From: Candidatus Omnitrophota bacterium
GTDB taxonomy: Bacteria > Omnitrophota > Gorgyraeia > JAGLLT01
Assembly: GCA_030632085.1 (NCBI GenBank)
Contig: DAOVJY010000003.1
Location: forward strand, 23,809 to 87,808
Direction of reading: 5' to 3'
Length of the DNA: 64,000 nucleotides
Shown: positions 1 to 64,000 of the stretch, piece by piece
Position numbering within the stretch: the stretch's first letter is position 1
Layout: every line of letters starts with the position of its first letter
Notes under the pieces: model-generated
Told to the model about the DNA's origin: nothing
Database searches by the model: none
What the model saw: only the letters and a program-made list of their open reading frames with translations
Translations under genes and position numbers: made by a program

Positions 1-1
1 G

Positions 2-991
2 GTTGCAAATGAAGGAGCTATAGGGGTAATTGCGTCTGTTGGCCTGGGGATATTTAATCATGAGGTAGAAACCAGCTTCGCGGAAGCCAATAAACAAGCC
101 TTAATTAATGAAATCAGGCGAGCCAGAAGCATGACTAAGGGTATTTTAGGTGTTAATATCATGCTTGCTCTTACTGATCACGCCAAACATGTAAGGGCGG
201 CAATCGATGAAAAAATAGATATAGTTATTCTTGGCGCCGGACTTCCTCTAAAAAATTTTGTAGATATATCAATCAGTGAACTTAAAAAATTACACACAAA
301 GTTTGCACCCAAAGTTTCTTCTGCCAGGGCCGCGGATCTTATTTTTAAGTACTGGGCTAAAAATTACAATCATGTGCCTGATGCTCTGGTGGTGGAGGGC
401 CCTTTGGCTGGAGGCCATTTGGGTTTTAAAAAAGAAGACCTTGATAAGCCGGAGTTTTCTTTAGAAAAACTGGTTCAAGCTTCCATAAATTGTCTGAAGC
501 CCTACGAAAAACGTTTTAAGAAAGTTATTCCTGTAATTGCTGCCGGAGGTATTTATACAGGTGGAGATATATATAAGTTTCTGCAGATGGGCGCGCAGGG
601 AGTCGCTATGGGTACGCGCTTTGTGGCTACGCATGAATGTGACGCGGCTGATGAGTTTAAGCAAATGTATGTAAATTGTAAGAAGGAAGATATTACCGTA
701 ATTGATAGTCCGCTAGGCTTACCCGGAAGGGTTATTATTAATAAATTTATCACTGATGTGAGAAGCGGCCTGAAAAAACCCTTTGAATGTCTATGGAAAT
801 GCCTTAAAATGTGTGATTATAAAAAAGCTCCATATTGTATTGGCCAGGCTTTGTACAATGCGAAAATGGGGAACCTGAAGGATGGTTTTGCGTTTTCAGG
901 AGCCAACGCTTATAGAATAAAAGAAATCGTCTCAGTAAAAGACCTTATAGAGACGCTTTTAAAAGAGTACAAGCTTGCAGCCGGAGTATAA
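2..991 (+). CDS. Nitronate monooxygenase / FabK-like (NPD family) FMN oxidoreductase, 5'-partial
   Basis: The frame is open from position 2, upstream of the listed Met at 131. The motif AAGGIYTGGDIYKFLQMGAQGVAMGTRFVATHEC is typical of the 2-nitropropane dioxygenase/FabK TIM-barrel family. Confidence 0.7.
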   Translation, partial: VANEGAIGVIASVGLGIFNHEVETSFAEANKQALINEIRRARSMTKGILGVNIMLALTDHAKHVRAAIDEKIDIVILGAGLPLKNFVDISISELKKLHTKFAPKVSSARAADLIFKYWAKNYNHVPDALVVEGPLAGGHLGFKKEDLDKPEFSLEKLVQASINCLKPYEKRFKKVIPVIAAGGIYTGGDIYKFLQMGAQGVAMGTRFVATHECDAADEFKQMYVNCKKEDITVIDSPLGLPGRVIINKFITDVRSGLKKPFECLWKCLKMCDYKKAPYCIGQALYNAKMGNLKDGFAFSGANAYRIKEIVSVKDLIETLLKEYKLAAGV

Positions 992-1175
992 ATGAAGTTA
1001 AAAGCGATTTTAAAATATATAATGTAAAAAATGCCGGCTCCGGAGAAAGTGATTAGGAAGGCATTAAAATGATGATATGGATAGAAAGATTTAAAAAATT
1101 ATTGGCGGTAAATAAACCCAACGGTTGATTTTGCTGTTTAAATAATAATATAATAGCCCAAAAAGAGGGTATGAA

Positions 1176-1556
1176 GTGAGAAAATGTACTATTTTTATTT
1201 TAGGTTTATGTGTAATGCTTTGCGGCTGTTCAAAACAAATTTCGACTCTCTTAGATGTGGCCAAGAGTCAATCTGAAGCCCACAGACAACTCAAAACGGA
1301 GACTATATATTTTAATAACCTTAAAACAGCCATAGAAGAAGGCCGAATTAAAAACGGTATGTCCGAGAAGCACATACAAAGAATTATTGGTGAACCAATG
1401 CTTATTCAGAGTGAGGCTGACGGAGAAAGATGGGTATATAAGCCGGCTGAAGCAACTTTCTTTGATGATAATAAGATACACCTTTATTTTAATGAAAACA
1501 AACTTTTAACCAAGTACAAAGTTTTTGAGCCCGAAGAGTTAGAAAATAATAATTAA
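1176..1556 (+). CDS. small lipoprotein (signal peptide + lipobox LCGCS), BamE/SmpA-like fold possible
   Basis: The N-terminus MRKCTIFILGLCVMLCGCS is a typical lipoprotein signal with a Cys lipobox. The protein is 126 aa. Confidence 0.55.
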   Translation: MRKCTIFILGLCVMLCGCSKQISTLLDVAKSQSEAHRQLKTETIYFNNLKTAIEEGRIKNGMSEKHIQRIIGEPMLIQSEADGERWVYKPAEATFFDDNKIHLYFNENKLLTKYKVFEPEELENNN

Positions 1557-1725
1557 TAAAGCGTTTTTTATTGGCAAGCGGTTTTTGCCTAAGCGCTTAC
1601 CGCGCACAAAACATCACCCAAAATATTTTTTATTAAAGTTCCCTCGATTAATTTAGATACTACAGATGAAGAGAGTACGCAAAATAGGGATATGAGGGGA
1701 ATCGTAAAACATAAGATATCAAACA

Positions 1726-2178
1726 ATGATAAGATTTCTAGTAAGAACATTCACAGTTTTTTTAATATTTGTTGTTTTGCTTGCAGGGGCGCTGTATTTT
1801 GTTGATAAAGAATATTTGCTTAAGAGAATACTTGTTGCCCTTCCAACCGATACGCCTATTTCATTAGGACAAGTGAGTTTATCAATAGATGAAGCCAGCG
1901 ATAACACGCTTTATGGTTTTGAAATGGTTGATAAAAGAGACTCCCCCATTCAAAGAACCATCAATGCCGAATATGCCCAAGTTAACTACGATTCCAATGA
2001 AAAAGTGATTAATATCATTCTTCATAAGGGCACAATTAAAGAGAAAAATCTCAAAAGTACTGCTGAAGCTACTAGTCAAAGTTTCGATCAATTAGTAATT
2101 ACTCTTGATCCGGGAGAGATTAAGAGTAAATTAAAGCAGTTTCATAAGCAAAAAGACAGTTTAAACCCATCAAGCTAA
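1726..2178 (+). CDS. membrane-anchored hypothetical protein
   Basis: ORF of 150 aa with a hydrophobic N-terminal helix (FLIFVVLLAGALYFV). Confidence 0.45.
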   Translation: MIRFLVRTFTVFLIFVVLLAGALYFVDKEYLLKRILVALPTDTPISLGQVSLSIDEASDNTLYGFEMVDKRDSPIQRTINAEYAQVNYDSNEKVINIILHKGTIKEKNLKSTAEATSQSFDQLVITLDPGEIKSKLKQFHKQKDSLNPSS

Positions 2179-2239
2179 CCTCCCCGGAGTGCTTGACAAC
2201 TAATAGTGAATAATGTAGTATAATTAAACTACATTTTAT

Positions 2240-2458
2240 ATGAAACTTATATCTGTTTATAAAGCTCATGATGAGTTCGAAGCTATTTCTTTAAGAGATC
2301 TTCTTGAAAAAGAAGATGTTCAGGTTGTTATCCGGTCCCGGCAAATACCTATGTACGATGGTATTATGACTATGGCAGTCGGATATTGGGGTGACCTCTT
2401 AGTTAAAGAAAAAGAACTGGAAAAGGCTAAGGAAATCATAGAAGGTTTTTTATTATAA
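2240..2458 (+). CDS. small DUF2007-like putative signal-transducing protein
   Basis: ORF of 72 aa. The pattern VYKAHDEFEAISLRDLLEKEDV resembles the DUF2007 family. Confidence 0.4.
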   Translation: MKLISVYKAHDEFEAISLRDLLEKEDVQVVIRSRQIPMYDGIMTMAVGYWGDLLVKEKELEKAKEIIEGFLL

Positions 2459-2472
2459 GCTTACCAAATTAT

Positions 2473-2565
2473 GGAGAGGTGCCTGAGTGGCCGAAAGGAG
2501 CCGCCTGCTAAGCGGTTGTTCCGTTACAAGCGGAACCCTGGGTTCGAATCCCAGCCTCTCCGCCA
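2473..2565 (+). tRNA. tRNA-Ser (anticodon GCU), long variable arm
   Basis: The cloverleaf is readable: acceptor GGAGAGG/CCTCTCC, anticodon loop CTGCTAA, long extra arm, T-arm GGTTCGAATCC, then CCA. This tRNA is the attachment site of the island. Confidence 0.85.
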
Positions 2566-2709
2566 GTGTTTTTAGCATACTTTAAAATCTCTTCACAAAC
2601 ACACCGAATTCATCATAACCTCTATATTCTTCAAGCACATATAACATCATTTAATAGCAGGCAACATCAGTTATTAACATAGCTGTATTGCCTATTTTTT
2701 TGTATTAAT

Positions 2710-2946
2710 GTGGTGAAAATGTGGTGGAATTTGAAATATTCAATTGATTTTCCTTTTGGATTTTTTTTGTATATATGGGTAGATGTTATCTTTATCAAAG
2801 AGAGCACCAAGGCCATTTTGGTTATGTTTGATAATAAAAAAGCATGGTTTCCAAAAGCCTGGATTGTGAGAATTAAGCACGACAAAGACAGCAATAAGGC
2901 GAAGATTAAAATATCTGAATATTATTGGGCTAAAAAGTTCGAATAA
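2710..2946 (+). CDS. hypothetical small protein (island cargo)
   Basis: ORF of 78 aa with no recognisable motif. Confidence 0.3.
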   Translation: MVKMWWNLKYSIDFPFGFFLYIWVDVIFIKESTKAILVMFDNKKAWFPKAWIVRIKHDKDSNKAKIKISEYYWAKKFE

Positions 2947-3045
2947 TAAGCCAAAAAATCTTTGATTTTTATCAAAAAATATGCTATCTTGAACACAGAT
3001 AAAAAAAGAAGCTCGTCTATTAATTGTTAGAAGAAAGAATAAATT

Positions 3046-3813
3046 ATGAATTTAATTAAAATTTTTATAGTAATATTCGGGATTTTATCAATCATAGGGA
3101 TTATTGTAGCTATATTGTGGGCTATCAAATCCCCACCATTAATATCAAAATTAAATTTATCTTCAACCCAAATGAATATATTTATCAATATTATTATCAT
3201 TTTTGTCATGGTCTTAACAATACTAATAATCATAACTTATTCTAATCAGCAAATTATTGAAAACCAAAAATCAACAAAAGAATATATTGAAGCCTTAAAA
3301 ACAACCACGCAAGAACGAATATCTGAAGCTAAGAAAATTACAGACTCGCAGCTTCTCAAGATGGATGAGCAAATTAAAACAATCCAAAATGAAACAAATC
3401 GCCAGATACGGATAGAAGAAAAATGGACGAATATTAAAAGGAAGCAATTGATAGAATCTTTAATTGAAGAAATCAAACAAAACCAAAGCATTTATAGTAG
3501 GCTCGAAAAAGATTTGGAAGAAGATCCTGTCAAATCTAACTTCCAAAATTTTATTACTGTTAGTTTAGAAAAATGTTTGTCTGATTCCCCCATTGATAAT
3601 GAAGAAATAAACCACCATATATTAGGTTTGTATTATTGGATAAAAGTACATGACAACAAGTTGACTGCCTCTAGAACGCCCAGCATAACATCTGAATCAC
3701 TAAAAGGTATTCTTGGGGCAGTTGTAAAAAATTATAAAGGAAATGAAAAAAGCTATACTGGCTTAGTAAATTTATTAAGCGAATATATAAAAACAATAGA
3801 AATAAAAGAATAA
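3046..3813 (+). CDS. membrane-anchored coiled-coil hypothetical protein
   Basis: Two N-terminal TM helices are followed by a long charged, heptad-like region (EYIEALKTTTQERISEAKK...). Confidence 0.5.
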   Translation: MNLIKIFIVIFGILSIIGIIVAILWAIKSPPLISKLNLSSTQMNIFINIIIIFVMVLTILIIITYSNQQIIENQKSTKEYIEALKTTTQERISEAKKITDSQLLKMDEQIKTIQNETNRQIRIEEKWTNIKRKQLIESLIEEIKQNQSIYSRLEKDLEEDPVKSNFQNFITVSLEKCLSDSPIDNEEINHHILGLYYWIKVHDNKLTASRTPSITSESLKGILGAVVKNYKGNEKSYTGLVNLLSEYIKTIEIKE

Positions 3814-3895
3814 AAAACCTCTAACAATTTCATCCACCTGACCATTACCCTCGTCGCTTAGCGTTGCGTGTCCCGGCGGGTGATGTTGACGTTAT

Positions 3896-4498
3896 ATGAA
3901 AGAGAAAATAATGAAGAATATAAAGATTATAAGCTTAATAATTGCAATCATAGCAATGATACTACTTTTACACTGCAATATTAGCGATAAAGAAAGTTTA
4001 TATACCAGCATAGGGGGTACTTTCATTGGGTTTTTGGGAGCTTTTCTAATATATCAAGTAGGTATTATGATTGATGAAAAGCGGAAAAAAGAATTGGAAG
4101 AAAAAAACACTAAATATATATACCAACTTTATAAAATGGAATTAGAAATGAATATTAGCCACATAAATGGTTTGATTAATAAAAGATGGACACCTTTTTA
4201 TAAATTGAAGACTATAACCAGAGATAAATTATGGGGTGAATTAGCAAGCTATTCCAAAGATTTAAATCTGATGCAAAAACTCAATATTATCTATGGCGAA
4301 TTTGAACTAATAAATAATAAATTTGACATTATGAATTCTGTAAGAATACATCAAAAAAATACTATAAATCAGGCTGAACAAGAACAATTGGGCAAGGAGC
4401 TTGGAGAACAACTCGAAGGGTGCATTGGTTTAGGCAAAAACGTTATTCCTATAATCCAAGAAGGCATAGAAATTTTAAATCAACAAATAAAAAGATAA
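3896..4498 (+). CDS. membrane-anchored hypothetical protein
   Basis: An N-terminal TM segment IISLIIAIIAMILLL and a second helix are followed by a soluble charged domain. Confidence 0.5.
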   Translation: MKEKIMKNIKIISLIIAIIAMILLLHCNISDKESLYTSIGGTFIGFLGAFLIYQVGIMIDEKRKKELEEKNTKYIYQLYKMELEMNISHINGLINKRWTPFYKLKTITRDKLWGELASYSKDLNLMQKLNIIYGEFELINNKFDIMNSVRIHQKNTINQAEQEQLGKELGEQLEGCIGLGKNVIPIIQEGIEILNQQIKR

Positions 4499-4601
4499 CC
4501 ATATAACAAGTCAATGCACCCGACTTTTTCTCGCCGCTTCGCTCTGGGAAAAGCTGGTAATTTCCAGCGTTAGATGAAAAATATAATAACAGAGATTTGA
4601 T

Positions 4602-5459
4602 ATGGCCTATTTAATGCATATTGGTTTTGATAATACTTCTCGGCTTTGTAGAAATGTATACTACTTTGAATATAAAGGAATTCGGTATAAATTAATTCAA
4701 AATAACATAAGAAAATGGTGCGATGTTCTTTTGACGATAATACATGAAAGCAATAACAAGGTAGATCAAAATAAAATATATATGAATGCATCGGAATTTT
4801 TAAGTGCATTGGGTTGGGAAAATGAATCAAGGGTAAAATTGAGACATTTAGGTGGACCAGGAATACCTGATAATTATAAACTTAAAAATGCAAAATGTAG
4901 GTCATTTAGCTTTCCCGAAGTACCATTTGTAGGATATATAATAGGATATAATATCTGTGTGATTCCAAAAATTGAGACAGAAGAGCAAAGAAATGCTCTT
5001 ATGCTTTTTCGAGAAGCTTTTAGCTCTAATAATAACTATCTAGCATTCTTATTTTATTGGCAAGTGTTGGAAGTGGCGAAGGGTGACGCAATTGGATGGG
5101 TAAATAAAACACTCAAGAAAAATAGAAATAAAATTAGATTATTAAATGATGAAATAGAAAGAGTGCCATTAAATGGTAAAAAACTCGGGAATTATTTATA
5201 TGAAGATTGTCGTAATGCAATTGCACATATAAAACGTAAAAAATATGGACAAACTAAAATAAAACTTGACACCCTAGATGATAATAGCAGAATTGCAATA
5301 AGCACTCTGGTAATTAGAGAATTTGCAAGATATTATATTAAAAGTAGACTAGGCCTTCAAAAGAATATGTATTTAGTGCGAAAAAATGGGAAAGGGTTTC
5401 CATTTTATGCAAATGAAGAATATACAAAACACAATAGATGCAAGATAGCATATAAATGA
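4602..5459 (+). CDS. HEPN-motif protein (putative Abi/RNase-like), hypothetical
   Basis: The C-terminal region carries Rx4H (YEDCRNAIAHIK), which fits R-N-x-x-x-H of HEPN RNases. The family assignment rests on this motif only. Confidence 0.45.
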   Translation: MAYLMHIGFDNTSRLCRNVYYFEYKGIRYKLIQNNIRKWCDVLLTIIHESNNKVDQNKIYMNASEFLSALGWENESRVKLRHLGGPGIPDNYKLKNAKCRSFSFPEVPFVGYIIGYNICVIPKIETEEQRNALMLFREAFSSNNNYLAFLFYWQVLEVAKGDAIGWVNKTLKKNRNKIRLLNDEIERVPLNGKKLGNYLYEDCRNAIAHIKRKKYGQTKIKLDTLDDNSRIAISTLVIREFARYYIKSRLGLQKNMYLVRKNGKGFPFYANEEYTKHNRCKIAYK

Positions 5460-5519
5460 TTAGGGTTTCATTAAATGCGAAAGAAAAAACGGCAGTAATA
5501 ACTAAGAACATCTAATAAT

Positions 5520-6125
5520 TTGCTCCAACATTTGATTTTGAACGTTAGCTATCAACTATATGGTGTCATCGGAGATAAAGATATGAATGTGCCTAATTTA
5601 GAAAGAGTAATAGAAACTTTTATTCCAATCACAATACCCAACGAAGCAACGTCGTTACAAATTTGGCAACATTATTTGAATATTCTTAGGTCAAAAGTAG
5701 AACCATTAGTAAAAGATTTGATGCAAAGAAGACTCATTGATTGGTATTCATTTCTAGTCCATAGCAGGCAAAGCGGTGTTCCTATAAGTGAGGATGATAA
5801 GGGTATCTACGTACATTTGAGAGTAGAACTTTCCGCATTAGCAAGTGAGCAAGAATTACGGAAACACCTCCCTCCTTTTTGTCGAATGACACAAAAGATG
5901 GTGACACCAAAACCTCCTTCACTAGATACCATTGATATACAAGCGTTAAGGGATGAAAAAATTGAGCAAGGGTGGAAGGTTTTAGGCGAAGCATCCGAAT
6001 GGGTGTTGCGGATGCTGAATTCCCATAGCCCAAATAAACCAGTTCCAGCACAAAATGTGGCCCAGTTTTTGCACTACATTGGAAATCAATTATTTATCAA
6101 AGCTGTTCAAATTCCTATGCCGTGA
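5520..6125 (+). CDS. hypothetical protein (start possibly at Met 5583)
   Basis: ORF of 201 aa. It is GC-richer than its neighbours and has no recognisable motif. Confidence 0.4.
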   Translation: MLQHLILNVSYQLYGVIGDKDMNVPNLERVIETFIPITIPNEATSLQIWQHYLNILRSKVEPLVKDLMQRRLIDWYSFLVHSRQSGVPISEDDKGIYVHLRVELSALASEQELRKHLPPFCRMTQKMVTPKPPSLDTIDIQALRDEKIEQGWKVLGEASEWVLRMLNSHSPNKPVPAQNVAQFLHYIGNQLFIKAVQIPMP

Positions 6126-6224
6126 ATGGGGAAGATATATTTAATTAAGGCACCCAACAACTCCTTGCAGTCGGTCTCGCCATCGCTCAATGGTTGAGTT
6201 CGGCCGTTAGCCGAAAATAAGAAC

Positions 6225-6812
6225 ATGAGCACAACCGACATACTGACCTTATTAGCAATAATTCTAAGTGCGATCGCAGTTGGATTTGCGGCCTATCAAG
6301 CAATTCTGAATCGAAAGGCTTTGGTAGCAGCAAGGAAATCAATTGAAATGTCTACTAGAACAAGACACATCGAAATGTTACCTAAGGCAGGTTTCGCTAT
6401 TCACGTAGATATGAAATTATCGAATTGGATATCTGATTTGAGTAAGGTAATTGAATTATCGCAACAGGCTATGGGTAACAAAGATGACGAATTACTTAAG
6501 GAATTAGCAGGGAAAGGCTTAAAGTCACCTGATCATTTAGTTGATAAATTCATGTATGAGAAAGCACCACCTTGGTTGTCCGAAATCTATATTAGTTCAG
6601 CGCAATTTTACTATGATGCAAAAGCACCGCAAGTTGCGCTTTGGGGATTTTCATCTGAAGCCGGCAATTATTCATATATACCTAGTTTTATTGAGCGGTG
6701 CGAGGATTCGATTAATCATATTCGTCAGTTTAAAAGTTATTTAGATGATATTGTACCAAGAGCCTATCTTGAAACACCGGCCAGCATAAATGATGATAAA
6801 TTCATCGGCTAA
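6225..6812 (+). CDS. membrane-anchored hypothetical protein
   Basis: An N-terminal TM helix LTLLAIILSAIAVGFAAY is followed by a soluble domain. Confidence 0.45.
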   Translation: MSTTDILTLLAIILSAIAVGFAAYQAILNRKALVAARKSIEMSTRTRHIEMLPKAGFAIHVDMKLSNWISDLSKVIELSQQAMGNKDDELLKELAGKGLKSPDHLVDKFMYEKAPPWLSEIYISSAQFYYDAKAPQVALWGFSSEAGNYSYIPSFIERCEDSINHIRQFKSYLDDIVPRAYLETPASINDDKFIG

Positions 6813-6939
6813 CAAATGGCTGAACAACCTGACGGAAGGTTACTGTAATTATGAATAAGATAAATCGCTGGGGTAGAGGTGCTTCCGTAGCTGGCCATAC
6901 GTTATGAGTAAGAGGCAGTGCCCTTTTAAAGAAAAAAAC

Positions 6940-6975
6940 TTGACTTTTATCTAATTATAGCGTAATGTACATTAC
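6940..6975 (+). promoter_or_regulatory. sigma70-like promoter (TTGACT -N17- TAATGT) overlapped by a perfect 14-bp palindrome, GTAATGTACATTAC (likely operator)
   Basis: TTGACT at 6940-6945 is followed by a 17-nt spacer and TAATGT at 6963-6968. The palindrome at 6962-6975 is self-complementary. Confidence 0.45.
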
Positions 6976-7029
6976 AGAAATAAAAGTGGTGCGTTCGAAG
7001 GGGGAACCTCCACGTTAAAAAAAGTAAAA

Positions 7030-7066
7030 CCTTCATAGCTTTTTGCTATGAGGGTTTTTTGTTTTT
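7030..7066 (+). terminator. intrinsic terminator in the leader, 48 nt upstream of the RadC-N/MTase/OLD operon
   Basis: A 10-bp stem CCTTCATAGC/GCTATGAGGG with loop TTTTT is followed by TTTTTTGTTTTT. Confidence 0.6.
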
Positions 7067-7114
7067 ACAGAACAATATTTTCTGTTGAGATTTTAAAGGA
7101 AAGGTGGTAAAATT

Positions 7115-7405
7115 ATGCCAAAGATAAAAGATTTACCAAAAGACCAAAGACCAAGAGAAAAATTATTGAAATATGGGCCAGAGTCTTTGCTCGACAAAGA
7201 ACTTTTGGCTATCTTAATCGGACACGGGCTTAAGGGCAAATCTGCCATAGAAATGGCAGAAGAATTATTAACAGAGTATAAAGACCTCAAAGGGTTAGCA
7301 GGGAAAAGATTAGATGGGTTTATGAAAATTAAGGGCATAAAAGAAGCAAAAATTATTAAAATCGCTACTGCATTTGAAATAGCAAAACGAATTTATTTTA
7401 CATAA
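7115..7405 (+). CDS. RadC N-terminal HhH domain protein (UPF0758 N-terminal region only; no JAB/MPN domain)
   Basis: IKDLPKDQRPREKLLKYGPESLLDKELLAILIGHGLKGKSAIEMAEELL...IKGI..AK matches the conserved N-terminal HhH region of RadC/YicR. The ORF ends at 96 aa without the HNHPSG-containing JAB domain. Strong RBS AAGGAAAGGTGG. Confidence 0.7.
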   Translation: MPKIKDLPKDQRPREKLLKYGPESLLDKELLAILIGHGLKGKSAIEMAEELLTEYKDLKGLAGKRLDGFMKIKGIKEAKIIKIATAFEIAKRIYFT

Positions 7406-9874
7406 ATGAATATGTCAAAAAAAGAAAACAAAACGACAATAACCGATCCATTTCAAAATAAAAAGCATATCAATTATGCTCTTGTGGAATCTACGCGTCC
7501 GATGATGTATAAAGCTCTAAAATATTGGGGCAAAAAGCCGCACAATATTTTTAGAAAGTACATCGAAAATTATACAGAGAAAAATGAGATAGTACTTGAC
7601 GCTTTTGCGGGAAGCGGTATTGCCCCATTGGAAGCAATACAGGCAAATAGAAAGGCTGTTGCGATAGATCTCAATCCTATATCCACCTTTATGATTGAAA
7701 TACTTGCTAAGCCTCTTAATTATTCAAAGTTCAGAAAATATTACAGCGAAATTTTAACAAAACTTAGCGAGGAAGAAAGAAAATTAGGGGTTTTTATTAC
7801 TAAATGTGAAAAATGTGGAAGCACTGCTAGGGTAATAGGTATTCATTGGAATGGCGATACGCCAATACTTATAAGATATGAATGTCCATGCACAAAAGGA
7901 AACCAAGGCAAAAATCCTGATAATTTTGATATCCAAATTATTAAGAAATCAGAGAAATTAAAAATTCCTTATTGGTATCCGCAAGATGAGTTTCCAAAAA
8001 CAGATTTTTTCAAATCAGTTCGAAGGGGAATTGGTGATCAATATTATAAGCTTTGGACCAAGAGAACGCTTTATTTGCTATCATTTTTGTATAAAGAAAT
8101 TGAGGATATTGATGATGAAGAAATAAAAGATTTTTTGAAATTTGCTTTTATTTCAATGATTCACCTTGTCTCAAATATGGTTTCAGCAAGAAGACCAAAA
8201 AGCAAAAGACCAGATTCTGGTAGTTGGGGAAGACCAGCATTTATTTTGCCCAAAAGACACATGGAACAAAATCCAGTTATTTTGTTTCAAAGAGCTGTTG
8301 AAGATAGGCAAGGCGTCATAAAAGCAAAAAAATCATCAGAAAAATTACTTGCAAACAAGGTAAAAATAACAAAAAACTTTCAAGAATTAGCTAACGACAA
8401 AAAAGATAAAAATTTACTCATTTTGACGATTGACACTCTGGATTTATCAAAAAATATTCCAGAAAACAGCATTGATTATGTTATAACAGATCCGCCCTAT
8501 GGTGGACTAATCCAATACTTTAGCTTGAGCAGTCTTTGGGCAATCTGGCTAAAGCATAATAACAAAAAATTTGAAATTCCCTATGAGGATGAGATAACTA
8601 TTGAACACAAAAAGGATTTTGAACGATATCATAATCTTCTCACTAAAGCATTGCGCGAAATTTATAAAGTCCTCAAACCCGGGCACTACTTAACTCTCAC
8701 TTTTCACAACAGAGAAATTAATGTTTGGAACTCTGTTATTAAGGCTGGTGCGTATTCAGGATTTGTTTTTGAAAAAATTTTATATCAACCAAATAAACGA
8801 GCTTCGGAGGCAGGAGTTGCTATGCCTTACGGTAGCGCAATAAGCGATTATTATTTGCGATTTAAGAAACCTGAAAAAGCGGGTGTGTCTGATCATCAAA
8901 AAATGGATAAAGAAGAATACGAAAGAGTTGTCGTCAAAGCCACTAAAGATATTATTGCATTAAGAAGTGAACCAACAGAAATGACTTTTATTTTGAACGG
9001 TATTTATACCGAGTTATTTTCAACAGGAAGATTTTTTGAGGGTAGCCACGACGATATTGTAAATATTCTTAAAGAAAATATCGGAAAGGTATTTGTTCTT
9101 ATTGAAAACAAGGAAGGCAAACTCGGGCCCAAATGGTGGTTAAAAAATCCAGAGGATATGCTTTTCAAACAAGTACCTTTATCAGATAGAATTGAAAAAG
9201 TAGTGCTTGATATGTTGCGTGGAAATATTAAAGTTACTTTTGATGAAATTCTACAAAAATTATTTATCACTTTCCCGAACGGGTTAACACCTGACGCAAA
9301 GGGAGTTATAGAAGTATTGAAAGAATATGCAACGACGACTGGAGATGGTCGGTGGCGATATAAACCAGAAGTAAATTATAGAGATTCTGAGCACAGCGAA
9401 ATGATTTACTATTTATCCGAAATCGGCAAAAAGGCAGGCTATAAGGTTTGGATTGGGAGTAAAGAGCAGGGCGATACTTTTAAAGATGAGAAACTTTCAA
9501 AATATTGTACTGTGCTAAATCTTAAACTTTCCGGATTTTCCGATAAAGAACTTCGCCGAATCGCAATGATAGATGTCCTTTGGTGTGACGATACTTCTGT
9601 TAAATATGTTTTTGAGATTGAAAATAGTACAAGTATTACATCTGCGATAGAAAGAGCTTCGCATATTCCGGAAGAGTACGATGTAAAAAGATTTATTGTT
9701 ATACCAGAAGAAAGACAAAAAATGCTTGAGAGAAAAATGAATGAGCCGATGTTTCAAGAAGGGTATAATAAATATAAATGGCAAACTATTCATTATGACG
9801 CATTGAAAGATTTTTATAATCTTCACAAGGGCGGCAAAACACTTAAACGCGATGATTTGTCTAACTTAAAATAA
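7406..9874 (+). CDS. DNA methyltransferase (amino-MTase, motif I then TRD/zinc-ribbon then DPPY; alpha-like order) with a roughly 350-aa C-terminal extension
   Basis: Motif X/I VLDAFAGSGIAPLEAIQANRKAVAIDLNP. Cys4 zinc ribbon CEKCGS...ECPC. Motif IV ITDPPYGG, with LKPGHYLTLTFHN after it. The C-terminal region holds a possible PD-(D/E)xK-like stretch, IDVLWCDD...YVFEIENS. Confidence 0.75.
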   Translation: MNMSKKENKTTITDPFQNKKHINYALVESTRPMMYKALKYWGKKPHNIFRKYIENYTEKNEIVLDAFAGSGIAPLEAIQANRKAVAIDLNPISTFMIEILAKPLNYSKFRKYYSEILTKLSEEERKLGVFITKCEKCGSTARVIGIHWNGDTPILIRYECPCTKGNQGKNPDNFDIQIIKKSEKLKIPYWYPQDEFPKTDFFKSVRRGIGDQYYKLWTKRTLYLLSFLYKEIEDIDDEEIKDFLKFAFISMIHLVSNMVSARRPKSKRPDSGSWGRPAFILPKRHMEQNPVILFQRAVEDRQGVIKAKKSSEKLLANKVKITKNFQELANDKKDKNLLILTIDTLDLSKNIPENSIDYVITDPPYGGLIQYFSLSSLWAIWLKHNNKKFEIPYEDEITIEHKKDFERYHNLLTKALREIYKVLKPGHYLTLTFHNREINVWNSVIKAGAYSGFVFEKILYQPNKRASEAGVAMPYGSAISDYYLRFKKPEKAGVSDHQKMDKEEYERVVVKATKDIIALRSEPTEMTFILNGIYTELFSTGRFFEGSHDDIVNILKENIGKVFVLIENKEGKLGPKWWLKNPEDMLFKQVPLSDRIEKVVLDMLRGNIKVTFDEILQKLFITFPNGLTPDAKGVIEVLKEYATTTGDGRWRYKPEVNYRDSEHSEMIYYLSEIGKKAGYKVWIGSKEQGDTFKDEKLSKYCTVLNLKLSGFSDKELRRIAMIDVLWCDDTSVKYVFEIENSTSITSAIERASHIPEEYDVKRFIVIPEERQKMLERKMNEPMFQEGYNKYKWQTIHYDALKDFYNLHKGGKTLKRDDLSNLK

Positions 9875-9878
9875 ATTT

Positions 9879-10721
9879 ATGTTAAAAAAGAATCCTCAAA
9901 AAAAAGCAAAATACGACAAACGTAACATCCTCAACGATTTAACTGGTAGGGATTGGTTGTTATTAACCAAAAGCGTTTGGATAAGCGAAAAGTGTGCTGA
10001 TGATAAGTTCGCGTTTCAACATCCAGCTCCTTTTTTAATCAATGATATTAAAAAACTGATTAGATTTTTTACTAAAAAAAATATGACAGTGCTTGATCCG
10101 TTTTGCGGTTCAGGGACAACCTTAGTCGCAAGCGCGCAAGAGAATAGAAAAGGAATCGGAATAGATTTAAGTAAAAAATATTGCCAAATGAGCCGAAAAC
10201 GCTTGCAAGATTTAAAGTTGAAAAAAAATCAACAAGTAGTTTGCGGGGATTCTCTCAAAAAAATATCTCAAATTAAAGGGAAGATTGATTATTGCGTAAC
10301 TTCGCCACCGTACCACAATATTTTAAGACATAATGGCGGTGGGTTGAGGGAGGCCAAAGCAAAAAATATTAGAAATGGTGCAAGAATTGGTGTTGAATAT
10401 TATTCCGATGACAAACGGGATTTAGGTAATCAGGCGCAATATAAAGATTTTCTCGCGCTATTAAAAAAAGTAATGATAGAGATTTATAAAAAATTGAGGG
10501 ACAAAAAATACTCCTCAATAATTATTAGTGATTTTACTGTAAATAAAAAAGAAACAAATGCAAGCGGTGATGTAATTCGGTTCATGCAAAACATAGGTTT
10601 TAGTTTTGAAGGTATGGTTGTGCTTGTTCAAGACAATAAGCCCCTTTATCCTTTTGGTTATCCTTATGCCTACAAAATGAATCACCATCATCAATATATT
10701 TTGAATTTTAGAAAACTATGA
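9879..10721 (+). CDS. small DNA methyltransferase (SPPY motif; N4-cytosine/N6-adenine amino-MTase), paralogous to the N-terminal module of the upstream MTase
   Basis: HPAPFLINDIKKLIRFFTKKNMTVLDPFCGSGTTLVASAQENRKGIGIDLS (motifs X-I), then CVTSPPYHN (motif IV). Overlaps or abuts the neighbouring genes. Confidence 0.75.
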   Translation: MLKKNPQKKAKYDKRNILNDLTGRDWLLLTKSVWISEKCADDKFAFQHPAPFLINDIKKLIRFFTKKNMTVLDPFCGSGTTLVASAQENRKGIGIDLSKKYCQMSRKRLQDLKLKKNQQVVCGDSLKKISQIKGKIDYCVTSPPYHNILRHNGGGLREAKAKNIRNGARIGVEYYSDDKRDLGNQAQYKDFLALLKKVMIEIYKKLRDKKYSSIIISDFTVNKKETNASGDVIRFMQNIGFSFEGMVVLVQDNKPLYPFGYPYAYKMNHHHQYILNFRKL

Positions 10722-12382
10722 ACAGAGTTTTACTAACAAAATTAAAAATAAAAAATTTAGGACCCATTAAAGAAGATGAAATTTCTTTTAATAATTTTAC
10801 ATTCTTTGTTGGAAGAAATAATGCTGGGAAGTCACATTATCTGAAAGCAATTGAATTATTACTTTCTACAGGAATAAAAAAAGAACAAATTTCTAAATTG
10901 CAACACGACAAGAATCAGCCGATTGTTATTGAAGGGGATTTTAAAGGTGTTAGTGATTTTACCGATTTGGTAACAGTAAGTAATCACAGACAAGCAATTG
11001 AGAGCGCAATAAAAGATGGGATGTTCAAAATTGTTTCTGTGTTAGATTCTGAATCAGGCGCACAGCTGGGTATTTATAAAGAGGATGGTTCTTTGCATAA
11101 TCCGGGTGGGTTCTCTGGTAATCTATTGAAAGTTTTACCGGATATCATATCAATCCCCGCGACAGCAGATACTGTACAAGAGCTAGCTGATAAATCAACT
11201 ACCGCTTTAGGAAAACTAAAAAAAGAAGTAATGAGTTCCTTTTTTCAAGAGCTAGCAAGCAAAACAAAAACTGCTTTATCAGACTTAGATGATTTTTTGC
11301 ACAGTCAAGATGAGGGGGTTCGTTCTAAAGCGATAGCTAAATTTGAAATAGGATTAAAAGAAGAATTCACGGGAGAATTTAGTGATATTGTACCTTCAGT
11401 TGAGTTTGGTTTGCCAGATGAGGCTGTAATTGCAAAGGGAATGAAAATTTTACTTGATGATGGATATAAAACAGAGGTCGAGCAAAAAGGACATGGTTTA
11501 CAAAGAGCAACATTATTAGCTCTTTTGAAATTATTAGCAAAAAGTGGGAAAAAATACCAAGACCGCCCTGCCCCCATATTTTTAATTGGAGAGTTAGAAT
11601 CTTTTCTTCACCCCTATGCTCAGCGCGAGATGGCAAATGCTTTAATTAAGATGATGGAACGGTATCAGATAGTAACAACTACACATTCACCATTTATCGT
11701 TACTCCAGCAACTATTGAAGGTTACCGCAGAGTTAGAAAAACCAAGGAGAATGGCGCCAAAAATATCGCCCTAGATCCTTCAAATGTTGATGTGAGTTTA
11801 ATCAAACGACATCTTGAGCGCCGTGGAAATCTTGAGGGGTTGTTTGCCGATAGGGTTATTTTGATCGAGGGCAGCCACGATGAAAATTTCTACGAGCGTC
11901 TAAAAACAATTTTTAATATTTCTTCTCCACAGGGAAAATTTACACTTTTCATCAAGGCCGACGGCAAGAAACAATTAAGACTTGCTAGAAAGTTTTATCA
12001 ACAGATGAGTTTTGATGATATTGCTGTAATATGCGATTTAGATTATCTCTTTAGTCGCGATGTAGAGTATCTACTCGAGAAGTTGGGATTAGAAAAAGAG
12101 TTGCCTAATAAATTTCGTGAACATATTGACTGGCAAAACGATAGAGAGTCAAAGTTAGAGTATATTGTGGAAAAATTAAGTGAGAAAGGAGAGCCTAATG
12201 GATTTGGTGACCTAATCCAAGGTTTACAGGACAAAAGAATTTTTGTCTTACGTCACGGTGCACCAGAAATGTATTACAAAAATAACAAAGGAGAGAAGAA
12301 TGGCTGGGTTCATCTCAATTCACAAAATGATTTGTTAGAGGTGGAGTATTTAAAGAAATTGATAAAATTAGTTTTAATGTAA
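10718..12382 (+). CDS. OLD-family ATP-dependent nuclease (ABC-type ATPase + C-terminal Toprim)
   Basis: Walker A GRNNAGKSH. ABC signature/Walker B region IFLIGELESFLHP. Toprim glutamate ILIEGSHDE and DxD (VICDLDY). Overlaps the upstream MTase by 4 nt. Confidence 0.75.
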   Translation: MNRVLLTKLKIKNLGPIKEDEISFNNFTFFVGRNNAGKSHYLKAIELLLSTGIKKEQISKLQHDKNQPIVIEGDFKGVSDFTDLVTVSNHRQAIESAIKDGMFKIVSVLDSESGAQLGIYKEDGSLHNPGGFSGNLLKVLPDIISIPATADTVQELADKSTTALGKLKKEVMSSFFQELASKTKTALSDLDDFLHSQDEGVRSKAIAKFEIGLKEEFTGEFSDIVPSVEFGLPDEAVIAKGMKILLDDGYKTEVEQKGHGLQRATLLALLKLLAKSGKKYQDRPAPIFLIGELESFLHPYAQREMANALIKMMERYQIVTTTHSPFIVTPATIEGYRRVRKTKENGAKNIALDPSNVDVSLIKRHLERRGNLEGLFADRVILIEGSHDENFYERLKTIFNISSPQGKFTLFIKADGKKQLRLARKFYQQMSFDDIAVICDLDYLFSRDVEYLLEKLGLEKELPNKFREHIDWQNDRESKLEYIVEKLSEKGEPNGFGDLIQGLQDKRIFVLRHGAPEMYYKNNKGEKNGWVHLNSQNDLLEVEYLKKLIKLVLM

Positions 12383-12550
12383 CCATCCTCACACACCCAC
12401 TATTTTGTATACCGTCGCCTTCTGAAAAAATTTTGGCAAAGCCAAAAGGCAGGCAGGCAAAAAGAAAAGGAGATCCGATGGCGGATGAATTTTTGCCCAT
12501 TTTCCAGTTCTACGAAGTAAAAAGCCGAAAAAATAATAAAAAAACTACTT

Positions 12551-12890
12551 GACAAATAGGTTAAGTAATGATATAGTTAAATTAACAAGGTAAAAGAGTT
12601 CTTTCAAATGACTATTGATATTGGAAGTAAATTAAAGGCGAAAAGAGTGCAGATGAATTTCACTCAGTTGGAACTTGCAACAAAGGTTGGAGTTAGCGAG
12701 AGTTACATCTGCCAGATTGAGAATGGGAAGATGGTATCGATCAAAAAGCTTGAGCAAATAGCAAACGCGGTAGGGTGCAAAGCAAAAGATCTTCTCTAGG
12801 ATATTTTTTTAATTTGAAACTTGACAAATAAGTTAACTAACATATATTTTTTGCCCTATAACTTTACAAATAGGTTAAGTAAGGAGGTGA
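12551..12890. promoter_or_regulatory. three copies of an operator-like motif, TTGACAAATAGGTTAAGTAA, around the XRE regulator gene
   Basis: Copies at about 12551-12570, 12821-12841 (variant ...AAGTTAACTAA) and 12866-12886. Each includes a -35-like TTGACA or TTTACA. Confidence 0.5.
12608..12799 (+). CDS. XRE-family HTH transcriptional regulator (cI/Cro-like) of the island
   Basis: QLELATKVGVSESYICQIENGK is a typical XRE helix-turn-helix. The gene is flanked by iterated operator-like repeats. Confidence 0.7.
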   Translation: MTIDIGSKLKAKRVQMNFTQLELATKVGVSESYICQIENGKMVSIKKLEQIANAVGCKAKDLL

Positions 12891-12895
12891 GAAAA

Positions 12896-13056
12896 TGATA
12901 GAGATCAAATTTAGTAGGCAGCAATTGACAGAATTGGATAAAGAAAGATACGCGCGAATTCTTAAGAAAGTTATTACTCAAATGTCGAACCTGAATAAAA
13001 GTGCTAGCTTACCAAAGAAAATTATATTCACGGAACTAAAAATTATTTTTATGTAA
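12896..13056 (+). CDS. small hypothetical protein (53 aa)
   Basis: ATG follows an AAGGAGGTG RBS. It is below the ORF-track size cutoff and was read manually. Confidence 0.35.
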
Positions 13057-13073
13057 GAAAAGAGAGAAATAAA

Positions 13074-13247
13074 GTGCTAGAAAGCGAAATTTTATTTGTA
13101 GAAGATATTTCTAGATTGTTTAGCATTTCACAGAATACCATTCAAAGGAAAAAATGGAGAAAACAAACAGGAATGCCTTTACATAAAATAGGCAAGAAAT
13201 TGTGTGGGTTTAAGCGCGAAATTGAGGAGTGGGCTAAGTCTAAATGA
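13074..13247 (+). CDS. xis: excisionase / AlpA-like HTH DNA-binding protein (Xis)
   Basis: GTG start, 58 codons. ISRLFSISQNTIQRKKWRK...GFKREIEEW is Xis/HTH_17-like. Its stop overlaps the integrase start (ATGA). Confidence 0.55.
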   Translation: MLESEILFVEDISRLFSISQNTIQRKKWRKQTGMPLHKIGKKLCGFKREIEEWAKSK

Positions 13248-14344
13248 GAAGAAAACTCCCAGGTGTCAGAGAAATAATTAAGGGGGATAAATACGAAGTC
13301 AACTATGTAGTTGCTGGCAGGAGATATCAGTATCGCATTAATGCCGCATCTCTTACTGAAGCACACAACAAGAAATTAGAAGATATGGCAGATAAGCGTA
13401 AAAATATATCTACGCTATTAGATAATGGAGAACGTCTTAATACCGGATTTTCTGACGCCTGGGAGAGATTATACGCTGATTTAATTGCGGATAACCTACC
13501 CAGAAAGACAATACAGCATTACGCCAAGACTTATAGTAGGATGTTTAATGAGTTTATAAATTTAAGATTTCCGGATTTGATGAATTTCGGTCAGCTGAGC
13601 TTACCGTTCTTCCGGGAATATAAAAATTACTATGTTAATAATCTCAATAGACCTAGGGGCTGGAGAGCAGAGTTGATATTTGTCAAAGCGATAATAAAGC
13701 GCCTCTACGCCTTGGGTTATTGCAGCAAAGAGCTCATAGACAGCTTAAAGGAGATAAAGAAACCCCGGGCTGTCAAAAAGGAACACCCCCATATACCTAA
13801 TAGCAAAATAAAGGAATTGTTTCAATATATAAAAAATAGCAGGCCAGATTATTACTATCCTTTGTATTTTATTAGTAGGACAGGCAGAAGAATTAATGAG
13901 ACAACGCTTATAGAGCGGAGAGATGTAGAATGGAAAGGGTTTAGCCCTGCAAGGCTTAATATAAGAGCCGAGACTACAAAAACGAAACAAAATGCTCCTC
14001 TTGCAAATCTTGACCAAGAATTAAAGCAGGTTATAAGCGAAGCATATAAGGCAGGTTTAAAATGCAAGGAGCCTTATTTATTTCTTAATATGTTTAACAG
14101 AAGATGCACGCCCAGCAAGGTAAGGGAATGTCTTAAAGGAGCAAGTAAGCAGATTTTGGGAGTGGAAATTACTCCTCACTATTTCAGGCATAGGTTTTTA
14201 ACAGAATGCGGCAAAGCCAATGTACCTATCGTGGATGTTATGGCTATTTCTGGCATTAAGGATATAAATGTTATAGTTAATTATTATAGTCACAGTACAG
14301 TAGAAGGACAGACAAAAGTGCTTGAAGTTAGCAGGGTTTGGTGA
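13244..14344 (+). CDS. int: tyrosine recombinase / phage-type integrase
   Basis: The C-terminal catalytic region reads HYFRHRFLTE...VNYYSH (R, H-x-x-R and Y). It sits next to the attR repeat. Confidence 0.8.
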   Translation: MRRKLPGVREIIKGDKYEVNYVVAGRRYQYRINAASLTEAHNKKLEDMADKRKNISTLLDNGERLNTGFSDAWERLYADLIADNLPRKTIQHYAKTYSRMFNEFINLRFPDLMNFGQLSLPFFREYKNYYVNNLNRPRGWRAELIFVKAIIKRLYALGYCSKELIDSLKEIKKPRAVKKEHPHIPNSKIKELFQYIKNSRPDYYYPLYFISRTGRRINETTLIERRDVEWKGFSPARLNIRAETTKTKQNAPLANLDQELKQVISEAYKAGLKCKEPYLFLNMFNRRCTPSKVRECLKGASKQILGVEITPHYFRHRFLTECGKANVPIVDVMAISGIKDINVIVNYYSHSTVEGQTKVLEVSRVW

Positions 14345-14407
14345 TACAATTATGACGAATTTATGTGGTGGAGGATGTGGTGAAAGGAACATTTTGAATA
14401 TAAAAGT

Positions 14408-14431
14408 GTTCGAATCCCAGCCTCTCCGCCA
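14408..14431. repeat. attR: 24-bp direct repeat of the tRNA-Ser 3' end
   Basis: Identical to 2542-2565. Confidence 0.8.
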
Positions 14432-14480
14432 ATATAGCAAAGAGCCTATAGCATAGAGCGTAGGACAAAGATAGATTGCG

Positions 14481-14495
14481 CAGCCTCTCCGCCAG
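14481..14495. repeat. second partial repeat of the tRNA-Ser 3' end (15 bp, CAGCCTCTCCGCCAG), possibly the remnant of an earlier integration
   Basis: Matches 2552-2566, including the first base after the tRNA. Confidence 0.5.
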
Positions 14496-14680
14496 CATTA
14501 TGGCATCTTATCCTTTGATTCTAAAAAGCCTAATATGAATTATTTTAAATAGGCTTTAGGCCATAAACAAGATATTATAGGTCAATAGCTATTTTTTCTC
14601 TTGCCTCAAACTATTAGGTTATGTTATGATAAGCACTAATAAATTAAAAAAAATAGATAAACAATAGAAGGATTAGAATT

Positions 14681-17600
14681 GTGGACCAGATTCGAATGTT
14701 CTGCAGCAAAACCGAGCTTTCTAAACGCCCTAATATTAAATACGCTAAAACGCGACATAGTAGAAGTCCCCGCCTTAGCTATCTTGTGACATCAATCCTG
14801 ACGATTTTAGTTGCAATTTTTGTTTTAACTAAGGTAGTTGCTGCAGCACCTTCCTTTTTGAATTCGGAACAAAACGATATAAATTACTCCTTTAATCTTC
14901 TGGATGCCGGCATGAAAGGGGTGTTCAATATTGGCCCCGGACAAGGCACTGAAAAACGTTCATTCGATGAAACCATTGAGAAAAACGTTTTGAAATTCGG
15001 CTACTCGATACCCAAAGGGTCAGTTATGGGCGTTTGGTCACAGAGGTTTCCATCTGAGTTAGGAGCGGACGCAGTGGATGCGGTTAGGATTGGCGTCAAG
15101 GTGCCGAATCCTGAGCAGTTGCAGCAAGTGTTCGTAAAGGTAGAGATCAAAGGGGAAAAGGCCGTGCAGACTATCCCGCTTCATCTTGAACTTGGCTGGA
15201 ACTCTATTCGAGAATCTATCAACTGGAACACGATAGGTAATCTGAAGGAAGCTGTTTTTGTAGTCAGTCCAATCGGCGGTGGTGAGTCGGTGGAGGGGAC
15301 ATTGTATTTTGATATTGATTTCTACAAGCTGACGTCCTTGCAGAAAAATTTCATCTTCGTAAAAATTAGCTTGGTCTTTGTAATCAGCTTATGTCTTGCC
15401 TTAGTGAGCGCCTTTCTTGGTGGGCTGTTTGGCCGAAGTAAAAGCGGCGATTCTTCCTCCTTCGCTTTTCGAGCTTCGCAGGACAAGCCGGAGGTACCGA
15501 CTCTATCAAGGCTTAAGCGAGATTTCTTCTATGGCATAGTGGCTGTATTGATTGCAGGAGTTGCGTTTTGGATCTACTCCAGAGGCTCAATAAGTCCCTT
15601 GGAAGCAGGTTTTAGTCTTACTTTTCTGGTTATAGGGTTAATGGGCGCGGTAATTGCTGAAGTTTTGAAATTCGGCCTCACCGGCAAACATCTTACACCT
15701 CGTGAAGTTTTTCAAAATATTCTCGTAACAGGTTTCATTGCGGCCGGGTCAAGTAGGTTAGGAGTTTTACATGCTCCTTCTACTTGGACTGAATTATTTA
15801 TGTTAAACAAAGTTATCGCAACGCTTGCCTTCTTGGTGTATCACATTTCCAACGCCTTCTCGCTGGCATCTAGCGGCAAGCATACGAAAGCTTTTACAGG
15901 AGCATTGATTATTGGGACACCCTGCCTTTTAAATTGGTTGATGTTGTTACAAAATGTAATCCTTCTACAAACACTGGCAAGCAGTATGACTTTGGGGCTG
16001 CTTTCCGCCTGGCCGAAAATTCTTGAGATTATAGGTCGAGTTTTTGTCGTGTTTGTTTTCAATGAAGCTTTTATAAATGGAATGAGTTTTGCCACTAAGG
16101 GCAAGATGCTTAAGGCGTCCAAGGCTCACCTGTTTATTTTATTGGTTTCTTTAGGTGTTATCATAGCTCCAATGATTGCGGATCTGGGATCAACTACAGC
16201 TGTCGCCGGACTACCGGTAATGCTTAGAGCCATCATTGCTATTTTAACAACCATGCTATCCTTTGCGGGGCTCTGGGGAGAAGTGTATCTTATCACAGGA
16301 GTAGCCCTGGATGGCGGTTATCACAGGGCGCCTTCATGGAGGAGTGTCTTTAGTCATGTTACCACAGGCATGAGAAAAGGTATGGTATACAGCGGCATTT
16401 TGATAGCGCTTCTGTATGCGTTAAGTATGGTCTTGGGCGCACGCTTCACGCAGACAATAATAAGCTCTTTACCGATAATGATTGGAATTCTTGCCGGTGC
16501 ATTGATTTTTCCATTAATTAAGACTATTATTGAGACGTTTGATGGCAGCCAACCGTTTTCCGAACGTATGCGGCATAACTACCGTGATAAGACCTTATAT
16601 GCCAGAGGCGCAGTTGCCGGATGCGGATTTGCTTATGCGCTTACTCACGATTTTTTTCAACTAAACATGTCTGATAGGATCATATTTGGTCTCATCGTTG
16701 GCCTTATCGCATCCGCGGGCGTGAGTATCTTAAGGGATTTCACGTATGCTCGCAGAGGCCAGGGGCGAATCCAGACATGGAAACTTTATTTTACTGACGC
16801 GCTCTTAGGTGCTTTTATTGGAAGCGCCTCAGCATTCTATTTGGACTCTTTTCAGGTGCCGGTGGTCGTTGAGAAATTCAAACTCTATACGAATGCCGGT
16901 TTTTCTGCGAGGGAGTACATTACCTATCCGCTGGTTTGCAAGTGGGGCCGCATTGATTTGGGGACGTATACCGGCGGGACAAAACTTCTTTTTACCGAAT
17001 CTTTAGCCGGTGTCATCAACTGGACTATTGCTGCAGGGCTGTTCGCCATAAACAAGGTATTTTTACAGGCGTTTTTTGAGAAACACACAGCCCCGATTAA
17101 GTTCTTCTTCTCAAAGGCGGGTTTTGCTCAGTTAATCGAGCATATAATCTATGTCTTGCGGTGGGGGTTGTGGATGTCGCCTATTATATGGACCTTCTTG
17201 CGCATGATGCCGGATCCAACCTGGTACAACCAGGACGGGGGGATTCGCACCCTGTTTGCCATTTACCATGACGCGACGATGTCTCCCGGGGCATTTAGAG
17301 CCTGGAGTCTGCAGATTTTTATTTATATTCTGGCGTTTGACTTCTTCCGGGTTCTTATTTGGATGGATCACATGGGTTTGCGCGTTGCCACATTAGTTAA
17401 CTTGAGCTTCATTGGCCTGGACAGGCTTGATGAACGAATTGCGCGTTTCATCGGCCCGGCGGCAGCACAACGCTACATCCCGGAGGCCGTTAAACGTTTT
17501 TGTACATGGGGACCGTTACTTATTCCTTTCTATCTTCCGCGCGGGAAGGCGTGGGATTATGCGTGGAGCACGTCAGAAACTATGCAAAACGCTATGATAG

Positions 17601-20600
17601 CCAAAGGCGGGGGAATGTTTGCTAGTATACAAGCTCTTACTCTACCCCGGACACTGCTTCTTACCGGTTGCGCCGTCTCGGTTTGTACGGGAATTTCTTT
17701 TGTCCTGCGGTTATTGCAGTGTCGATCTCGCAAGCGGCACGTTAAAACCTACGAGTTACATAACAGAGAATACAGAGTTATCCTTAAGGAAAACGGTGAA
17801 GTATACAGTGAGGTTGAACACAAAAAAGTCGGGGTTTTCCCCATGACATACGATATCAGCCGGCGTTCATACGATACCATAGATCCTTGCGGCAGAATAC
17901 TCTATCTCGTAGATACATTAGAGTGGCGCAAGAGCGCAAAACGCTGCTGGCCAATCATAGGGAATTTCCCAAAAGAGAGATTTGAAGCGTCTCGCATTGA
18001 AAGCGGTGATAATTCTCTTAGGGTGGTTAACACCACTAATGGTATTAGAACGACAATTAATATTAGTTTGCCGGAAGGGGAGACGACGGCGGAACTGTGG
18101 ACGATTACAGTTGAGAATCTGACGAATACGTCGCGCAAACTAAAGATTGTTCCCTATCTGGAGTGGGTGCTCAACGGAGGCCTTCATGATAGATTTCATA
18201 CACAATACGTTCGATTGTTTCCTGAAATGGAATATGTAAGTGGAGTTAACGCTATCCTATCCTGGCAGAAAGGTACGAAATCTATGGGGATTTTGGCAGT
18301 GGATGCTTCTCCGGAAGGATATCTCACTTCGCGTATGGATTTCATTGGCCGCGCCCGTAGCATTTGGAGGCCGCGGGTATTGGAAACACTAGACTTCCTG
18401 GATGCCCAAGATGCGTCCGCCTATCCAACATTTGATCCCATTGGGAGCTTAATAATAAATGCTACGGTTAATCCAAATGCTTCTAAGACGGTTCGTCTAG
18501 TGATTGGCTATGCTAAAAACAGAAAAACTGCTCTTGATTTGATTGATAAACACCTGAAGCCGCAGGCAATTGAAGCAACGACCTTAAAAAAAGTGAAAAA
18601 GAAGTCAATGTTGATTGGCCATGGTGAAATCCTTCCAGGAACACCTCAGCCGTATTTTGAATTTATTGATAATGGCAATAAGCTTTTGGTTCATACGCCC
18701 TATACGCCGCGGCCTTATGATCACGCGATGTCGAATGCCCTCGAGCATTCTGTTATGGTAACCAATCGCGGACTCCATACATCCTGTAATGGTAATTCAC
18801 AACAGAACCGCCTGACGCCGGATTGGCCTGATACGGTTACAAAAGAAGTACCCACGGAAGCGATTTATCTATATGACACGGATAGCGATGAATGGTATTC
18901 TCCAACGCATCACCCGCTCAACGATCACAATGCTAAGAATAAATCAGAATTCGGCGTTGATGGAACGGCGGTATTTCGTATGACGGCAGGAAGCCTTTCA
19001 ACGGAGCTTACGGTATTTGTGCCGCCGGATGATCCAATGGGCGTCTATCTCTTAACCGTAAGAAATAATGCGGATCATTCTCGAAGAATACGGATTGCGT
19101 CATACTTTCAGATGGTGCTGGAATTTCAACCCGAAAAGACAGGATCATTACAGGTGCGCCATGACAAGGCATTGAGCGCTTTGTTTTATTATAATCCGCG
19201 TAATATGTTCCGTAAAGGCTGGGCTTTTGCCTCGATGTCGATACCGGCTGAGTGCATAGAAACAATGCGTGGCAGATTTTTTGGAAGGCAGTGCGGCGTT
19301 CGTCATCCATTTATGGTAGAACATGGTAAGCCGGATGTAGCACAGTTAACTGACAGGAGGCCAATTGCGGCTTTTCTGGGAACCTTGGATATTCCTGCCA
19401 ATGGCGAGAGTACGGTTGCTATCATCCTGGGGCAGACTGATAAACGCAAAGATGCTGCCCGCTTGGTTAAAAAATATAAAAGAGTTGAAACAGTTCGAGA
19501 AAGTCTTAAGTATACCCGGAATTGGTGGCTTAGCCTGATGCAGACGGTAGAGGTTAAAACTAATCATCCGGAATTTGACCAGCTTCACAACTGGCTTAAA
19601 TACCAGACTCTTGCGGAGCGCATTTGGGCCAGACGGGGATTCTATCAAACCAGCGGGGCCTTCGGTTTTCGGGATCAACTCCAGGATACTGTGAACCTGA
19701 TCTGGGTTGACCCGGCCTTGGCGCGCAAGCAGATCCTTTTGCATGCGTCTCACCAGTTTCTCGAGGGCGATGTATACCATTGGTTCTTTACGTTAACTGA
19801 TGGGCGAACAGCATTTTCCTGCCGGTCGCACGCTTCTGATAATCCGCTGTGGCTGGTCTGGGGCGTAGTTGAGTATGTCAGAACTACAGGTGATTATTCA
19901 ATCCTCAATGAGATGACGTCGTATGTATGGAGTGAGTTTCCTTTTGCGGATCTTCCTAAAAATAAGACAGGGCTGGGGCACCTTTTTCACCGCTCAACCC
20001 GGCAAGATTCTGTTTACAAACACTGTTTGAAGTCGATTGACCTTGTGCTGGAAAAACGCATGGGAGCACATGGGTTGCCGCTTATAAGAACGGGAGATTG
20101 GAACGACGGATTGGATGAGATTGGAAGCGAAGGCAAGGGCGAGAGTGTATGGCTTGGATTCTTCCTTTATTATATTTTGAAGCACATGGTTAGTATTATT
20201 GAAAGAAAAGAAGGCGCAAGCCGCAGGAAACATTACGTCAAGAAGATGGAGGAGCTCAAAAATGCCATAGAGTTGACCTGGCGGAGCGACCGGTATCTGC
20301 GGGCCATTCATGACGACGGCACGGAGATTGGCGTCAAAGACAGCGGTATATGGGAAACCGATGCCTTAACAGCGGCGTGGGCAGTTATAGCCGGCATTAA
20401 TCATGAGAGAGAAGTTATAGCATTTCACACTGCCTTAGGTGTTCTTGAGAAAGAAAATCTCGTATTACTCGGTTGGCCGGCACTTCATGAAGACAGTAAA
20501 CCATATCTTGGCAGAAGTAGTAAGTATCCTGAGGGTGTGCGCGAGAACGGCATGTATTGCCATGGTGCTCAATGGCTTATCAGGGCGTCACGAATCCTGA

Positions 20601-20974
20601 CAGAACGATATGAAGAGCAAGGAGATTATGCTAAAGCGAATGAATATCGGGAAATTGCCTATCGGCTGTGGCTTAAGATTACGCCGATTTCTCATACAAC
20701 ACCACAGGAAATTGAAATCTTTGGTGGAATGCCAAACAAACAACCTGCTGATATTTTAACCAACTTCGACCGGGGACGAATGATCTGGCATGGCTACACA
20801 GGTGCTGCCGGCTGGCTGTTGCGTCAAGCTTACGAAGGTGTAGTAGGAGCGTCTTTGATCGATAACGAGCTTATTCTGCCGGCTGATCTTGATAAGCCAA
20901 GAGGCAAATTGAAGGTAAGCAGCATGCACAGAGATGTGGGAAAAAGCCCCTTGAAGCTCAGGCGGCCGCGTTAA
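14681..20974 (+). CDS. giant membrane protein (2097 aa): signal anchor, extracytoplasmic CBM-like domain, roughly 780-aa polytopic membrane domain, then C-terminal GH94 glycoside phosphorylase (cellobiose-phosphorylase-like)
   Basis: GTG at 14681, alternative ATG at 14696. The GH94 N-domain begins at YELHNREYRV and includes ITVENLTNTSRKLKIVPYLEWVL. Catalytic-region hallmarks are FGFRDQLQD and IRTGDWNDGLDE. There are more than 15 predicted TM helices between aa 220 and 1000 and no GT-A domain. The N-terminal domain ends in GTLYFDIDF. Confidence 0.8.
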   Translation: MDQIRMFCSKTELSKRPNIKYAKTRHSRSPRLSYLVTSILTILVAIFVLTKVVAAAPSFLNSEQNDINYSFNLLDAGMKGVFNIGPGQGTEKRSFDETIEKNVLKFGYSIPKGSVMGVWSQRFPSELGADAVDAVRIGVKVPNPEQLQQVFVKVEIKGEKAVQTIPLHLELGWNSIRESINWNTIGNLKEAVFVVSPIGGGESVEGTLYFDIDFYKLTSLQKNFIFVKISLVFVISLCLALVSAFLGGLFGRSKSGDSSSFAFRASQDKPEVPTLSRLKRDFFYGIVAVLIAGVAFWIYSRGSISPLEAGFSLTFLVIGLMGAVIAEVLKFGLTGKHLTPREVFQNILVTGFIAAGSSRLGVLHAPSTWTELFMLNKVIATLAFLVYHISNAFSLASSGKHTKAFTGALIIGTPCLLNWLMLLQNVILLQTLASSMTLGLLSAWPKILEIIGRVFVVFVFNEAFINGMSFATKGKMLKASKAHLFILLVSLGVIIAPMIADLGSTTAVAGLPVMLRAIIAILTTMLSFAGLWGEVYLITGVALDGGYHRAPSWRSVFSHVTTGMRKGMVYSGILIALLYALSMVLGARFTQTIISSLPIMIGILAGALIFPLIKTIIETFDGSQPFSERMRHNYRDKTLYARGAVAGCGFAYALTHDFFQLNMSDRIIFGLIVGLIASAGVSILRDFTYARRGQGRIQTWKLYFTDALLGAFIGSASAFYLDSFQVPVVVEKFKLYTNAGFSAREYITYPLVCKWGRIDLGTYTGGTKLLFTESLAGVINWTIAAGLFAINKVFLQAFFEKHTAPIKFFFSKAGFAQLIEHIIYVLRWGLWMSPIIWTFLRMMPDPTWYNQDGGIRTLFAIYHDATMSPGAFRAWSLQIFIYILAFDFFRVLIWMDHMGLRVATLVNLSFIGLDRLDERIARFIGPAAAQRYIPEAVKRFCTWGPLLIPFYLPRGKAWDYAWSTSETMQNAMIAKGGGMFASIQALTLPRTLLLTGCAVSVCTGISFVLRLLQCRSRKRHVKTYELHNREYRVILKENGEVYSEVEHKKVGVFPMTYDISRRSYDTIDPCGRILYLVDTLEWRKSAKRCWPIIGNFPKERFEASRIESGDNSLRVVNTTNGIRTTINISLPEGETTAELWTITVENLTNTSRKLKIVPYLEWVLNGGLHDRFHTQYVRLFPEMEYVSGVNAILSWQKGTKSMGILAVDASPEGYLTSRMDFIGRARSIWRPRVLETLDFLDAQDASAYPTFDPIGSLIINATVNPNASKTVRLVIGYAKNRKTALDLIDKHLKPQAIEATTLKKVKKKSMLIGHGEILPGTPQPYFEFIDNGNKLLVHTPYTPRPYDHAMSNALEHSVMVTNRGLHTSCNGNSQQNRLTPDWPDTVTKEVPTEAIYLYDTDSDEWYSPTHHPLNDHNAKNKSEFGVDGTAVFRMTAGSLSTELTVFVPPDDPMGVYLLTVRNNADHSRRIRIASYFQMVLEFQPEKTGSLQVRHDKALSALFYYNPRNMFRKGWAFASMSIPAECIETMRGRFFGRQCGVRHPFMVEHGKPDVAQLTDRRPIAAFLGTLDIPANGESTVAIILGQTDKRKDAARLVKKYKRVETVRESLKYTRNWWLSLMQTVEVKTNHPEFDQLHNWLKYQTLAERIWARRGFYQTSGAFGFRDQLQDTVNLIWVDPALARKQILLHASHQFLEGDVYHWFFTLTDGRTAFSCRSHASDNPLWLVWGVVEYVRTTGDYSILNEMTSYVWSEFPFADLPKNKTGLGHLFHRSTRQDSVYKHCLKSIDLVLEKRMGAHGLPLIRTGDWNDGLDEIGSEGKGESVWLGFFLYYILKHMVSIIERKEGASRRKHYVKKMEELKNAIELTWRSDRYLRAIHDDGTEIGVKDSGIWETDALTAAWAVIAGINHEREVIAFHTALGVLEKENLVLLGWPALHEDSKPYLGRSSKYPEGVRENGMYCHGAQWLIRASRILTERYEEQGDYAKANEYREIAYRLWLKITPISHTTPQEIEIFGGMPNKQPADILTNFDRGRMIWHGYTGAAGWLLRQAYEGVVGASLIDNELILPADLDKPRGKLKVSSMHRDVGKSPLKLRRPR

Positions 20975-21514
20975 TTTTGGAACCCAGATTTTCATGCCGG
21001 TGCCAACTAATATAACCTTATCGGGTTAAGTTACCTCCTTCCAAATTGACAAGCTTTTATAGACAATATTCTTGCCGATCTTTAAAGCTTTGGTTATTTA
21101 TTTGTGAGTCATTCCCAGTAAGACCCTCCTTTAAATGATCGGGAGGGTTTACCCTTCCGGCTAAACGCAATTCACTTGCTTTTTTGGCTAATTTTTGGTA
21201 TAAGTAGATGTGTTGGGCGGGTTGGATCTTAATATGAGCTGGTATTTCAGCAGTGGTTTGAATTGGTCGCAACCGCGTCCGCCGCTATAGAAAAGAGCAT
21301 AGGATAAAAGTAAAATGTTTTGGGATGAGAAACCAAAAGAAGATAAAAGACGCCTTTAAGAAAAACAACATTAGCATACCTTCCCCCCAAAGGGATGTCC
21401 ATATATTTAAGGAAGAAAAGTAAAAAATTTATAATAACAAAGCCTAAACTTTGCTTTGATTTTCAGCCCACGCTGTGTTAATATACAACCCATCTATAAC
21501 AAGGAGAGTAAGTT

Positions 21515-22288
21515 ATGCCAGATACTTTTTTATTAACTATTATCTTTATAGCTTTAACTACTATGATTACGGCCTTTGTCAAGGGAAAGAGCCGAGATAG
21601 ATGCTTGATAGACTTATCAGGTGATGAGATTGACATGGAAATGATTAGCGGCAAGACTGTGTGGGGGCGCCTAACTGTAGAAAGCACCGGCTTGGAGTTT
21701 AGCTATGGCGAGCCTAATAAAGATAACGATGGCCACAAGGAGTATAGCTTTTTGCTTTATAAAAACGAATATTCCCAGATACAGAATTTGATTCTTTATC
21801 ATGATAAATTGGATGAAAAAAGAAGAGAAATACGTCAAAAAGAAATACAAAAAACGCACAATCCTAATTTTTTAAGGCGCAACAAGAGAAGAGTGAGGAA
21901 TTTCTTTGCTACTGTAAGAGATGCCATCATGGAGGTAATTAATCTTTTTATTGGCCAGGCAAAAAAACTTTCTCCGGCGCAAGCAATCTCTGGCGGCCAG
22001 GATAAATATGTTAATGAGATGAAAAAGGATCTTTTTGGTTTATCAGCCACAGCCTTCGAACCTCTCTTAGAGAAACACATAGGTAAAAAAGTGGTTTTGG
22101 AGTTTTTAAGAAATGATAAGGTTGAAGAGTATGTTGGGGTCTTGAAGGACTATACTGCCGAGTTTATTGAAATATTGGACGTTAATTATAAAAAAGAAGG
22201 CCAGGAGGCCAGAAAAGCTGACTTCGTGGTTCCTCGGTCGTTGGGTTTAGTAAAGCACCTGGCGGAAGATAAGACAATGCGCCCATAG
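21515..22288 (+). CDS. membrane-anchored hypothetical protein
   Basis: An N-terminal TM segment FLLTIIFIALTTMITAF is followed by a charged soluble domain. The 3' end overlaps the first tRNA-Arg 5' fragment copy. Confidence 0.45.
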   Translation: MPDTFLLTIIFIALTTMITAFVKGKSRDRCLIDLSGDEIDMEMISGKTVWGRLTVESTGLEFSYGEPNKDNDGHKEYSFLLYKNEYSQIQNLILYHDKLDEKRREIRQKEIQKTHNPNFLRRNKRRVRNFFATVRDAIMEVINLFIGQAKKLSPAQAISGGQDKYVNEMKKDLFGLSATAFEPLLEKHIGKKVVLEFLRNDKVEEYVGVLKDYTAEFIEILDVNYKKEGQEARKADFVVPRSLGLVKHLAEDKTMRP

Positions 22289-22492
22289 CTTGCATGAATA
22301 CGCAACTTACAGAATGTAATGAAGGTAAGTTGCTGTGTGAATGCATCCCGCACCAGACGAAGTCTTGGTGGCGGGATTGTTTTGGCTGGAGTAGAAAATT
22401 CACAGATGCGCCCATAGCTTCCCCCTTAGCTAAAGCTTCGGAGGACAAGACGCTATGGCTGGAGTAGAAAATTCATAGATGCGCCCATAGCT
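22277..22492. repeat. three copies of the tRNA-Arg 5' end (ATGCGCCCATAGCT), including a 36-bp tandem duplication, upstream of tRNA-Arg
   Basis: ATGCGCCCATAGCT occurs at 22277-22290, 22406-22419 and 22479-22492. The last copy is the real tRNA 5' end. GGCTGGAGTAGAAAATTCA(C/T)AGATGCGCCCATAGCT occurs at 22384-22419 and 22457-22492. Confidence 0.7.
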
Positions 22493-22557
22493 CAATTGGA
22501 CAGAGTAGCGGTCTACGAAACCGTTGGTTCCCCGTTCGAATCGGGGTGGGCGCGCCA
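22481..22557 (+). tRNA. tRNA-Arg (anticodon ACG)
   Basis: Acceptor GCGCCCA/TGGGCGC, D-arm GCTCAATTGGACAGAGT, anticodon loop CTACGAA, T-arm CCCCGTTCGAATCGGGG, then CCA. Confidence 0.8.
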
Positions 22558-22653
22558 CCGTACCATTCGCAAAATATTGCTCAGGTACGGTGCTTGTCCA
22601 GTACCTGATGTGGTACTGGGCACGCATTGCATTAATTTGGTATAGGGTACGCT

Positions 22654-23157
22654 TTGAAATTACTAAATGGTACGGTGGTCCCGTACCCGAAAGCATTTGA
22701 GATGGATGATAAATTTTATATACAGGAGGCCATCAAAGAAGCCATAAAGGCTTTTGAAGCTGATGAGGTGCCGGTGGGGGCGGTTATCGTTTATAAGAAT
22801 AGGATAATTGCCAGGGCGCACAATCAAATAAAGACCTTAAAAGATCCCACTGCTCACGCCGAAATGATAGCTATCACCCAGGCGGCTAGCTATTTAAAAA
22901 ACGAGCGGCTTCTTAATACGGCTATGTATGTAACTCTTGAGCCCTGCGCCATGTGCGCGGGGGCTTTAGTTTTAGCCAGAATAAAGAAATTAGTTTTTGG
23001 TGCTAAAGATGAGAAAGCCGGTGCGTGCGGTTCGGTAATTGATTTGACTAATAACAAAAAGCTCAATCATAACTTAATTGTAAAAAGCGGTGTCTATGAA
23101 GATGGGTGCCGCAAAATCTTACAGGAATTCTTTAAAAAGAAGAGAAAGCAGAATTAG
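22654..23157 (+). CDS. tadA: tRNA-specific adenosine deaminase TadA (start may be Met at 22702)
   Basis: Carries the CDA zinc motifs HAEMIAI and PCAMCAGAL. It lies directly downstream of its substrate tRNA-Arg(ACG). Confidence 0.8.
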   Translation: MKLLNGTVVPYPKAFEMDDKFYIQEAIKEAIKAFEADEVPVGAVIVYKNRIIARAHNQIKTLKDPTAHAEMIAITQAASYLKNERLLNTAMYVTLEPCAMCAGALVLARIKKLVFGAKDEKAGACGSVIDLTNNKKLNHNLIVKSGVYEDGCRKILQEFFKKKRKQN

Positions 23158-23335
23158 CTATTTAATAAACATTAGTAGATTGTAATTAGCAGTTAGTTGA
23201 CAGTAAGTCATTTAACGATTTTATTTTGCTATTAGCTATAAGCTATTAGCTATAAGCTAATTAATAATACTTAAGATCTCTCACCCGTCTTTGACGAGTT
23301 CGAGATCCAATTTGTTTGTTAAAATTGTACAAATT

Positions 23336-23423
23336 GGAGAGATGCGAGAGCGGTTGAATCGGCACGCTTGGAAAGCGTGTGTACTTAACGGTACCCTGGG
23401 TTCGAATCCCAGTCTCTCCGCCA
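23336..23423 (+). tRNA. tRNA-Ser (anticodon GGA), long variable arm
   Basis: Acceptor GGAGAGA/TCTCTCC, anticodon loop TTGGAAA, long extra arm, T-arm GGGTTCGAATCCC, then CCA. Confidence 0.8.
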
Positions 23424-23487
23424 TTCTGTTTCGCTAAGCTATTTTCATGTTTGGCTTCGCAGGAATTGACATAATAGATAAACTCAA

Positions 23488-26052
23488 TTACCTCTCGTTA
23501 TCTAAAGTAATATCGTCAAAATAGATTTCCCCTGAACTTCTCCGTCCGGGCGCAATAAAAAACATAATTTTATTGATATGCTCCTTATCAACAGCATTCT
23601 CAGATAATTTAGACAAATCATACACTAACCGGTTCCATTGATCCTTATTAACGGCGCTTGCAACGCTAATATCTTCCTGATTATTTTCATTGTTATAAAG
23701 CTTCGCAAGAACGGATTCACACCCAAAAAGATTTATTTTCAGGTAACGATATTGCTTTATATTCAAAGGTTTTTTAAATCTCAATTCAACGCAATCCCAA
23801 TCGCCTTTATCTTGATATTTTATCTTTAAAGAGCTGCTTCCTTTAAGTGCTTTTTCTTTTGTGATCTCTAATATAATAGTTTCTGAAGAAGCTTCCCATG
23901 AAAGGGGATACAACAAAGGTGTTTCATCTTCAAAACTATCGAGAGATAAGCTTTTTTGAACACTCTTTACAATTACGGGGCCAAACGAAACGGGTTTTGA
24001 ACGATTTCCCGCTTTATCAATAACCTGTACGGCAAAATAATATTTACCTTTATCCGGCACTGAGAGGAAAATATTTTCATTTTCTTTTGCAAATGAAGCA
24101 TAATATACATCCTGCAATTTTTTTAACTTTTCAAAAGTTGACTGGGCGCTTACAGGAACCGCAGAGTATCTTATATCATACTGCAACGCTTCTTCGGGCT
24201 TCTTAAAGGTAACCTTGCACACAGCGCTGTCTTTAATATTTGATACACTAAGACATGTAACTTCACGTGGATTTTTACAGGCTTGAGAATAAGTCAAAAA
24301 TATTCCGTCTAAATAAATTTTCTGTCCCGTTTCTCCTTTTTCAGGGCTGATAAGCAAAGTAATACTGTCTATCACTTCCATATCTATATCTTTTATTGCC
24401 TCTATCGAATAAACATATCTTTTCCAGCTGGCAGAATTATTGAAACCGGTGGATTTAATCTCCATTATTCCGCCTTTCGTATCGGCTAATGTAATAACAA
24501 TCTCTTCAGCATTTCTCGCCCATAAAGAAATATATTTGAAATTCGAAAAGTCTTTAAGCTCAGGGCTTACGGACAAAATAACATCTTCGCCTTCTGCTGG
24601 TGTTATTTCCAAAGACCTGTTGCCTTCCATAGATATAGCATCATTAAAACCTGCTGTTGCCCTTTTATTCAAAATTTTATATGTTGAATAAGAGTTTTCT
24701 GAATCATCAAATTCGAAATCTTCAATAATTCCCACAAACCCTATTTTTTCCATTGCTTCTTGAATATACTTATTTCTCATAAAATACTTCCATATCAACC
24801 CCGACCTGAAATTTTCAATCATCACTACTATAGGGCCGTTATCAATACCAAGGTAGGAGCCTTCGTACCAGTCCGTTTTCAGGTTGAAGGCATCAATAAA
24901 TCCATACCGCCCCCAAACATCATCTTTATAATTGGCATAAAGATATTTCAGGGTGTTTACACACTTCTCGGGGGTAAACACAATTCCTCCGGCAATGGCA
25001 TGCGGTGTAATTGTGCCATCCTCAAAAAGCTCTCCAATGGGGCCGCCGTACCCGTCATAACCAGACATTGAAATGCAGGATGAAATTCCCCAGAGCGGGT
25101 TTTGATAATTATCAGAACGCAGGCAATAATCCTGCTGGGCCGAAACGGCATACCTTGAGTTCCTGAAATAGTCAGCTGCCTGATCTTTTCTATTCCTCAA
25201 GTCAAACCAGCAATGCATATAGTAATGAAAAACTATTCCCGGAGGAGTTGTCGCGATAATCCTCCGGCCATTATAGTCTTGCCAGTTATAGGTTGATTGA
25301 CACGCGTACCATGAAGAAACAGGAATCGGATGCGAGGGTGACGCAATAGCAATCAAATGAATTAAGAACGAATTATCTCTATATCCCTTATATCGCGGAA
25401 CAAATCCGCCTTCCATTCCCCATGAACTTCCTTCTCCAAAAGGAACATATCCCATCGATATAAAATCGTGCCTGTTCCCATCGTTATCAAACATAAATTT
25501 ATCCCACTCGCACGCCCGGACAATTTCATCACCTATTCTTTCAATTTCCGTACCCTTAAAATATTCCATGACGGTAATAACACCCGCGATAAATTCGGCG
25601 GTATCGGCAGTTGAAACACAGTCCATCTTATTAAACCATTTCCCCGTTCTCATATCAACAAAATGGAAAAATAACCCAAATCTCCCCTCAACAATAAAAT
25701 CATCAGGATCTGAAGGATTTTTATGAAAACTTTTTAATGTTCTCAGCACACGTTCATAAGCATCTTCATATGAAATCCATCCCCTGTATTCCGCCACACA
25801 TATTGCGGAAAGCCCCCAGCCCACTGAAGCGACACTGCACATGTTTGACTTTGTACCATCCTTTATTAAACCATTCTCGGGATTTACTTCTTCCCAAAAA
25901 TATGCGAAAGCCTTCTTTTCAACCATTTCTAAGAAACCAATGTCTTCTTTAGGCAGAATCATTTTGGAAGTTTCCTGAGCGCTGGAAATTCCCAAAACCG
26001 CAATAACAATACTAATAAGCGATATAACAATAATAGTTATTTTCCTTAACAT
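23488..26052 (-). CDS. secreted multidomain glycoside hydrolase-like protein (glucoamylase-like/beta-glucanase-like alpha-alpha barrel N-domain, FN3-like module, C-terminal CBM-like domain)
   Basis: Signal peptide MLRKITIIVISLISIVIAVLGISSA. The large N-terminal domain is rich in W and aromatic residues. An FN3-like segment reads IRYSAVP...YYFAVQVIDKAGNRS. The C-terminal CBM-like segment ending GEIYFDDITL is homologous to the N-terminal domain of the 2097-aa protein. Confidence 0.55.
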   Translation of the reverse strand: MLRKITIIVISLISIVIAVLGISSAQETSKMILPKEDIGFLEMVEKKAFAYFWEEVNPENGLIKDGTKSNMCSVASVGWGLSAICVAEYRGWISYEDAYERVLRTLKSFHKNPSDPDDFIVEGRFGLFFHFVDMRTGKWFNKMDCVSTADTAEFIAGVITVMEYFKGTEIERIGDEIVRACEWDKFMFDNDGNRHDFISMGYVPFGEGSSWGMEGGFVPRYKGYRDNSFLIHLIAIASPSHPIPVSSWYACQSTYNWQDYNGRRIIATTPPGIVFHYYMHCWFDLRNRKDQAADYFRNSRYAVSAQQDYCLRSDNYQNPLWGISSCISMSGYDGYGGPIGELFEDGTITPHAIAGGIVFTPEKCVNTLKYLYANYKDDVWGRYGFIDAFNLKTDWYEGSYLGIDNGPIVVMIENFRSGLIWKYFMRNKYIQEAMEKIGFVGIIEDFEFDDSENSYSTYKILNKRATAGFNDAISMEGNRSLEITPAEGEDVILSVSPELKDFSNFKYISLWARNAEEIVITLADTKGGIMEIKSTGFNNSASWKRYVYSIEAIKDIDMEVIDSITLLISPEKGETGQKIYLDGIFLTYSQACKNPREVTCLSVSNIKDSAVCKVTFKKPEEALQYDIRYSAVPVSAQSTFEKLKKLQDVYYASFAKENENIFLSVPDKGKYYFAVQVIDKAGNRSKPVSFGPVIVKSVQKSLSLDSFEDETPLLYPLSWEASSETIILEITKEKALKGSSSLKIKYQDKGDWDCVELRFKKPLNIKQYRYLKINLFGCESVLAKLYNNENNQEDISVASAVNKDQWNRLVYDLSKLSENAVDKEHINKIMFFIAPGRRSSGEIYFDDITLDNER

Positions 26053-26334
26053 AGCCGCATTTCTCCGGTAAATGTTTTCTTTAAGAACGCAGTCCTTTAT
26101 TAACCCCGTGTAGTGAAAATACCACTTACAAATAGATCTGCTAAAAGCACCTATCGAATATTTAGGTTCTCACGCGCCATATGATAACTACAGCATATAC
26201 CACGCCCAAGTGTCTTCTTATTGTCACGCCAATAGTGTATTAAGTATTTCTTAATTAATCAAGGAAAACTTTTCATCTCTGTGAGTAGTGCATTAAAAGG
26301 TCGCCCCATTTAATACCTCTTTTTTGCGTTTTTC

Positions 26335-26366
26335 ACTTGACACAAAAGCAAAGAGGTATATAATAA
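26335..26366 (+). promoter_or_regulatory. sigma70-like promoter upstream of rex (TTGACA-N16-TATAAT)
   Basis: TTGACACAAAAGCAAAGAGGTATATAAT. Confidence 0.45.
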
Positions 26367-26400
26367 TAATCTCAATCGTTCTAAATTTCACGATTAGACT

Positions 26401-27018
26401 ATGAAAAATATTTCACGTAAGACAGTTGATAGAGCGCTTATTTATATAAGAACTCTTGATCACTTAATAAAAGAAAAACGTTATCTGGTTTCGTCAAAGG
26501 ATTTGGCCTTGATTACCGGCATTAGTGACGTGCAGATACGCAAGGATATATCCAACTTCGGCAAGGTCGGAAGGCCGAGAATAGGATATAAGACGGCTGA
26601 GCTGAATAAAACCTTAAAAGGTTTTGTTCTGCAGGAGAATGTTGTTCATGTGGCGCTCTTTGGCGTGGGGCATCTGGGTACGGCTATGTTGAGTTATCCG
26701 GCCTTTAATGAAGACAACATCAAATTAGTTGCCGCCTTTGAAAAGGATAAGAGCAAGATAGGCAAAAAGATAAACGGCGTCAAGGTTTATTCTGTAGAGA
26801 CGGCTCCAAAGATTATCAAAAGAACGCACGCCGATTTAGGGATAATTGCCGTTCCCGCCTCTCATAGCCAGGAGGTAGCGGACATTATGGTTTTATCCGG
26901 CCTGAAGGGTATAGTGAACTTCGCGCCAGCATCAATCAGCGTTCCTAAAAGTGTGAGTGTTAAAGATATTGATTTTACAATAGAACTTCTCTCACTCTTT
27001 TGCAATAATTTGCAATAA
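26401..27018 (+). CDS. rex: redox-sensing transcriptional repressor Rex
   Basis: A winged-helix N-terminus is followed by a Rossmann fold with FGVGHLG. It sits immediately upstream of the hydrogenase operon. Confidence 0.8.
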   Translation: MKNISRKTVDRALIYIRTLDHLIKEKRYLVSSKDLALITGISDVQIRKDISNFGKVGRPRIGYKTAELNKTLKGFVLQENVVHVALFGVGHLGTAMLSYPAFNEDNIKLVAAFEKDKSKIGKKINGVKVYSVETAPKIIKRTHADLGIIAVPASHSQEVADIMVLSGLKGIVNFAPASISVPKSVSVKDIDFTIELLSLFCNNLQ

Positions 27019-27059
27019 TTAAATATAGTATAATGATATATAAAAACAATTAATAGGAG

Positions 27060-27545
27060 ATGGTTATGGTAAATGAGTGCGCGGTTCCAAAAAAAATTAT
27101 TAAGGGCGGTAAAGAAGTGATGGTTTGTGATGAAACCCGCTCAAGGCTTCTTCCTGTGCTGCAGGACATTCAGGATAAAAAGGGGTACATATCGGATAAG
27201 AATATGCAGGAAGTAGCAGATATGTTTGGCATTCATCCGGTTGAAGTCTTTTCTGTAATTACCTTTTATTCCTTTTTATCAGAGAAGAAAAAAGGTAAGC
27301 ATATCATTAGGGTGAGTAATTGCGTTTCAAACGTGATGGCAGGCAGTGAGAAGATTGTCAAGGAGTTTGAAAAGGTACTTATGATCGAAATCGGCCAGAC
27401 AACCAAAGACGGCGAGTTTACTCTTGAGAGAACCAGTTGTATTGGTATGTGTAATGAGGCGCCGGCTATTATGGTTGATGATAAATTGATAGGGAAAGTA
27501 ACCCCTCAAAGGGTAAAAAAAATAATCCAGGAGCAGAAGCAATGA
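27060..27545 (+). CDS. NuoE/HndA-like thioredoxin-fold hydrogenase subunit (HydC-like), apparently lacking the full Cys4 set
   Basis: TTKDGEFTLERTSCIGMCNEAP matches the C-terminal CxxxC half of NuoE. The N-terminal CxxxxC pair is degenerate (NCVSNVMAG). Confidence 0.65.
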   Translation: MVMVNECAVPKKIIKGGKEVMVCDETRSRLLPVLQDIQDKKGYISDKNMQEVADMFGIHPVEVFSVITFYSFLSEKKKGKHIIRVSNCVSNVMAGSEKIVKEFEKVLMIEIGQTTKDGEFTLERTSCIGMCNEAPAIMVDDKLIGKVTPQRVKKIIQEQKQ

Positions 27546-28777
27546 AAGTAAAAGACAAAAAAACAAAAGAGTTGCCAAAAAGGCAAGGGTTGGTTATTTT
27601 TAGTGAAATTGAAAACGGGGCAGGATTAAAGAAAGCCCTTAAAATAAAAAAAGAGCAGGTTGTTGCCGAGATAAGCGCCTCAAATTTAAAGGGCAGAGGT
27701 GGAGCCGGTTTCCCCGCGGGGCTAAAATGGAAGTTCGCGGCCCAGGAAAAGGATGAGCAAAAATATGTTGTCTGTAACGCGGACGAAGGGGAGCCGGGTA
27801 CTTTTAAGGATAAGGTGCTCCTTTCTGAGTATGCTCCGTTGTTTTTGGAGGGTATGGTTATCGCGGCTTATGCCGTTGGGGCCAAGCAAGGTTTTGTTTA
27901 TTTGCGAGGAGAATATAGATCGTTTGTGCCGGCTTTAGAAAGTGAGCTGAAAGAGATGAAAAAAAACAATCTCCTCGGTGAAAATATCGGCGGTAAAAAG
28001 GGATTTAATTTTGATATAGAAATTCGTTTGGGCGCCGGGGCTTATATCTGCGGCGAGGAAACAGCTTTAATAGAATCTCTTGAAGGAAATCGCGGTGAGC
28101 CGAGAAATAGGCCGCCTTTTCCGGTTAATACCGGTTATAACGGCCATCCAACGATTGTCAATAACGTAGAAACATTCGCGGCAGTAGTTCATATAGCTGC
28201 CAAAGGAGCGGACTGGTTTAAAGTGATAGGAACGGAAAAGTCAGCCGGCACAAAGTTATTGAGTGTCTCCGGTGACTGTAAAAAACCGGGGGTTTATGAG
28301 GCTGCCTACGGTATTTCAATAAAAGAGATACTTAAAATGACTGACGCCAAAGATGTCAAAGCGGTGCAGGTTGGCGGTGCATCGGGAGTTTGTGTACCTA
28401 AAAGTCAGTTTGACCGCACAATTGCTTATGAAGATTTATCTACCGGCGGCTCCATTATCATTTTCGGCCAAAAAAGAAATCTACTTGATGCTGCTGAAAA
28501 CTTTCTTGAGTTTTTTGAGGAGGAGTCCTGCGGGCAGTGTACGCCGTGCAGGGAAGGAATTCCGGTATTAATAGAGGCCGTCAAAATGTTAAAAAAAGGA
28601 GAGTGCGGCAAGGAATACTTAAAAGACATCCTTTCTTTATGTGAGACGATGCAATTAGCTTCAAAGTGCGGCCTGGGACAGTCTTGCCCCAACGCCTTTA
28701 TTTCTATAATAAATAATTTTAAGAAAGATTATGCTTTATCAAAAAACAGTAAACAGGAGAAAACATTCAATGGATAA
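27542..28777 (+). CDS. NuoF-like NAD(H)-binding flavoprotein subunit of the bifurcating hydrogenase (HydB-like)
   Basis: GRGGAGFPAGLKW (NADH/FMN site) and the [4Fe-4S] motif ESCGQCTPCREG. Confidence 0.8.
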   Translation: MKVKDKKTKELPKRQGLVIFSEIENGAGLKKALKIKKEQVVAEISASNLKGRGGAGFPAGLKWKFAAQEKDEQKYVVCNADEGEPGTFKDKVLLSEYAPLFLEGMVIAAYAVGAKQGFVYLRGEYRSFVPALESELKEMKKNNLLGENIGGKKGFNFDIEIRLGAGAYICGEETALIESLEGNRGEPRNRPPFPVNTGYNGHPTIVNNVETFAAVVHIAAKGADWFKVIGTEKSAGTKLLSVSGDCKKPGVYEAAYGISIKEILKMTDAKDVKAVQVGGASGVCVPKSQFDRTIAYEDLSTGGSIIIFGQKRNLLDAAENFLEFFEEESCGQCTPCREGIPVLIEAVKMLKKGECGKEYLKDILSLCETMQLASKCGLGQSCPNAFISIINNFKKDYALSKNSKQEKTFNG

Positions 28778-30668
28778 TAAAAAACCATTCGCGGAGGATA
28801 CGTCCAGAGCTCCCGTAAGCCAGAGAACCCAACCGGTTAGTGAAGCGGACAAGAAGGCTTTGGGCGCGACGGTAAAGATTGTAATTGATGATGTAGAAAT
28901 TACGGTGCCGTTGGGCACGACTATTTTAGACGCGGCTAAAGAGGTTAATATTAAAATTCCTACGCTTTGCCATCATGATGACCTTTGTCTGGCAGGCGTT
29001 TGCCGTATGTGCGTGGTTGAAGTAGAAGGCGAACGAACCCTTCAGGCGGCCTGTTCGTATCCTATATTTCGCCCCATTAAAGTAAAAACTTACTCTCCAG
29101 CTGTAAGGCGAGCAAGGAGAAACATTATTCAGCTTAGTTTAAGAAGGCATTATGGAGAGTGTTACTCTTGCGCCAGAAACAACAACTGCGAACTGCAGAC
29201 GCTGGCCAAGGAGTATGGAGTAACGACATATAAATTCGGCCACGTTAGCGAGCCGCTGTATGAAAAAGATTTCTCGAGTCATTCTCTTGAACGCGATATG
29301 AATAAATGTGTTTTGTGCCGCCGTTGTGTCAGGACATGTATTGACTTGCAGGAAGTTGGTGTACTGGAAGCGGCTTATAGGGGATCCGAGACTAAGATTG
29401 TAACTTATTTAGACAAACCGCTTACGGATGTAATCTGTATTAACTGCGGCCAGTGTATTAACAGATGCCCGACGGGCGCCTTAAAAGCAAAGGATCCTTC
29501 GCAGGCAGTTTGGGATGTGATAGAAGATCCCACTAAACATGTTATTATCCAAACAGCTCCCAGTCCACGCGCGGCTATCGGAGAAGAGTTTGGGCTACCA
29601 GCTGGCACAAGTGTTACAAAAAAATTGAATACCGCTCTTAAAAGAGTAGGATTTGACAAAGTTTTTGATACTAATTTTACGGCTGACCTTACTATAATGG
29701 AAGAGGGCACCGAACTGCTTTTGAGATTAAAGAAGGTTTTGGTAGAAAAGGATAAAAATGTTAAGCTTCCTCAGTTTACTTCGTGTTCTCCCGGTTGGGT
29801 GAAATACATAGAGCACTTTTATCCGGAGAAACTTGGACATGTATCAAGCTGTAAGTCTCCTCAGCAAATGTTTGGGGCTATTGCCAAGACATGGTATGCC
29901 GAGAAAAATAACATTGACGCGAAGAATATCGTCAGTGTTTCTCTTATGCCTTGCTCGGCTAAAAAGTTTGAGTGTGAGCGGCCGGAAATGGACGACTCCG
30001 GATTTAAGGACGTAGATTATGCCCTAACAACGCGTGAGTTGGCGGGGATGATTAAGGAGTGTGGTATTGATCTGCCGAACCTTCCTGATTCAGACTTTGA
30101 TGACCCGCTTGGTATTGGCTCGGGCGCGGCCTTGATATTTGGAGCGACCGGCGGTGTTATGGAGGCGGCCTTAAGAACCGCTTATGAGATAGTAACAGGA
30201 GAAGAAGTTCCTTTTAAAAAATTAAATATTACCCCGGTAAGAGGTATGGATGGTATCAGAACTGCCGAGATTCCAATTAAGAAAGCTGTTAAAGATTGGA
30301 AGTTTTTAGAAGGCGCGACACTTAAGGTGATGATTGGCCACGGTACGGCAAATGCCAAGAAGATAATGGATATGCTTTGCGAAGGCAAACTTGACGGTTA
30401 TCATTTTATTGAGATTATGGCCTGCCCGGGTGGTTGTTTAGGCGGCGGCGGACAGCCTATACCTACGAGTCCTGCCATTAGAGAGGCCAGAGCTAAGGCG
30501 ATTTATAAAGAAGACCAAGGGCTTCCTTATAGAAAATCTCATGATAATCCGATAATAAAGCAGATATATAAAGAGTTCCTTACCGATGGGCCGTGCGGGC
30601 ACAAGAGCCATAAGCTATTGCATACTTCTTATACCGCGCGCGGCAAGTGGATAGGAAAGAAAAAATAA
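28770..30668 (+). CDS. hydA: [FeFe]-hydrogenase catalytic subunit HydA (M3-type), with a variant L1 motif TSCSPGW
   Basis: N-terminal 2Fe-2S ferredoxin, CHHDDL...C...C..RMC, and two CxxCxxCxxxCP clusters. H-cluster motifs are L1 FTSCSPGW, L2 MPCSAKKFE and L3 EIMACPGGCLGGGGQP. The start is taken at ATG 28770, which has a good RBS. The ORF track begins at 28731. Confidence 0.8.
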   Translation: MDNKKPFAEDTSRAPVSQRTQPVSEADKKALGATVKIVIDDVEITVPLGTTILDAAKEVNIKIPTLCHHDDLCLAGVCRMCVVEVEGERTLQAACSYPIFRPIKVKTYSPAVRRARRNIIQLSLRRHYGECYSCARNNNCELQTLAKEYGVTTYKFGHVSEPLYEKDFSSHSLERDMNKCVLCRRCVRTCIDLQEVGVLEAAYRGSETKIVTYLDKPLTDVICINCGQCINRCPTGALKAKDPSQAVWDVIEDPTKHVIIQTAPSPRAAIGEEFGLPAGTSVTKKLNTALKRVGFDKVFDTNFTADLTIMEEGTELLLRLKKVLVEKDKNVKLPQFTSCSPGWVKYIEHFYPEKLGHVSSCKSPQQMFGAIAKTWYAEKNNIDAKNIVSVSLMPCSAKKFECERPEMDDSGFKDVDYALTTRELAGMIKECGIDLPNLPDSDFDDPLGIGSGAALIFGATGGVMEAALRTAYEIVTGEEVPFKKLNITPVRGMDGIRTAEIPIKKAVKDWKFLEGATLKVMIGHGTANAKKIMDMLCEGKLDGYHFIEIMACPGGCLGGGGQPIPTSPAIREARAKAIYKEDQGLPYRKSHDNPIIKQIYKEFLTDGPCGHKSHKLLHTSYTARGKWIGKKK

Positions 30669-30764
30669 GAAACATCGTATAGAAAGTAAATTAAAGCGGA
30701 AAATTAAATTCCTGCGATAAGGGCTTGGGGTTTAAGTTCAAGGGAAGTAAACGGGAACATTATA

Positions 30765-30810
30765 CCCGGCCTTATCGTAAGAAAAATGGATAAGGCCGGG
30801 TTTTTGTTTT
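30765..30810 (+). terminator. intrinsic terminator after hydA
   Basis: CCCGGCCTTATC...GATAAGGCCGGG followed by TTTTTGTTTT. Confidence 0.7.
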
Positions 30811-30845
30811 GGTAATGTCAAAAGTTGTGTGAAAAGAAGCAATAA

Positions 30846-31000
30846 AATAACCAAGGTACAAGAAACAATAACCAAATAATAACCAATGACCAAATTCAAA
30901 TAACCAAACCAAAGCAGAAGCAACTGTTTGATTATTGGATATTGAAATTTGAATATTGTTTGCATCTTGCTTGTGCCCGTAAGAGCATATCTTGGTTATT
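30846..31000. promoter_or_regulatory. array of ATAACCAA repeats (4-5 direct copies plus one inverted TTGGTTAT) upstream of the hyd maturase operon
   Basis: AATAACCAAGG, CAATAACCAAAT, AATAACCAATG and AAATAACCAAACC at 30846-30910. TTGGTTAT at 30993-31000. Confidence 0.4.
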
Positions 31001-31057
31001 GGTGATTTAAACTTAAATAATTTTGACAATACGTTTATTTTATAGGGAGGTAAATAT

Positions 31058-31309
31058 ATGGATAAGCGATTGGGGTTTGTGGGAATAATTTTAGAGAACA
31101 GAAAAGAAAAAGCGCCCTTGGTAAATGAAGTGCTTACGTCATACGGAGATATTATTATTGCCAGGACAGGATTGCCCTATAAAGAAAAGCACTGCAGCGT
31201 AATTACGCTCATAGTTGACGCGACAACTGATGAATTGGGAGCTATAACCGGAAAACTTGGAGCTATAGAAGGCGTCTCCGTTAAAGCAGCCCTAAGCAAA
31301 GGAAAATAA
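31058..31309 (+). CDS. TM1266-like putative iron-only hydrogenase system regulator (small ACT-like protein)
   Basis: The 83-aa sequence GFVGIILENRKEKAPLVNEVLTSYGDIIIARTGLPYKEKHCSVITLIV matches the family found with hydEFG. Confidence 0.65.
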   Translation: MDKRLGFVGIILENRKEKAPLVNEVLTSYGDIIIARTGLPYKEKHCSVITLIVDATTDELGAITGKLGAIEGVSVKAALSKGK

Positions 31310-31310
31310 G

Positions 31311-32564
31311 ATGAAGAAAACGCCCAAATCCTTAAGATTGCAATTGGGTTTATTTGGAAGAACTAATACGGGCAAATCGAGTTTTCTTAATATGGCGGCC
31401 GGGCAGGATGTAGCTATTACGTCAAGCACGCCGGGGACGACTACTGACGTTGTCGAAAAATCTATGGAACTTTTGCCTGTGGGGCCGGTTGTATTTTTGG
31501 ATACCGCGGGAATGGACGATGTTTCAGAGTTAGGCAGTTTGCGTATAAGAAAAAGCCGTAAGATACTTGACAGAGCTGATATTTACATACTAATTGCCGA
31601 GCCGGATATCTGGACTGAGTATGAAGAAACCATATTTAAAGAAGCCGGGATTAGAAAAACTCCGGTTATAGTAGTTGTAAATAAGGTTGATCAGAAGAAA
31701 CCCGGTGAATTATTTTTAAAAAAGATTAAAGAAAAGACAGAGATGGTAATCTTTTGTTCAAGTATTAATCTTGAGCAAAGGGATGATTATATTAATCCCC
31801 TAAAGGAGTATATTATCTCGTGCTGTCCGGATGATTTTATTAATCCGCCGGCTATTATCGGGGATTTAATTCCGCGTAAAGGTATCGCGGTTTTGATTGT
31901 GCCCATTGATAAGGAAGCTCCTAAGGGCAGGATAATACTCCCCCAGGTTCATACTATAAGAGATAATCTTGATAACAATCAGGCATCAGTCGTAGTAAAG
32001 GAAAGTGAATACCCAAAAATACTTGATAAATTTAAGAAGCCGGTTGATATCGTTGTTTGTGATTCTCAAGTAGTTGATTATATGGTTAAACATACGCCGG
32101 AAAATATTAAATGTACAACATTTTCAATGCTCTTTTCGCGTCATAAAGGCGATTTAAAGGCGGCGGTAAGAGCGGTTTCTGTGATAGATAGTTTAAAGGA
32201 TAGAGATAAGATATTAATAGCTGAGGCTTGCAGTCATCATCCGATAGAAGATGATATAGGCAGGGTAAAAATTCCCCGCTGGCTCAAAGAATACACGGGA
32301 GTTGACCTGCAAATAGATACCTGCGCGGGCAGGGATTACCCGGATAATATAAGCGATTACAAGCTGGTTATTCATTGCGGCGGCTGTATGATTACCAGAA
32401 GAGAAATGCTAATGCGCATTCAAAAAGCCAAGGAAGCCGGTGTGGGAATTTCAAATTACGGAGTAGTTATTTCATATTTACATGGAACTTTAGAAAGAGT
32501 GCTGAGTCCATTTAAAGACGCACTTTGGATTTTACAAAAAGGAGCAACAAATGGAATTAAATAA
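31311..32564 (+). CDS. hydF: [FeFe]-hydrogenase maturation GTPase HydF
   Basis: GTPase motifs GRTNTGKSSFLN and DTAGMDD. The C-terminal cluster-binding cysteines are CSHHP and HCGGC. Confidence 0.8.
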   Translation: MKKTPKSLRLQLGLFGRTNTGKSSFLNMAAGQDVAITSSTPGTTTDVVEKSMELLPVGPVVFLDTAGMDDVSELGSLRIRKSRKILDRADIYILIAEPDIWTEYEETIFKEAGIRKTPVIVVVNKVDQKKPGELFLKKIKEKTEMVIFCSSINLEQRDDYINPLKEYIISCCPDDFINPPAIIGDLIPRKGIAVLIVPIDKEAPKGRIILPQVHTIRDNLDNNQASVVVKESEYPKILDKFKKPVDIVVCDSQVVDYMVKHTPENIKCTTFSMLFSRHKGDLKAAVRAVSVIDSLKDRDKILIAEACSHHPIEDDIGRVKIPRWLKEYTGVDLQIDTCAGRDYPDNISDYKLVIHCGGCMITRREMLMRIQKAKEAGVGISNYGVVISYLHGTLERVLSPFKDALWILQKGATNGIK

Positions 32565-34047
32565 TACGGATACTGCCGGTTGGATCAAAAATAGAATTAA
32601 GCAAGACGAGATAGATAAATATCTTAAAAATGGTAAGGATTTTATTAATGATGATTTAATTGAAGCTACAATAAAGTCTAACACGAAACCGGACAAGAAG
32701 ATGGTAGAGGACATCATAAGCAAATCCCTGGCAATTAATGCTCTTAGCCTGGATGAGACAGCTTATCTTTTAAATGTCGAGGATGCTGAACTGTTATCTA
32801 TGATGCAAGAAGCAGCTTTAATAATTAAGAAAAAAGTTTATGATAATAGAATTGTAACCTTTGCCCCTCTATACATGTCTAATATATGTGTCAATAACTG
32901 CCAATATTGCGGTTTTAGATATTCTAATCAAGAAGCCGATAGAAGGGTTTTAACACAACAGGAAGTCAGAATGGAAACTGAAGTCCTGGCCGGTGAAATA
33001 GGACATAAGCGGCTCATTGTGGTTTATGGAGAGCATCCGAATACCGACTATGAGTATATAGCGGATACTCTTAAGACCATATATAGCGTTAAGGTGCCCA
33101 CAAAAAACGGTTTTGGGCAAATAAGAAGAGCTAATGTTAACGCGGCACCTATGTCTATTGAAGCTTTGAGGTATCTGCATAAAGTTGGCATTGGCACTTA
33201 TCAGGCTTTTCAGGAAACCTATCATCATAAAACCTATGAGGCCGTGCATCCGAAAAATACTATTAAGGGAAATTATAAATGGCGTTTATATTGTATGCAT
33301 AGAGCCATGGAAGCCGGGGTTGACGATGTTGGCTTAGGGGCCTTATTCGGGCTCTATGATTGGAAGTTTGAGGTTATGGCCTTGATTGCCCACGCCCATG
33401 AGTTAGAAACTGCTTTTGGTATCGGGCCGCATACTATTTCATTTCCGAGGCTGGAGCCGGCTGAAAATACTCCATTTACTAAAAACAGTAAATATATGGT
33501 TAGTAATAATGATTTCTTAAAATTGATTACTGTTATAAGATTAGCTGTGCCTTACACAGGTATGATTATTACAGCCAGAGAGTCGCGTGAGATGAGGACT
33601 AAATCTCTGAAATTAGGTATAACTCAGACTGATGCTTCAACTAAAATAGGTATCGGGGCTTATGCCGCTCACACTGATGACCAGCAGGGCAATAAACAGC
33701 AATTTTATTTAGGAGACACCAGGAGTTTAGATGAGGTTATAAGAGAGTTTGCTGAATTGGGTTATATCACCTCTTTTTGTACTGCCGGTTATCGTTGCGG
33801 TAGAACCGGTAAATGCATCATGGATTTACTTAGAACGGGAGCTGAAGGTAAATATTGTAAACTTAACGCCGTTTTAACATATAGAGAATGGTTAGACGAT
33901 TTTGCCAGTGAAAAAACAAAAGAGGCGGGAGAGCGAGTAATAGAAAAAGAAATACTAGAGGTTAAAAATACTATGCCCAAGGTATATAATCAATTTATGG
34001 AATATTACAAAAGGATTAAAGGTGGAGAAAGAGACATCTATTTCTAA
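32551..34047 (+). CDS. hydG: [FeFe]-hydrogenase maturase HydG (radical SAM, ThiH-like)
   Basis: Radical SAM motif CVNNCQYCGF. The C-terminal accessory cluster motif is CTAGYRCGRTGKC. Confidence 0.8.
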   Translation: MELNNTDTAGWIKNRIKQDEIDKYLKNGKDFINDDLIEATIKSNTKPDKKMVEDIISKSLAINALSLDETAYLLNVEDAELLSMMQEAALIIKKKVYDNRIVTFAPLYMSNICVNNCQYCGFRYSNQEADRRVLTQQEVRMETEVLAGEIGHKRLIVVYGEHPNTDYEYIADTLKTIYSVKVPTKNGFGQIRRANVNAAPMSIEALRYLHKVGIGTYQAFQETYHHKTYEAVHPKNTIKGNYKWRLYCMHRAMEAGVDDVGLGALFGLYDWKFEVMALIAHAHELETAFGIGPHTISFPRLEPAENTPFTKNSKYMVSNNDFLKLITVIRLAVPYTGMIITARESREMRTKSLKLGITQTDASTKIGIGAYAAHTDDQQGNKQQFYLGDTRSLDEVIREFAELGYITSFCTAGYRCGRTGKCIMDLLRTGAEGKYCKLNAVLTYREWLDDFASEKTKEAGERVIEKEILEVKNTMPKVYNQFMEYYKRIKGGERDIYF

Positions 34048-34297
34048 AGATATAATTATCGTTTTTAATCAAAAAGCCCAAGAGATAAAGGATAAATATT
34101 CTCTTAATTTACAGTTAGTTGAAATTTTCGGCAGTCGGTGGTCTTATGTGGCTGGTTATATAGATAAAAACCGGGTTAATTTGCCGCCGGTTAAACTAAA
34201 GCTAACTGATAAAATCGGGGTGCTTATTTATAACGGCAATCAAACCTCACTTGTTTTAGAGAAGATTCAAAGTACGTTATTAGAAATAGTAAGATGA
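34022..34297 (+). CDS. small hypothetical protein between hydG and hydE (GTG start)
   Basis: ORF of 91 aa with an AAGGATTAAAG RBS. It overlaps the hydG 3' end by 26 nt and its stop overlaps the hydE start. Confidence 0.35.
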   Translation: MEKETSISKDIIIVFNQKAQEIKDKYSLNLQLVEIFGSRWSYVAGYIDKNRVNLPPVKLKLTDKIGVLIYNGNQTSLVLEKIQSTLLEIVR

Positions 34298-35268
34298 ATA
34301 AAAGCCAAATCATTAAATTTCTAAAAACCCAAGATATTAAACCTCTAATTAAAGAAGCCGATAGAATAAGACGCCTTTATTGTCATGATGAAGTTTTAAT
34401 TAGGGGGCTTGTTGAATTTTCAAACTACTGCGTAAGGGGTTGTCTTTATTGCGGCTTGAGAGCGGCAAACCAAAAAGTAAAACGCTACCGAATGCCGATA
34501 AAGGGTATTTTAGCCGCAGCCCGGGTAATTGCCGATGAGGGCATTAAGACTATAGTATTGCAGTCAGGAGATGATTTCTTTTATACCAAAGAGAAAGTAG
34601 TAAAATTAATAAAAGATATTAAAAAGATAAATAAAGGCACGGCGCTAACCTTATCAATTGGAGAAAGGCCCATAGAGGAGTATAAAGCCTTTTTTGATGC
34701 CGGAGCTGACAGATATTTAATAAGGCACGAAACGGCTAACTCTATTCTGTATAAAAAAATTCATCCTAAACAAAGTCTCGAAAAACGTAAAGCTATTTTG
34801 TATAATTTAAAAAAGATTGGCTATCAGATTGGCTGTGGCGGTATAATAGGCTTGCCGGGGCAAACCATAGAAGATTTAGCGGAGGATGTTCTTTTCATAA
34901 AAGATATACAGCCCGATATGGTTGGTATGGGGCCTTTTATTCCCCAGGATGATACACCCTTAGCAGGCAATAAATCCCCGACTGAAAAATTAGTTTTAAA
35001 GATGCTGGCCTTAACTAGAATAGTTACTAAAAACGCGCATATACCGGCAACAACGGCTCTGGCAACCCTTGATCAAAAACAAGGTTACACTCGAGGGCTT
35101 AAAGCCGGTTGCAATGTCATTATGGTTAGCTTTACACCGGATTTATATAAGATTAATTATAAAATTTATAATAACAAGGAATGTACTGATATAAAGAATG
35201 CCAGGGAGGCAATAAAAAAAGCCAAAAGGACAATGTCCTTTGAGCGTGGCGATTCCCTAAAAAAATAG
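34294..35268 (+). CDS. hydE: [FeFe]-hydrogenase maturase HydE (radical SAM, BioB-like)
   Basis: CVRGCLYCGLR radical SAM motif. It sits in the hydF-hydG-hydE context. Confidence 0.75.
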   Translation: MNKSQIIKFLKTQDIKPLIKEADRIRRLYCHDEVLIRGLVEFSNYCVRGCLYCGLRAANQKVKRYRMPIKGILAAARVIADEGIKTIVLQSGDDFFYTKEKVVKLIKDIKKINKGTALTLSIGERPIEEYKAFFDAGADRYLIRHETANSILYKKIHPKQSLEKRKAILYNLKKIGYQIGCGGIIGLPGQTIEDLAEDVLFIKDIQPDMVGMGPFIPQDDTPLAGNKSPTEKLVLKMLALTRIVTKNAHIPATTALATLDQKQGYTRGLKAGCNVIMVSFTPDLYKINYKIYNNKECTDIKNAREAIKKAKRTMSFERGDSLKK

Positions 35269-35269
35269 T

Positions 35270-37087
35270 ATGAAAAACTTAAATTCCATCCTAAAACGCA
35301 TTGACTCTCATGATAACGCGGTTTATTTAGAAACCAACCGGTATGATAAAGACAATAAAACAACTTTGTTATTTTTAAAACCAAAAAAAATAATCACTTG
35401 TGTTGATGGTAGGAATTTAAAACAAAAAATAGAAGAGATAGAAAAAGAAATTAGTAAAGGCGGTTACGCGGCCGGTTTTTTTAGTTATGAAGCCGGTTAT
35501 TTTTTTGAAGAAGCCCTCTCAGGAAAAAGAAAATATAAATTTCCTTTGCTATGGTTTGGAATATTTAAGAAACCCCTCATAATTAAGCGAAGTTTAAAAG
35601 AACCGCTAAGAACCCCGGAAGTGTTTTTAGAAGAAACAAGCTTCAATATAAATTTCAAAAGATATCAAGCGGATATTAAGAAAATAAAAAAGCATATAGA
35701 AAAAGGTAATGTTTATCAGATAAATTACACCTTCAAGGATAGGTTTAATTATCCGGGTAATTGGTTAGATCTTTATCTAAGTTTAAGAAATTCGCAAAAA
35801 GTATCTTACTCGGGCATAATTAAATTTAATAATCACGTTGTTCTTTCCTTTTCACCTGAGTTATTCTTTAGAAGAGCCAAGAACATTATCGAAACCCGTC
35901 CTATGAAGGGAACTTATAAGCGCGGTAAAGATATAAAAGAAGATAAGTATAATATGCTAAAGTTAAAAAATTCCACAAAGGATCGCAGTGAAAATTTGAT
36001 GATTGTAGACCTTTTAAGAAATGACTTTGGCAGGATTTCAGATGCCGGTTCTGTTAAAACACAAGAACTTTTTAAAGTTGAAAAATATAAAACCTTATTT
36101 CAGATGATTTCTATAGTGAGAGGTAAACTTAAAAAAGATATATCTCTCTATGAGCTATTTGAAAGTATTTTTCCCTGCGGCTCGGTTACCGGAGCCCCAA
36201 AAATACGTGCCATGCAGATTATCAGAAACCTCGAAAAGGAACCGAGGGGTATATATACCGGTAGTATCGGTTATTTAACGCCCGAGAAAGAAGCTGTATT
36301 TAATGTGGCTATCAGAACCCTGGTTTTAGATACCGATAAGAAAAAAGCTGAAATGGGCATTGGAAGCGGTATAGTTTATGATTCCAAGGTTAAAAATGAG
36401 TTTAAGGAATGTCTTCTAAAGGTCGATTTCACTAAAAAGGCACTCTCGGATTTTAGATTAATCGAAACCATGCTTGTCAAGAAAAATAGAAAGATATACC
36501 TTTTAGCGGCTCATTTGAAAAGGCTAAAAAAATCTTTAAATTACTTTAATTTTTGTTATAATGAAAGCGTTATTAAAAACAAGCTTCAAAAGTATCTAAA
36601 GAAACTCAATAATTCAAAAATATACAAATTAAAATTACTGATTAGCAAAGACGGTTCTTTAATAATTAGCCATAGCCCTATAAAAGAGAGCCATCATAAA
36701 GGCCTGAAAGTGGTTATTTCCGGCAAAAGAAGCAACTCCGATAATATTTTTTTATATCATAAGACTACTAATAGGAGTTTTTATGATAATGAATATAAAA
36801 AAGCCATGGAAAAAGGTTTGACGGAGGTCTTATTCTTAAATGAGAGAAGTCAAGTGGCCGAAGGAGCTATATCTAATATAATAATTAAAAAAGACAACTG
36901 TTATTATACTCCGCCAGCTAATTGCGGTCTTTTAAGTGGTGTGTACAGGCAGCAGTTAATAAATAAAAAAAATTTTCCTCTTAAAGAAAAGATTCTTTAC
37001 AAGCAAGATTTATTGAGAGCAAATAAGATTTTCATTTGTAACTCCGTAAGGGGTTTGAGAGAAGTTAAACTTATATCGGGATATTAA
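35270..37087 (+). CDS. pabB: fused aminodeoxychorismate synthase component I (PabB) and class-IV aminotransferase (ADC lyase, PabC)
   Basis: Chorismate-binding core reads ETRPMKGTYKRG...NLMIVDLLRNDFGRIS...GSVTGAPK. The C-terminal 200 aa is a class IV aminotransferase-like fold. Confidence 0.7.
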   Translation: MKNLNSILKRIDSHDNAVYLETNRYDKDNKTTLLFLKPKKIITCVDGRNLKQKIEEIEKEISKGGYAAGFFSYEAGYFFEEALSGKRKYKFPLLWFGIFKKPLIIKRSLKEPLRTPEVFLEETSFNINFKRYQADIKKIKKHIEKGNVYQINYTFKDRFNYPGNWLDLYLSLRNSQKVSYSGIIKFNNHVVLSFSPELFFRRAKNIIETRPMKGTYKRGKDIKEDKYNMLKLKNSTKDRSENLMIVDLLRNDFGRISDAGSVKTQELFKVEKYKTLFQMISIVRGKLKKDISLYELFESIFPCGSVTGAPKIRAMQIIRNLEKEPRGIYTGSIGYLTPEKEAVFNVAIRTLVLDTDKKKAEMGIGSGIVYDSKVKNEFKECLLKVDFTKKALSDFRLIETMLVKKNRKIYLLAAHLKRLKKSLNYFNFCYNESVIKNKLQKYLKKLNNSKIYKLKLLISKDGSLIISHSPIKESHHKGLKVVISGKRSNSDNIFLYHKTTNRSFYDNEYKKAMEKGLTEVLFLNERSQVAEGAISNIIIKKDNCYYTPPANCGLLSGVYRQQLINKKNFPLKEKILYKQDLLRANKIFICNSVRGLREVKLISGY

Positions 37088-38790
37088 TGACATATCAGGC
37101 TTTTGCCCTAAAATGGAGGCCAAAAACCTTTAGCGAGGTTGTAGGCCAGGATCATATTACCACTACCCTGGAAAATGCCTTGAAAGCAGACAGGATAGCT
37201 CACGCTTATCTTTTTTCGGGCTCCAGAGGCACAGGTAAAACATCTACAGCCAGGATACTGGCTAAATCTCTTAATTGCTTAAAATCTCCGGGGTCCAAAC
37301 CCTGCAATAAATGCCAGAACTGTTTTGAAATAGATAAATCCAATAGCCTGGATGTTCTTGAAATTGATGGTGCCTCAAGGACGAAAGTTGAAGACATGAG
37401 GTCACTTCTTGAGAATGTTAAGCTTTCCCCTTCAAACAGTAAATATAAAATCTATATTATAGATGAAGTGCACATGCTTTCAACCTCTTCTTTTAACGCG
37501 CTTTTAAAAACATTAGAAGAGCCACCCGCGCATGTTAAGTTTATCTTTGCCACCACTCAACCGAGCAAGATTTTAGCCACGGTAATTTCAAGATGCCAGC
37601 GATTTGATTTTAGGCGCATTACTACTAAAGAAATAGCCAATAAATTAAAAGACATAGCTAAAAAAGAGAAAATAAAAATTAATGATGAAGCGGTTTTTGC
37701 CATTGCCAGATCGGTTAATGGGGGCTTGAGGGACGCGGAGTCATTGCTGGATCAGATTTCGTCATATACAGACAAAGAAATAGCTGTTGATGACGTAAAT
37801 AATATTTTAGGGGCGGCAGGCAAAGAAGTAATTTTTAACCTCACCGATTGCATCATCAAAAAAGATACCCAGAAGGCTATTTCAATAATAAATGAGCTTA
37901 TTGTAAAAGGCGGAGAGATAGCCGTTTTTCTTAATGAATTTATCTCCCACACGCGGGATATGCTTATTGCCAGGGAAATAGACAGTTGTAAAGATTTAAT
38001 TGATGCTGCCGATGAAAGCATTAAAAAGATAAAGGAGCAGACGCAATCATTCACCCTAGAGGAATTACTTTATATTTATAGTCTGCTTTCCAGAGCCCGG
38101 TATGATATTCAAAGGGCGCCCTTAAGCCGCATTCCGGTGGAGATGCTTTTTATTAAATTGACAGGTGACTTTGAAAAAGTCAATGTTCGAGAATTGTTAT
38201 CTAAAATTGATGATATTGAAGATAAAATAGATTCAAACGACAGTCAACCTCTGATACAGGAAAAAATACCGCTAAAACCTGAAAAAAAAATCATTATAAA
38301 AGAAGAGAAAGCGGATGAAAAAGAAATGCCGGAAGATATCTATGATGAGTCTGAGATGGCTGCCTTCGATTCCGGCTTTAATCGGAATGACTTTAAGTCT
38401 ACCTGGGATAAAGCTTGCCAGGTTATAAAAAGAGTTAAAACATCCATAGGGCTTTATATATCTGAAGGTGAAGCGGTAAATTTTGACGGTAAAGTTATAA
38501 CTATCGGTTTTTATCCGGGATTTGCTTTTCATAGGGAAAACTTGGAAGATAAGGCTAATAAAAAATTGGTTGAAGATACCTTCTCAGAGTTGCTTGGCAA
38601 AAAAACAACAATAAAGTTAGTTGATATTACCACAAGGAAAAAAGAAGTTGCCCGAAAGGCTAAAAAGGCGGAATCTAAAGCGGAAGCGCCGGAAGAAAAA
38701 GCGAATGTAAATAATCCCATAATTTCTTCCGCTCAGAAGTTATTTGACGGGTTGTTTGTAAAAAAAGAGAATAAAGGATATTCTTCATAA
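37087..38790 (+). CDS. dnaX: DNA polymerase III subunit gamma/tau
   Basis: AAA+ clamp-loader motifs AHAYLFSGSRGTGKTS, the zinc module CLKSPGSKPCNKCQNC and SRC (VISRCQRF). Confidence 0.85.
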   Translation: MTYQAFALKWRPKTFSEVVGQDHITTTLENALKADRIAHAYLFSGSRGTGKTSTARILAKSLNCLKSPGSKPCNKCQNCFEIDKSNSLDVLEIDGASRTKVEDMRSLLENVKLSPSNSKYKIYIIDEVHMLSTSSFNALLKTLEEPPAHVKFIFATTQPSKILATVISRCQRFDFRRITTKEIANKLKDIAKKEKIKINDEAVFAIARSVNGGLRDAESLLDQISSYTDKEIAVDDVNNILGAAGKEVIFNLTDCIIKKDTQKAISIINELIVKGGEIAVFLNEFISHTRDMLIAREIDSCKDLIDAADESIKKIKEQTQSFTLEELLYIYSLLSRARYDIQRAPLSRIPVEMLFIKLTGDFEKVNVRELLSKIDDIEDKIDSNDSQPLIQEKIPLKPEKKIIIKEEKADEKEMPEDIYDESEMAAFDSGFNRNDFKSTWDKACQVIKRVKTSIGLYISEGEAVNFDGKVITIGFYPGFAFHRENLEDKANKKLVEDTFSELLGKKTTIKLVDITTRKKEVARKAKKAESKAEAPEEKANVNNPIISSAQKLFDGLFVKKENKGYSS

Positions 38791-38799
38791 GGGATTTTT

Positions 38800-39402
38800 A
38801 TGTCGGCATATACAAAATCCATAGAAAAGCTTATCAAAGAACTTTCCCGGCTTCCGGGAATAGGCCCTCGTTCGGCAGAAAGAATTACTTTTGCTATTCT
38901 TAATGACAAAAAGGTTGATGCCTTGGGTTTGTCTGAAGCTATCAGTGACGTAAAAAATAAAACCGTACATTGTAAAATTTGTTTCGCGTTATCAGAAGGA
39001 GATATCTGTAATATCTGCGATAATGAACAAAGAGATAAAAGTATTATCTGTGTAGTAGAAAAATCAGCTGATATTTTTGCTATTGAAAGAAGCCATGAAT
39101 ATAAAGGGCTTTATCATGTTTTAGGAGGTAAATTAGCTCCTCTGGAGGGCATAGGGCCAGATCAGATTAAGGTAAAAGAATTAATAGAAAGGCTTAATAA
39201 GGGAAAAACAGAGGAGGTGATACTAGCTTTAAGTTCTGATACAGAAGGGGAAATAACGGCATTGTTTATATCCAGATTGCTTTCAAAAAAGAAAGTAAAA
39301 GTAACAAGATTGGCTCAAGGTTTGCCTGTGGGAGGCGATATAGAGTTCGTTGATGAGATAACTTTAGGCAGAGCTCTTGAGAATCGAAGAGAAATAACTT
39401 AA
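38800..39402 (+). CDS. recR: recombination protein RecR
   Basis: HhH LPGIGPRSAERI, C4 zinc finger CKICFALSEGDICNIC and Toprim. In the canonical position after dnaX. No ybaB lies between them. Confidence 0.85.
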   Translation: MSAYTKSIEKLIKELSRLPGIGPRSAERITFAILNDKKVDALGLSEAISDVKNKTVHCKICFALSEGDICNICDNEQRDKSIICVVEKSADIFAIERSHEYKGLYHVLGGKLAPLEGIGPDQIKVKELIERLNKGKTEEVILALSSDTEGEITALFISRLLSKKKVKVTRLAQGLPVGGDIEFVDEITLGRALENRREIT

Positions 39403-39456
39403 ATATTGACAGAAATAATCTAAGTTGGTATAATTTTAACCCTAATTGGAAAAGCC

Positions 39457-39675
39457 ATGGAAATCGAAGTTTACAAGAGTAATGACAATATGTATGTCGC
39501 GGCCTGCCCCGAGTTAGAGCTCTTTTCTAAGGGCAGAACGGAAGAAGAGGCTATAAGAAGATTAGAAGATTCAATAAGTAGGCATTTATTAGCTCAGGAA
39601 AAAAGGGCTAAAGCTCAGGACGACATAAAGGATACGGCAAACTTCTATAGCTTGCACCATCCTCAAATACATTAA
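39457..39675 (+). CDS. HicB-like (UPF0150) antitoxin-fold protein, orphan
   Basis: YVAACPELELFSKGRTEEEAIRRLEDSI is typical of the HicB/UPF0150 fold. No adjacent HicA was seen. Confidence 0.5.
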   Translation: MEIEVYKSNDNMYVAACPELELFSKGRTEEEAIRRLEDSISRHLLAQEKRAKAQDDIKDTANFYSLHHPQIH

Positions 39676-39754
39676 AAAATTCCTCGGCCACGCTCGTCAT
39701 CGCAAGTATGAAGCTTGCTCAGGCGTTGCGGGCGAGTGGCGTGTACTTGAAAAC

Positions 39755-39830
39755 ATGTTTTATACTTATGTACTTAAAAGTGACAAAGATAATAAATTAT
39801 ATATAGGATTTACTACTGATATAATTAAAT
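39755..39830 (+). pseudogene. GIY-YIG nuclease N-terminal fragment (about 25 codons), truncated at the tRNA-Asn junction
   Basis: MFYTYVLKSDKDNKLYIGFTTDI matches the GIY-YIG (UPF0213) N-terminus; compare the intact paralog at 61745. The reading frame runs into the tRNA. Confidence 0.45.
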
Positions 39831-39906
39831 TCCTCGGTGGCTCAGTTGGTAGAGCGGGTGACTGTTAATCACTAGGTCGTAGGTTCGAGTCCTACCCGGG
39901 GAGCCA
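39831..39906 (+). tRNA. tRNA-Asn (anticodon GUU)
   Basis: Acceptor TCCTCGG/CCGGGGA, D-arm GCTCAGTTGGTAGAGC, anticodon loop CTGTTAA, T-arm GTAGGTTCGAGTCCTAC, then GCCA. Confidence 0.8.
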
Positions 39907-40317
39907 ACATACCCCAATGTTGATAACACAACATTGTTTATGATAGAACAACCTGAAAAAGGAGGTGATGTGTAATGAATAAGATAATATCTTGGATATT
40001 ATCTAAGATTACACCGCAACTCCAGCCTCCTCGATTTAAAACCCGGCCAAGTAAATAAAACTCTATTTACCGTCGGATACTTTTAAATAAGGAATTCTTA
40101 GGGTTGTTTTGAAGGATGTTTTGCTTTGGAAGAGTTAATGCTCTAAGCCGAAGTTCTGTTTTATTATTGAATTTCATAGAGGATAAAAGGCACAATAAAG
40201 TGGAGGTAGCAGATACCTTTAATGGAGCTTTCGTTGAAGCCTGCTACTAAAACATCCCAAGTTTAAATGTAAGCAACTTCATGCCATAACGCAAAACGGA
40301 GACATAACTCTTATTTC

Positions 40318-41118
40318 TTGTACATTTATATGAAAAAAGCACCTATAAAAAAATCCATTAAATTCGATTTGATAAATAATGCCAGAAGCTCCTTAAATCA
40401 TGCTGTTGCCCATCTTACTAACTTAGATGGAACAAAAGAAGATGATCTTAAGTTTGCAATTCGGGATGTTGCACATGTTGTTGAGCTTTTGCTTAAAGAA
40501 TGCTTGAGACGTATTCATCCAGCTTTTATCTGGCAAAATGTCGATAAATATCCCTCAGAAGCTCATACCGTGCACACAAATACGGCGGTTAGAAGACTCT
40601 TAAAAATAGGCGGCATCAATTTAGATGAAGAAGATCAACAAACAATAGATGCCTGTAGAAAATTTAGGAATAAGGTTGAACATTATGAATTTGAATTAAA
40701 TACCAAAGAAACAGAAGTTATTATAGGAAGGATGTTATCTTTTATATTTAATTTCTCGAATAAGCATTTAGGACTTAATTTAGAAAAAGAATTTCGTAGT
40801 GATGATACATGGAAAGCACTTATTGAGATGTATGAATTTTGGGAAGCGCATCATGTTGGAGTTGAGAAACAGCTAGAAAATGAAGGGAAGCATGTTGTTG
40901 AATGCCCTTCATGTGGGGCAATAACATTTGATCTTGAAGTAGGAGAATGCGCCTTGTGTGACCATACAGAGACAATGGTCAAATGTGATATTTGTGATGA
41001 AAAAGTGCTGGATTCAGAAATTGAAGCATGTGGAGATGCTGATATGGGCGATGAAGTTCTTGTTTGCAAAAGCTGTATAGAGGCTCAGGCAGAAGCTTAT
41101 TATGGAGAAGGATATTGA
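40318..41118 (+). CDS. hypothetical protein with HEPN-like Rx4H motif and C-terminal multi-Cys zinc ribbon
   Basis: CRKFRNKVEHYEF fits R-N-x-x-x-H. The C-terminus has CPSCG...CALCD...CDICD...CKSC. The likely start is Met at 40330. Confidence 0.45.
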   Translation: MYIYMKKAPIKKSIKFDLINNARSSLNHAVAHLTNLDGTKEDDLKFAIRDVAHVVELLLKECLRRIHPAFIWQNVDKYPSEAHTVHTNTAVRRLLKIGGINLDEEDQQTIDACRKFRNKVEHYEFELNTKETEVIIGRMLSFIFNFSNKHLGLNLEKEFRSDDTWKALIEMYEFWEAHHVGVEKQLENEGKHVVECPSCGAITFDLEVGECALCDHTETMVKCDICDEKVLDSEIEACGDADMGDEVLVCKSCIEAQAEAYYGEGY

Positions 41119-41239
41119 TAATGGGTTTATGTGAAAATGGATAAAACAAAGCTTAAAACAATAAAATCCCTCACTGCCCAATTTGAACAATTCCTCAAAG
41201 CCTGCAAAGGCGAAGGCGACACTACCATAAATGATGTCC

Positions 41240-42787
41240 TTAAGCGTCTTGAAGATCTAAAAAAGGAAACTTAACTCCAGGCGTATAATACACAATTTCA
41301 ATTTCTTCTTCTTTTATTATAATCTTCTCAATAAACTTCTTCAAAAACTCTCGTTTTTCTTGAATATTATTGCCTATAAAAGTTACTTCCATTTCTTTTC
41401 TAAAATTATCTATCATTGTTCTTGAGATGTGTATTGGCCGATGCCGGCTATTTAAATTCTCATAATACGCTATTTCTTCTTGAAGAGAATCTTTTTGACT
41501 TTTTAATTCTTTTAACCTCGGAGCAACAAGGGCTACATCAATAATCCCACTTTCAATAGCTTCATACTGTCTCATAACACGATTATGCAAATCGCTAGCT
41601 TTTTTCTTAAGGTCTGTTATTTTCATCCAATAGTCAGTTCTTAAAGATTTAGCAGCTTGGTTTATATCATCAACCAAATTTTTCATATTCTCATCTGAAA
41701 AAAGAAGATCTTTTACTCTTTCAATTATTTCGTTATCAAGTTCATCCGCACGCACTCTATAACCGGAACAAACATCTTTACCCTTTTTAGAATAAGTTAT
41801 ACAGTTGTAATAGGCATATTTTTTATCTCTGCCATAGCCGGTCACGCCATAAGTAGCATTACATTTACCGCATCTCATTAGACCGGATAGAAGATAAGAG
41901 CTTGAAGTCACTCTTGCTGGTTGATTTTTAGGTTGCCTTTTTTCAATAAGTCTTTGTACTTTGTTGAATAAATCTTCGCTTATAATAGCCTCGTGAGTAT
42001 TTTTAATAATAATCCACTGGTCTTTTGGCTTAAATTGCTTGCCGTAAGTTTTTTTATCCCTTTTATTAAATACTGTCCAGCCGATGTGCGATTCATTCCT
42101 CAATACATTTGCCACAGTGGATTTGCTCCAATTGCCGCCTGATCGTGGTTTATGATCATGGGTATTAAGATAAGTAACAATATTCTTAAGTCCATTGCCT
42201 TTGACGTATAATTCAAAGATAAGTTTAACTATTGCTGCTTCAGATTCATTGATTTCGTATTTTGTTCTTTGATTTTTATTTTCATCATAAATATGCACAT
42301 TTTTATAGCCGAAAGCTGCATATCCGCCATTTCGGTAGCCTTTCCTGGTATTTTCAATTAATCCTCTCAAAGTCTCTTGCCCTAAGACAGCGCTGTAAAA
42401 TTCATCAATAACCTCAATCATTCCTTCCATTAATTGTCCTTGAGGTGTATTATCTATTGGCTCTGATATTGAAATAACTTCGACTCCGCGCTTTTTTAAC
42501 ATAGCTTTATAGATGATGCTATCTTGCCTATTTCTTGCAAATCTGGATAATTTCCAAACTAAAATAGCTTGAAACGTTGGAAACTTTTTCTTAGTTTCTG
42601 CTATCATTTTTAAAAAAGCCGGCCTGTCAGTTGATAGAGCGCTTTCAGCTTCATCTATATATTCTTTATAGACTGCCATGTTATGCTTTAAGGCATATTC
42701 ATGAAGAAGTCTTAGTTGAGATGGTATGCTATTATTCTTATCAGCTTGTTGGTTACTTGATACGCGAGCATATAAAGCTACTTTCAT
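41240..42787 (-). CDS. large serine recombinase (resolvase/invertase N-domain + recombinase domain + zinc ribbon)
   Basis: N-terminus MKVALYARVSSNQQ carries the catalytic Ser. The protein is 515 aa, with a CGKCNATYG...YYNC zinc ribbon. Confidence 0.8.
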   Translation of the reverse strand: MKVALYARVSSNQQADKNNSIPSQLRLLHEYALKHNMAVYKEYIDEAESALSTDRPAFLKMIAETKKKFPTFQAILVWKLSRFARNRQDSIIYKAMLKKRGVEVISISEPIDNTPQGQLMEGMIEVIDEFYSAVLGQETLRGLIENTRKGYRNGGYAAFGYKNVHIYDENKNQRTKYEINESEAAIVKLIFELYVKGNGLKNIVTYLNTHDHKPRSGGNWSKSTVANVLRNESHIGWTVFNKRDKKTYGKQFKPKDQWIIIKNTHEAIISEDLFNKVQRLIEKRQPKNQPARVTSSSYLLSGLMRCGKCNATYGVTGYGRDKKYAYYNCITYSKKGKDVCSGYRVRADELDNEIIERVKDLLFSDENMKNLVDDINQAAKSLRTDYWMKITDLKKKASDLHNRVMRQYEAIESGIIDVALVAPRLKELKSQKDSLQEEIAYYENLNSRHRPIHISRTMIDNFRKEMEVTFIGNNIQEKREFLKKFIEKIIIKEEEIEIVYYTPGVKFPFLDLQDA

Positions 42788-42963
42788 TTTGCTACCACCT
42801 CCAATTCTTTTTGTTCAATGACGATATAATTATCTGTGTATATGGCTTGATTTTTAGCCTTGTTTGCGAAAAAATGAGCTAACTCTTTTACTTTAGATTT
42901 ATACCACTGCTCAACAGAGGGGTTATTATTTTTACTTATAGTCTCTGCAATCTTAACGTTCAT
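42784..42963 (-). CDS. small hypothetical protein translationally coupled to the serine recombinase
   Basis: Manually read 59-aa ORF, MNVKIAETISKNNNPSVEQWYKSKVKELAHFF... Its stop overlaps the recombinase ATG (ATGA). Confidence 0.35.
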   Translation of the reverse strand: MNVKIAETISKNNNPSVEQWYKSKVKELAHFFANKAKNQAIYTDNYIVIEQKELEVVAK

Positions 42964-43252
42964 TTTTCACCTCCAGGTCAATTGTGTTATAAATTCTTAT
43001 ATGGATATTGCAGGTTAGGTTATATTCTTTACTTAAAAGCCTAACTATTCTGCACATCCTTAATGCCATAGGCAAAATAAAGGGAAGAGAGGTACGCATC
43101 TTTTGCCGGTCCAAAATATTTATTCTCTCTTTGACAAGCGAAATATGTATCATGACAGGCCTCCTTTCGGTTATTTACTTTAAACTTTTAAAGTAAAAGG
43201 ATAAAAAATATATGGTTACTTTAAAGTTTTCAAGTAAATGTTTAAAAAAATA

Positions 43253-43429
43253 TTACTTTTCATATCTTTTAATATATTCGTCTACACTTTCCTGTGAAAA
43301 AAACTTATATTTTCCTGCAACAGACTCCGGCTTTATCCGGCCTTCTTTTATGAGCCAGTGTATACCCTGGGGTGTCTTGTTTAACATCTTTGCAACCTCT
43401 TTAACGGTTAATAATTTTTTCTCTTCCAT
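43253..43429 (-). CDS. Xis-like HTH DNA-binding protein (excisionase/HTH_17-like)
   Basis: Manually read 58-aa ORF, MEEKKLLTVKEVAKMLNKTPQGIHWLIKEGRIKPE... The pattern is typical of the excisionase/MerR-like HTH. Confidence 0.45.
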   Translation of the reverse strand: MEEKKLLTVKEVAKMLNKTPQGIHWLIKEGRIKPESVAGKYKFFSQESVDEYIKRYEK

Positions 43430-43860
43430 ACAACTATAATGGTAGCATATTACTTTAAAGTTGTCAAGTAAAATTTTTTATATTTTTATTTATTTGGTAA
43501 ATATTTGACAAACGCGCCAATAAGTTGTAGGATGTGACCAATACCTCTAAGGAGGTGGTGCTTTATTTCAAAGTTTTTGTCAAAGGGCCCAGGTCTCACT
43601 ATAGTCACATAGCTCACTGGAATGAAAATTGAATTGGTTTAGGAGTTGGGGCCCATCAAAAAGCCAGACCCATTAAATTATAGGACGTGGGCTATGACAT
43701 GTCCTATTCTTCTTGACACCTTTCTTGAAAATCAAATATATCACAATCAAGAGGATACAATACCTAAGTAATTGACAAAACACGACTACTTTGCTAAAAT
43801 TAATCCATGCCAAGAATAGCAAGAGCAGTAGTGTTAAATTACCCTCACCACATAATCTAA

Positions 43861-44106
43861 AGAGGTAATAGAAGGCAAGAGGTATTTTTCGAAGAAAGTG
43901 ATTATAAAAAGTATTTATACTTGATTAAAGATAATTCTGCATGCTTTAAATTAAAAGTATTATCTTATTGTCTAATGTTTGATCACATGCACTTAATAGT
44001 TATTTCTCAAGAGAAGGATAGTTTTGCCCAGGGCATTGGAGAAACTCACCGCAGTTACACCAGATATATGGTATTAAATCCAGTTGAAGCAAAAATCGCA
44101 AAGTAA
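43861..44106 (+). pseudogene. IS200/IS605-RAYT-like Y1 transposase fragment (HuH transposase remnant)
   Basis: HuH motif in YCLMFDHMHLIV and the RAYT C-terminal motif RYMVLNPVEAKIAK. It has no proper start and only about 80 aa of a roughly 140-aa protein. Confidence 0.6.
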
Positions 44107-44358
44107 GCTAAGGAAAGGACTATGAATGGTTAAAAAAGCGGAAGAGGGCAGGCAAAAAAGCGAATGTTTTGCTTAAGCCTAGTTTAATTTTATTTGACTT
44201 TATTATATTAACCAAGTATAATTAAGAGGAAATGAAGCAGTTTGAATCAAGCTTATTATTGGTATATAGTAGTGAGGTAATTTTAGGGTTATTATTATCG
44301 TTGCTGTTTTATTTTATTCCATTGGTTTTTGCTATGTTACATAAAGTTAGAAATTAAT

Positions 44359-44568
44359 ATGCCTACTCAAGAAAATAATAAAAGAGAAAATTTTTTAAAA
44401 GCTTACGCAAATCTTCCATTAAATACACGAAAAGAAGTCATTCTCATTTTAGATTTAGGAGAAAAAAAACAACCTATTACTTGGGAAGTTGCTTATCTTG
44501 AAATAAGAAATAATACGCAGGAGAGTAAAAGAATTTTAGAAAAATTAGAAAAATTAGGATTAATTTAA
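44359..44568 (+). CDS. small hypothetical protein (first gene of a three-gene cassette)
   Basis: MPTQENNKRENFLKAYANLPLNTRKEV... Its stop overlaps the next start (TAATG). Confidence 0.35.
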   Translation: MPTQENNKRENFLKAYANLPLNTRKEVILILDLGEKKQPITWEVAYLEIRNNTQESKRILEKLEKLGLI

Positions 44569-44825
44569 TGGCAAGGGAAGAAGAATTAAAAAAATCAGGA
44601 AAAATTTCAGAAGATCTCAAAAATTTAGTAATTTATAGGCTTGACACTCTACCTTCGGATAAAAAAATTTCTATTGGTTCATCTGGCGAGTTTTCTAAAT
44701 CCGAATTAATTGAGCATGTAAAAAGAGGGGATGGTATTGGGCAACAAATCGCCGATATTGAAATAACCTTTTTAAGAGCTTTAAAGGATGGGACTTTGTT
44801 GGAAGATATGATCCGATTAGATTGA
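44568..44825 (+). CDS. small hypothetical protein (second gene of the cassette)
   Basis: ORF of 85 aa, translationally coupled on both sides. Confidence 0.4.
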   Translation: MAREEELKKSGKISEDLKNLVIYRLDTLPSDKKISIGSSGEFSKSELIEHVKRGDGIGQQIADIEITFLRALKDGTLLEDMIRLD

Positions 44826-44837
44826 TGGCAGAATTAT

Positions 44838-45485
44838 ATGGCAAAAACACTACTAATTACAAGACCAGAGCATGATTGTGCAACTATCTATCTTTCCAAA
44901 TGGAGCAAAGAAATAATACAAAAAGCAAAAAAGAAAGGGCTTTGCGTTATAGATCTTCACCGTGATAAGGCAAATAGAGATAGAGTTGTTGGAACTTTAG
45001 AAAAAACAAATCCTAAATTAGTCGTTTTAAATGGTCATGGAAGTGAAAATTCTGTTAAGGGCCACAAGGATGAGGTTATTTTGAAGATCGATGATAAGAA
45101 AGCCATTAAAGATAAAATTATCTATGCACGTTCTTGTAAGTCTGCAAAAAAATTAGGACAAAAAATCATTACTAATGGAGCAAGGGCTTATCTGGGATAT
45201 ACTGAAGATTTTATCTTTACATATAGCGTAAACAAAACATCTAAACCCCTAGAAGATAAAGAGGCAGCTTTGTTTTTAGAACCCTCAAATCGCATTCCTC
45301 TCTCTTTGCTAAAGAATCATACCGCAGGGGAAGCTAACGAACAGTCAAAGGGATTGTTTAAGAAAAATATTGAAAAGCTGTTAGTCGAAGGCCCTTCTTC
45401 CGAGCATTATAGTGCTATTAGTTATTTATACTGGGATATGATTAATCAAGTTTGCCTAGGAGACAAAGAAGCGGTTCTTGCATAA
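44838..45485 (+). CDS. putative caspase-fold (peptidase C14-like) protein, minimal
   Basis: A hydrophobic strand is followed by HG (LVVLNGHGSEN), then about 50 aa later by IIYARSCKSAKKLG. This is the His/Cys dyad spacing of caspase/metacaspase/CHAT domains. The call rests on motifs only. Confidence 0.35.
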   Translation: MAKTLLITRPEHDCATIYLSKWSKEIIQKAKKKGLCVIDLHRDKANRDRVVGTLEKTNPKLVVLNGHGSENSVKGHKDEVILKIDDKKAIKDKIIYARSCKSAKKLGQKIITNGARAYLGYTEDFIFTYSVNKTSKPLEDKEAALFLEPSNRIPLSLLKNHTAGEANEQSKGLFKKNIEKLLVEGPSSEHYSAISYLYWDMINQVCLGDKEAVLA

Positions 45486-45697
45486 CTTTTTGCTACTGAT
45501 TGTTACAATGTGCCTACCCGAGCAAAATTTTTTTCGGTAACAACTTATCTCCAAACAGTAATGCTTAATTATTCCCTGAGTGGGTATTTAAACAAGTGTT
45601 AAATTAGCTTCTTCAAATAGCACTTTTATAATACTTAAATCAATTTCAAGGCTAATATCCCTGTTGCGAAACAAGTCATATATGGGGAGCCAAAATC

Positions 45698-45740
45698 AAA
45701 AAAAGGTCCGCTCATTAATTTGGGCGGATTTTTTTATTTT
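45698..45740 (+). terminator. terminator-like hairpin immediately after the GGGGAGCCAAAAT repeat
   Basis: AAAAAAAGGTCCGC-loop-GGCGGATTTTTTTATTTT. Confidence 0.5.
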
Positions 45741-45876
45741 AAGGACAAGAGAGCGTAAGCCCAAAAAGGGGTTTTAAGGGGAAAATTATTATTTTGCTAT
45801 TGACAGAATAAGCAATGTATGTTAATATACTGTTCGTATGTTAAATATGTTTACTTATTTTTAAAGGAGCAAACAA

Positions 45877-46089
45877 ATGAACGACAAGAAGGAAAGATTT
45901 AAAAGGTTGGCAACAAAAAGGACTAATACTATCCTGCAGAAAATTAAAGTATTAGGAAATTGTTCCAATAGGCAGATATACGACTATACCGAAGAGCAAA
46001 TAAATAGTATTTTTTTTGTAATAGAAAGAAAAGTTAAAGAGGCTAAAGCAAAGTTTCATTTTTCGAAAGAAGATAAATTTAAATTATAA
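45877..46089 (+). CDS. small hypothetical protein upstream of the GHKL ATPase
   Basis: ORF of 70 aa. An AAAGGAGCAAACAAATG RBS precedes it and an AGGAG RBS follows for the next gene. Confidence 0.4.
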   Translation: MNDKKERFKRLATKRTNTILQKIKVLGNCSNRQIYDYTEEQINSIFFVIERKVKEAKAKFHFSKEDKFKL

Positions 46090-46104
46090 GATTAGGAGAT
46101 TACC

Positions 46105-48507
46105 ATGGATACAAAGAAACTATTTTGGTCAATATTTAGCGCCAAAGATGAAGCTGCATTACATAATATAGTTTTACGGAATGAGTTGTTAAGTAATAAT
46201 CATAATTGGTTTCCCTATGGTGGCAGAGATAAAAATGACAGAAGTAATTTTGGTACTTTTGAAAATCAACAAAGTAATCCTGTGCCGGCATTAATAGAAA
46301 AGGTAACCAATTCCATAGACTCTCTTCTATTAAAACAATGTAAATTAATGAAAATTGACCCTAAGTCAAAAGAAGCTCCTTCGAATATGGCTATCGCGGT
46401 TGAGAAATTTTTCGATATAAAAAATGGCGATTTTAGTGAAATATCGCAATCTGGGCGGAGAAGCATTGCAGAAGATATTCAGGTTATAGCTGAAGGTGAT
46501 AAGCAAATGCCCAATTTGTTGATATATGATTATGGCGAAGGCCAGCATCCAGACGACTTTCATAAGACGTTTCTGTCTCTTTCCAGGTGTAATAAAACAG
46601 ATATACCCTTTGTGCAAGGAAAATATAATATGGGATCCACTGGAGCAGTAATATTTTGTGGAGACCATAGGTATCAGTTGATTGCTTCAAAATTATGCAA
46701 CGAATTAAATACAAAAGCATCTAATGATTTTGGTTTTACTTTGGTAAGAAAACACCCTTTAACTGAAGAAGAAGAGGGGCGCTTAAAAAGTAGTTGGTAT
46801 GAATATTTTACTATTGATGGAAAGATCCCGCGCTTCAGTATTAAAGAGATAGATTTAGGCTTATACAAAAGAAAATTTACAACAGGAGCTATCGTCAAGC
46901 TATATTCTTATGGATTACCTAAGGGCTCACGATCATATGTTACGTGGGATCTTTGGAGAGATTTTAATCATTATTTATATCATCCGGCTTTACCTTTTCT
47001 AGTTTATGAAAAAAGGTGGTCAAATCAAAAAACTCCATCTAAGCCTGTATTGGGTAACAAAATCAGACTAACGCTTGATGATAGAGACAAGAAGGAGGAT
47101 GAGAGTCTCACTATAACAATTTCGGATTCTAAAATAGGTGAAGTTCCAATAGAGACACATGTTTTTAAACAACATGTTGACCAAAAGGAATTCATTAATA
47201 ACAAAGCTGTGGTTTTTACGCAAAATGGCCAAGTTCATGGATTTTTGACAAGATCATTTATTTCTAAAGTCCTTGGTTTTCCTTTATTACGGGATCATAT
47301 GCTAATACAAGTTAATTGTACCAAGATTAAAACATCTGTTCGCCAAGATCTCTTTAAGGGGTCAAGAGATAGGTTGAATGAAGGCATAAAAACAGAACTA
47401 TTAATAGATAAAATTACTGTTGCATTGAGAGATAATGAAAAATTAAAGCTGCTAAATCAAAATCGAAAAAATAGAATATTGAGAGAAAGCACTGAAGATA
47501 AAAACTTACTGGCAACCGTGCTAACTAATCTTTCCATTGATAAAGAAATAATGAAGTTACTTAAAAATAATGAGGAATTTAATTTATTTAAGAAACTAAA
47601 TAAATTTAAGAAGGAAGATAAAGCTGATAAGCAAAAAGAGAACAAAAAAGCAAAATATATTTCCAAAAGGTTCCCATCTATATTCAAAATCAATATAGAT
47701 GAAAATGGCTTCGGGAAAAAACTAAAAAGCGTTCCTTTGGGTGGGAAGGGAATAATTAGGTTTGCGACAGATGTTGAAGACGAATATCTTTTTAGACCTA
47801 AGGAAAAGGGAGAATTGGAACTTGCTGTTCTCGGCATAAAATCTAATGGAGGCGGCGGAGATGATGGCTCAAACCCTTCTAAAGTAGAGGATATATTCGA
47901 TATTACTAAAGCAGGGCCAACAGACAATTCAATAAAAATTACATTTGAACCTAAAGCCAATGTGAACGTTGGCGATGAAATCGAATTAAAAGCTCGACTA
48001 TCTTCTCCGAGCGGAGATTTAGAATCAATATTTTGGGTACGGATTATAGATCCGCAACAAACAGGTCAAAAAGTTAAAGAAAATAAGGAAAAAGATAATA
48101 TTGCACCCCCAATTCCTATTAGAGTTTTTGAGTATGCAGAAAAAAAAGAAGATAAAACGTGGGAAGATTATGGCTGGGGCGGCAATGATATAACTAAAAT
48201 TATTACATCGCAAGTTGGGAAGGGTGAAACAGCAATAGAAGCTATAGCAGTTAATATGGGTTGTTTTGCATTAAAGAGATTCCTTTCTAAGAAGCAGTTT
48301 AAAACAGAAGAAGAAATAAGAACAATTAAAAACAAATTTTTCATAACTGTATATCTACACAGCCTGTTTCTATACAGCATTCTTGATAGAATAAATAAAG
48401 ACGAAAATTGTGACACAGAGATAGATCCAGATGATATTGTTCCGATAATTTTTAAACCTTATAGCAACTTTCTTCTTTCTTCGAGTATGATTGAAAGTTT
48501 GATATAA
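46105..48507 (+). CDS. GHKL-family (HATPase_c_3-like) ATPase domain protein, 800 aa, with an uncharacterised C-terminal region
   Basis: N-box-like VPALIEKVTNSIDSLL. G1 LLIYDYGEGQHPDDF. G2 GKYNMGSTGAVIF. These are Bergerat-fold ATP-binding motifs in the first 200 aa or so. The remainder has no recognisable motif apart from a Gly-rich GGGGDDG segment. Confidence 0.5.
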   Translation: MDTKKLFWSIFSAKDEAALHNIVLRNELLSNNHNWFPYGGRDKNDRSNFGTFENQQSNPVPALIEKVTNSIDSLLLKQCKLMKIDPKSKEAPSNMAIAVEKFFDIKNGDFSEISQSGRRSIAEDIQVIAEGDKQMPNLLIYDYGEGQHPDDFHKTFLSLSRCNKTDIPFVQGKYNMGSTGAVIFCGDHRYQLIASKLCNELNTKASNDFGFTLVRKHPLTEEEEGRLKSSWYEYFTIDGKIPRFSIKEIDLGLYKRKFTTGAIVKLYSYGLPKGSRSYVTWDLWRDFNHYLYHPALPFLVYEKRWSNQKTPSKPVLGNKIRLTLDDRDKKEDESLTITISDSKIGEVPIETHVFKQHVDQKEFINNKAVVFTQNGQVHGFLTRSFISKVLGFPLLRDHMLIQVNCTKIKTSVRQDLFKGSRDRLNEGIKTELLIDKITVALRDNEKLKLLNQNRKNRILRESTEDKNLLATVLTNLSIDKEIMKLLKNNEEFNLFKKLNKFKKEDKADKQKENKKAKYISKRFPSIFKINIDENGFGKKLKSVPLGGKGIIRFATDVEDEYLFRPKEKGELELAVLGIKSNGGGGDDGSNPSKVEDIFDITKAGPTDNSIKITFEPKANVNVGDEIELKARLSSPSGDLESIFWVRIIDPQQTGQKVKENKEKDNIAPPIPIRVFEYAEKKEDKTWEDYGWGGNDITKIITSQVGKGETAIEAIAVNMGCFALKRFLSKKQFKTEEEIRTIKNKFFITVYLHSLFLYSILDRINKDENCDTEIDPDDIVPIIFKPYSNFLLSSSMIESLI

Positions 48508-48571
48508 TATACAGAGAAATACAAAGATAAAGAGAGAGGCACCTTTTTATTTATAAATAGGAGACAAAAAA

Positions 48572-49276
48572 ATGAAAGAAAAATTGTGTTCTATGGTGAA
48601 TAGGGAAGTAAAATTAAATCATCAAACGTTGAAAGTAGAAAAACAAAACGCGAAAGCTTTAATTGAAGGCTTTTTGAAAAAGTCTGAACCCAAGAGGTGT
48701 TACTCCTCTATATTTACCGCTCATTTAAGGGCAGTGTCACTGCAAAGAGATTTTCGTTGTGTACCAAAATTATTAACAACATTTAGGGCGGGCCCTAGGG
48801 CGATATATCCTTTAAGTTATATTGGCGAGAGTTTGCATGCTGAAGGATATGCGACGAGCGGAACACACATTGCAATTTTAGATCGAATTTTTCATATAGA
48901 AAATAATATGAAAATTTGGGAAAACTTATGCAATAACGGCATCTTCGACATATGGGAACCAGAAGCGCCTTATAATAGTCTTCGCGAAAAAGACGGACTT
49001 CGCGACAAAATTGATCCCATGATTCTCTTGTTAAGAATATTTGAGATTGATAAAGATTTTAGTGATGAAATATATTTAGGTAGATATTCAGACAGCATTG
49101 TAGGGAGTCGCGTTAGAATAATTTGCCCTATAATACCAGCTGATAAAGATGATAAATTTAGTGCTGATTATGACGGAACTTACTACTTCAAAGACATTAT
49201 TGAAAAAATAAGAAACGGGATATCAAATTACTTAATTCAAGAAGAAAAACTGTGTGATACTTCTAAAATGTATTAA
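48572..49276 (+). CDS. hypothetical protein (234 aa), partner of the GHKL ATPase
   Basis: ORF with no recognised motif. It lies in the same orientation 65 nt downstream. Confidence 0.4.
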   Translation: MKEKLCSMVNREVKLNHQTLKVEKQNAKALIEGFLKKSEPKRCYSSIFTAHLRAVSLQRDFRCVPKLLTTFRAGPRAIYPLSYIGESLHAEGYATSGTHIAILDRIFHIENNMKIWENLCNNGIFDIWEPEAPYNSLREKDGLRDKIDPMILLLRIFEIDKDFSDEIYLGRYSDSIVGSRVRIICPIIPADKDDKFSADYDGTYYFKDIIEKIRNGISNYLIQEEKLCDTSKMY

Positions 49277-49492
49277 AGGTTCCACCGAATGAAAATCGGG
49301 AAGATACAATACTTAAATGATCAAGAATGCAAAAAAGCGGGAGGGCAGGTTCTTTGGGAAAGGGTCGTCCAAGATTGATTGAATTTCGTTTCCCTTACGG
49401 ATATACATCTTTGCAAGTAGTTGCATTACTTGAGATTTGATTTTTGAAGTGATAAAATATAGGATAAATAAGGCTTATAGCCTGTAGAAACA

Positions 49493-49846
49493 TTGAAGGG
49501 GGAGGATTTGATGAAAAAAATTAAAACAAAGATGAAAAAGCAAATTACCAAAGCGATAGGAAAGCAGTTTAAAAAGGTTATTGCGAAGAACGTAGATGCT
49601 GCTGACCCAAGCGCTTTAAATGGCGCTGCAAAACTGGCAGAGGAAATAGCTTTAAAGACTTTTGGTATAAAGGCAACTGCAAATGCAAAATCTAAAATGA
49701 CTACATCAAAAACAAAGAGCAAAGAATTTAAAATAAAGATTAAGGGTATGGAAAAAGCAGCATGGGATGCTTTAAAGGGAGCAGAAATAGATAAAGCCCT
49801 TAAGGAGCGATTAAAAGTAGAGGTACGCTTTACTTACAGATTTTAA
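49493..49846 (+). CDS. lysine-rich low-complexity hypothetical protein
   Basis: ORF of 117 aa with a GGGGGA RBS and a composition of K/A/T repeats. Confidence 0.35.
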   Translation: MKGEDLMKKIKTKMKKQITKAIGKQFKKVIAKNVDAADPSALNGAAKLAEEIALKTFGIKATANAKSKMTTSKTKSKEFKIKIKGMEKAAWDALKGAEIDKALKERLKVEVRFTYRF

Positions 49847-50030
49847 CTAAGTGATTACAAAGCGTAAGGCATGAAAAAAGTTCGTTATCTTTTAACTGTA
49901 CATCAAACCAAGCAGATACAGTAAAAAATAACCTCTTTTCTATAATTCTAGGAGGAGCACAATATTTAAAAAAGTCCTAAAAGTTTAATGGGATGTTTTT
50001 GCCTTTTTTGTTATCAACATCGTCTAGTCC

Positions 50031-50179
50031 GGGGAGCCAAAATTTAAAAGGCCGCATGAAAGTGTGGCCTTTTAAATTATTAACCTCTGGAAACTTGACG
50101 AGAACCTACGACTTGAAGAATGGTTCTGACCGAGCAGAGCGAGGAAATGCCGAACAAGTTATTTAAATTCGGCGCCTAC
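50031..50179 (+). repeat. copy 1 of a roughly 150-nt structured direct repeat, beginning with the tRNA-Asn 3' core
   Basis: Aligns with 51178-51330. Three stems are conserved, with compensatory changes in the first (GGCCGCA/TGTGGCC versus GGCCGTG/CGCGGCC). Confidence 0.6.
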
Positions 50180-50498
50180 CCGGAGAGCAAACATTTGTAA
50201 CTTATTTATTTTAAATAAGGTACAATAAGCATACCTTTCTATTTTTAGATGGGCTTTTTCTTTGGTTTGCTGTAAAATTTAAAGATTTATAAGTAATTAA
50301 GTTAATGGTATTGAATTTAGTGATTAGTGTGGTATAATTGGTATAGATGGAATGAGGAAATGTACTAGACAAAAAGTTCTTGACAGATTGAATGTTATAA
50401 GGTAATATTACTTATCATCCCAGCGAAGTCTCGTATTTCGTTGGCCCCGAATTCCTTAATGGATTCGGGTTTTTTTATATATAAAATGGAGAGAAAAT

Positions 50499-51110
50499 GT
50501 GAATAGAGTTGCTGTTTTTGTTGACGGGTTTAATCTTTATCACGCCTTGGACTGTGATTTAGTATACCATAAATATAAATGGTTAGACCTTGAAAAGTTT
50601 TCAAAATGCTTTACTTTACCTGGAGATACCCTTGGTGATGTTTTATATTTTACTGCATATATAACTTGGAACTCTCAAAAATTAGCTAAGCATCAAATTT
50701 ATATCAAAGCTCTGCAATTAGTTGGTGTCACTCCTGTCTTTGGAGCCTTTAGAATGAAAGATACTGTTTGTCGAATATGCCATAGAGCATATAAAAAACC
50801 TGAAGAAAAACAAACAGATGTTAATATTGCGATAAAGCTTTTTGAAACTGCAATATCTGATACTTGGGATACTGCTTTGATTGTATCTGGAGATAGCGAC
50901 CTTATCCCGGCTATACAAGCTGTTAAAAGAACCTTTCCAATCAAAAGAATAGGCATTGTCATACCAATTGGGAGAAGAGCGGAAGAATTGAAAAAAGTTG
51001 CAGATTTTCATAGTAAGGTAAAGCAAAAACATTTAAAAACCTGTCAATTTAATGATGTTATAACGCTTAATAATAATCATACCTTAAAGCGTCCTGATTC
51101 TTGGAAGTAG
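50499..51110 (+). CDS. NYN-domain (LabA/DUF88-like PIN-fold) nuclease
   Basis: N-terminus MNRVAVFVDGFNLYHAL with the conserved D, plus SGDSDL. A cysteine-containing insert CRICHRAY is present. Confidence 0.65.
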   Translation: MNRVAVFVDGFNLYHALDCDLVYHKYKWLDLEKFSKCFTLPGDTLGDVLYFTAYITWNSQKLAKHQIYIKALQLVGVTPVFGAFRMKDTVCRICHRAYKKPEEKQTDVNIAIKLFETAISDTWDTALIVSGDSDLIPAIQAVKRTFPIKRIGIVIPIGRRAEELKKVADFHSKVKQKHLKTCQFNDVITLNNNHTLKRPDSWK

Positions 51111-51177
51111 TTTAAATGAAAAAGGGCAGTTGTATTTCATAGTTAGTATGCAGAAAGTTGCGAATCTCGTTCAATGC

Positions 51178-51330
51178 GGGGAGCCAAAATTTAAAAGGCC
51201 GTGTGAAAGCGCGGCCTTTTAAATTATTAACCTCTGGAAGATTGACGAGAACCTTGTGCCGTAAGGCACAGGTTGAGCGACCGACCGCAGCGAGGAAATG
51301 CCGAACAAGTTATTTGAAGTCGGCGCCTAC
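51178..51330 (+). repeat. copy 2 of the roughly 150-nt structured direct repeat
   Basis: See copy 1. The ORF-track 51158-51382 spans it and is probably spurious. Confidence 0.6.
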
Positions 51331-51649
51331 AAACTTAGCATTATATAGCTTGTTTAAGCGTTTATTTACTTACTCACGTTGATTTCTAAGCATGCTTAGA
51401 CGTTTCTCTTGCAGTCCTCAGCATTCTTATTGCTTTCCTTTTAACTCTTGCCATAGCCGGTAAGGCGGTATCAGGGGTAGGCTTAAAATAGTGACAAATT
51501 AGTAGAAATAGTGTACAATACATGCTCGTTACATAGTAATTAATAAAATGAAGATGTTTAAAGACCGCTAGGTTTAGAAGCATTTGCCTAAGTGGTTTTT
51601 ATTTTTTAACACAATTAAACAAATAAACACAAAAGTAGGTTATTAGATT

Positions 51650-53266
51650 ATGATTTCAGCTAATGGTGTATCGTTGCGTTATGGAAAACGCACTCTTTTT
51701 TTAGATGTAAATATAACTTTTTCTCCCGGGAATTGTTACGGGTTGATTGGTGCCAATGGTTCCGGCAAATCAACATTCTTAAAAATACTCTCCGGGGAAG
51801 TTGATTCTACAAAAGGTGATATTGCAGTTTCTCCAGATAAACGGATCTCTGTTTTAGAACAGGATCAGTTTGCTTTTGACGAATATACCGTATTAAACAC
51901 AGTTATTAGGGGACATAAGAAGCTATATGATATTATGATAGAAAGAGATGATATCTGTGCTAATGAAAATTTTTCCGATGAAGATGGAATTCGTCTTGCG
52001 GATCTTGAAGGTGAGTTTGCTGACTTAGATGGGTGGAACGCCGAACCAAACGCGGCTAAATTATTAAGTGATCTAGGAATTCCGGAAGAATTTCATGATT
52101 TGCAGATGAAGCAGCTTGAAGGAGGACGAAAGGTGCGCGTGCTTTTAGCGCAAGCACTATTCGGTAATCCAGACATCTTGTTGCTTGATGAACCTACTAA
52201 TCATCTGGATGTTGAAACGTGCATGTGGCTTGAAGGGTTCTTGTATAATTTTGAAAATATAGCTATTGTTGTTTCGCATGACCGTCATTTTTTAAATAAA
52301 GTTTGTACTCATATCGCGGATATTGATTATGGTAAAATTCAGTTGTATCCGGGAAATTTCAGATTCTGGTTACAATCAAGTCAGCTTGCATTAAAACAAC
52401 GTAACGATTATAATAAAAAGACACTTGAAAAAAGAAAGGAACTTCAGGTATTTATAGCTCGCTTTAGTGCTAATGCGTCTAAATCTAAACAGGCAACTAG
52501 TCGTAAAAGAGCTCTGGAGAAACTTACTCTTGAAGATATAAAACCATCCTCTAGAAAATCTCCCTATATTAATTTTAAGGTTGAAAAGGACGCTGGTAAT
52601 AACCTCTTAAGTATAAAGGGACTCTCAAAATCAGTAGATGGTGTAACTATGTTTAAGGACCTCTCTATAAAGATTGAAAGAAATGATAAGATTGCTTTTG
52701 TTGGATCACAGAACCTTATCAAGTCAACGCTCTTTCGTGTTTTAATGGGTGAGACTCCTGCTGATGAAGGTACTTTTAAATGGGGGGCTGCTACTTCAAG
52801 AGCATATTTTCCTAAGGATAATGCTAAATACTTTGATCTTGACCTTAATATTGTTGAGTGGCTTAGGCAATATATAAGAGCTACTGATGATGCTTCTGTA
52901 CGTGGATTTTTAGGACGTATGTTATTTTCCGGGGAAGAATCTTTAAAGTCAGTTAGGGTATTATCCGGAGGGGAAAAGGTCAGGTGTATTCTAGCGCGTA
53001 TGATGCTGGTGCAGGGCAATGTATTGATCTTGGATGAACCAACCAACCATTTGGACTTAGAATCAATAGCATCTCTAAATAAAGCCCTAGAGGAATTTCC
53101 AGGAACAATTCTATTCTCTTCTCATGACCATCAGCTTGTGCAAACTGTTGCCAATCGTATTATTGAAATTACCCCCCATGGTTTTGTGGATAGGGTAATG
53201 ACAACATATGATGAATATTTGTCTGATAAATCGGTTAAAAAGCAGCTTCAGAAACTCTACCCTTAG
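51650..53266 (+). CDS. ABC-F family ATPase (tandem ABC domains, no TMD; translation-factor-like)
   Basis: Two Walker A motifs (GANGSGKST; second domain GSQNLIKST), two LSGGE signatures and an inter-domain linker. Confidence 0.75.
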   Translation: MISANGVSLRYGKRTLFLDVNITFSPGNCYGLIGANGSGKSTFLKILSGEVDSTKGDIAVSPDKRISVLEQDQFAFDEYTVLNTVIRGHKKLYDIMIERDDICANENFSDEDGIRLADLEGEFADLDGWNAEPNAAKLLSDLGIPEEFHDLQMKQLEGGRKVRVLLAQALFGNPDILLLDEPTNHLDVETCMWLEGFLYNFENIAIVVSHDRHFLNKVCTHIADIDYGKIQLYPGNFRFWLQSSQLALKQRNDYNKKTLEKRKELQVFIARFSANASKSKQATSRKRALEKLTLEDIKPSSRKSPYINFKVEKDAGNNLLSIKGLSKSVDGVTMFKDLSIKIERNDKIAFVGSQNLIKSTLFRVLMGETPADEGTFKWGAATSRAYFPKDNAKYFDLDLNIVEWLRQYIRATDDASVRGFLGRMLFSGEESLKSVRVLSGGEKVRCILARMMLVQGNVLILDEPTNHLDLESIASLNKALEEFPGTILFSSHDHQLVQTVANRIIEITPHGFVDRVMTTYDEYLSDKSVKKQLQKLYP

Positions 53267-53608
53267 CCTCATTCCGCCCTTTAAAATGAAAAATTGTGAA
53301 TCTTGTCTATAATGAAAAAATGGGTTACACCTATTTTTAAATTATTAAACTCTGAAAGAAGGAACTTTTATGCTAAAAGTGTCGATAATATTTTACACTA
53401 TCAGCTTGACTTTTTTGTGTGTAAAAAAATCAAACAAATGCTTAATGCATAATTTAGTTGACAAATAGAGAAAAATAGTAGATGCTATATACAGTAGTAA
53501 ATGAGGGAATTGAAGTTTTAGTCTGCAAAAGAACAAAAGTTTCGTGTTGCGATTTTTTATTTCTGCCGTTATTTACTAAAATTTTGGAAGAAGGAGGTAC
53601 AGTAAGTA

Positions 53609-53812
53609 ATGGCAACAGGAAAAGTTAAATGGTTCAGTGATCAAAAGGGTTATGGTTTTATAACGCCGGATGACGGAAGCAAAGATTGTTTTGTTCACCA
53701 CAGTGTAATTCAGGGTGATGGCTTCAAAAGTTTAGGCGAAGGCCAGGCAGTCGAATTCGAAGTTGAAGACGGCCCTAAAGGTCCACAGGCCACAAAAGTA
53801 ACAAAAATATAA
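53609..53812 (+). CDS. cold-shock protein (CspA family)
   Basis: [28 protein letters not shown] carries the RNP1/RNP2 motifs. Confidence 0.85.
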
Positions 53813-53827
53813 GTAAAAAAACAAATA

Positions 53828-53863
53828 AAGCCCGGTGAATTATAGCCGGGCTTTATTTATTTG
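53828..53863 (+). terminator. intrinsic terminator after the csp gene
   Basis: AAGCCCGG...CCGGGCTT followed by TATTTATTT. Confidence 0.6.
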
Positions 53864-53946
53864 TGCTCCGTTTGTCCTTTGTAACTCGAAGAGCGAAAGA
53901 GGAGAGGGATATTAGGGAGGCGCAATTTAATAATATGGTGTGTTGA

Positions 53947-55482
53947 ATGGGATATAGAGAAATTTTATTAAAGCTGCCCACTGATTACATAGAGGCCCAG
54001 CTCAGAGAAAAAATCGAAGAAGAACTCGGAACAAAAGAGTTTTTATATCAAATTAAAAGAAAAAGCCTTGATGCCAGAAGAAAAGGTAATATTCACTGGC
54101 AAATTTTGGTTTCGGCCTCATCAGAACAAATTAATGGAGAAGCTCCTGTTGTACCCCCACCGCTAAATATTCCATATCGAAAAAGAACAGAGAAAGTTCT
54201 GGTTGTTGGAAGCGGCCCTGCCGGATTTTTTTCGGCATTCGTACTTCAAAAAGCGGGCTTTAATACAACGTTGATAGAAAGAGGCTCGGATGTTAAAAAA
54301 AGGGCCGAGGGAATCAGGGAGTTCGAGAGAACCGGCCTGTTTAACTCTGTGAGTAATTATGCCTTTGGTGAAGGCGGCGCGGGAACATTCTCCGATGGGA
54401 AGCTTACCTCAAGATCCAAACATATTTTACGGGAAAAAGAGTTTATAATATCAAGTTATATTGATGCAGGCGCCCCCGAAGAGATAAGGTATATGGCGCA
54501 CCCTCATCTTGGAAGCGACAATCTTAAAAAACTTGTCAAAACACTTAGAGAAAAGTTTTTGAATATCGGAGGGAAAGTTTTTTTTGAAACACAGTTGGAA
54601 GATTTAAAGATTGAAAATGGAAGAGTATCTGAGGCGGTAACAACTTCAGGTACATTCGTCGCTGATGAGTTTATTGTCGCGCCGGGCCATTCCGCCTATG
54701 AGACATATCGAATGTTAATCAAAAGGGGAGTTGGATTTCGTACAAAAAATTTTGCCATTGGCTGCAGAATAGAACATCCTCAGGAAATTATTAACCAAGC
54801 TCAGTGGGGACAAAAAAGCCTGCCGGGAGTCAAGGGTGCTGAATATCGCCTGACATCAAGAGGTGCCGGCGGCCTGTCGGTGTATACATTTTGTATGTGC
54901 CCCGGTGGACGTATTATTCCCGCCGCGGCCTATAAGAATACAAATATAGTAAATGGGATGAGTCCGTATAGTAGAGATGGTAAATTCGCGAACGCGGCTT
55001 GTGTGGCGGGAGTTAATTTGGACAGGTTAAACGGTAGGCCAACATCGCCTCTAGAAGCTCTTGAATGGCTGGGAGGCCTTGAAGAACGGTTTTATAAATA
55101 TTCAAATGGTTTTAAAGTTCCGTTTTGCGGTATCAGGAATTTTATTAATAAAAAAGAGAGTTTGACTATTGCTGAGACAAGCTATCCTTTGGGATTGAAG
55201 CCGGCGGCGTTATGGGATTTACTGCCTGCTGAAGTAAGCAGCGCGATTAGGCAAGGGCTTAAGGATTTTAGCAGAAAAATAAAAGGATTTGAAACAGGCT
55301 CTATTATGGGGCTTGAGAGTAAAAGTTCGTCACCTATTCAGGTTTTGCGGGAAGAAAACAGGCTCTCAATCGGTTTTAAAAATCTTTATATAGCGGGAGA
55401 AGGCAGCGGCCGTGCCGGCGGCATAATATCAAGCGGAGCTGACGGTATAAAGGCGGCTATGGCTATCATAGGGAAAGATTAG
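53947..55482 (+). CDS. FAD-dependent oxidoreductase (COG2509-like uncharacterised flavoprotein)
   Basis: GxGxxG dinucleotide-binding motif VLVVGSGPAGFFSAF. The protein is 511 aa. Confidence 0.6.
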   Translation: MGYREILLKLPTDYIEAQLREKIEEELGTKEFLYQIKRKSLDARRKGNIHWQILVSASSEQINGEAPVVPPPLNIPYRKRTEKVLVVGSGPAGFFSAFVLQKAGFNTTLIERGSDVKKRAEGIREFERTGLFNSVSNYAFGEGGAGTFSDGKLTSRSKHILREKEFIISSYIDAGAPEEIRYMAHPHLGSDNLKKLVKTLREKFLNIGGKVFFETQLEDLKIENGRVSEAVTTSGTFVADEFIVAPGHSAYETYRMLIKRGVGFRTKNFAIGCRIEHPQEIINQAQWGQKSLPGVKGAEYRLTSRGAGGLSVYTFCMCPGGRIIPAAAYKNTNIVNGMSPYSRDGKFANAACVAGVNLDRLNGRPTSPLEALEWLGGLEERFYKYSNGFKVPFCGIRNFINKKESLTIAETSYPLGLKPAALWDLLPAEVSSAIRQGLKDFSRKIKGFETGSIMGLESKSSSPIQVLREENRLSIGFKNLYIAGEGSGRAGGIISSGADGIKAAMAIIGKD

Positions 55483-55526
55483 TATATAGTTTATATCAAT
55501 GCTTTTTTCTTTATAATACTCTTCCC

Positions 55527-55913
55527 TTGACAAATGTACCAATTATGATACACTTAGAAAAGATGAAGATAGAAAATCATTTACCAGTTTTATTTTATAG
55601 AACCGACACAGGAAAAGAACCCGTGAGGGAATGGTTACAATTTCTATCTAAGAAGGAAAAAAAGCTAATAGGTGAAGATATTAAAACTGTTCAATTCGGT
55701 TGGCCGTTAGGAATGCCGTTGGTGAGAAAATTAATTCCCGGAATATGGGAAATACGAACGCAATTAGATAATAAAATTTCACGGGTTTTATTTACCATTT
55801 ATGAAAACCATTGTGTTCTTCTCCATGGATTTATTAAGAAAACACAGAAAATACCAAAGCAAGATTTAGATTTGGCTATTCAACGAATGAAACAAGTAAA
55901 AAAAGGCGGCTAA
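55527..55913 (+). CDS. type II toxin, RelE/ParE superfamily (gp49/HigB-like, COG4679)
   Basis: A small basic protein of about 110-128 aa with the HigB-like pattern ...RVLFTIYENHCVLLHGFIKKTQKIP... It is followed at a 2-nt gap by an HTH antitoxin. Confidence 0.55.
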   Translation: MTNVPIMIHLEKMKIENHLPVLFYRTDTGKEPVREWLQFLSKKEKKLIGEDIKTVQFGWPLGMPLVRKLIPGIWEIRTQLDNKISRVLFTIYENHCVLLHGFIKKTQKIPKQDLDLAIQRMKQVKKGG

Positions 55914-55915
55914 TT

Positions 55916-56206
55916 ATGAAAAAAAAGAATAAGCATATAGGCAGTAATTTTGATAATTTTCTCCAGAAAGAAGGTATATTAGAGGAAGCACAGGCCGCGG
56001 CCGCTAAAAGAGTTATTGCGTTTCAGATCCAAAAGATTATGAAAGAAAAACACATCACTAAAACAGAGATGACGAACCGAATGCATATAAAAGGCCGTAT
56101 GCAATTAAATAGATTGCTTGATCCAACCAACAAGTCTGTAACCCTTTTGACGTTAGAAAAAGCTGCTACCGCGCTTGGTAAAAACTTAAAAGTTCAGTTT
56201 GTCTAA
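55916..56206 (+). CDS. HTH (XRE-like) antitoxin, HigA-like (COG5606)
   Basis: HTH region KHITKTEMTNRMHIKGRMQLNRLL. Confidence 0.55.
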   Translation: MKKKNKHIGSNFDNFLQKEGILEEAQAAAAKRVIAFQIQKIMKEKHITKTEMTNRMHIKGRMQLNRLLDPTNKSVTLLTLEKAATALGKNLKVQFV

Positions 56207-56419
56207 ATTTTTTCAATAAAAAAATAAGTGGCGCCCAATTAGCATAGAGTATAACCGTATTTCTAATGCTTGTTTTTTTGTAATGCGTCCCCCACACAAA
56301 TGATTACAAAAAAGTTTTTACAGCAGTCCTACCCGAGGAATCAATTCAACACATCCTCGCGATAATAAATTGTAGGTTGTTTTTATTTAAGTGTATAACG
56401 ATATAAAAAGAGAAAGTAT

Positions 56420-57661
56420 ATGAAAGATAAAAGTATAGTAGTTATAGGCGGCGGGCCGGCCGGGATGATGGCGGCTATTAGAGCTTCACAGCTTAAGTGG
56501 AATGTTATTTTAATTGAGAAAAATCAAGAGTTGGGCAAGAAGCTTCTTTTAACCGGTAAAGGGCGCTGTAATTTGACCAATGCTTCAGATTTAGAAAGTT
56601 TTATTAAGAGCTTTTCGGGCAACGGTAAGTTTTTAAGGGATGCTTTTAAAGCTTTTTCTAATTTGGATTTGATAAATTTTTTTGAAAATAGGGGAGTAAA
56701 ACTAAAAACGGAAAGGCAGCAGCGTGTTTTTCCGGCAAGCGATAAAGCCATAGATATTCTTGATGCTTTACGAGGAGAGTTAAAGAAAAATAAGGTCAAA
56801 ATACAGTATAATTCGGAAGTTGAAAATATTGTTATTAGAAATAATAAGGTTGATGGCATAGAAGTTAAAGGTAAAAAGAGTATTTTATGTGACGCGATTA
56901 TTTTAAGTACCGGAGGAGTTTCGTATGCTTCTACGGGTTCTTCAGGTGAAGGTTTAAAAATGGTTGAGCGGGTAGGCCATAAAATAATTAGTTTAAGGCC
57001 GGGGTTAATTGGGTTGATGACCAAAGATAAGTACCCCCGGCTTTTACAGGGCCTGCCCCTAAAAAACATTAGAATAACATTTTCTGATGGTAAGAAGAAA
57101 ATAACTTCTGAAATAGGGGAGCTTATGTTTACTGACTTTGGAATATCCGGGCCCCTGGTTTTAACATTGAGCGGGCCGGTAGTTGATTCACTTAAAGCAG
57201 GTAAAAAGGTTTCAGCTTTTATTGATTTAAAACCGGCTTTATCGGAGAAACAAATAGATGCCCGCTTTTTAAGAGAATTTAAGACAAACCCTAAAAAAAG
57301 TATTAAGTATTTTCTTGGGGGCATGTTGCCTTTGCGGCTAATAGATATCTTTTTGGAGATGTCTGATATAAGCCCTGATAAAACCGTTAGTCAAATCACC
57401 CAGCAGGAAAGAAGAAAATTATTACTTTTATTTAAGGCATTGCCTCTTGAAATATCTAAGCCCAGGCCTATTAATATGGCTATGATTACCAAAGGGGGCA
57501 TTTCCTTAAAAGAGATAAATCCCAAAACGATGGAGTCGCGCCTTATAAAAAGGTTATATTTCGCGGGAGAGATTATAGATGTTGATGCTAATACCGGCGG
57601 GTTTAACTTGCAGTCCGCCTTTTCAACCGGCTATTTAGCGGGCGAGAGTGCCGCTAAATAA
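56420..57661 (+). CDS. NAD(P)/FAD-dependent oxidoreductase, HI0933/BaiN-like flavoprotein
   Basis: VIGGGPAGMMAA and the architecture of the HI0933 family (YFAGEIIDVDANTGGFNLQSAF at the C-terminus). Confidence 0.7.
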   Translation: MKDKSIVVIGGGPAGMMAAIRASQLKWNVILIEKNQELGKKLLLTGKGRCNLTNASDLESFIKSFSGNGKFLRDAFKAFSNLDLINFFENRGVKLKTERQQRVFPASDKAIDILDALRGELKKNKVKIQYNSEVENIVIRNNKVDGIEVKGKKSILCDAIILSTGGVSYASTGSSGEGLKMVERVGHKIISLRPGLIGLMTKDKYPRLLQGLPLKNIRITFSDGKKKITSEIGELMFTDFGISGPLVLTLSGPVVDSLKAGKKVSAFIDLKPALSEKQIDARFLREFKTNPKKSIKYFLGGMLPLRLIDIFLEMSDISPDKTVSQITQQERRKLLLLFKALPLEISKPRPINMAMITKGGISLKEINPKTMESRLIKRLYFAGEIIDVDANTGGFNLQSAFSTGYLAGESAAK

Positions 57662-57733
57662 ATTTTTTATTAATTTTATGGTGTATAATGAATGCTAAAG
57701 ATATCCAAATAACTAACGGAGGTAGCGATCAGT

Positions 57734-58204
57734 ATGAAAACTGTCTATCTAACCAGAGAAGGTTATGAGAAATTAAGAGACGAACTGGAATATTTACAAA
57801 CGGTTAAACGCAGAGAGTTGTCCCGGGCCATAGGAACAGCCAGAGACCATGGAGATATAAGTGAAAACGCTGAATATGATGCCGCTAAAGAGGAACAGGG
57901 CCTTAATGAGCTAAGGATTGCAAAATTAGAAGGAAACTTAACCCATGTACGTATAATTGACGATGAAGATCTTGCTTCAGATGAAGTTTTGATAGGGGCT
58001 ACGGTTAAATTAAAAAATTTAGATTCCGGCGATGAGTTAGAATATACTTTAGTCTCAGAGATAGAAGCCGACTATGATCAGGGTAAGATATCCGTAACTT
58101 CTCCCGTAGGTAAAGGCCTGATAGGCCATAAAGAAAAAGAAGTAGTTGAGATAGAAGTACCGGTTGGAATTTTAAAATACAAGATACTAAAAATATCGAG
58201 ATAA
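57734..58204 (+). CDS. greA: transcription elongation factor GreA
   Basis: LTREGYEKLRDELEYL...ISENAEYDAAKEEQ coiled-coil finger plus an FKBP-like C-terminal domain. Confidence 0.85.
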   Translation: MKTVYLTREGYEKLRDELEYLQTVKRRELSRAIGTARDHGDISENAEYDAAKEEQGLNELRIAKLEGNLTHVRIIDDEDLASDEVLIGATVKLKNLDSGDELEYTLVSEIEADYDQGKISVTSPVGKGLIGHKEKEVVEIEVPVGILKYKILKISR

Positions 58205-58372
58205 AAAGTATCTGAAAAACTCCCCCAATTTTTGTTTTTTCAAGCCTGTATGCTATAATTCAATTAATAAAAATTTTTAATATTTCGAAGAAAAAGAATT
58301 TCATATTCTAATGTGAGGGCATTTTTTTTACATCTAAAACGGTTTTTTTCTTACATCTTTTAACAAAGGAGT

Positions 58373-59968
58373 GTGTTTATGAGACCTTCAGAAGAGAAGA
58401 AATATGAAAGCTTAAGCCCTTTTGAGTTAAAGAACAAACTTATCGGAATGGCTGAGACACGCCATGAGAAAATGATGCTTAATGCCGGCCGCGGAAATCC
58501 CAATTGGCTGGCGGTGGAAGCCAGGGAAGCCTTTTTCAGGTTCGGGTTATTTGCTTTAAGGGAGTCAGAGAAAAACTTGATTAAAGCCGGTTTTGGCGGT
58601 ATGGCTTCAAAGAAGGGTATTGCTAAAAGATTTGAAAAATATGCCTCAGTACATAAAAACGAAAGAGGCATGGCTTTTTTGAAGAAGGCGTATGCTTATG
58701 TCAAAAAAGAGCTTAAAATTAATGGTGATGATTTTATCTTTGAATTGGTTGATGGCATCTTAGGCGACCATTATCCAACTCCCGACAGAATGCTTTCTAT
58801 TTGCGAAAGAATAGTCCATAGATATTTAGAACAGGAGATGTGGAAAAACAATAAAAAGATAGGTAAATTTGACTTATTTGCCACTGAGGGCGGCACAGCA
58901 GCTATGGATTATATCTTTACTTCCTTAATGGAGAATAAACTTTTGCATAAACATGATAAAATTGCCCTGGGTACTCCTATATTTACGCCATATTTGGAAA
59001 TTCCCCGACTAAACGACTATGAATTTATAGAGCTTGAAATTAAGCAGGACGAGAATAAAATGTGGCAGTATTCAGACAAAGAAATTGATAAACTAAAAGA
59101 CCCCAAAGTCAAAGCTTTCTTTTTAGTTCATCCGTCCAATCCTACCTCTATGGCCATGCATCCAAAAACTTTAAAGAAAATAGGTGATTTGGTAAAAAAT
59201 AAAAGGAATGATTTGATTCTTTTAACTGATGATGTCTACGGCACTTTTGTTAATGATTTTAAATCATTGGCGGCGGTTGCTCCGAAAAACACTATCTTGG
59301 TTTATTCATTTTCCAAATACTTTGGAGCTACAGGTTGGAGACTGGGCGTTATAGGTATGCACGAGGATAATGTATTTGATAAAAAAATTAAGGCATTACC
59401 TAAAATTCAAAGAAATAAACTGTATAAAAGATATAAATCTGTAATTCTTAATCCAAATAAAATGAAGCTTATCGATAGAATGGTTGCTGATAGCCGTTCG
59501 GTGGCTCTTAATCATACGGCGGGGCTTTCGACTCCGCAGCAGGTTTTGATGACCATGTTTTCCTTGTTCTGCCTGGTGGATAAAAAGAATGTTTATAAAA
59601 AGAGAGCCCAAAATATTATAAAAGAAAGAATTAAAGATTTGTATAAAGGTGTTGGGATACCTCATCCGGATAATCGTTATGATGCCCATTACTATGCTAC
59701 CATTGATATACCTGTTTTGGCCCGGAAGAGATATTCTAAGGAGTTTAGTAAATATCTTATAAAGAATTTTGAACCTATAGATTTTGTCATGAGATTGGCT
59801 GAGGAAAAATCTGTTGTTTTATTAGACGGAGGTGGTTTTGACGCGCCTAATATGTCAGTCAGGGCTTCTCTGGCTAATTTACCGGATAAAGATTATTTAA
59901 AAATAGGTAAAGCCATAGATGAGCTTTTGGCGGAGTATTATGGAGAGTGGCGTAAAAACAAGAAATAA
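58373..59968 (+). CDS. asdA: aspartate 4-decarboxylase (bifunctional aspartate aminotransferase/4-decarboxylase, PLP fold type I)
   Basis: The 531-aa length is diagnostic and the PLP-lysine motif is SFSKYFGATGWRLG. Followed by the AspT antiporter gene. Confidence 0.65.
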   Translation: MFMRPSEEKKYESLSPFELKNKLIGMAETRHEKMMLNAGRGNPNWLAVEAREAFFRFGLFALRESEKNLIKAGFGGMASKKGIAKRFEKYASVHKNERGMAFLKKAYAYVKKELKINGDDFIFELVDGILGDHYPTPDRMLSICERIVHRYLEQEMWKNNKKIGKFDLFATEGGTAAMDYIFTSLMENKLLHKHDKIALGTPIFTPYLEIPRLNDYEFIELEIKQDENKMWQYSDKEIDKLKDPKVKAFFLVHPSNPTSMAMHPKTLKKIGDLVKNKRNDLILLTDDVYGTFVNDFKSLAAVAPKNTILVYSFSKYFGATGWRLGVIGMHEDNVFDKKIKALPKIQRNKLYKRYKSVILNPNKMKLIDRMVADSRSVALNHTAGLSTPQQVLMTMFSLFCLVDKKNVYKKRAQNIIKERIKDLYKGVGIPHPDNRYDAHYYATIDIPVLARKRYSKEFSKYLIKNFEPIDFVMRLAEEKSVVLLDGGGFDAPNMSVRASLANLPDKDYLKIGKAIDELLAEYYGEWRKNKK

Positions 59969-59985
59969 ATAAAAGGAGCACTTTT

Positions 59986-61668
59986 ATGTGGCAGGATATA
60001 GTAAAAATTTGTCAAGCTAATCCGCAAATAGTTATTTTTCTGGCTGTGGCCATTGGTTATGCCATTGGCAAATTAAAATTTCGAGGTATCAGTCTCGGAG
60101 CCACTACAGGTGTGCTTATAACCGCTTTAGTCTTAGGTCAAATAGCCATAGATGTACCTGCCATATTTCAGGCGGTATTTTTTGCTCTTTTTATGTTTAG
60201 CATCGGCTATAGAGTTGGGCCCCAGTTTTTTGGAGGCCTTAAGAAAGAAGGCCTGCATTATTTAATGATATCTCTTGTGGTGGCGGTTTCAGGCCTGGTG
60301 ATGGCTATTATTTTAGGTAAAGCCTTTGGATTTGATAAAGGCACAACTGCCGGCTTATTAGGCGGGGCTATGACTCAGTCCTCAGTTATTGGGACAGCCC
60401 AAGGGGCTATTAACCAATTGGCCGGGATAACAGAAGCCCAAAGAAGTTCTCTGGATAGCAATGTGGCCGTGGCCTATGCCATAACTTACATTTTTGGAAC
60501 GGCGGGTTTAGTTGTTCTTTTTAGAATTTTACCTAAGATATTAAGAATTGATTTAAAGGCTGAAGCTAAAATTGTAGAAAAAGAACTTTCCGGCACAGAT
60601 GATGACACCGAAGAGACTGAATTTTTCTCTTGGCATAAAAGTCTTGATATGCGGGCTTATAAAGCTGTAAACAAAACAGCTATAGGTAAGAAAGTATCAG
60701 AAATAGAGGAAGCATTAAAAGGCCAGTTAGCTGTCGATCGCTTTAAAAGAAACGGCAGGGTACTAGATTCAACTCCTGATATGGTTATAGAAAAAGACGA
60801 TATACTGGTTTTAGTTGGCAGAAGGACTGAGTTTCCGGAAGCTACAAATATAATTGGGCCTGAAGTTGATGATAAAAAAGCGGAAGATATTACCGGAGAG
60901 ATTCTAAGTGTTTGTGTGACCAAGAGGGAAGTTTTCGGCAGGAAATTAGGTAGCTTTGACAGAAAAATTACCCACGGGGTTTTTTTAAAAAAGATTACCC
61001 GCCAGGGGCATGAAATACCCATCGCAAAAAACACAATTATAGAAAAATGCGATGTTTTAGAGATCGCAGGTGCCAAAGAAGATGTTGAACGTTTAGTTGA
61101 CCTCATTGGTTATCCGGAAAGACCCACAATAGAGACTGATTTAATTACTGTGGCCGCTGGATGTTTTTTGGGTACCCTTGTAGGGTTATTGGCTTTTAAG
61201 GTTGGCGGAGTCCCTATAACCTTGGGAGTCGGAGGGGGAGTATTGGCCGCCGGTTTGGTTTTTGGCTGGTTGAGGTCCGTTCATCCGACATTCGGGCAAA
61301 TTCCCGGTGGGGCTCAATGGATATTTTCAGATTTAGGCCTTAACCTTTTTATCGCCAGTGTTGGTTTAAGCGCCGGGCCGCAGGCTTTAGCAGCTCTTAA
61401 GACCACCGGCGGTTCATTGTTTATAGCTGGGATGATTTTAACTTTATTCCCTATTGTAATGGGACTTATTTATGGTAAAGTTTTTCTTAAAATGAATCCG
61501 GCCCTTTTATTCGGGGCTCTCTGCGGAGCGGAGACGGTAACGGCTGCTCTAAATTCTGTTAGAGAGGTAGCCGACAGCAATGTTCCTACAATTAGTTATA
61601 CGGTTTGTTATGCTTTTGGTAATGTAATTCTTACCATATGGGGCAGTATTCTTATTAATATAATGTAG
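59986..61668 (+). CDS. aspT: aspartate:alanine antiporter AspT (AAE family, duplicated membrane domains with central TrkA_C/RCK-C domains)
   Basis: At 560 aa, two hydrophobic halves flank a soluble central region with two RCK_C-like segments. It is adjacent to asdA. Confidence 0.65.
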   Translation: MWQDIVKICQANPQIVIFLAVAIGYAIGKLKFRGISLGATTGVLITALVLGQIAIDVPAIFQAVFFALFMFSIGYRVGPQFFGGLKKEGLHYLMISLVVAVSGLVMAIILGKAFGFDKGTTAGLLGGAMTQSSVIGTAQGAINQLAGITEAQRSSLDSNVAVAYAITYIFGTAGLVVLFRILPKILRIDLKAEAKIVEKELSGTDDDTEETEFFSWHKSLDMRAYKAVNKTAIGKKVSEIEEALKGQLAVDRFKRNGRVLDSTPDMVIEKDDILVLVGRRTEFPEATNIIGPEVDDKKAEDITGEILSVCVTKREVFGRKLGSFDRKITHGVFLKKITRQGHEIPIAKNTIIEKCDVLEIAGAKEDVERLVDLIGYPERPTIETDLITVAAGCFLGTLVGLLAFKVGGVPITLGVGGGVLAAGLVFGWLRSVHPTFGQIPGGAQWIFSDLGLNLFIASVGLSAGPQALAALKTTGGSLFIAGMILTLFPIVMGLIYGKVFLKMNPALLFGALCGAETVTAALNSVREVADSNVPTISYTVCYAFGNVILTIWGSILINIM

Positions 61669-61744
61669 AATTAATTACACCCTTTTTTACAATATGGATA
61701 AACCCCTCAAATTAGAGAGAGGATTATTTTTTAGAGGTTAGTTT

Positions 61745-62017
61745 ATGATTTGGTATGTTTATCTTTTGGTCTGCAGTGACAAGTCAATTTATACAGGCGT
61801 AACTCCCGATTTAAAAAGGCGCTTAAGGCAACACAATGCCGGTTGCGCGAGTAAATATACCAGAAGCCGCCTTCCCGTAAAAATAGTATATTTTGAAAAA
61901 CACACCTCTAAGAGCAGTGCCTTAAAGAAAGAAGCTCAAATTAAAAAATTGAGCCGCAAGAGAAAAATAGATTTATATTGTACCTATATAGAATCAAGGA
62001 ATCTGTTTTTGTTATGA
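61745..62017 (+). CDS. GIY-YIG nuclease family protein (UPF0213)
   Basis: YVYLLVCSDKSIYTGVTPDLKRRLRQHN is the GIY-YIG motif. Confidence 0.75.
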   Translation: MIWYVYLLVCSDKSIYTGVTPDLKRRLRQHNAGCASKYTRSRLPVKIVYFEKHTSKSSALKKEAQIKKLSRKRKIDLYCTYIESRNLFLL

Positions 62018-62259
62018 CATTTATGATTTTGGGCCTGTAGGCCATTTTTTCATCCTTCTTTTTAAACTTTTTTACGATTCGCAGGTGAAAAAAATAACAT
62101 AAAATTTAGTTGACAAATTATAAATTATCAGCTATAATTTTAAAACAGGTAAACAAGAGCACGTGGTTTTAATCGCAGGGGCAGGAACGTTCGCCTTGCG
62201 ATTTTTTCTATTTTGCTGAGGTTTGCTAAGTTATAGGGAAAGAGAGGTAACAATTAACA

Positions 62260-62460
62260 ATGGAAAATGGTACAGTTAAATGGTTTAATAACCAAAAAGG
62301 TTATGGCTTTATTAGTCTTGAATCAGGTAAGGAAGTATTTGTGCATCATAGCGCTATTTCAGGTGACGGCTTTAAGTCTTTGGAAGAAAGCCAGAAAGTT
62401 GAATGCGAAGTACAGAATGGCCCTAAAGGTGAACAGGCTGTAAACGTGGTTAAAGTATAA
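62260..62460 (+). CDS. cold-shock protein (CspA family), second copy
   Basis: [30 protein letters not shown]. Confidence 0.85.
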
Positions 62461-62473
62461 CCAAAAAAATCAT

Positions 62474-62507
62474 ATAAGGCTCGCAACGATGCGGGCCTTA
62501 TTTTTTT
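62474..62507 (+). terminator. intrinsic terminator after the second csp gene
   Basis: ATAAGGC...GCCTTAT followed by TTTTTTTG. Confidence 0.65.
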
Positions 62508-62696
62508 GTCTATTTTTAAACCCCTTATCACAAAAAAGATAAGGGTTTATTTTTTACAATTTTTTAAATAACCAATGAATATGATTAATAATTTTGACTT
62601 TTAAGGCTCCCTTTGATAAAATATGCTGGAGGGATTTTTTGTCTATTACCGTGAATTATGTATTATCGCGGTACTATTAATTTTGAAAGGGGAATC

Positions 62697-63152
62697 ATGA
62701 AAACAATATTATCAGTAACAATCTGTTTATTTTTTCTGGCCAGTTTCGCGCAGGCTTCTTCAATGGATGATAAAGGGGTGCGTAAAGCACCTAACGTATA
62801 TTGTACGATATCCAGTATGGATGAACTGCCGGAAAGACGAATAGAATTAAATAATAAGGTTATAAAATTAAAAATCACAGCTTACGAAGATCTTACCCAA
62901 TTAACCGAAGATTTATATACGGCCCGAGTTTACACTAATAAACGTTGGAATGAGTATGCTGAGGCAGTTTTTAATGCTTGCGGCAAAGAGTGCATAAAGG
63001 ATTTGGATAAATACTATGGTGACAAAGGCAGATTTACTTCACATACTATATACGCGATAGTTAGTTATGAAAATGATATTCCGAAACTTGATATATTAGG
63101 CAATAAATGCCTTAAGGATTTTAGAGACAAGAGTAATTATAGTTGGAAGTAA
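62697..63152 (+). CDS. secreted hypothetical protein (signal peptide)
   Basis: MKTILSVTICLFFLASFAQASS is a signal peptide. The ORF track starts 13 codons earlier at 62658. Confidence 0.5.
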   Translation: MKTILSVTICLFFLASFAQASSMDDKGVRKAPNVYCTISSMDELPERRIELNNKVIKLKITAYEDLTQLTEDLYTARVYTNKRWNEYAEAVFNACGKECIKDLDKYYGDKGRFTSHTIYAIVSYENDIPKLDILGNKCLKDFRDKSNYSWK

Positions 63153-63202
63153 GAAGAATGCTACAATGTTTTTTATAAAAAATAAATAGCAGGAGGGTCA
63201 CA

Positions 63203-64000
63203 ATGTCACCTAAAGCCGTCAATAAAGGAATTGAAAATTTAAGGAAAAAAGGGAGTAAGATTTATTCTGAGGGGCCGCAGATGCTTCCTAATATTTCCCT
63301 AATGCTGGCCGGGGGAGTAATTAAAAAAATCAAGGACTGCAAGAAACCTTTTATAACTATAGTCAATTCATATACAACCCAAGTGCCCGGACATGCCCAC
63401 CTTGATAAAATCGGAGAGATCGTAAAAAGTGAACTTGAAAAACAGGGAGTTAATGTCTGGTATACCAATATCGGAGGAGCTATCTGTGACGGTATAGCTA
63501 TGGGACATTTTGGCATGAAATATTCCCTGGCTTCACGTGAACTTATTGTTGATCAGATAGAGACTATTATAGGGGCACATCCTTGTGATGCCTGGATAGG
63601 CATAGGAAACTGCGATAAGATTGTACCCGGTATGTATAATGCTATGGCTAGATTAAATATACCGGCTATTTATTTAAGCGGCGGGCCGATGTTAGCCGGT
63701 TGTGGTAATACTGACTTAATATCGGTTTTTGAAGGAGTTGGGGCTAATTCAGCCGGTAAAATGTCAAAGAGCGAATTAGAGCACCTAGCTGAAGTTGCCT
63801 GCCCCGGTTACGGCAGCTGTTCAGGTATGTTTACAGCTAATTCCATGAATTGTTTAGGTGAGGTTTTGGGTTTTGCGCTCCCCGGAAACGGTACTATAAC
63901 AGCCACAAAAAAACAAAAAGGCAAAATAAGACAGTTTAAGCTTAACCCCAAGAGAGCAAAATTAGCCAAGGAAGCCGTTCATACTCTTATTAAATTGCTA
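63203..64000 (+). CDS. ilvD: dihydroxy-acid dehydratase (IlvD/EDD family), 3'-truncated by the window end
   Basis: ATG at 63203 after AGGAGGG. PNISLMLAGGV...IVNSYTTQVPGHAHL...CDKIVPGM are IlvD motifs. The frame is open to the end of the window. Confidence 0.75.
   Translation, partial: MSPKAVNKGIENLRKKGSKIYSEGPQMLPNISLMLAGGVIKKIKDCKKPFITIVNSYTTQVPGHAHLDKIGEIVKSELEKQGVNVWYTNIGGAICDGIAMGHFGMKYSLASRELIVDQIETIIGAHPCDAWIGIGNCDKIVPGMYNAMARLNIPAIYLSGGPMLAGCGNTDLISVFEGVGANSAGKMSKSELEHLAEVACPGYGSCSGMFTANSMNCLGEVLGFALPGNGTITATKKQKGKIRQFKLNPKRAKLAKEAVHTLIKLL

Follow-up and report, generated by a model that had tools for sequence, protein, structure and literature searches.

The block downstream of the tRNA-Asn gene of an uncultivated member of the Omnitrophota is best explained as a composite integrative island, built from large serine recombinase (LSR) elements that target the tRNA 3' end (probability roughly 0.7). 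By their cognate arms, the tRNA junction and a site at position 50031 look like the two ends of one 10.1-kb unit (39907-50030), and the whole system has its cognate enzyme in the LSR encoded within this unit, which acts in cis. Positions refer to the window, i.e. the whole 64-kb stretch of DNA analysed. An earlier note had divided the block at recurring copies of the tRNA end into segments A (tRNA to 45684), B (to 50031) and C (to 51178), a nomenclature that is kept here.

Core repeats behind tRNA-Asn are serine-integrase attachment sites

The tRNA gene and the sites discussed below are as follows:

39831-39906, plus strand: tRNA-Asn (GTT), intact, CCA encoded
39898-39928, plus strand: attL, core GGGGAGCCA (39898-39906) followed by the P' arm, ACAT plus TACCCCAATGTTGATAACA
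39915-39936, plus strand: hairpin CAATGTTG..CAACATTG plus TTT, overlapping the P' arm (-9.4 kcal/mol, z -3.2)
45662-45760, plus strand: internal attR-type site (rep2), variant arm TGTTGCGAAACA, spacer AGTCATATAT, core GGGGAGCCA at 45684-45692
50009-50039, plus strand: attR (rep3), family arm TGTTATCAACAT, spacer CGTCTAGTCC, core GGGGAGCCA
51156-51186, plus strand: attR-type site (rep4), variant arm AGTTGCGAATCT, spacer CGTTCAATGC, core GGGGAGCCA

In the 64-kb window, the tRNA 3' end, GGGGAGCCAA, is present at four positions only (39898, 45684, 50031 and 51178), always on the plus strand and in intergenic position, whereas shuffled sequences contained 0.09 copies on average and none of 100 shuffles yielded four. 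The tRNA and 50031 copies share 12 identical nt (CCGGGGAGCCAA), and the three downstream copies share 13 nt (GGGGAGCCAAAAT). Behind every copy, a stable hairpin can form (-9.4, -19.6, -23.1 and -24.5 kcal/mol; z -3.2 to -8.1). The earlier note had thus correctly described the tRNA (ARAGORN; Rfam tRNA, 69.8 bits), the positions of the repeats and the terminator-like hairpins behind them. It overlooked a conserved 22-nt left arm, common to the three downstream copies and in register, as well as a ~165-nt direct repeat of ~90% identity that is opened by the 50031 and 51178 copies. The repeats are serine-integrase attR-type sites of 31 nt, in which arm, spacer and core measure 12, 10 and 9 nt, respectively, and tRNA-Asn is the integration target that provides the B half of attL. 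That the repeats are bare tRNA ends is ruled out by the attR-type arm and spacer beside the core.

The 12-nt end of attL (ATGTTGATAACA, 39917-39928) recurs without mismatch in inverted orientation at 50009-50020, and the window holds no third perfect copy of this inverted 12-mer. The arms at 39917 and 50009 accordingly form perfect inverted repeats with the core at the symmetry centre. Judged by these arms, the 50031 site is the cognate partner of attL, and because the cognate arms are those of the tRNA and of the 50031 site, A and B look like a single element. Arm and spacing of rep3 recur downstream of the recombinase in the related elements L208, L210, L214, L218/L219 and L221. On the tRNA side, TACCCCAATGTTGATAACA is invariant in five aligned family members; throughout the alignment, attL has the constant form tRNA core GGGGAGCCA, about 10 nt, ATGTTGATAACA, and one or more attR-type sites (TGTTATCAACAT, 10-nt spacer, core) come after the attL-bounded module. 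The CAATG..CATTG pairing of the hairpin at 39915-39936 is likewise maintained in relatives, and this hairpin probably takes over from the tRNA's own terminator.

Rep2 is in register with the other attR-type sites, and downstream of its core lie AAAT, a terminator hairpin (-19.6 kcal/mol, z -7.3) and a short native-flank-like stub, GGACAAGAGAGCG. Probably, the 45684 site is a fossil attR internal to the 39907-50030 unit. Rep4 is most similar to the first site in L221 (arm AGTTACTAAACT, spacer CGTCCAATAT). Two distal sites of L221 have GGGGAG directly followed by TTT in place of CCA, the appearance that would be expected of a junction at a tRNA gene without encoded CCA.

A conserved recombination module moves between Omnitrophota

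Four features between 41240 and 43483 are relevant for recombination:

41240-42787, minus strand: LSR, 515 aa, full length, N-terminal YARVSS, with Pfam and PDB matches
42784-43153, minus strand: two small ORFs (59 aa and 66 aa), situated upstream of the recombinase gene and overlapping with it
43173-43483, no strand: operator-like repeats TTACTTTAAAGTTTTCAAGTAAA, three copies, two of them as a palindrome, on either side of the HTH_17 gene
43253-43429, minus strand: HTH_17 protein (excisionase / MerR-like), 58 aa, Pfam 2.3e-10

The LSR comprises the Pfam domains Resolvase, Recombinase and Zn_ribbon_recom (E 1e-14 to 2e-30) and, in the PDB, matches the catalytic domain of TP901-1 and the C-terminal domain of the A118 integrase, which bears out the serine recombinase proposed for segment A; the proposed Xis-like HTH corresponds to the HTH_17 protein. 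More than 70 homologues of equal length are 66-89% identical to the LSR, and the family, whose 515-aa members are 74-89% identical, is present in many Omnitrophota, whereas the nearest phage serine integrases are only about 33% identical. A 59/60-aa ORF occupies the equal position in L208-L213 and L218-L221. The two small ORFs (34-58% and 39-47% identical to relatives) represent conserved partners and are candidate directionality or regulatory factors. LSR, 59-aa ORF and HTH_17 protein constitute a conserved recombination module.

Wherever the tRNA-side junction was recovered (6/6 contexts), the LSR family adjoins tRNA-Asn. Both arms flank LSR modules in L208, L210, L211, L214, L218/L219 and L221. 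Since this family sits at tRNA-Asn with conserved att arms, no recombinase from elsewhere is required, contrary to the earlier proposal of a recombinase acting in trans. In the elements of relatives, LSR and HTH_17 protein are 74-87% and 79-88% identical to those of the window, respectively, whereas DnaX (44-51%) and RecR (39-52%) of the same hosts are divergent; therefore, the element moves horizontally. Its cargo differs from element to element (AbiE, type I RM with PLD, MNT-HEPN, Fic, lipase, NYN). At unoccupied tRNA-Asn sites of other Omnitrophota, AAAT, terminator and a pseudo-tRNA 'F-module' follow directly after the tRNA, and at one such site (L162) RecR is encoded just upstream, as in the window. 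Thus, relatives carry other cargo or none at the same tRNA, and the block is not ancestral. For the species itself, neither an excision product nor an empty site or another junction was seen; its only further contig (L003) ends inside the flanking ABC-F gene, and Logan contigs end inside the tRNA. Tandem arrays of two to five attR-type sites between recombinase-less modules, as the earlier note had envisaged here, recur in L208, L210, L219 and L221.

The flank beyond 50031 and the relation between the segments

Beyond the 50031 site, two copies of a native flank enclose what is left of segment C:

50040-50194, plus strand: F1, native tRNA-Asn flank, AAAT, terminator hairpin and pseudo-tRNA F-module
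51187-51330, plus strand: F2, second native-flank copy, about 90% identical to F1, truncated after ..GGCGCCTAC

F1 shows the F-module pattern ..CCTCTGG..GACGAGAACC..GCGAGGAAATGCC..CCTACCC and terminates with a second, degenerate core, GGAGAGCAA, and ACAT (50182-50194), a region that matches the tRNA attL junction at 20/22 positions. Alignments revealed homology of F1 to the sequence directly 3' of tRNA-Asn in other Omnitrophota, and of F2 to native flanks. The second core at 50182 is probably a secondary attB, now occupied, and by the 13-nt junction match it marks the start of C, in which case 9-10 nt must have disappeared from the P' arm. Segment C has the look of a degraded remnant that sits within a pseudo-tRNA copy of this flank.

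These data bear on the earlier view that A, B and C integrated independently and in succession, each with its own core pair, B and C being satellite-like or mobilisable and excised in trans. This scenario appears unlikely, albeit it has the best standing among the alternatives: the three downstream sites are built alike from arm, spacer and core and are in register, small recombinase-less modules reside between such sites in relatives (e.g. a 1.56-kb AbiE module in L208), and CIME-type accretion is an established process (PMC5704250). However, the sequence to the right of 45684 (AAAT plus terminator) resembles native flank rather than the left arm of an element; therefore B has no attL, while the cognate inverted arms link the tRNA to 50031. 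The stretch 50031-50194, previously assigned to C, is native tRNA flank by alignment and lies outside C. Moreover, LSRs as a rule act on attP x attB or attL x attR pairs only, which makes separate excision through two attR sites less likely. A satellite nature is not borne out either, as phage-satellite hallmarks (replication, packaging and capsid-related genes) were not found in the block and relatives of the element were not found in IMG/VR. Thus, of the idea that the repeats delimit modules, the attachment-site relics, the division into recombinase-bearing and recombinase-less modules and the defence-type cargo hold, whereas the separation of A and B appears not to, given that the tRNA pairs with 50031 and module B lacks a recognisable left end.

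Less probable still is that the repeats are mostly native tandem pseudo-tRNA/terminator modules, into which cargo came by homologous recombination with the flanks or via GIY-YIG or RAYT proteins, the recombinase being a passenger. Cores that recur in relatives with very small inserts or none between them (L203, 105-nt unit; L145, 190-nt insert; L195, 363-nt insert with a GIY-YIG ORF), an NYN cassette that follows tRNA-Asn in L217 without recombinase or second core, and the repeated presence of RAYT genes nearby would fit this view. However, the sites at 45684, 50031 and 51178 have recombinase-type arms and spacers, which are missing from native pseudo-tRNA modules, arms and LSR gene occur together in seven independent elements, and sequence conservation of the LSR greatly exceeds that of host genes. 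Finally, it is highly improbable that the ~165-nt repeat, core included, is a structured ncRNA gene or a cassette recombination hairpin (integron attC-like or REP-like): the core does fold onto the downstream CCTCTGG around the terminator, in a helix with compensatory differences between two copies (z -3.5 and -5.1), but no Rfam family matches, the same blocks are plain tRNA-Asn flank in other genomes, the 45684 copy lacks the outer helix, an integron integrase is absent and the RAYT gene is a pseudogene.

Cargo genes

The composite island carries the following putative cargo:

40318-41118, plus strand: left cargo slot, HEPN-like protein with C-terminal Cys-rich ribbon, PADLOC PDC-S64 / HEC-08-like
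43807-44106, plus strand: RAYT / IS200-like Y1 transposase pseudogene, in-frame stop, end truncated
44329-45485, plus strand: three-gene cassette (79, 85 and 215 aa)
45877-48507, plus strand: 70-aa protein and 800-aa GHKL-type ATPase, promoter-like site at 45800-45828
48572-49846, plus strand: two more ORFs (234 aa and 117 aa)
50380-51110, plus strand: NYN (PADLOC HEC-09) cassette, ORF 50499-51110, promoter-like site at 50380-50408

Several earlier assignments were corroborated. The HEPN-like zinc-ribbon protein matches PDC-S64 (5.6e-27) and HEC-08 (1.6e-6), its Zn_ribbon match is weak, and an RNKVEH motif (Rx4H) is readable; an 81%-identical homologue occupies the same attL-adjacent slot in L211-L213. 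The RAYT fragment is a pseudogene with a Y1_Tnp match (6.5e-4) under the Pfam cut-off; the cargo of L221 includes an intact Y1_Tnp. The GHKL-type ATPase has more than 1500 homologues, some with PF13589, and readable N/G1/G2-box motifs. PADLOC gave no match for this cargo; a small partner encoded upstream is kept in Muriicola soli and one JGI contig; the 234-aa and 117-aa ORFs are not conserved as partners in the neighbourhoods of ATPase homologues. The NYN nuclease is matched by Pfam (9.5e-17) and, over its full length, by HEC-09 (2e-60). Its cassette, which has a structured leader with an intrinsic terminator (50420-50476), is also attL-adjacent in L214 and follows directly after tRNA-Asn in L217. 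For the cassette at 44329-45485, described earlier as caspase-fold, Pfam, NCBIfam, PDB and PADLOC returned no matches, a single-sequence AlphaFold model reached a pLDDT of 39, and the cassette was not found in the elements of relatives.

From sequence, the cargo consists of candidate anti-phage genes. The full-length or strong HMM matches to PDC-S64 / HEC-08 (HEPN plus zinc ribbon) and HEC-09 (NYN RNase) concern systems classed by PADLOC as candidates only, and HEC-09 provided no protection against phages in a published test (10.1101/2024.01.29.577857).

Model and comparison with known systems

The LSR would recombine an attP of ~53 bp, predicted as TGTTATCAACAT-CGTCTAGTCC-GGGGAGCCA-ACATACCCCA-ATGTTGATAACA, with the acceptor/CCA end of the tRNA. 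Crossover would occur near the central AG of the core, a position suggested by variant cores that mutational decay could equally explain. With the core common to both partners, the tRNA would remain intact, and the hairpin of the element would substitute for its terminator. The fossil attR at 45684 would have kept a terminator and a tRNA-Asn flank stub unlike the flank of the current host, and this difference suggests that accretion brought in B and that the composite travelled as a unit. Possibly, A alone might still excise via 45684. Beyond attR, the native flank would extend to the pseudo-tRNA second core (50182), and an older, decayed element, of which only the NYN cassette is left, would lie between this core and the variant attR at 51178, followed by the second flank copy.

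Similar to the staphylococcal and enterococcal cassette chromosomes (SCC, SCC composite islands with psi-SCC, ECC), an LSR inserts at the 3' end of a housekeeping gene that is conserved and kept active, only the recombinase module is conserved while cargo is highly variable, and insertion-site direct repeats bound tandem modules, some without recombinase genes (10.1101/336396; PMC6222049). However, the target there is rlmH rather than the acceptor/CCA end of tRNA-Asn, ccrAB or ccrC take the place of a single LSR gene, and resistance genes contrast with the defence candidates carried in Omnitrophota. With ICE/IME-CIME structures at tRNA genes (ICESt1/ICESt3 type), the island shares a decayed element retaining att sites, tandem accretion beside a functional element at the target 3' end and possibly composite co-mobilisation with gene capture (PMC5704250). 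Those elements use tyrosine integrases and conjugation modules; here, an LSR is present, transfer genes were not found in the window island, and module B retains the right-hand site only. IMEs with a site-specific serine recombinase mostly interrupt dispensable protein genes instead of using tRNA 3' ends (PMC5704250), and in mycobacterial prophages it is tyrosine integrases that use tRNA sites (PMC10654092). Phage LSRs (A118/LI, TP901-1, phiC31, Bxb1) resemble the present system in domain architecture, in an attP of ~50 bp whose inverted half-site arms enclose a short common core and in small accessory proteins encoded beside the integrase; in contrast, the element described here lacks phage genes and viral-contig relatives, and its common core measures 9-12 nt and lies inside a tRNA gene.

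A variant arm is found both in rep2 and in the first site behind the LSR gene of L221. Such a variant site could be a working attR in some family members, in which case the unit would consist of A alone. If the above reading of the distal L221 sites is true, modules would carry the junctions of their former hosts and crossover would take place within GGGGAG. Taken together, the recombinase family is undescribed, and the kind of element that it forms in Omnitrophota, an SCC-like or CIME-like composite island, is well known.

Core copies downstream of the tRNA-Asn gene

The tRNA-Asn(GTT) gene ends in GGGGAGCCAA. The 64-kb window (G+C 37%) contains just three further copies, at 45684, 50031 and 51178, and every copy is intergenic and on the + strand. 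This count of four compares with a mean of 0.09 after shuffling, and none of 100 shuffles reached four. A stable hairpin directly follows each core copy (z-scores -3.2 to -8.1). Thus, judged by exact copies, shuffle test and hairpin z-scores, the core repeats and hairpins that the earlier note had described at this tRNA are real. Repeat finding also revealed a left-hand segment in a register common to the three downstream copies (family D3), as well as a direct repeat of ~165 nt and ~90% identity that is headed by the copies at 50031 and 51178 (D1 and D5). The island has the pattern of a mobile-element scar; its interpretation in the note as three elements that are each delimited by the core is right in part only. 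Segments A, B and C denote the stretches between successive core copies. The main features are:

39831-39906, tRNA-Asn(GTT) gene
39898-39928, predicted attL
41240-42787, - strand, large serine recombinase (LSR) gene, 515 aa
43173-43483, HTH_17 gene with flanking repeats
45684, + strand, core copy with variant arm
45877-48507, 70-aa and 800-aa GHKL-type ATPase pair
50009-50039, predicted attR, with the core copy at 50031, + strand
50040-50194, F1, copy of the native tRNA-Asn flank
51178, + strand, core copy with variant arm
51187-51330, F2, second copy of the native flank

A serine recombinase family associated with tRNA-Asn

The LSR is complete and has the expected architecture of an N-terminal resolvase catalytic domain, a recombinase domain and a zinc-ribbon domain (PF00239, 2.3e-30; PF07508, 1.9e-29; PF13408, 1e-14). 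The catalytic serine motif MKVALYARVSSNQQ is read near its N terminus, residues 2-131 align with the catalytic domain of TP901-1 integrase, and matches in the PDB are the integrase domains of TP901-1 and A118. While the nearest phage integrases are only ~33% identical, dozens of homologues of equal length share 66-89% identity, and those with a named source all belong to Omnitrophota. Comparison of the contexts of seven independent elements revealed that the LSR gene adjoins the tRNA-Asn 3' end in all six for which the tRNA-side junction was recovered; where the locus extends far enough, DnaX and RecR lie upstream of this tRNA, just as they do in the window. Across hosts the LSR is 74-87% identical, whereas DnaX and RecR are just 39-52% identical to those of the window. 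The far better conservation of the recombinase argues that the element is horizontally mobile and that its association with tRNA-Asn stems from its own specificity. Scans of IMG/VR viral contigs with the LSR, the attP, the P' arm (the element-side arm of attL) and the variant arm returned neither family members nor att patterns.

The conserved module comprises the LSR gene, an overlapping ORF of 59/60 aa, sometimes an ORF of 65-77 aa and, in most elements, HTH_17, which is 79-88% identical among the elements carrying it and absent from the related loci L211-L213. From their position beside the LSR gene, the 59-aa ORF and HTH_17 are candidate recombination directionality factors. Three copies of TTACTTTAAAGTTTTCAAGTAAA, two of which form a palindrome, flank the HTH_17 gene and are likely operators of a switch of the recombination module. 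A distant LSR of 558 aa (45% identical) lies together with an ImmA-like peptidase in contig VSSL01001239.1 (L112, oriented 5511-7780), directly after tRNA-Asn and its terminator and in the same orientation, so that tRNA-Asn targeting may extend beyond the 515-aa subfamily.

Predicted attachment sites and the unit they may bound

A gap of ten bases separates the tRNA core from the 12-base sequence ATGTTGATAACA to its right (39917-39928), and an equal gap separates the 50031 core from the perfect reverse complement of this sequence, TGTTATCAACAT, to its left (50009-50020); these are the only two perfect copies of the 12-mer in the window. Joining the arms via the 9-nt core reconstructs an imperfect palindrome of 53 bp, which has the size and shape of a serine-integrase attP: it combines inverted half-site arms with a small common core, lies at the element ends and is comparable to the about 40-50 bp of such sites. 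The arms are conserved in seven elements. All five sequences aligned at the tRNA-side junction (window and four relatives, alignment A2) have an invariant TACCCCAATGTTGATAACA to the right of the core, from which four variable bases separate it; this arm is also present in L219 and, with changes, in L221. Beyond the recombinase module, one or more sites combine TGTTATCAACAT with the core across a 10-nt spacer similar to CGTCCARYCC.

Judging from these arms, attL and attR appear to be a cognate pair, which would bound a unit of 10.1 kb (39907-50030) containing A and B together. Excision of this unit would yield the attP TGTTATCAACATCGTCTAGTCCGGGGAGCCAACATACCCCAATGTTGATAACA and leave the empty site ..GGTTCGAGTCCTACCCGGGGAGCCAAAATTTAAAAGGCCGCATG. 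Alternatively, the variant site at 45684 may be the working attR, making A alone the unit; the predicted attP would then be TGTTGCGAAACAAGTCATATATGGGGAGCCAACATACCCCAATG and the empty site ..CCTACCCGGGGAGCCAAAATCAAAAAAAGGTCC. The sites at 45684 and 51178 have the usual layout of arm, spacer and core, but with variant arms (TGTTGCGAAACA and AGTTGCGAATCT, respectively) that agree with each other at 10 of 14 positions and with the family arm at 8 of 14. The same variant, as AGTTACTAAACT with the spacer CGTCCAATAT, forms the first site behind the recombinase module of L221. The core at 45684 is followed on its right by AAAT, a terminator and a short stub (GGACAAGAGAGCG) that resembles a native flank, albeit unlike that of the current host, and no element arm. 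We thus read 45684 as a putative fossil attR carried along inside a composite, and infer A and B together, rather than A, to be the active unit. A left arm for B was not found after 45684, leaving B with the attR at 50009-50039 only. A P'-like motif at 45819-45830, considered as the left end of B, does not keep the register and coincides in part with a promoter-like site; it is probably due to chance.

The centre of symmetry of the reconstructed site is the A of GGGG-A-GCCA. Two distal sites of L221 read GGGGAG-TTT, which would fit a junction made at a tRNA gene without an encoded CCA and would place the crossover within GGGGAG, consistent with this centre. The central AG is the likely crossover point.

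Native flank and a possible origin of segment C

A metagenome scan for the core followed by AAAT..AAAGG returned, among the matches listed, many ordinary tRNA-Asn genes, mostly unrelated, and a human-gut repeat. In one group of tRNA-Asn genes, the tRNA is directly followed by AAAT and a terminator and then by a block ..TTCCTG..GACGAGAACC..GTGAGCTTGTCC..GGAAGTCCTGCCC, often with a small GIY-YIG gene. F1 and F2 align with these flanks in 35 invariant columns (alignment A5), which identifies the 165-nt repeat as the native tRNA-Asn flank. The occurrence of the same blocks as an ordinary tRNA-Asn flank elsewhere dismisses a structured RNA or an attC/REP-like hairpin as explanation of the repeat; Rfam searches at gathering and permissive thresholds returned the tRNA only. 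Because of the recombinase-type arms, an origin of the repeats from decayed tandem tRNA genes alone is rejected. Unoccupied tRNA-Asn sites were seen only in other lineages, one of them (L162) having RecR just upstream, like the window.

In three loci (L203, L195 and L145), the F-module, a pseudo-tRNA stretch downstream of tRNA-Asn, closes with a second copy of the last 20-26 bases of the tRNA and another terminator. Thus, the integration site is naturally duplicated in this lineage. F1 closes with one of these copies, CCTACCCGGAGAGCAAACAT (50175-50194), as compared to CCTACCCGGGGAGCCAACAT at the tRNA, and the following TTGTAAC.. can be read as a P' arm lacking 9-10 bases. The NYN cassette is enclosed by this junction and the variant attR at 51178. 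In L214 it recurs, promoter and leader included, beside the attL of an intact element, and in L217 it follows tRNA-Asn without a recombinase. In view of this placement, we read segment C, counted from 50182 rather than 50031, as what is left of an older member of the family in a secondary site, for which the evidence is suggestive, not firm. Its boundaries are the variant attR and a left junction that is degenerate (50182-50203). A dyad of 51155-51165 and 50193-50203, considered as arms of C, is asymmetrically spaced (12 nt vs 1-2 nt) and probably a chance occurrence.

The leader between the promoter-like site and the RBS of the NYN gene (HEC-09) is conserved in the window (50410-50476), L214 (9914-10003) and L217 (9921-10003). 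It contains a hairpin whose sequence has changed while pairing is kept, with 4 of 19 predicted pairs compensatory among the three sequences, followed by an intrinsic terminator. The leader could be an attenuator or, in the style of type III toxin-antitoxin systems, a small RNA partner of the RNase.

Cargo

The protein assignments of the earlier note, among them RAYT, GHKL and NYN proteins, were mostly borne out by profile matches and homologues. The NYN protein matches the candidate defence family HEC-09 over 203 of 203 positions (2e-60), a published representative of which gave no protection against phage (10.1101/2024.01.29.577857). The HEPN protein beside attL resembles PDC-S64/HEC-08 (PDC-S64 match, 5.6e-27), and L211-L213 carry a counterpart of 81% identity in this slot. 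The right-hand cargo consists of a RAYT pseudogene, a cassette of 79-, 85- and 215-aa ORFs, the GHKL pair and two further ORFs, and has no counterparts in the elements of relatives. No match was found in PDB, Pfam or NCBIfam for the 215-aa protein, for which the note had proposed a caspase fold and whose single-sequence AlphaFold model is unusable (pLDDT 39), nor in PDB, PADLOC or NCBIfam for the 800-aa ATPase. The family of the GHKL pair counts >1500 proteins across phyla, including Muriicola soli and Goldbacteria, and the small upstream ORF recurs with the ATPase, making the pair a candidate for an uncharacterised two-gene defence module. Cargo of relatives differs by element: AbiE with an AEP-helicase set; a type I restriction system with a PLD nuclease; MNT-HEPN, Fic, lipase and NYN. 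A role of the cargo in defence is presumed. RAYT or IS200-like Y1 transposase genes, intact or decayed, occur in three unrelated contigs among cargo or beside tRNA-Asn junctions (window 43807-44106; L221 2137-2796; L098, oriented, 1-542).

Stacked modules and comparison with known systems

Relatives carry comparable arrays. L208 has two family sites 1.56 kb apart with an AbiE pair alone between them, L210 has three sites, L219 contains a minimal element of 3.4 kb followed by further cores with terminators, and the three sites of L221 surround single genes for Fic and TPR proteins. Arrays in which modules without a recombinase follow a single recombinase module are therefore a property of the family, which supports the central idea of the earlier note.

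The closest mechanistic parallels are the SCC/ECC composite islands and the CIME/accretion model. In the former, serine recombinases insert at the rlmH 3' end, and several insertion-site repeats bound tandem modules, some without recombinase genes (PMC6222049; 10.1101/336396). SCC/ECC are defined by ccrAB or ccrC and insertion at rlmH/orfX, whereas the present island has a single LSR and tRNA-Asn; the likeness is one of mechanism only. The CIME/accretion model was developed for streptococcal ICEs and IMEs (PMC5704250). As the model has it, B and C lie beside an element with a matching recombinase, that is the LSR module in A, with homologous sites in register. However, neither module fits the description of a CIME that lacks integration and transfer genes and keeps both attL and attR, and B is not filed as one because it has no left site of its own; the tRNA target, the single LSR and the absence of transfer genes are further differences.

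A functional analogue of an integron is also conceivable. That is, the LSR and its small partners would excise, capture and reshuffle single cassettes, using several attB copies (the tRNA-Asn end and the pseudo-tRNA flank modules), while each defence cassette would bring its own attR-type site of arm, spacer, core and terminator. We consider such a cassette platform improbable. A phage satellite of the PICI or P4-like type is not supported: none of the 19 main ORFs (39457-51583) has a Pfam domain of a replication initiator/primase or of packaging/capsid redirection, and viral contigs held no LSR relatives or att patterns. A true integron is dismissed, as there is no tyrosine recombinase domain and the repeats do not fit GTTRRRY.

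Serine recombinases at a tRNA 3' end appear unusual, to judge from a literature search that was not systematic. Serine-recombinase IMEs are described as disrupting dispensable genes (PMC5704250), and in mycobacterial prophages tRNA sites belong to tyrosine integrases (PMC10654092). A preprint on 176 complete Omnitrophota genomes reports recombinase-rich hypervariable loci and does not mention this LSR family (10.64898/2026.06.07.730766).

Neighbourhood of the tRNA-Asn gene

A synteny comparison of 80 genome loci that centred on the flanking ABC-F gene revealed no tRNA-Asn; neighbours were shared only with one same-species contig, whose start lies inside ABC-F. The exact ABC-F and RecR proteins were found in the source sample only. 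Logan contigs break inside the tRNA and the LSR gene, as they would likewise do if tRNA sequences were shared between organisms. A Gp49/HigB-like toxin-antitoxin pair (55545-56206) is absent from the only same-species contig (L003, 3588-3731), where the flanking genes are 143 nt apart in its place.

The sequence AAATTCCTCGG, i.e. the tRNA start with the three preceding bases, is duplicated 150 nt upstream (39677-39837). Its copies bracket a leader like that of F-modules and 25 codons from the start of a GIY-YIG gene (MFYTYVLKSDKDNKLYIGFTTDIIK), a fragment that runs straight into the tRNA 5' end. Thus, the 5' side of the tRNA is also rearranged. F-modules of ~70 nt are found downstream of tRNA-Asn in L203 (rc 780-1000), L195 (rc 7340-7850), L145 (1-420) and L164. 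Their 5' end resembles the tRNA 5' end and their 3' end the T-arm/acceptor end; they are sometimes in tandem and sometimes enclose a GIY-YIG ORF of 75-95 aa between two tRNA 3'-end copies. F-modules may have been left behind by a small selfish GIY-YIG cassette that targets tRNA-Asn.

All four relatives tested with Rfam (L208, L210, L211 and L214) have a group I intron in tRNA-Asn, because of which ARAGORN missed the tRNA in L208-L213. The tRNA of the window is uninterrupted, unlike these.

Group I introns in tRNA-Asn genes of related loci (Rfam, 74-88 bits)
L104, 4601-4854
L208, 13089-13316
L210, 13590-13788
L211, 14596-14794
L214, 9273-9471

In L211 (14841-16907) and L212, an intein (Pfam Intein_splicing) interrupts the beta subunit of pyruvate:ferredoxin oxidoreductase beside the tRNA. 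Intein, group I introns and GIY-YIG genes together make this locus unusually rich in selfish elements.

Implications

Taken together, our data describe a new family of a known kind, in which the crossover point and the history of C are those we infer here. Current understanding is not overturned; SCC and CIME logic is met in a new lineage and at a new target. The sites are precise and testable: the predicted attP measures 53 bp, the CCA end of tRNA-Asn serves as attB, and the centre is likely AG. Serine integrases whose natural sites are compact and lie in a tRNA that is conserved universally are of practical interest for genome engineering. For each module, the stacked fossil junctions may preserve a record of former integration sites or hosts; some carry flanks that mismatch the current host, and the L221 junctions possibly derive from a tRNA gene without an encoded CCA. 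For Omnitrophota, a phylum known almost only from metagenomes, this adds a family of serine-integrase islands that had not been described and is apparently widespread; these islands carry candidate defence genes between hosts whose housekeeping proteins are just 40-50% identical.

Follow-up and report, generated by a model that had tools for sequence, protein, structure and literature searches.

A conserved 70-aa/800-aa GHKL ATPase gene pair in a composite island at tRNA-Asn, best read as a new defence-type family

The paraMORC and prokaryotic MORC proteins (Iyer, Abhiman and Aravind, 2008; PMC2292703) are among the closest described systems to the locus analysed here. As described in the available part of that paper, they combine an N-terminal GHKL domain with a transducer-type domain and, at the C terminus, an extension specific to the family, and are patchily distributed and laterally mobile; the 800-aa protein of our locus has the same layout, and its family is distributed in the same way and includes relatives linked to DNA methylases. 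Unlike the paraMORC and MORC operons, our window (the whole 64,000-nt stretch of DNA that was analysed) contains no superfamily II helicase, endonuclease or methylase gene in the island under study, nor any ssp, dnd or Dazbog gene. Further, the Ig-like C terminus and the 70-aa partner described below were not found in the available part of PMC2292703. The paraMORC3/Shedu type I-D system (VcSduA; PMC12137116) likewise consists of one large protein with an N-terminal GHKL domain and a clamp-like middle region, and lies in a defence island. The C terminus of VcSduA is a DUF4263 PD-(D/E)xK nuclease that is needed for defence (PMC12137116), whereas that of the 800-aa protein is Ig-like and helical, and DUF4263 was absent from 33 members of its family.

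Phosphorothioate restriction arms (SspE, SspFGH and DndFGH) are a further point of comparison: relatives 36-38% identical to the 800-aa protein occupy the place expected of a restriction partner at SspBCD. Approximately 84% of sspBCD clusters are without a known partner (PMC8092258). The PADLOC models of SspE, SspFGH and Dnd matched none of 33 members of the GHKL family. The best structural matches of the 800-aa protein are the GyrB/ParE 43K fragment and Hsp90/HtpG, from which it differs in having neither a Toprim nor an Hsp90 C-terminal domain and in its genomic context. A sequence-only reading of the window had likened the protein to MORC and paraMORC; the likeness holds for the GHKL-plus-transducer architecture, but the top matches are GyrB/ParE and Hsp90, and the paraMORC3/Shedu nuclease is absent. 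We found no description of the present configuration in the searched libraries and literature, in agreement with the suggestion that it is possibly new.

The four ORFs proposed in that reading were all found at 45877-49846 on the + strand, and genes called independently on the source contig were the same four, the last one as 111 aa. The features of the region are listed below.

39831-39906, +: tRNA-Asn(gtt) (ARAGORN; Rfam tRNA, 69.8 bits; alignment to the uninterrupted site in relative L110)
39898-39910, +: first repeat copy, GGGGAGCCAACAT, the tRNA-Asn 3' end and left island border
39911-45683: island module 1 (ORF calls)
40318-41118, +: module 1, 266-aa PDC-S64/HEC-08-like protein (PADLOC PDC-S64, 5.6e-27)
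41240-42787, -: module 1, 515-aa CcrB/XisF-like large serine recombinase (Pfam Resolvase, Recombinase and Zn_ribbon_recom; NCBIfam CcrB, 4.2e-53)
43253-43429, -: module 1, HTH_17 protein (HTH_17, 2.3e-10)
44329-45485, +: module 1, orphan trio of 79, 85 and 215 aa (ORFs)
45684-45696, +: repeat copy GGGGAGCCAAAAT, left border of the GHKL module
45703-45733: hairpin and T-run just after the left-border repeat (read from the sequence)
45800-45828, +: promoter-like TTGACA-17-TAATAT with an upstream TG, 49 nt before the 70-aa gene (consensus scan; like the other promoter-like site it is a consensus match, and the regional count of such sites was not above that in shuffles)
45877-46089, +: 70-aa helical protein (ORF call)
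46105-48507, +: 800-aa GHKL ATPase (AF2 models, Foldseek PDB, HATPase_c_3 in relatives, conserved motifs)
48572-49276, +: 234-aa protein, a neighbour and not a conserved partner
49493-49846, +: 117-aa lysine-rich orphan ORF with a TTG start (111 aa if started at the ATG at 49511)
50020-50194, +: copy 1 of a ~170-nt element, begun by the right-border repeat
50031-50043, +: repeat copy GGGGAGCCAAAAT, right border of the GHKL module
50499-51110, +: module 3 cargo, NYN-domain protein (Pfam NYN, 9.5e-17; PADLOC HEC-09, 2e-60, residues 1-203 of 203)
51167-51340, +: copy 2 of the ~170-nt element, with GGGGAGCCAAAAT at 51178-51190

The identification of the 800-aa protein as a GHKL (Bergerat-fold) ATPase was confirmed. 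The ATP-binding motifs that had been noticed in its N-terminal part are present (E65-x3-N69-x2-D72; D142-x-G144-E145-G146; G172...G177-x-T179-G180; and G210/T212 as motif IV). Motifs I-IV were at least 95% conserved among 69 full-length relatives, as were N374-G375-Q376 and K265 in the transducer region, and all ATP-binding and hydrolysis residues are conserved in the family. In profile searches, PF13589 (HATPase_c_3) was matched by 22 of 33 aligned relatives (best E = 2.3e-6), which supports the GHKL assignment, but the window protein itself had no match in Pfam (E <= 0.1), PADLOC, NCBIfam or PDB sequences. A family profile searched against PDB chains also gave no matches. The fold was backed by a full-length AF2 model (pLDDT 78.8), for which Foldseek retrieved from PDB the 43K fragments of ParE/GyrB together with Hsp90, TRAP1 and Grp94 (E 1e-8 to 1e-4, probability 1.0); there were no MORC or MutL structures among the best 50 matches listed. 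The alignments to ParE, GyrB and Hsp90 N-M covered about 370-480 columns, and therefore both the ATPase and the transducer. A separate model of residues 425-800 (pLDDT 70.8) matched Ig-like domains only. The approximate layout according to the models is as follows.

Residues 1-45: N-terminal helices
Residues ~50-215 (nt 46252-46749): Bergerat ATPase
Residues ~216-425 (nt 46750-47379): transducer
Residues 426-520: helical linker
Residues ~521-720 (nt 47665-48264): two Ig-like beta-sandwiches
Residues 721-795: C-terminal helical hairpin

The Ig-like domains and the similarity to Hsp90 are equally compatible with a protein client. Pfam and Foldseek of the C-terminal model revealed no nuclease fold in the 800-aa protein, and Pfam, PADLOC and NCBIfam revealed none in the 70-, 234- and 117-aa proteins, as had been stated from the sequence. 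We identified no DNA-binding domain. Toprim had no Pfam match after the transducer, either in the window protein or in the 33 members, and residues 425-800 are helical and beta-sandwich; a type IIA topoisomerase B subunit was rejected because Toprim is absent. A sensor histidine kinase or HEF_HK was also rejected, since PF02518, HisKA and HEF_HK were absent from the 33 members and the transducer in the fold is of GyrB type.

The 70-aa and 800-aa genes are a conserved pair and form a two-gene operon. A homologue of the 70-aa gene was located directly upstream of the GHKL gene, on the same strand and with a gap of 7-49 nt or, often, an overlap, in 20 of the 82 foreign loci. The 70-aa protein had no significant match in Pfam, PADLOC or NCBIfam. 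It has at least 295 homologues, which share the invariant residues R7, F8, R15, C29, N31, Y35 and F68 and a conserved core, RERFKRLAxxRTN...LGNCSN...YEYTEE. Homologues were also found ahead of a 789-aa GHKL protein of a distant clade (4-nt overlap) and ahead of a different, 647-aa protein with GHKL motifs, and one precedes a GHKL-motif protein within an operon of Vsr and Dcm. The 70-aa gene is missing from about three-quarters of the family loci; its product is therefore not essential to the core activity of the family.

The GHKL family comprises 2255 clusters at 50% identity, scattered patchily over numerous bacterial phyla as well as some archaeal MAGs, and is almost missing from viral collections. 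PADLOC-DB 2.0 had no match for the 70-, 800-, 234- and 117-aa proteins or for the 33 family members. Near-clade neighbours include many housekeeping genes, and the GHKL gene is often alone. Among the nearest relatives, one 77% identical is flanked by PIN and HigBA toxin-antitoxin pairs, one 75% identical has an RHH-type partner of 395 aa, and one 73% identical adjoins an integrase and TerL. Other partners directly upstream were DndB-like (12 loci), RHH-type (4 plus 1) and DzbB-like (3). An N6_N4 methylase was present within ~4.3 kb in 15 loci, and in about ten of them it was directly downstream on the opposite strand (convergent). SspC and SspD were near the GHKL gene in 8 loci and also in three of the four best RefSeq plasmid matches, and the genes of relatives 36-38% identical directly adjoin those of SspB, SspC and SspD. 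These links to modification genes come from clades just 30-38% identical to the window protein, the members with a nearby methylase being about 30% identical.

We infer the function of the cassette from these data, and our best reading is that it belongs to a new defence-type GHKL family. The best overall explanation, to which we assign a probability of roughly 0.55, is an island-borne two-gene GHKL unit that acts as an ATP-gated DNA clamp. Other GHKL-plus-transducer ATPases dimerise and shut their N-terminal gate upon ATP binding. Because the ATP site is intact and the transducer is of the GyrB/Hsp90 type, the 800-aa protein would be expected to dimerise and close its N-terminal gate when it binds ATP; its C-terminal helices would hold the two subunits to each other, and its Ig-like domains would be the binding site of a partner or ligand. 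Because relatives are found with methylase or SspBCD modules and with ParB-type (DndB-like, DzbA-like) or RHH partners, DNA is the most likely substrate, and protection from foreign DNA the most likely role. The 70-aa protein may be an adaptor or regulatory subunit, and the complex would clamp invading DNA and either stop it directly from being replicated or expressed, or bring in a nuclease encoded elsewhere. We propose more tentatively that the family might be a new, widespread nuclease-less immune module, an ATP-gated DNA clamp with swappable upstream partners (70-aa, DndB-like, RHH-type or Dazbog-like). In many genomes it could then supply what "orphan" SspBCD phosphorothioation and N6/N4 methylation lack, a reader or restriction arm, and the cassette in the window would be a version that stands alone and does not depend on modification.

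It is unlikely that the pair is instead a toxin-antitoxin-like or abortive-infection module, in which a toxic GHKL ATPase (draining ATP or promiscuously clamping host DNA or proteins) is restrained by the small protein until the cell is infected or loses the element. The small, translationally coupled upstream gene recalls antitoxin-toxin operons, and one of the other partners found upstream has an RHH domain, as is typical of antitoxins and repressors. Further, relatives occur among VapBC, HigBA, Zeta and AbiEii genes, and the cassette is in a mobile island. However, many family members have no small upstream gene of any kind, and an obligatory antitoxin is hard to square with the absence of the 70-aa gene from most of them. 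No toxin-type domain was found.

More doubtful is a role of the 800-aa protein as an Hsp90-like chaperone or protein-remodelling ATPase acting on protein clients, with the 70-aa protein as a co-chaperone and an incidental defence context. Full-length Hsp90, TRAP1 and Grp94 rank among the best structural matches, the top match in a BFVD search was a viral Hsp90-like protein, and protein binding is a common job of Ig-like domains. The relation to Hsp90 is nevertheless absent at the sequence level, as the family profile matched no PDB chain, and the structural matches to GyrB and ParE were at least equal to those to Hsp90. The repeated operonic links to DndB-like proteins, methylases and SspBCD point to DNA, and a housekeeping chaperone would not be expected to show so patchy a distribution, shaped by horizontal transfer.

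A composite island of ~11.5 kb is inserted at the tRNA-Asn 3' end, and copies of this end, GGGGAGCCAA, divide it into three modules, of which the GHKL region is the middle one. When the whole 64-kb window was scanned, four exact copies were detected, all on the + strand and spanning 11.3 kb (starts at 39898, 45684, 50031 and 51178), with none elsewhere in the 64 kb; by chance, ~0.1 copies of an exact 10-mer are expected per 128 kb. The downstream three copies are one identical 13-mer, GGGGAGCCAAAAT, and the similarity between copies extends to 23-40 nt. The copies at 45684 and 50031 flank the four genes, which confirms the earlier view that the repeats bound the unit. In the close relative L110, which is without the insertion, the flanking proteins are 95-96% identical and the tRNA is ~394 nt from ABC-F, as against 11.7 kb in the window; continuous homology to L110 restarts at ~51450, which marks the right insertion border. 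The locus thus shows all three features of a tRNA-linked island: it is inserted where a tRNA gene ends, it is flanked by direct repeats of the tRNA 3' end, and a close relative lacks it. The same island also holds PDC-S64-like and HEC-09 genes (PADLOC).

The islet had been described as integrase-less. This is correct for the unit inside its own borders, which is without a recombinase, but not for the island, because module 1, 3 kb upstream, encodes the CcrB-like large serine recombinase; among the three modules, a recombinase gene was seen in module 1 only. This recombinase is a candidate that may act on the repeats. In staphylococcal SCC composites, recombinase-less pseudo-SCC elements lie beside a ccr-bearing element with direct-repeat borders, and the insertion target is the 3' end of rlmH. 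The present island resembles them in its insertion site (a conserved gene's 3' end), the short direct repeats between modules, the single recombinase module and the uninterrupted site in a relative. It differs in that the target is a tRNA and not rlmH, and in that the best NCBIfam match of the recombinase, CcrB, scores 180.8 bits, far below the curated cut-off of 900.

Another alternative, that the cassette works for the mobile island itself (for instance in DNA topology, maintenance or transfer) and not for the defence of the host, is quite improbable. The recombinase-less module does lie beside the serine-recombinase module, and GHKL-plus-transducer modules drive topoisomerases. However, a Toprim or DNA-cleavage partner is absent, relatives are found in many contexts outside islands, and also next to modification systems, and the neighbours of the GHKL gene differ completely from locus to locus.

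That the 70-, 800-, 234- and 117-aa proteins form one new four-component defence system is hardly credible: the four genes share a strand and all lie between two repeat copies, and just 64 nt separate the GHKL gene from the 234-aa gene, with no terminator called between them, but relatives of the 234- and 117-aa proteins were beside the GHKL gene in none of the 82 other loci, including those of relatives 73-77% identical, homologues of the 234-aa protein live in other islands without a GHKL gene, and the 117-aa ORF is preceded by a promoter-like site of its own (49430-49458, a consensus match). Of the three partners originally named, the 70-aa protein thus stood, whereas the other two were separated from the GHKL gene by co-occurrence in other genomes; they are unrelated cargo. 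Neither had a significant match in Pfam, PADLOC or NCBIfam, and the 117-aa ORF had no relative in any fetched locus. The 234-aa protein has 28 homologues and represents a rare, separate defence-island family, whose genes adjoin type I R-M, OLD/AAA_15 and Mrr_N genes. Longer versions in this family carry either a C-terminal HNH nuclease (alignment; match to the McrA HNH) or an N-terminal zinc ribbon.

The islet at window positions 45877-49846 encodes four ORFs, all on the + strand and exactly as the sequence-only reading had described them.

ORFs of the islet
45877-46089, + strand, 70-aa ORF
46105-48507, + strand, 800-aa ORF
48572-49276, + strand, 234-aa ORF
49493-49846, + strand, 117-aa ORF with a TTG start

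The same genes were obtained from an independent gene call on the 349-kb metagenomic scaffold that contains the window (ENA ERZ23498525; source metagenome SRR13892601). A promoter-like sequence (TTGACA-17-TAATAT) lies 49 nt ahead of the 70-aa gene, which is separated by a 15-nt gap from the 800-aa gene, and AGGAG precedes the start of the latter. No terminator was called between the 800-aa and 234-aa genes, and the 117-aa ORF possesses a separate promoter-like site. Searches with the four window proteins detected nothing significant in Pfam, PADLOC, NCBIfam or PDB sequences, and the family profiles likewise detected nothing significant among PDB sequences. Weak matches to COMPASS-Shg1, Pus10_THUMP, PhnX-like, OspC, RUB1 and PRP1_N were taken as noise, as was a match to DUF4145 (4 of 30 members, E 0.05).

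We fetched 82 foreign loci carrying homologues of the 800-aa GHKL gene and searched each with every islet protein. The 70-aa protein was found in 20 of them, always directly upstream on the same strand, 7-49 nt before the start of the ATPase match, and the called ORFs of the pair often abut or overlap by 4 nt. Neither the 234-aa nor the 117-aa protein was detected in any of the 82 loci, and the same was true of the 79-, 85- and 215-aa proteins and the NYN protein of the surrounding island. Among the closest relatives, the GHKL gene at 77% identity has a PIN toxin-antitoxin pair on one side and a HigBA-like pair on the other, the one at 75% is accompanied by a partner of 395 aa (N-terminus like a ribbon-helix-helix, RHH, domain by eye, no Pfam match), and the one at 73% adjoins integrase and TerL genes. 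The proposal that the ATPase has three partners was therefore upheld for the 70-aa protein but not for the 234-aa and 117-aa proteins, which are not beside its close relatives and, two of the three partners proposed, were always separate from it in the fetched loci.

The 234-aa family is rare (28 clusters, P0121-P0148) and shares a conserved FDIWEPxAPY core; some members are extended by an HNH (McrA-like) nuclease at the C-terminus or by a CxxCxGxG zinc ribbon at the N-terminus. In other loci (L085-L088), homologues stand singly next to genes of type I R-M, OLD/AAA_15 and Mrr_N type, and no GHKL gene is in the vicinity; the 234-aa gene is itself a candidate for a defence-island gene that acts alone. 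We concluded that what had been read as a four-gene system is a patchwork of cargo genes, independent of one another, within a composite tRNA island, and that only the two-gene unit stands. The finding is a two-gene cassette of a large unnamed GHKL family, with swappable partners and recurrent links to DNA modification, carried as cargo of a composite tRNA-Asn island; it has fewer genes and a wider scope than the earlier reading.

The short repeat GGGGAGCCAA occurs in four exact copies, all on the + strand and all within 39.9-51.2 kb. The first is the 3' end of tRNA-Asn(gtt) (39831-39906), and the remaining three are an identical 13-mer, GGGGAGCCAAAAT, at 45684, 50031 and 51178. A hairpin comes after each 13-mer; the one at 45684 has a T-run, and those at 50031 and 51178 are A/T-flanked. 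An E-value-based Rfam scan of 39-52 kb detected just the tRNA; sub-threshold Leu/Thr-leader matches at 45602-45738 overlap the post-repeat hairpin and T-run and were rejected. By scanning metagenome contigs for the tRNA 3' end, we found a contig (L110) from a close relative, in which the 72-aa protein encoded ahead of the tRNA shares 96% identity with its window counterpart and the downstream ABC-F protein 95%. The distance from the tRNA end to the ABC-F start is ~394 nt in this contig compared with 11.7 kb in the window, and window 39907 to ~51450 is therefore an insertion. The repeats partition it into three modules.

Modules of the insertion
39911-45683, module 1: PDC-S64-like protein, 515-aa large serine recombinase (best match CcrB), HTH_17 protein
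45697-50030, module 2: the islet
50044-51177, module 3: NYN protein, end-to-end match to PADLOC HEC-09

Thus, the islet is indeed flanked by the repeats, and its description as integrase-less is accurate for module 2, which has no recombinase of its own, but not for the composite island, since module 1 encodes one. The layout is similar to that of SCC composite islands.

Other elements of the island were observed. The PDC-S64-like protein (266 aa, 40318-41118, just past the tRNA) matched the PADLOC model at 5.6e-27 and, more weakly, the HEC-08, DUF3644 and Csx1 models, and has a Cys-rich C-terminal region. Module 1 also contains a tightly packed trio of 79-, 85- and 215-aa genes (44329-45485), for which the fetched loci contained no relatives and the family searches gave matches at noise level only (DUF6873 0.0095; BovA 0.014). 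As read from its translation, a 61-aa ORF at 43921-44106 (…FDHMHLIV…) resembles a fragment of an IS200/RAYT-type Y1 transposase. On either side of the NYN gene lie two ~90% identical copies of a ~170-nt element (50020-50194 and 51167-51340), each beginning with GGGGAGCCAAAAT and its A/T-flanked hairpin; a second tRNA-Asn 3' end, in degenerate form (50172-50194), closes the first copy. In the otherwise empty site of L110 (~3010-3300, reverse strand), a homologous ~190-nt mini-element lies between two tRNA 3' ends. The ~170-nt element has an RNA fold z of -4.2 and no Rfam match, and may represent either what is left of a decayed integration or a structured element of small size.

A database search with the 800-aa protein returned more than 1,500 full-length homologues of ~800 aa. 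The window protein itself had no Pfam match; of 33 aligned relatives, 22 matched HATPase_c_3. An AF2 model made from this alignment (pLDDT 78.8) had its best PDB matches among ParE/GyrB 43-kDa ATPase fragments, Hsp90, TRAP1 and Grp94 (E to 2e-8, probability 1.0), and the alignments span ~370-480 columns, therefore covering the ATPase and transducer domains. Further, 69 full-length relatives, the 30%-identity clade included, show at least 95% conservation of the catalytic Glu, of the Asn that binds Mg, of the Asp that contacts adenine and of the two glycine loops. Motifs and fold thus place the 800-aa protein firmly in the GHKL superfamily, as had been claimed.

The C-terminal 376 residues, modelled separately (pLDDT 70.8), comprise helices, a pair of Ig-like beta-sandwiches and, at the very end, a helical hairpin. 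Foldseek matched Ig domains only, and the earlier reading was therefore right that no nuclease is recognisable. An acidic loop, T-D-V-E-D-E-Y (residues 555-561; window 47767-47787), and R564 are among the most conserved positions outside the ATPase, with T555, D556, Y561 and R564 at least 95% conserved, the 30%-identity clade included. In the model this loop is located in the first Ig-like domain, and a Toprim-like reading of T555-D556-V-E-D-E-Y561 was given up, as the segment is part of a predicted beta-sandwich.

The 800-aa protein has the GHKL and transducer plan in common with the MORC/paraMORC proteins of R-M operons. It differs from paraMORC3/Shedu I-D in having no DUF4263 nuclease, which defines that system (PMC12137116), from topoisomerase B subunits in having no Toprim domain, and from histidine kinases in having no DHp or HEF_HK domain. 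Assignment to the HEF_HK two-component-like family (PMC8011034) was rejected, since no family member matched HEF_HK or HATPase_c. No PADLOC model matches the 800-aa protein.

The 70-aa family is highly conserved and has at least 295 members, commonly 65-78% identical, with a basic N-terminal helix and an invariant C-x-N, and nothing significant was found for it in Pfam or PDB. The closest relatives of the window protein are from CPR bacteria and Omnitrophica. In the two CPR loci fetched (L075 and L078), the 70-aa genes are 62-66% identical to that of the window, whereas the accompanying ATPases are just ~31% identical, which suggests a reshuffling of partner and ATPase. Further, one 75%-identical 70-aa homologue (L093 5001-10210, also L094 and L095) precedes a different, 647-aa protein, which has GHKL motifs by eye (ESIQNIIDAN, DYGTTG, GGSYGLGKAS) and is unmatched by the family HMM and Pfam. 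The 70-aa protein therefore looks like a dedicated accessory of GHKL ATPases, apparently of more than one family. The 647-aa gene is followed by a 286-aa gene, DUF6339, Vsr and a C5 DNA methylase, an arrangement near that of published paraMORC operons (PMC2292703).

Across the loci, the slot directly upstream of the GHKL gene is occupied by mutually exclusive partners.

Partners directly upstream of the GHKL gene
70-aa protein: 20 loci
DndB-like DGQHR protein: 12 loci
RHH-type 350-395-aa protein: 4 loci and the 75%-identical relative
DzbB-like protein, itself after a DzbA-like protein: 3 loci

Fifteen loci of the 30%-identity clade have an N6_N4 methylase gene within ~4.3 kb, in about ten of them directly downstream on the opposite strand. 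In 8 loci of the 36-38% clade, the GHKL gene comes after SspB, SspC and SspD, with the order SspC-SspD-DzbA-like-DzbB-like-GHKL in L043, L048 and L051 and SspB-SspC-SspD-210 aa-DndB-like-GHKL in L047. The same Ssp-type setting was found for three of the four best RefSeq plasmid matches (Hymenobacter, Ensifer and Devosia; NZ_CP110137, NZ_CP101520 and NZ_CP104964; L122-L124), in which the GHKL gene is annotated as a hypothetical protein near genes for PAPS-reductase, DUF4007, a class V aminotransferase (a presumed cysteine desulfurase), a 3.4-kb ATP-binding protein, DUF262 and SIR2. Approximately 84% of sspBCD clusters have no known restriction partner (PMC8092258). The 36-38% GHKL relatives may be undescribed restriction partners of Ssp systems. 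Neighbours in the near clade are mixed, including YhcG nuclease (five times), PIN (four), Zeta (three), GIY-YIG (three), integrases and housekeeping genes. No ssp, dnd or Dazbog genes were found in the window.

A family profile search of 1.84 billion representatives returned 2,255 clusters at 50% identity, 836 of them with E <= 1e-30. Full-length matches are mostly ~750-850 aa, and no fusion variants were obvious among the best 150 of the 2,255 clusters, because their lengths do not exceed 888 aa. The hosts include Planctomycetota, Bacteroidota, Campylobacterota, Bdellovibrionales, Chloroflexota, Acidobacteriota, CPR bacteria, Firmicutes and Hodarchaeota MAGs. Among phage collections, INPHARED contained no match and IMG/VR two loci, and the idea of a phage gene was therefore dropped. 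No publication on this GHKL family was found in the literature searched.

The window cassette thus combines an intact GHKL and transducer engine, a non-catalytic-looking C-terminus and a conserved small partner translationally coupled to the ATPase; it is horizontally mobile and sits in a recently inserted island beside two catalogued candidate defence genes. We give the genomic anatomy described here a probability of roughly 0.9, and consider a defence-type role of the cassette slightly favoured. By analogy with GyrB, MutL, Hsp90 and MORC, ATP-driven N-terminal dimerisation would close a clamp, and the partners and neighbours of the relatives hint that this clamp may act on DNA, in self/non-self discrimination. 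For the window version, with neither modification module nor nuclease, we propose a DNA clamp gated by ATP, in which the 70-aa protein would serve as adaptor or regulator and which would hinder incoming DNA directly or via an unlinked nuclease. We adopt this mechanism as our model, tentatively and at a probability below one half. A less probable rival explanation makes the cassette a toxin-antitoxin or abortive-infection module, in line with the coupling of a small gene to a large one and the toxin-antitoxin pairs around the 77%-identical relative. Another makes the 800-aa protein an Hsp90-like protein remodeller, and here the chaperones share the list of best structural matches with the ParE/GyrB fragments. 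The third, an island-maintenance function, fits the island setting but less well the relatives beside modification systems.

If the defence-type inference is right, this sizeable family (~2,250 clusters at 50% identity, found in many phyla of bacteria and in some archaeal MAGs) is one of GHKL clamp ATPases named by no annotation resource and detected by no defence catalogue. Partner-swapping would then offer a handle on the agent of DNA restriction in those sspBCD clusters (~84%) that have neither SspE nor SspFGH, and on how nuclease-less GHKL/MORC-type ATPases act on foreign DNA. For annotation the consequence is more modest: the two-gene unit only, and not a four-gene system, should be carried forward.

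Two further observations concern the window outside the island. When a methylase accompanying distant GHKL relatives was used as tblastn query, its N6_N4 methylase motif region matched window 7523-7720 and 10014-10169 (E 1.6e-9 and 1.8e-5), ~36-39 kb from the GHKL cassette and unlinked to it. At 55623-56206, ~4 kb beyond the island, a 96-aa Gp49 (HigB-like) gene is followed by a 96-aa partner gene, likely a toxin-antitoxin pair; a comparable pair, Gp49 with HTH_3, lies beside the GHKL relative of 77% identity (L089).

Follow-up and report, generated by a model that had tools for sequence, protein, structure and literature searches.

A 150-nt repeat around an NYN nuclease gene as a probable boundary module of tandem elements integrated behind tRNA-Asn in an Omnitrophota bacterium

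The two copies of a 150-nt repeat found in the window (the whole 64,000-nt stretch of DNA under analysis) are probably reiterated boundary modules of tandem, site-specifically integrated elements that lie behind a tRNA-Asn(GTT) gene, rather than an RNA gene or a plain duplication. The observations behind this assignment, seen directly in the sequences compared, are the array itself with its recombination cores, the gene of a large serine recombinase (LSR) together with a symmetric attP, the empty and alternative sites of related genomes, and the two ends of the cassette that carries the NYN nuclease gene.

The array downstream of tRNA-Asn

Reading away from the tRNA gene, the array consists of tRNA-Asn, a 10.1-kb island with the LSR gene, an X-type half-site with core, copy 1 of the repeat, a decayed tRNA-Asn 3' end, the NYN cassette of ~1 kb, a Y-type half-site with core, copy 2, a decayed left end, an ABC-F segment and a degenerate Y-site. 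Its features are as follows.

39831–39906, plus strand: intact tRNA-Asn(GTT) (ARAGORN; Rfam tRNA, 69.8 bits; 100% identical to the tRNA of the related contig L094)
39907–39927, plus strand: left end (P' arm) of the 10.1-kb island, ACATACCCCAATGTTGATAAC (sequence; pattern search)
41240–42787, minus strand: LSR, 515 aa (Pfam Resolvase 2.3e-30, Recombinase 1.9e-29, Zn_ribbon_recom 1e-14)
45663–45692, plus strand: extra Y-type half-site and core within the 10.1-kb island, GTTGCGAAACAAGTCATATATGGGGAGCCA, and after it a terminator hairpin (pattern search)
50010–50039, plus strand: X-type half-site (P arm) and core, attR of the 10.1-kb island, GTTATCAACATCGTCTAGTCC GGGGAGCCA (sequence; pattern search)
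50030–50179, plus strand: repeat copy 1, with core (50030–50039), predicted terminator hairpin or stem 1 (50041–50078), linker ATTAACCTCTGGAA, stem 2 (~50097–50127) and stem 3 (50149–50173)
50174–50194, plus strand: decayed tRNA-Asn 3' end closing copy 1, GCCTACCCGGAGAGCAAACAT against TCCTACCCGGGGAGCCAACAT in the tRNA (3 mismatches in 21, 0 expected by chance), the putative fossil attL core of the NYN cassette
50191–50268, plus strand: standard cassette left end, inverted repeat TTGTAACTTATTTA...TAAATAAGGTACAA with a decayed hairpin and T-run (alignment A7 with L146, L089, L114, L119, L105, L130, L010 and L006)
50311–50478, plus strand: promoter-like sites (50311–50338 and 50380–50408) and a conserved two-hairpin leader RNA (~50417–50478) with an intrinsic terminator at its end (promoter/terminator scan)
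50499–51110, plus strand: NYN/LabA-like nuclease gene, 203 aa (Pfam NYN 9.5e-17; PADLOC HEC-09 2e-60; 1924 homologues)
51112–51186, minus strand: right end of the NYN cassette, Y-type half-site (51157–51186) and flank; the minus strand reads as a decayed peptide 'tail', WLPALNEIRNFLHTNYEIQLPFFI*
51177–51330, plus strand: repeat copy 2, with core (51177–51186), predicted terminator hairpin (51188–51225), linker, stem 2 with a perfect GUAA hairpin, and stem 3, ending in CCTAC
51331–51436, plus strand: decayed cassette left end of the ABC-F segment, TTATATAGCTTGTTTAAG..., with palindrome TCTAAGCATGCTTAGA (alignment; absent from L094 and L089)
51491–53266, plus strand: ABC-F segment, with promoter (51491–51519), leader peptide MKMFKDR* (51548–51571), attenuator hairpin and ABC-F gene (51650–53266)
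53285–53360, plus strand: degenerate third copy of the Y-site, terminator tail and linker, …ATTGTGAATCTTGTCTATAATG…TTTTTAAATTATTAAACTCTGAAAGA (repeat family D3; 3' of ABC-F)

A direct repeat of about 150 nt around the NYN gene had been claimed in a preliminary description of this DNA, and both the repeat search and a gapped alignment of 147 columns, with a mean column identity of 90%, bear the claim out. The repeat search resolves the pair into two blocks, D1 (50020–50107 and 51167–51254; 88 nt, 89%) and D2 (50128–50179 and 51279–51330; 52 nt, 90%), separated by an unrelated middle of 20–25 nt that has been replaced in one copy relative to the other. Weaker similarity starts ~10 nt before the copies proper (50020/51167) and goes on, weakly, past the terminal CCTAC. 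Within the 64-kb window the conserved blocks of 26 and 28 nt are confined to the two copies (0 expected in shuffles). Both copies open with CGGGGAGCCA, which is the last 10 nt of tRNA-Asn(GTT); the 64 kb contain exactly three instances of this 10-mer, one closing the tRNA gene and one opening each copy, where 0.04 would be expected, and the tRNA-derived core that had been proposed for each copy is in this way confirmed. A blastn search of 49900–51650 against phage records gave no match, and exact-pattern scans returned nothing for the stem 3 block in viral contigs or for stems 2 and 3 together in JGI metagenomes.

The recombination core common to all of the junctions is the last 10–11 nt of the tRNA gene, CCGGGGAGCCA, at 39896–39906. 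On either side of the 10.1-kb island, the outer 11 nt of the left end (39917) and those of the X-site (50010) are exact reverse complements of each other, and the attP reconstructed from the two, GTTATCAACAT-cgtctagtcc-GGGGAGCCA-acatacccca-ATGTTGATAAC, is 51 bp long and perfectly symmetric about the core. The attP sites of LSRs are about 50 bp in length, with dyad symmetry about the crossover. In other words, the locus combines an intact target gene with direct repeats of its 3' end, a recombinase, a dyad attP of ~50 bp and an empty or alternative site in relatives, as expected of an island at a tRNA gene. The X-type site also terminates other islands in two related loci, L089 and L006. Among the ten largest ORFs scanned there was no recombinase besides the LSR, and no circular-junction contig was found as a sign of excision.

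Each copy starts at a recombination core preceded by a recombinase half-site, and copy 1 in addition ends in a second, decayed tRNA-Asn 3' end and a cassette left end, all of which upholds the att-related reading that had been offered as one of two possibilities. The left neighbours differ, being an X-type half-site before copy 1 and a Y-type half-site before copy 2, as do the right neighbours, such that the pair is indeed something other than a simple duplication. Three related sites, at 45663–45692, 50174–50194 and 53285–53360, had escaped the preliminary description.

Related loci and the Y-type sites

Two relatives show what the locus looks like with other contents. In the contig L094, which is 93%-related, the order is RecR, a 72-aa ORF, an identical tRNA-Asn, a different terminator and then ABC-F directly, with both stem 2 and stem 3 absent; judged by its sequence, L094 is an empty site. 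In the 97% sister strain L089, the tRNA-Asn is followed by a different island of 9.6 kb, the X-site, a variant of the terminator, stem 2 only and ABC-F, with neither the NYN gene nor stem 3, and the stem 2 that precedes ABC-F there is of the copy 2 type. The ABC-F protein itself (Pfam ABC_tran twice, and ABC_tran_Xtn) is encoded by DNA that is 93–94% identical between the window and L094 and 97–98% between the window and L089. The boundaries of the ABC-F segment vary by 11 to 120 nt among the three strains, and illegitimate deletions must therefore be invoked.

The Y-type site is widely distributed, being present in 51 metagenome stretches, often several times per contig and with a hairpin terminator after nearly all of its occurrences; where the contigs extend that far, as in L122 and L146, the sites lie downstream of tRNA-Asn. 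In L118 it takes the form GTTGCGAA-N13-GGGGAGCCA-N13-TTCGCAAC, with the same 51-bp geometry as the X-type attP. In L112 the Y-site, core, terminator and related sequence occur twice, 1.2 kb apart, around other cargo. In this regard, a tblastn search of every fetched locus with nine island proteins, the LSR included, gave nothing, and none of these loci yielded a recombinase for Y-type sites, so that no recombinase can be tied to these sites.

The widest interpretation of these observations, which we consider unlikely, is that the Y-type sites belong to an integron-like but serine-recombinase-based cassette system at tRNA-Asn, widespread in Omnitrophota and neighbouring phyla, in which integrase-less defence or toxin–antitoxin (TA) cassettes of ~1 kb with standard ends would be stacked and shuffled in trans. 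The cargo would then comprise NYN/HEC-09 genes, TA pairs and Abi, the left end of each cassette being an inverted repeat with a terminator and the right end a conserved half-site that can be read as the tail of a protein. The 150-nt unit would accordingly be a cargo-less cassette, its decayed tRNA-like 3' end serving as a spare landing pad (pseudo-attB), which would regenerate an integration site that LSR recombination otherwise destroys.

The NYN cassette and the origin of the repeat

The NYN cassette is integrase-less, ~1 kb in length, and has recognisable ends of its own. At its left, positions 50174–50280 align with true tRNA-Asn attL junctions in L146 and L089; since copy 1 thus closes with a decayed tRNA-Asn 3' end, next to which a cassette left end begins, each 150-nt unit is a cargo-less piece between two cores. 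This left end is not symmetric with the Y-type arm on the right, and the pair is therefore not a canonical LSR attP. The encoded protein covers positions 1–203 of the 203 in the HEC-09 profile with its residues 1–203 (E = 2e-60), making the gene a PADLOC candidate for single-gene defence, HEC-09. An exact look-up of the NYN and ABC-F proteins returned their own scaffold only.

The peptide tail read from the minus strand at the right end (27 aa) is conserved and coding-like at more than 50 metagenome sites. A gene from which it may derive would end ...WLPVLDEFRNWL.... As minus-strand coding sequence the repeat copies themselves were rejected, stops being present and conservation being absent before the core. 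A derivation of the entire unit from a second, now decayed tRNA-Asn gene was rejected as well: ARAGORN finds nothing, and the likeness is limited to the last ~26 nt, where by eye 19 positions match the 3' end of the tRNA (18 of 21 as scored), and to a possible acceptor-like pairing, CUCUGG/CCGGAG.

It could be argued that insertion of the NYN cassette made the repeat, either as a long target-site duplication or through a Campbell-type single crossover of a circle carrying the downstream flank of tRNA-Asn. There is precedent in single NYN genes elsewhere that are flanked by direct repeats of locus-specific sequence, namely 90 nt at 100% identity in L028 (tRNA-Tyr 3' end and flank), 141 nt at 86% in L032 (tRNA-Asp), 129 nt in L048, 139 nt in L047, 35 nt at the gene start in L017 and 26 nt in L030, and at many loci an NYN gene lies 200–350 nt downstream of tRNA-Asn, -Gln, -Tyr or -Ser. 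Such an origin is nonetheless distinctly unlikely for the copies in the window, which are 10% diverged, contain a 20-nt block that has been replaced, and have an X-type and a Y-type arm as their respective left neighbours; moreover L089, which lacks the NYN gene, shares the stem 2 of copy 2. In addition, a decayed tRNA 3' end and a standard cassette left end separate copy 1 from the NYN cassette, which means that the cassette has its own junction and that copy 1 was not created by it.

Hairpins and the question of an RNA gene

Both copies fold on the plus strand into three separate hairpins with z = -5.7, and on both strands the folding is far better than that of shuffles (z from -4.3 to -5.7). 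The preliminary description had gone further, in holding that three shared stem-loops with covariation imply a conserved RNA structure or a structured recombination site. The hairpins do exist, and pairing in stem 1 is preserved by base changes as described: its four substitutions between the copies all lie at the top of the stem, all preserve pairing and are all transitions (G.U to G-C, C-G to U.G and A-U to G-C), amounting to one true double compensation and two one-sided changes. Stem 2 likewise keeps its base, GAGAACC...GGTT, around an interior that has been replaced, which in copy 2 prolongs the helix by 8 perfectly paired bp closed by a GUAA loop. Stem 3, on the other hand, is nearly identical between the copies and hence uninformative as to covariation.

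A simpler function can be proposed for stem 1. It is a 17-bp hairpin with a GC-rich top and with GGCC-TTTTAAATT, situated between an A-tract and a T-tract 1 nt past a tRNA-type CCA, in the place where L094 has a different hairpin and T-run of its own and L089 also has a positional equivalent, and the likeness to a terminator that had been remarked upon is in this sense well founded. It differs from the typical intrinsic terminator in that its A and T tracts lie within the stem; their absorption into the 17 bp is the reason why the consensus terminator scan did not call it. Stem 1 is, then, a predicted intrinsic terminator of the tRNA, in which covariation is real but expected, and the compensatory changes may reflect selection for termination. 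Pairing is kept in all three variants of the stem (copy 1, copy 2 and L089).

A covariance model built from the two copies found further matches solely directly after att cores, and of the covariation that it returned only that of helix 1, the terminator, is solid, with changes on both sides in 10 of 17 pairs, a count that includes three reverse-strand readings of the same hairpins. Helices 2–5 rest on 3–7 sequences in an alignment fitted to the model, and outside the terminator covariation rests on 3–4 sequences. The element typified by L120 is likely to be homologous to the copies on sequence grounds, since its HMM ranks them as the top two matches in the window, but at E ~0.2 (nhmmer) and with 17.6 bits in the covariance-model search; RNAalifold on four sequences of this type gives almost no covariation. 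Rfam 15 at gathering thresholds reports tRNA matches only in the window and none at six related loci, and at E<=10 the best matches in 49800–51700 fall far below threshold and are unrelated.

That the unit is a free-standing gene for a structured non-coding RNA, on either strand and in two copies, with a minus-strand version ending at a bidirectional terminator, is therefore very unlikely. In its favour are the folding on both strands, the behaviour of stem 2 as a variable-length hairpin at a fixed insertion point (vacant in L120, ~100 nt in L112), the possible counterpart of the stem 3 pair GCCGAAC/GTTCGGC in the different sequence GCGGTAC/GTACCGC of L120 and L135, and a TATAAT that precedes the minus-strand start of copy 2 by 9 nt. 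Against these, the TATAAT is missing at copy 1 and the repeat has no internal promoter, no Rfam family matches at any threshold, the homology to the L120 type is weak, and covariation beyond the terminator comes from so few sequences. Most directly, the 93% relative lacks stems 2 and 3 and the 97% relative lacks stem 3, so that the unit is dispensable, and a conserved functional RNA spanning all three stems, as had been suggested, does not hold up. The good folding of stems 2 and 3, and the possible distant counterpart of stem 3, are not required by the boundary-module reading.

The suggestion of a 'structured recombination site' also invites comparison with integrons, whose attC sites lie near an integron integrase and carry R'' (RYYYAAC) and R' (GTTRRRY) at their ends, the two pairing in a single imperfect hairpin. 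Although one Bacteroidetes chromosome (L044–L046) has three NYN genes in arrays of 151–155-nt repeats that start GCCTAAC and end GTTAGG, like attC R''/R' cores, it is extremely improbable that the units in the window are attC sites and the NYN gene an integron cassette, and this identity was rejected for want of the core sites: the unit ends carry no RYYYAAC/GTTRRRY pair, three separate hairpins take the place of one long imperfect hairpin joining them, the unit begins with a tRNA 3' end, the sole recombinase nearby is a serine recombinase, and the folding of the L044 repeat is itself no more than modest (z = -2.55).

Proposed mechanism and comparison with known systems

Returning to the reading of the copies as boundary modules, each unit would have three parts, the first of which, the 10-nt core, would be the point of recombination with the 3' end of the tRNA. 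The second would be an intrinsic terminator that replaces the tRNA's own and insulates the next cassette, and the third, comprising stems 2 and 3, a non-coding stretch of ~100 nt from the end of an element; in copy 1 this stretch would run into the displaced and decayed T-arm and acceptor end of a tRNA-Asn. The double occurrence of the same cargo-less unit, 10% diverged, has a putative explanation: elements may have entered sequentially at the tRNA, or a composite of unit and NYN cassette may have accreted, older members being pushed downstream. An LSR is not expected to integrate repeatedly at one site, attL and attR not being substrates, so the single recombinase seen does not account for the growth of the array. 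Integrase-less cassettes could have been moved in trans, much as cis-mobilizable elements (CIMEs) are.

The nearest parallel is provided by Dehalococcoides, where the 3' end of ssrA recurs as a 20-bp repeat at the boundaries of tandem islands that are associated with a 540-aa serine recombinase, the integrase-less islands being read as cis-mobilizable elements (McMurdie et al. 2011, PMC3146451). Common to both are tandem islands behind one small-RNA gene whose 3' end is directly repeated at the boundaries of each island, a conserved motif upstream of each repeat that has no match to the target gene, and a serine recombinase of ~540 aa on the reverse strand near attL. The Omnitrophota locus differs in host and in its target, a tRNA-Asn in place of tmRNA, in that 1.3 kb, including a defence-candidate gene, separates its recombinase from attL, in that many of its cassettes are of ~1 kb with a single gene, and in that the repeat reaches 150 nt past the core. 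The CIMEs associated with ICESt1/ICESt3 of Streptococcus use a tyrosine integrase and the 3' end of fda. They resemble the window in having integrase-less segments flanked by att sites in tandem with an autonomous element, and can be co-mobilised as composites; their integrase and target are different, and mobilisation of the window cassettes is a prediction only.

In the tycheposons of Prochlorococcus, one tRNA is used for integration again and again, so that each new arrival displaces its predecessors into an island with scattered partial tRNAs and degenerate remnants; a minority of the elements carry large serine recombinases (bioRxiv 10.1101/2020.12.28.424599). Stacked integration, partial tRNAs or remnants and, in that minority, large serine recombinases are shared with the locus in the window, whereas the tyrosine recombinases and replication modules that most tycheposons carry are not seen in its 1-kb cassettes. 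SCCmec elements are integrated by CcrB-type large serine recombinases at the 3' end of rlmH, direct repeats bounding tandem composites that include recombinase-less pseudo-SCC. The likeness in this case is to a large serine recombinase acting at the 3' end of a conserved gene, with repeat-bounded tandem islands and recombinase-less members; the SCCmec target is a protein gene with repeats of 15–18 bp and no tRNA, and the LSR is likened to Ccr by arrangement alone.

Significance of the locus and the NYN leader RNA

The locus is most likely a new example of a known genomic-island architecture, with no new RNA gene. It indicates that apparent 'covariation' between nearby repeats can arise from a tRNA terminator at the edge of an integrated element, and illustrates how a question of this kind can be decided by a relative in which the site is empty. 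It also constitutes an integration hot spot in the little-studied Omnitrophota, in which single-gene cassettes of defence type accumulate behind tRNA-Asn, and its recombination sites, conserved across many metagenomes, could yield new pairs of serine integrases and att sites.

The leader RNA of the NYN gene is a separate matter. It is present upstream of NYN genes in many phyla, with 13 of its 15 pairs covarying over 38 loci, and this widespread HEC-09 gene and its strongly covarying leader merit experimental study, being of greater interest than the repeat itself.

The repeat copies and their att sites

The NYN gene is flanked by a genuine direct repeat (copy 1, 50030-50179; copy 2, 51177-51330), a repeat search of the window returning one block of 88 nt at 89% identity (50020-50107 and 51167-51254) and another of 52 nt at 90% (50128-50179 and 51279-51330), with a middle that is unrelated between the copies; a gapped alignment gives a mean column identity of 90% across 147 columns. 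In the window the conserved blocks are confined to these two copies. Both open, as the preliminary description had it, with CGGGGAGCCA, the 3' end (core) of the tRNA-Asn(GTT) at 39831-39906, a 10-mer found three times in the 64 kb where 0.04 occurrences are expected. The three stem-loops reported for each copy are likewise found (folding z = -5.7 for both), and the pairing of stem 1 is indeed kept despite four substitutions. With one pair changed on both sides (A-U to G-C), two changed on one side, and transitions throughout, the covariation amounts, from two sequences, to modest evidence only.

Some 10.1 kb of foreign-looking genes, an island which also encodes the PDC-S64 defence candidate, separate the tRNA-Asn from copy 1, and the NYN protein is a full-length match (2e-60) to the PADLOC candidate defence protein HEC-09.

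50499-51110: NYN protein gene, 203 aa, between the copies (Pfam 9.5e-17)
within the 10.1-kb segment, tRNA to copy 1, minus strand: large serine recombinase gene, 515 aa
45663-45692: Y-type half-site and core GTTGCGAAACAAGTCATATATGGGGAGCCA, then a terminator, inside the 10.1-kb island with X-type ends

The 21 nt preceding the core at copy 1, GTTATCAACATCGTCTAGTCC, and the 21 nt following the tRNA-Asn CCA, ACATACCCCAATGTTGATAAC, are exact reverse complements in their outer 11 nt. Joining these X-type arms yields a 51-bp site, symmetric about the core, which in its sequence is built as one would expect a large-serine-recombinase attP to be. The suggestion that the repeat could be an att arm is borne out, half-sites preceding the core that starts each copy.

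The half-site before copy 2, AGTTGCGAATCTCGTTCAATGC (Y-type), is related to the X-type but different, the two aligning position for position. Y-type sites stand also at 45663 in the island and in the loci L006, L010 and L089; the one inside the X-bounded island implies that the island is composite or holds a fossil junction. A degenerate Y-site pattern matched 51 stretches in JGI metagenomes, nearly all followed by a hairpin terminator, with two to four sites on several contigs and, where contigs are long enough (L122, L146), a tRNA-Asn upstream on the same strand. One of them, GTTGCGAA-ACTCGTCCACTAC-GGGGAGCCA-TCATGGACGGCCA-TTCGCAAC (L118:935-985), is symmetric over 51 bp, shares its geometry with the X-type site pieced together from the window and is apparently an intact Y-type attP; no recombinase serving Y-type sites was found among the related loci compared. 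At L142:1017-1112 the Y-type site and core are directly followed by the X-type left arm GCATACCCCAATGTTGATAAC, so that the X-type element can follow not only the tRNA itself but also a Y-core; no other metagenome locus with a Y-site has an NYN homologue. When translated from the core along the minus strand, the Y-type half-site with its flank (51112-51186 in the window; L097-L147) gives a conserved peptide of 27-34 aa with a stop, ending WLPVLDEFRNWLYTEEAKKLYKELVIA or ...NFLASGEGAIVAEQIKQFNISLE, which varies by codon position in a coding-like manner (entropy 1.43, 1.19 and 1.69), the residues ahead of the core not being conserved. It may represent the C-terminal tail of an attP-spanning gene split upon integration.

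Boundaries of the cassette

Two further features mark the end of copy 1.

50174-50194: decayed tRNA-Asn 3' end GCCTACCCGGAGAGCAAACAT, three mismatches in 21 (0 such matches expected by chance)
50191-50268: inverted repeat TTGTAACTTATTTA...TAAATAAGGTACAA, hairpin and T-run, after the decayed tRNA end

In L146 and L089 the latter aligns to sequence directly 3' of an intact tRNA-Asn gene, in L114, L119, L105, L130, L010 and L006 to sequence after Y-cores. The L146 element, 1.15 kb in total and without an integrase, serves as a clean model of such a cassette: tRNA-Asn, a left end like 50191-50268, a toxin-antitoxin pair, a Y-site with core, and a terminator. From this left-end alignment and the L146 model, the NYN cassette proper is placed at 50191-51186, with a putative fossil attL on its left and a putative Y-type attR on its right, and each 150-nt copy reads as a cargo-less unit between two tRNA-Asn cores. 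Behind copy 2, 51331-51436 shows a weaker alignment to the same left-end module; it is missing from the close relatives L094 and L089.

Comparison with close relatives

At the sequence level, it is the comparison with these relatives that decides what the repeat unit is. In L094, whose ABC-F gene is 93% identical to that of the window, RecR and a 72-aa ORF are followed by a tRNA-Asn identical to that of the window and a terminator hairpin that differs, after which comes directly the sequence leading into ABC-F, corresponding to the window from about 51450 onward; the island, the NYN gene and stems 2 and 3 are all missing, and the locus is an empty site. In L089, a sister sample (ABC-F 97% identical), the same tRNA end is followed by a different 9.6-kb island (HD, SocA_Panacea, FRG and PLD genes), an X-type site, a third terminator variant, a copy-2-type stem 2 and ABC-F, without the NYN gene or stem 3. 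The repeat unit therefore lies outside the conserved backbone and is dispensable. The earlier remark that stem 1 resembles a terminator fits this picture, as stem 1 takes the tRNA terminator position in the window, L094 and L089 alike.

A separate observation concerns the part of the window between the 72-aa ORF and the tRNA-Asn, where about 140 nt (39688-39826) missing from L094 include a fragment, ...YTYVLKSDKDNKLYIGFTTD, similar to the N-terminal end of a small GIY-YIG nuclease; in the metagenome loci L097, L125 and L137, too, tRNA-Asn-type cores are followed by GIY-YIG-like reading frames.

A conserved RNA?

The alternative reading, a conserved structured RNA, fares poorly: Rfam gave no match for the repeat region in the window or related loci, stems 2 and 3 are dispensed with as just described, and solid covariation is limited to helix 1, the terminator. 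When the two copies were made into a covariance model, as had been proposed, it matched further sequences only right after att cores (L089, 46.6 bits; L124, 37.2; L094, 23.1; L125, 22.3; L120, 17.6). The check upheld covariation in helix 1, with both-sided changes in 10 of 17 pairs in a model-fitted alignment, but not beyond it, the other helices being represented by three to seven sequences fitted to the model and three of the ten alignment rows being reverse-strand readings of hairpins covered by other rows.

The stem 2-3 part weakly resembles (E ~0.2) an element of ~190 nt after core and terminator in L120, L135, L097, L108 and L112. In that element a variable hairpin takes the place of stem 2 and one of different sequence that of stem 3, and covariation is almost absent among four full-length members. 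On these grounds, stems 2 and 3 are taken as element-end sequence.

The ~190-nt element, conserved in several metagenome arrays, is non-coding, is located at L120:188-347 (-), L135:378-575, L097:4762-4954 (-), L112:2448-2817 and L147:709-907, contains a 7-bp helix (GGAUUCC/GGAAUCC) enclosing an inner hairpin, and has no Rfam match. Its 3' part can also stand by itself behind the ends of genes; in L147 it leads into a decayed 3' half of tRNA-Asn with core.

Proposed history and the downstream side

The tRNA-Asn 3' end would have taken up elements one by one, or the unit and NYN cassette as one composite, every new arrival displacing older elements downstream, with the serine recombinase island as the presumed latest arrival; small deletions, different in each strain, may later have trimmed the junctions. 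Dehalococcoides ssrA islands and the tRNA-linked island arrays of Prochlorococcus have been described as following this pattern. The feature belongs to a known kind of island architecture, of which this instance is new.

Junction modules lie on both sides of the ABC-F gene, which is found downstream of copy 2 and has its own promoter, leader peptide and attenuator. Its homologues assign the host to Candidatus Omnitrophota.

51491-51611: ABC-F upstream region, with a promoter-like site, the 7-codon ORF MKMFKDR and stop (51548-51571), and a hairpin and T-run before the start codon
53285-53360: degenerate Y-site, terminator tail and linker, after ABC-F

The leader layout, kept in L094 and L089, matches ribosome-mediated attenuation of antibiotic-resistance ABC-F genes. 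Downstream of ABC-F the gene content differs between the window and L089, where Y-sites (11751-11781 and 13487-13517) flank a 375-aa ORF immediately after the gene.

The NYN gene elsewhere

With 1924 homologues the NYN gene is widespread, and a tRNA (Asn, Gln, Tyr or Ser) often precedes it by 200-350 nt. In many genomes a single copy stands between direct repeats of 20-150 nt and locus-specific sequence (L009-L088), among them tRNA 3' ends with flank and a metF-like gene 5' end, and from these surroundings it appears to behave as a mobile single-gene cassette.

L028:379-468 and 1501-1590: NYN-flanking repeat pair
L032:2607-2740 and 4767-4902: NYN-flanking repeat pair
L017:2495-2529 and 3299-3333: NYN-flanking repeat pair

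Its leader (window 50380-50498) comprises a promoter, AUCAUCCC, hairpin 1, GGCCCCG and, as an intrinsic terminator, hairpin 2 with its U-run, immediately ahead of the RBS. In an alignment of 38 loci from many phyla (for example L009:3905-3985 and L013:2970-3050), compensatory double changes occur in 13 of the 15 pairs of the two-hairpin structure, for which Rfam holds no match. The leader may be an attenuator, and its layout of promoter, short structured RNA, terminator and nuclease gene is reminiscent of type III toxin-antitoxin loci.

Three NYN copies (L044, L045, L046) of a single Bacteroidetes chromosome (OY970334.1, 3.70-3.82 Mb) lie within arrays of 151-155-nt repeats which start GCCTAAC and finish GTTAGG, ends like the R''/R' core sites of integron attC; one such repeat, as single-stranded DNA, shows a modest fold (z = -2.55).
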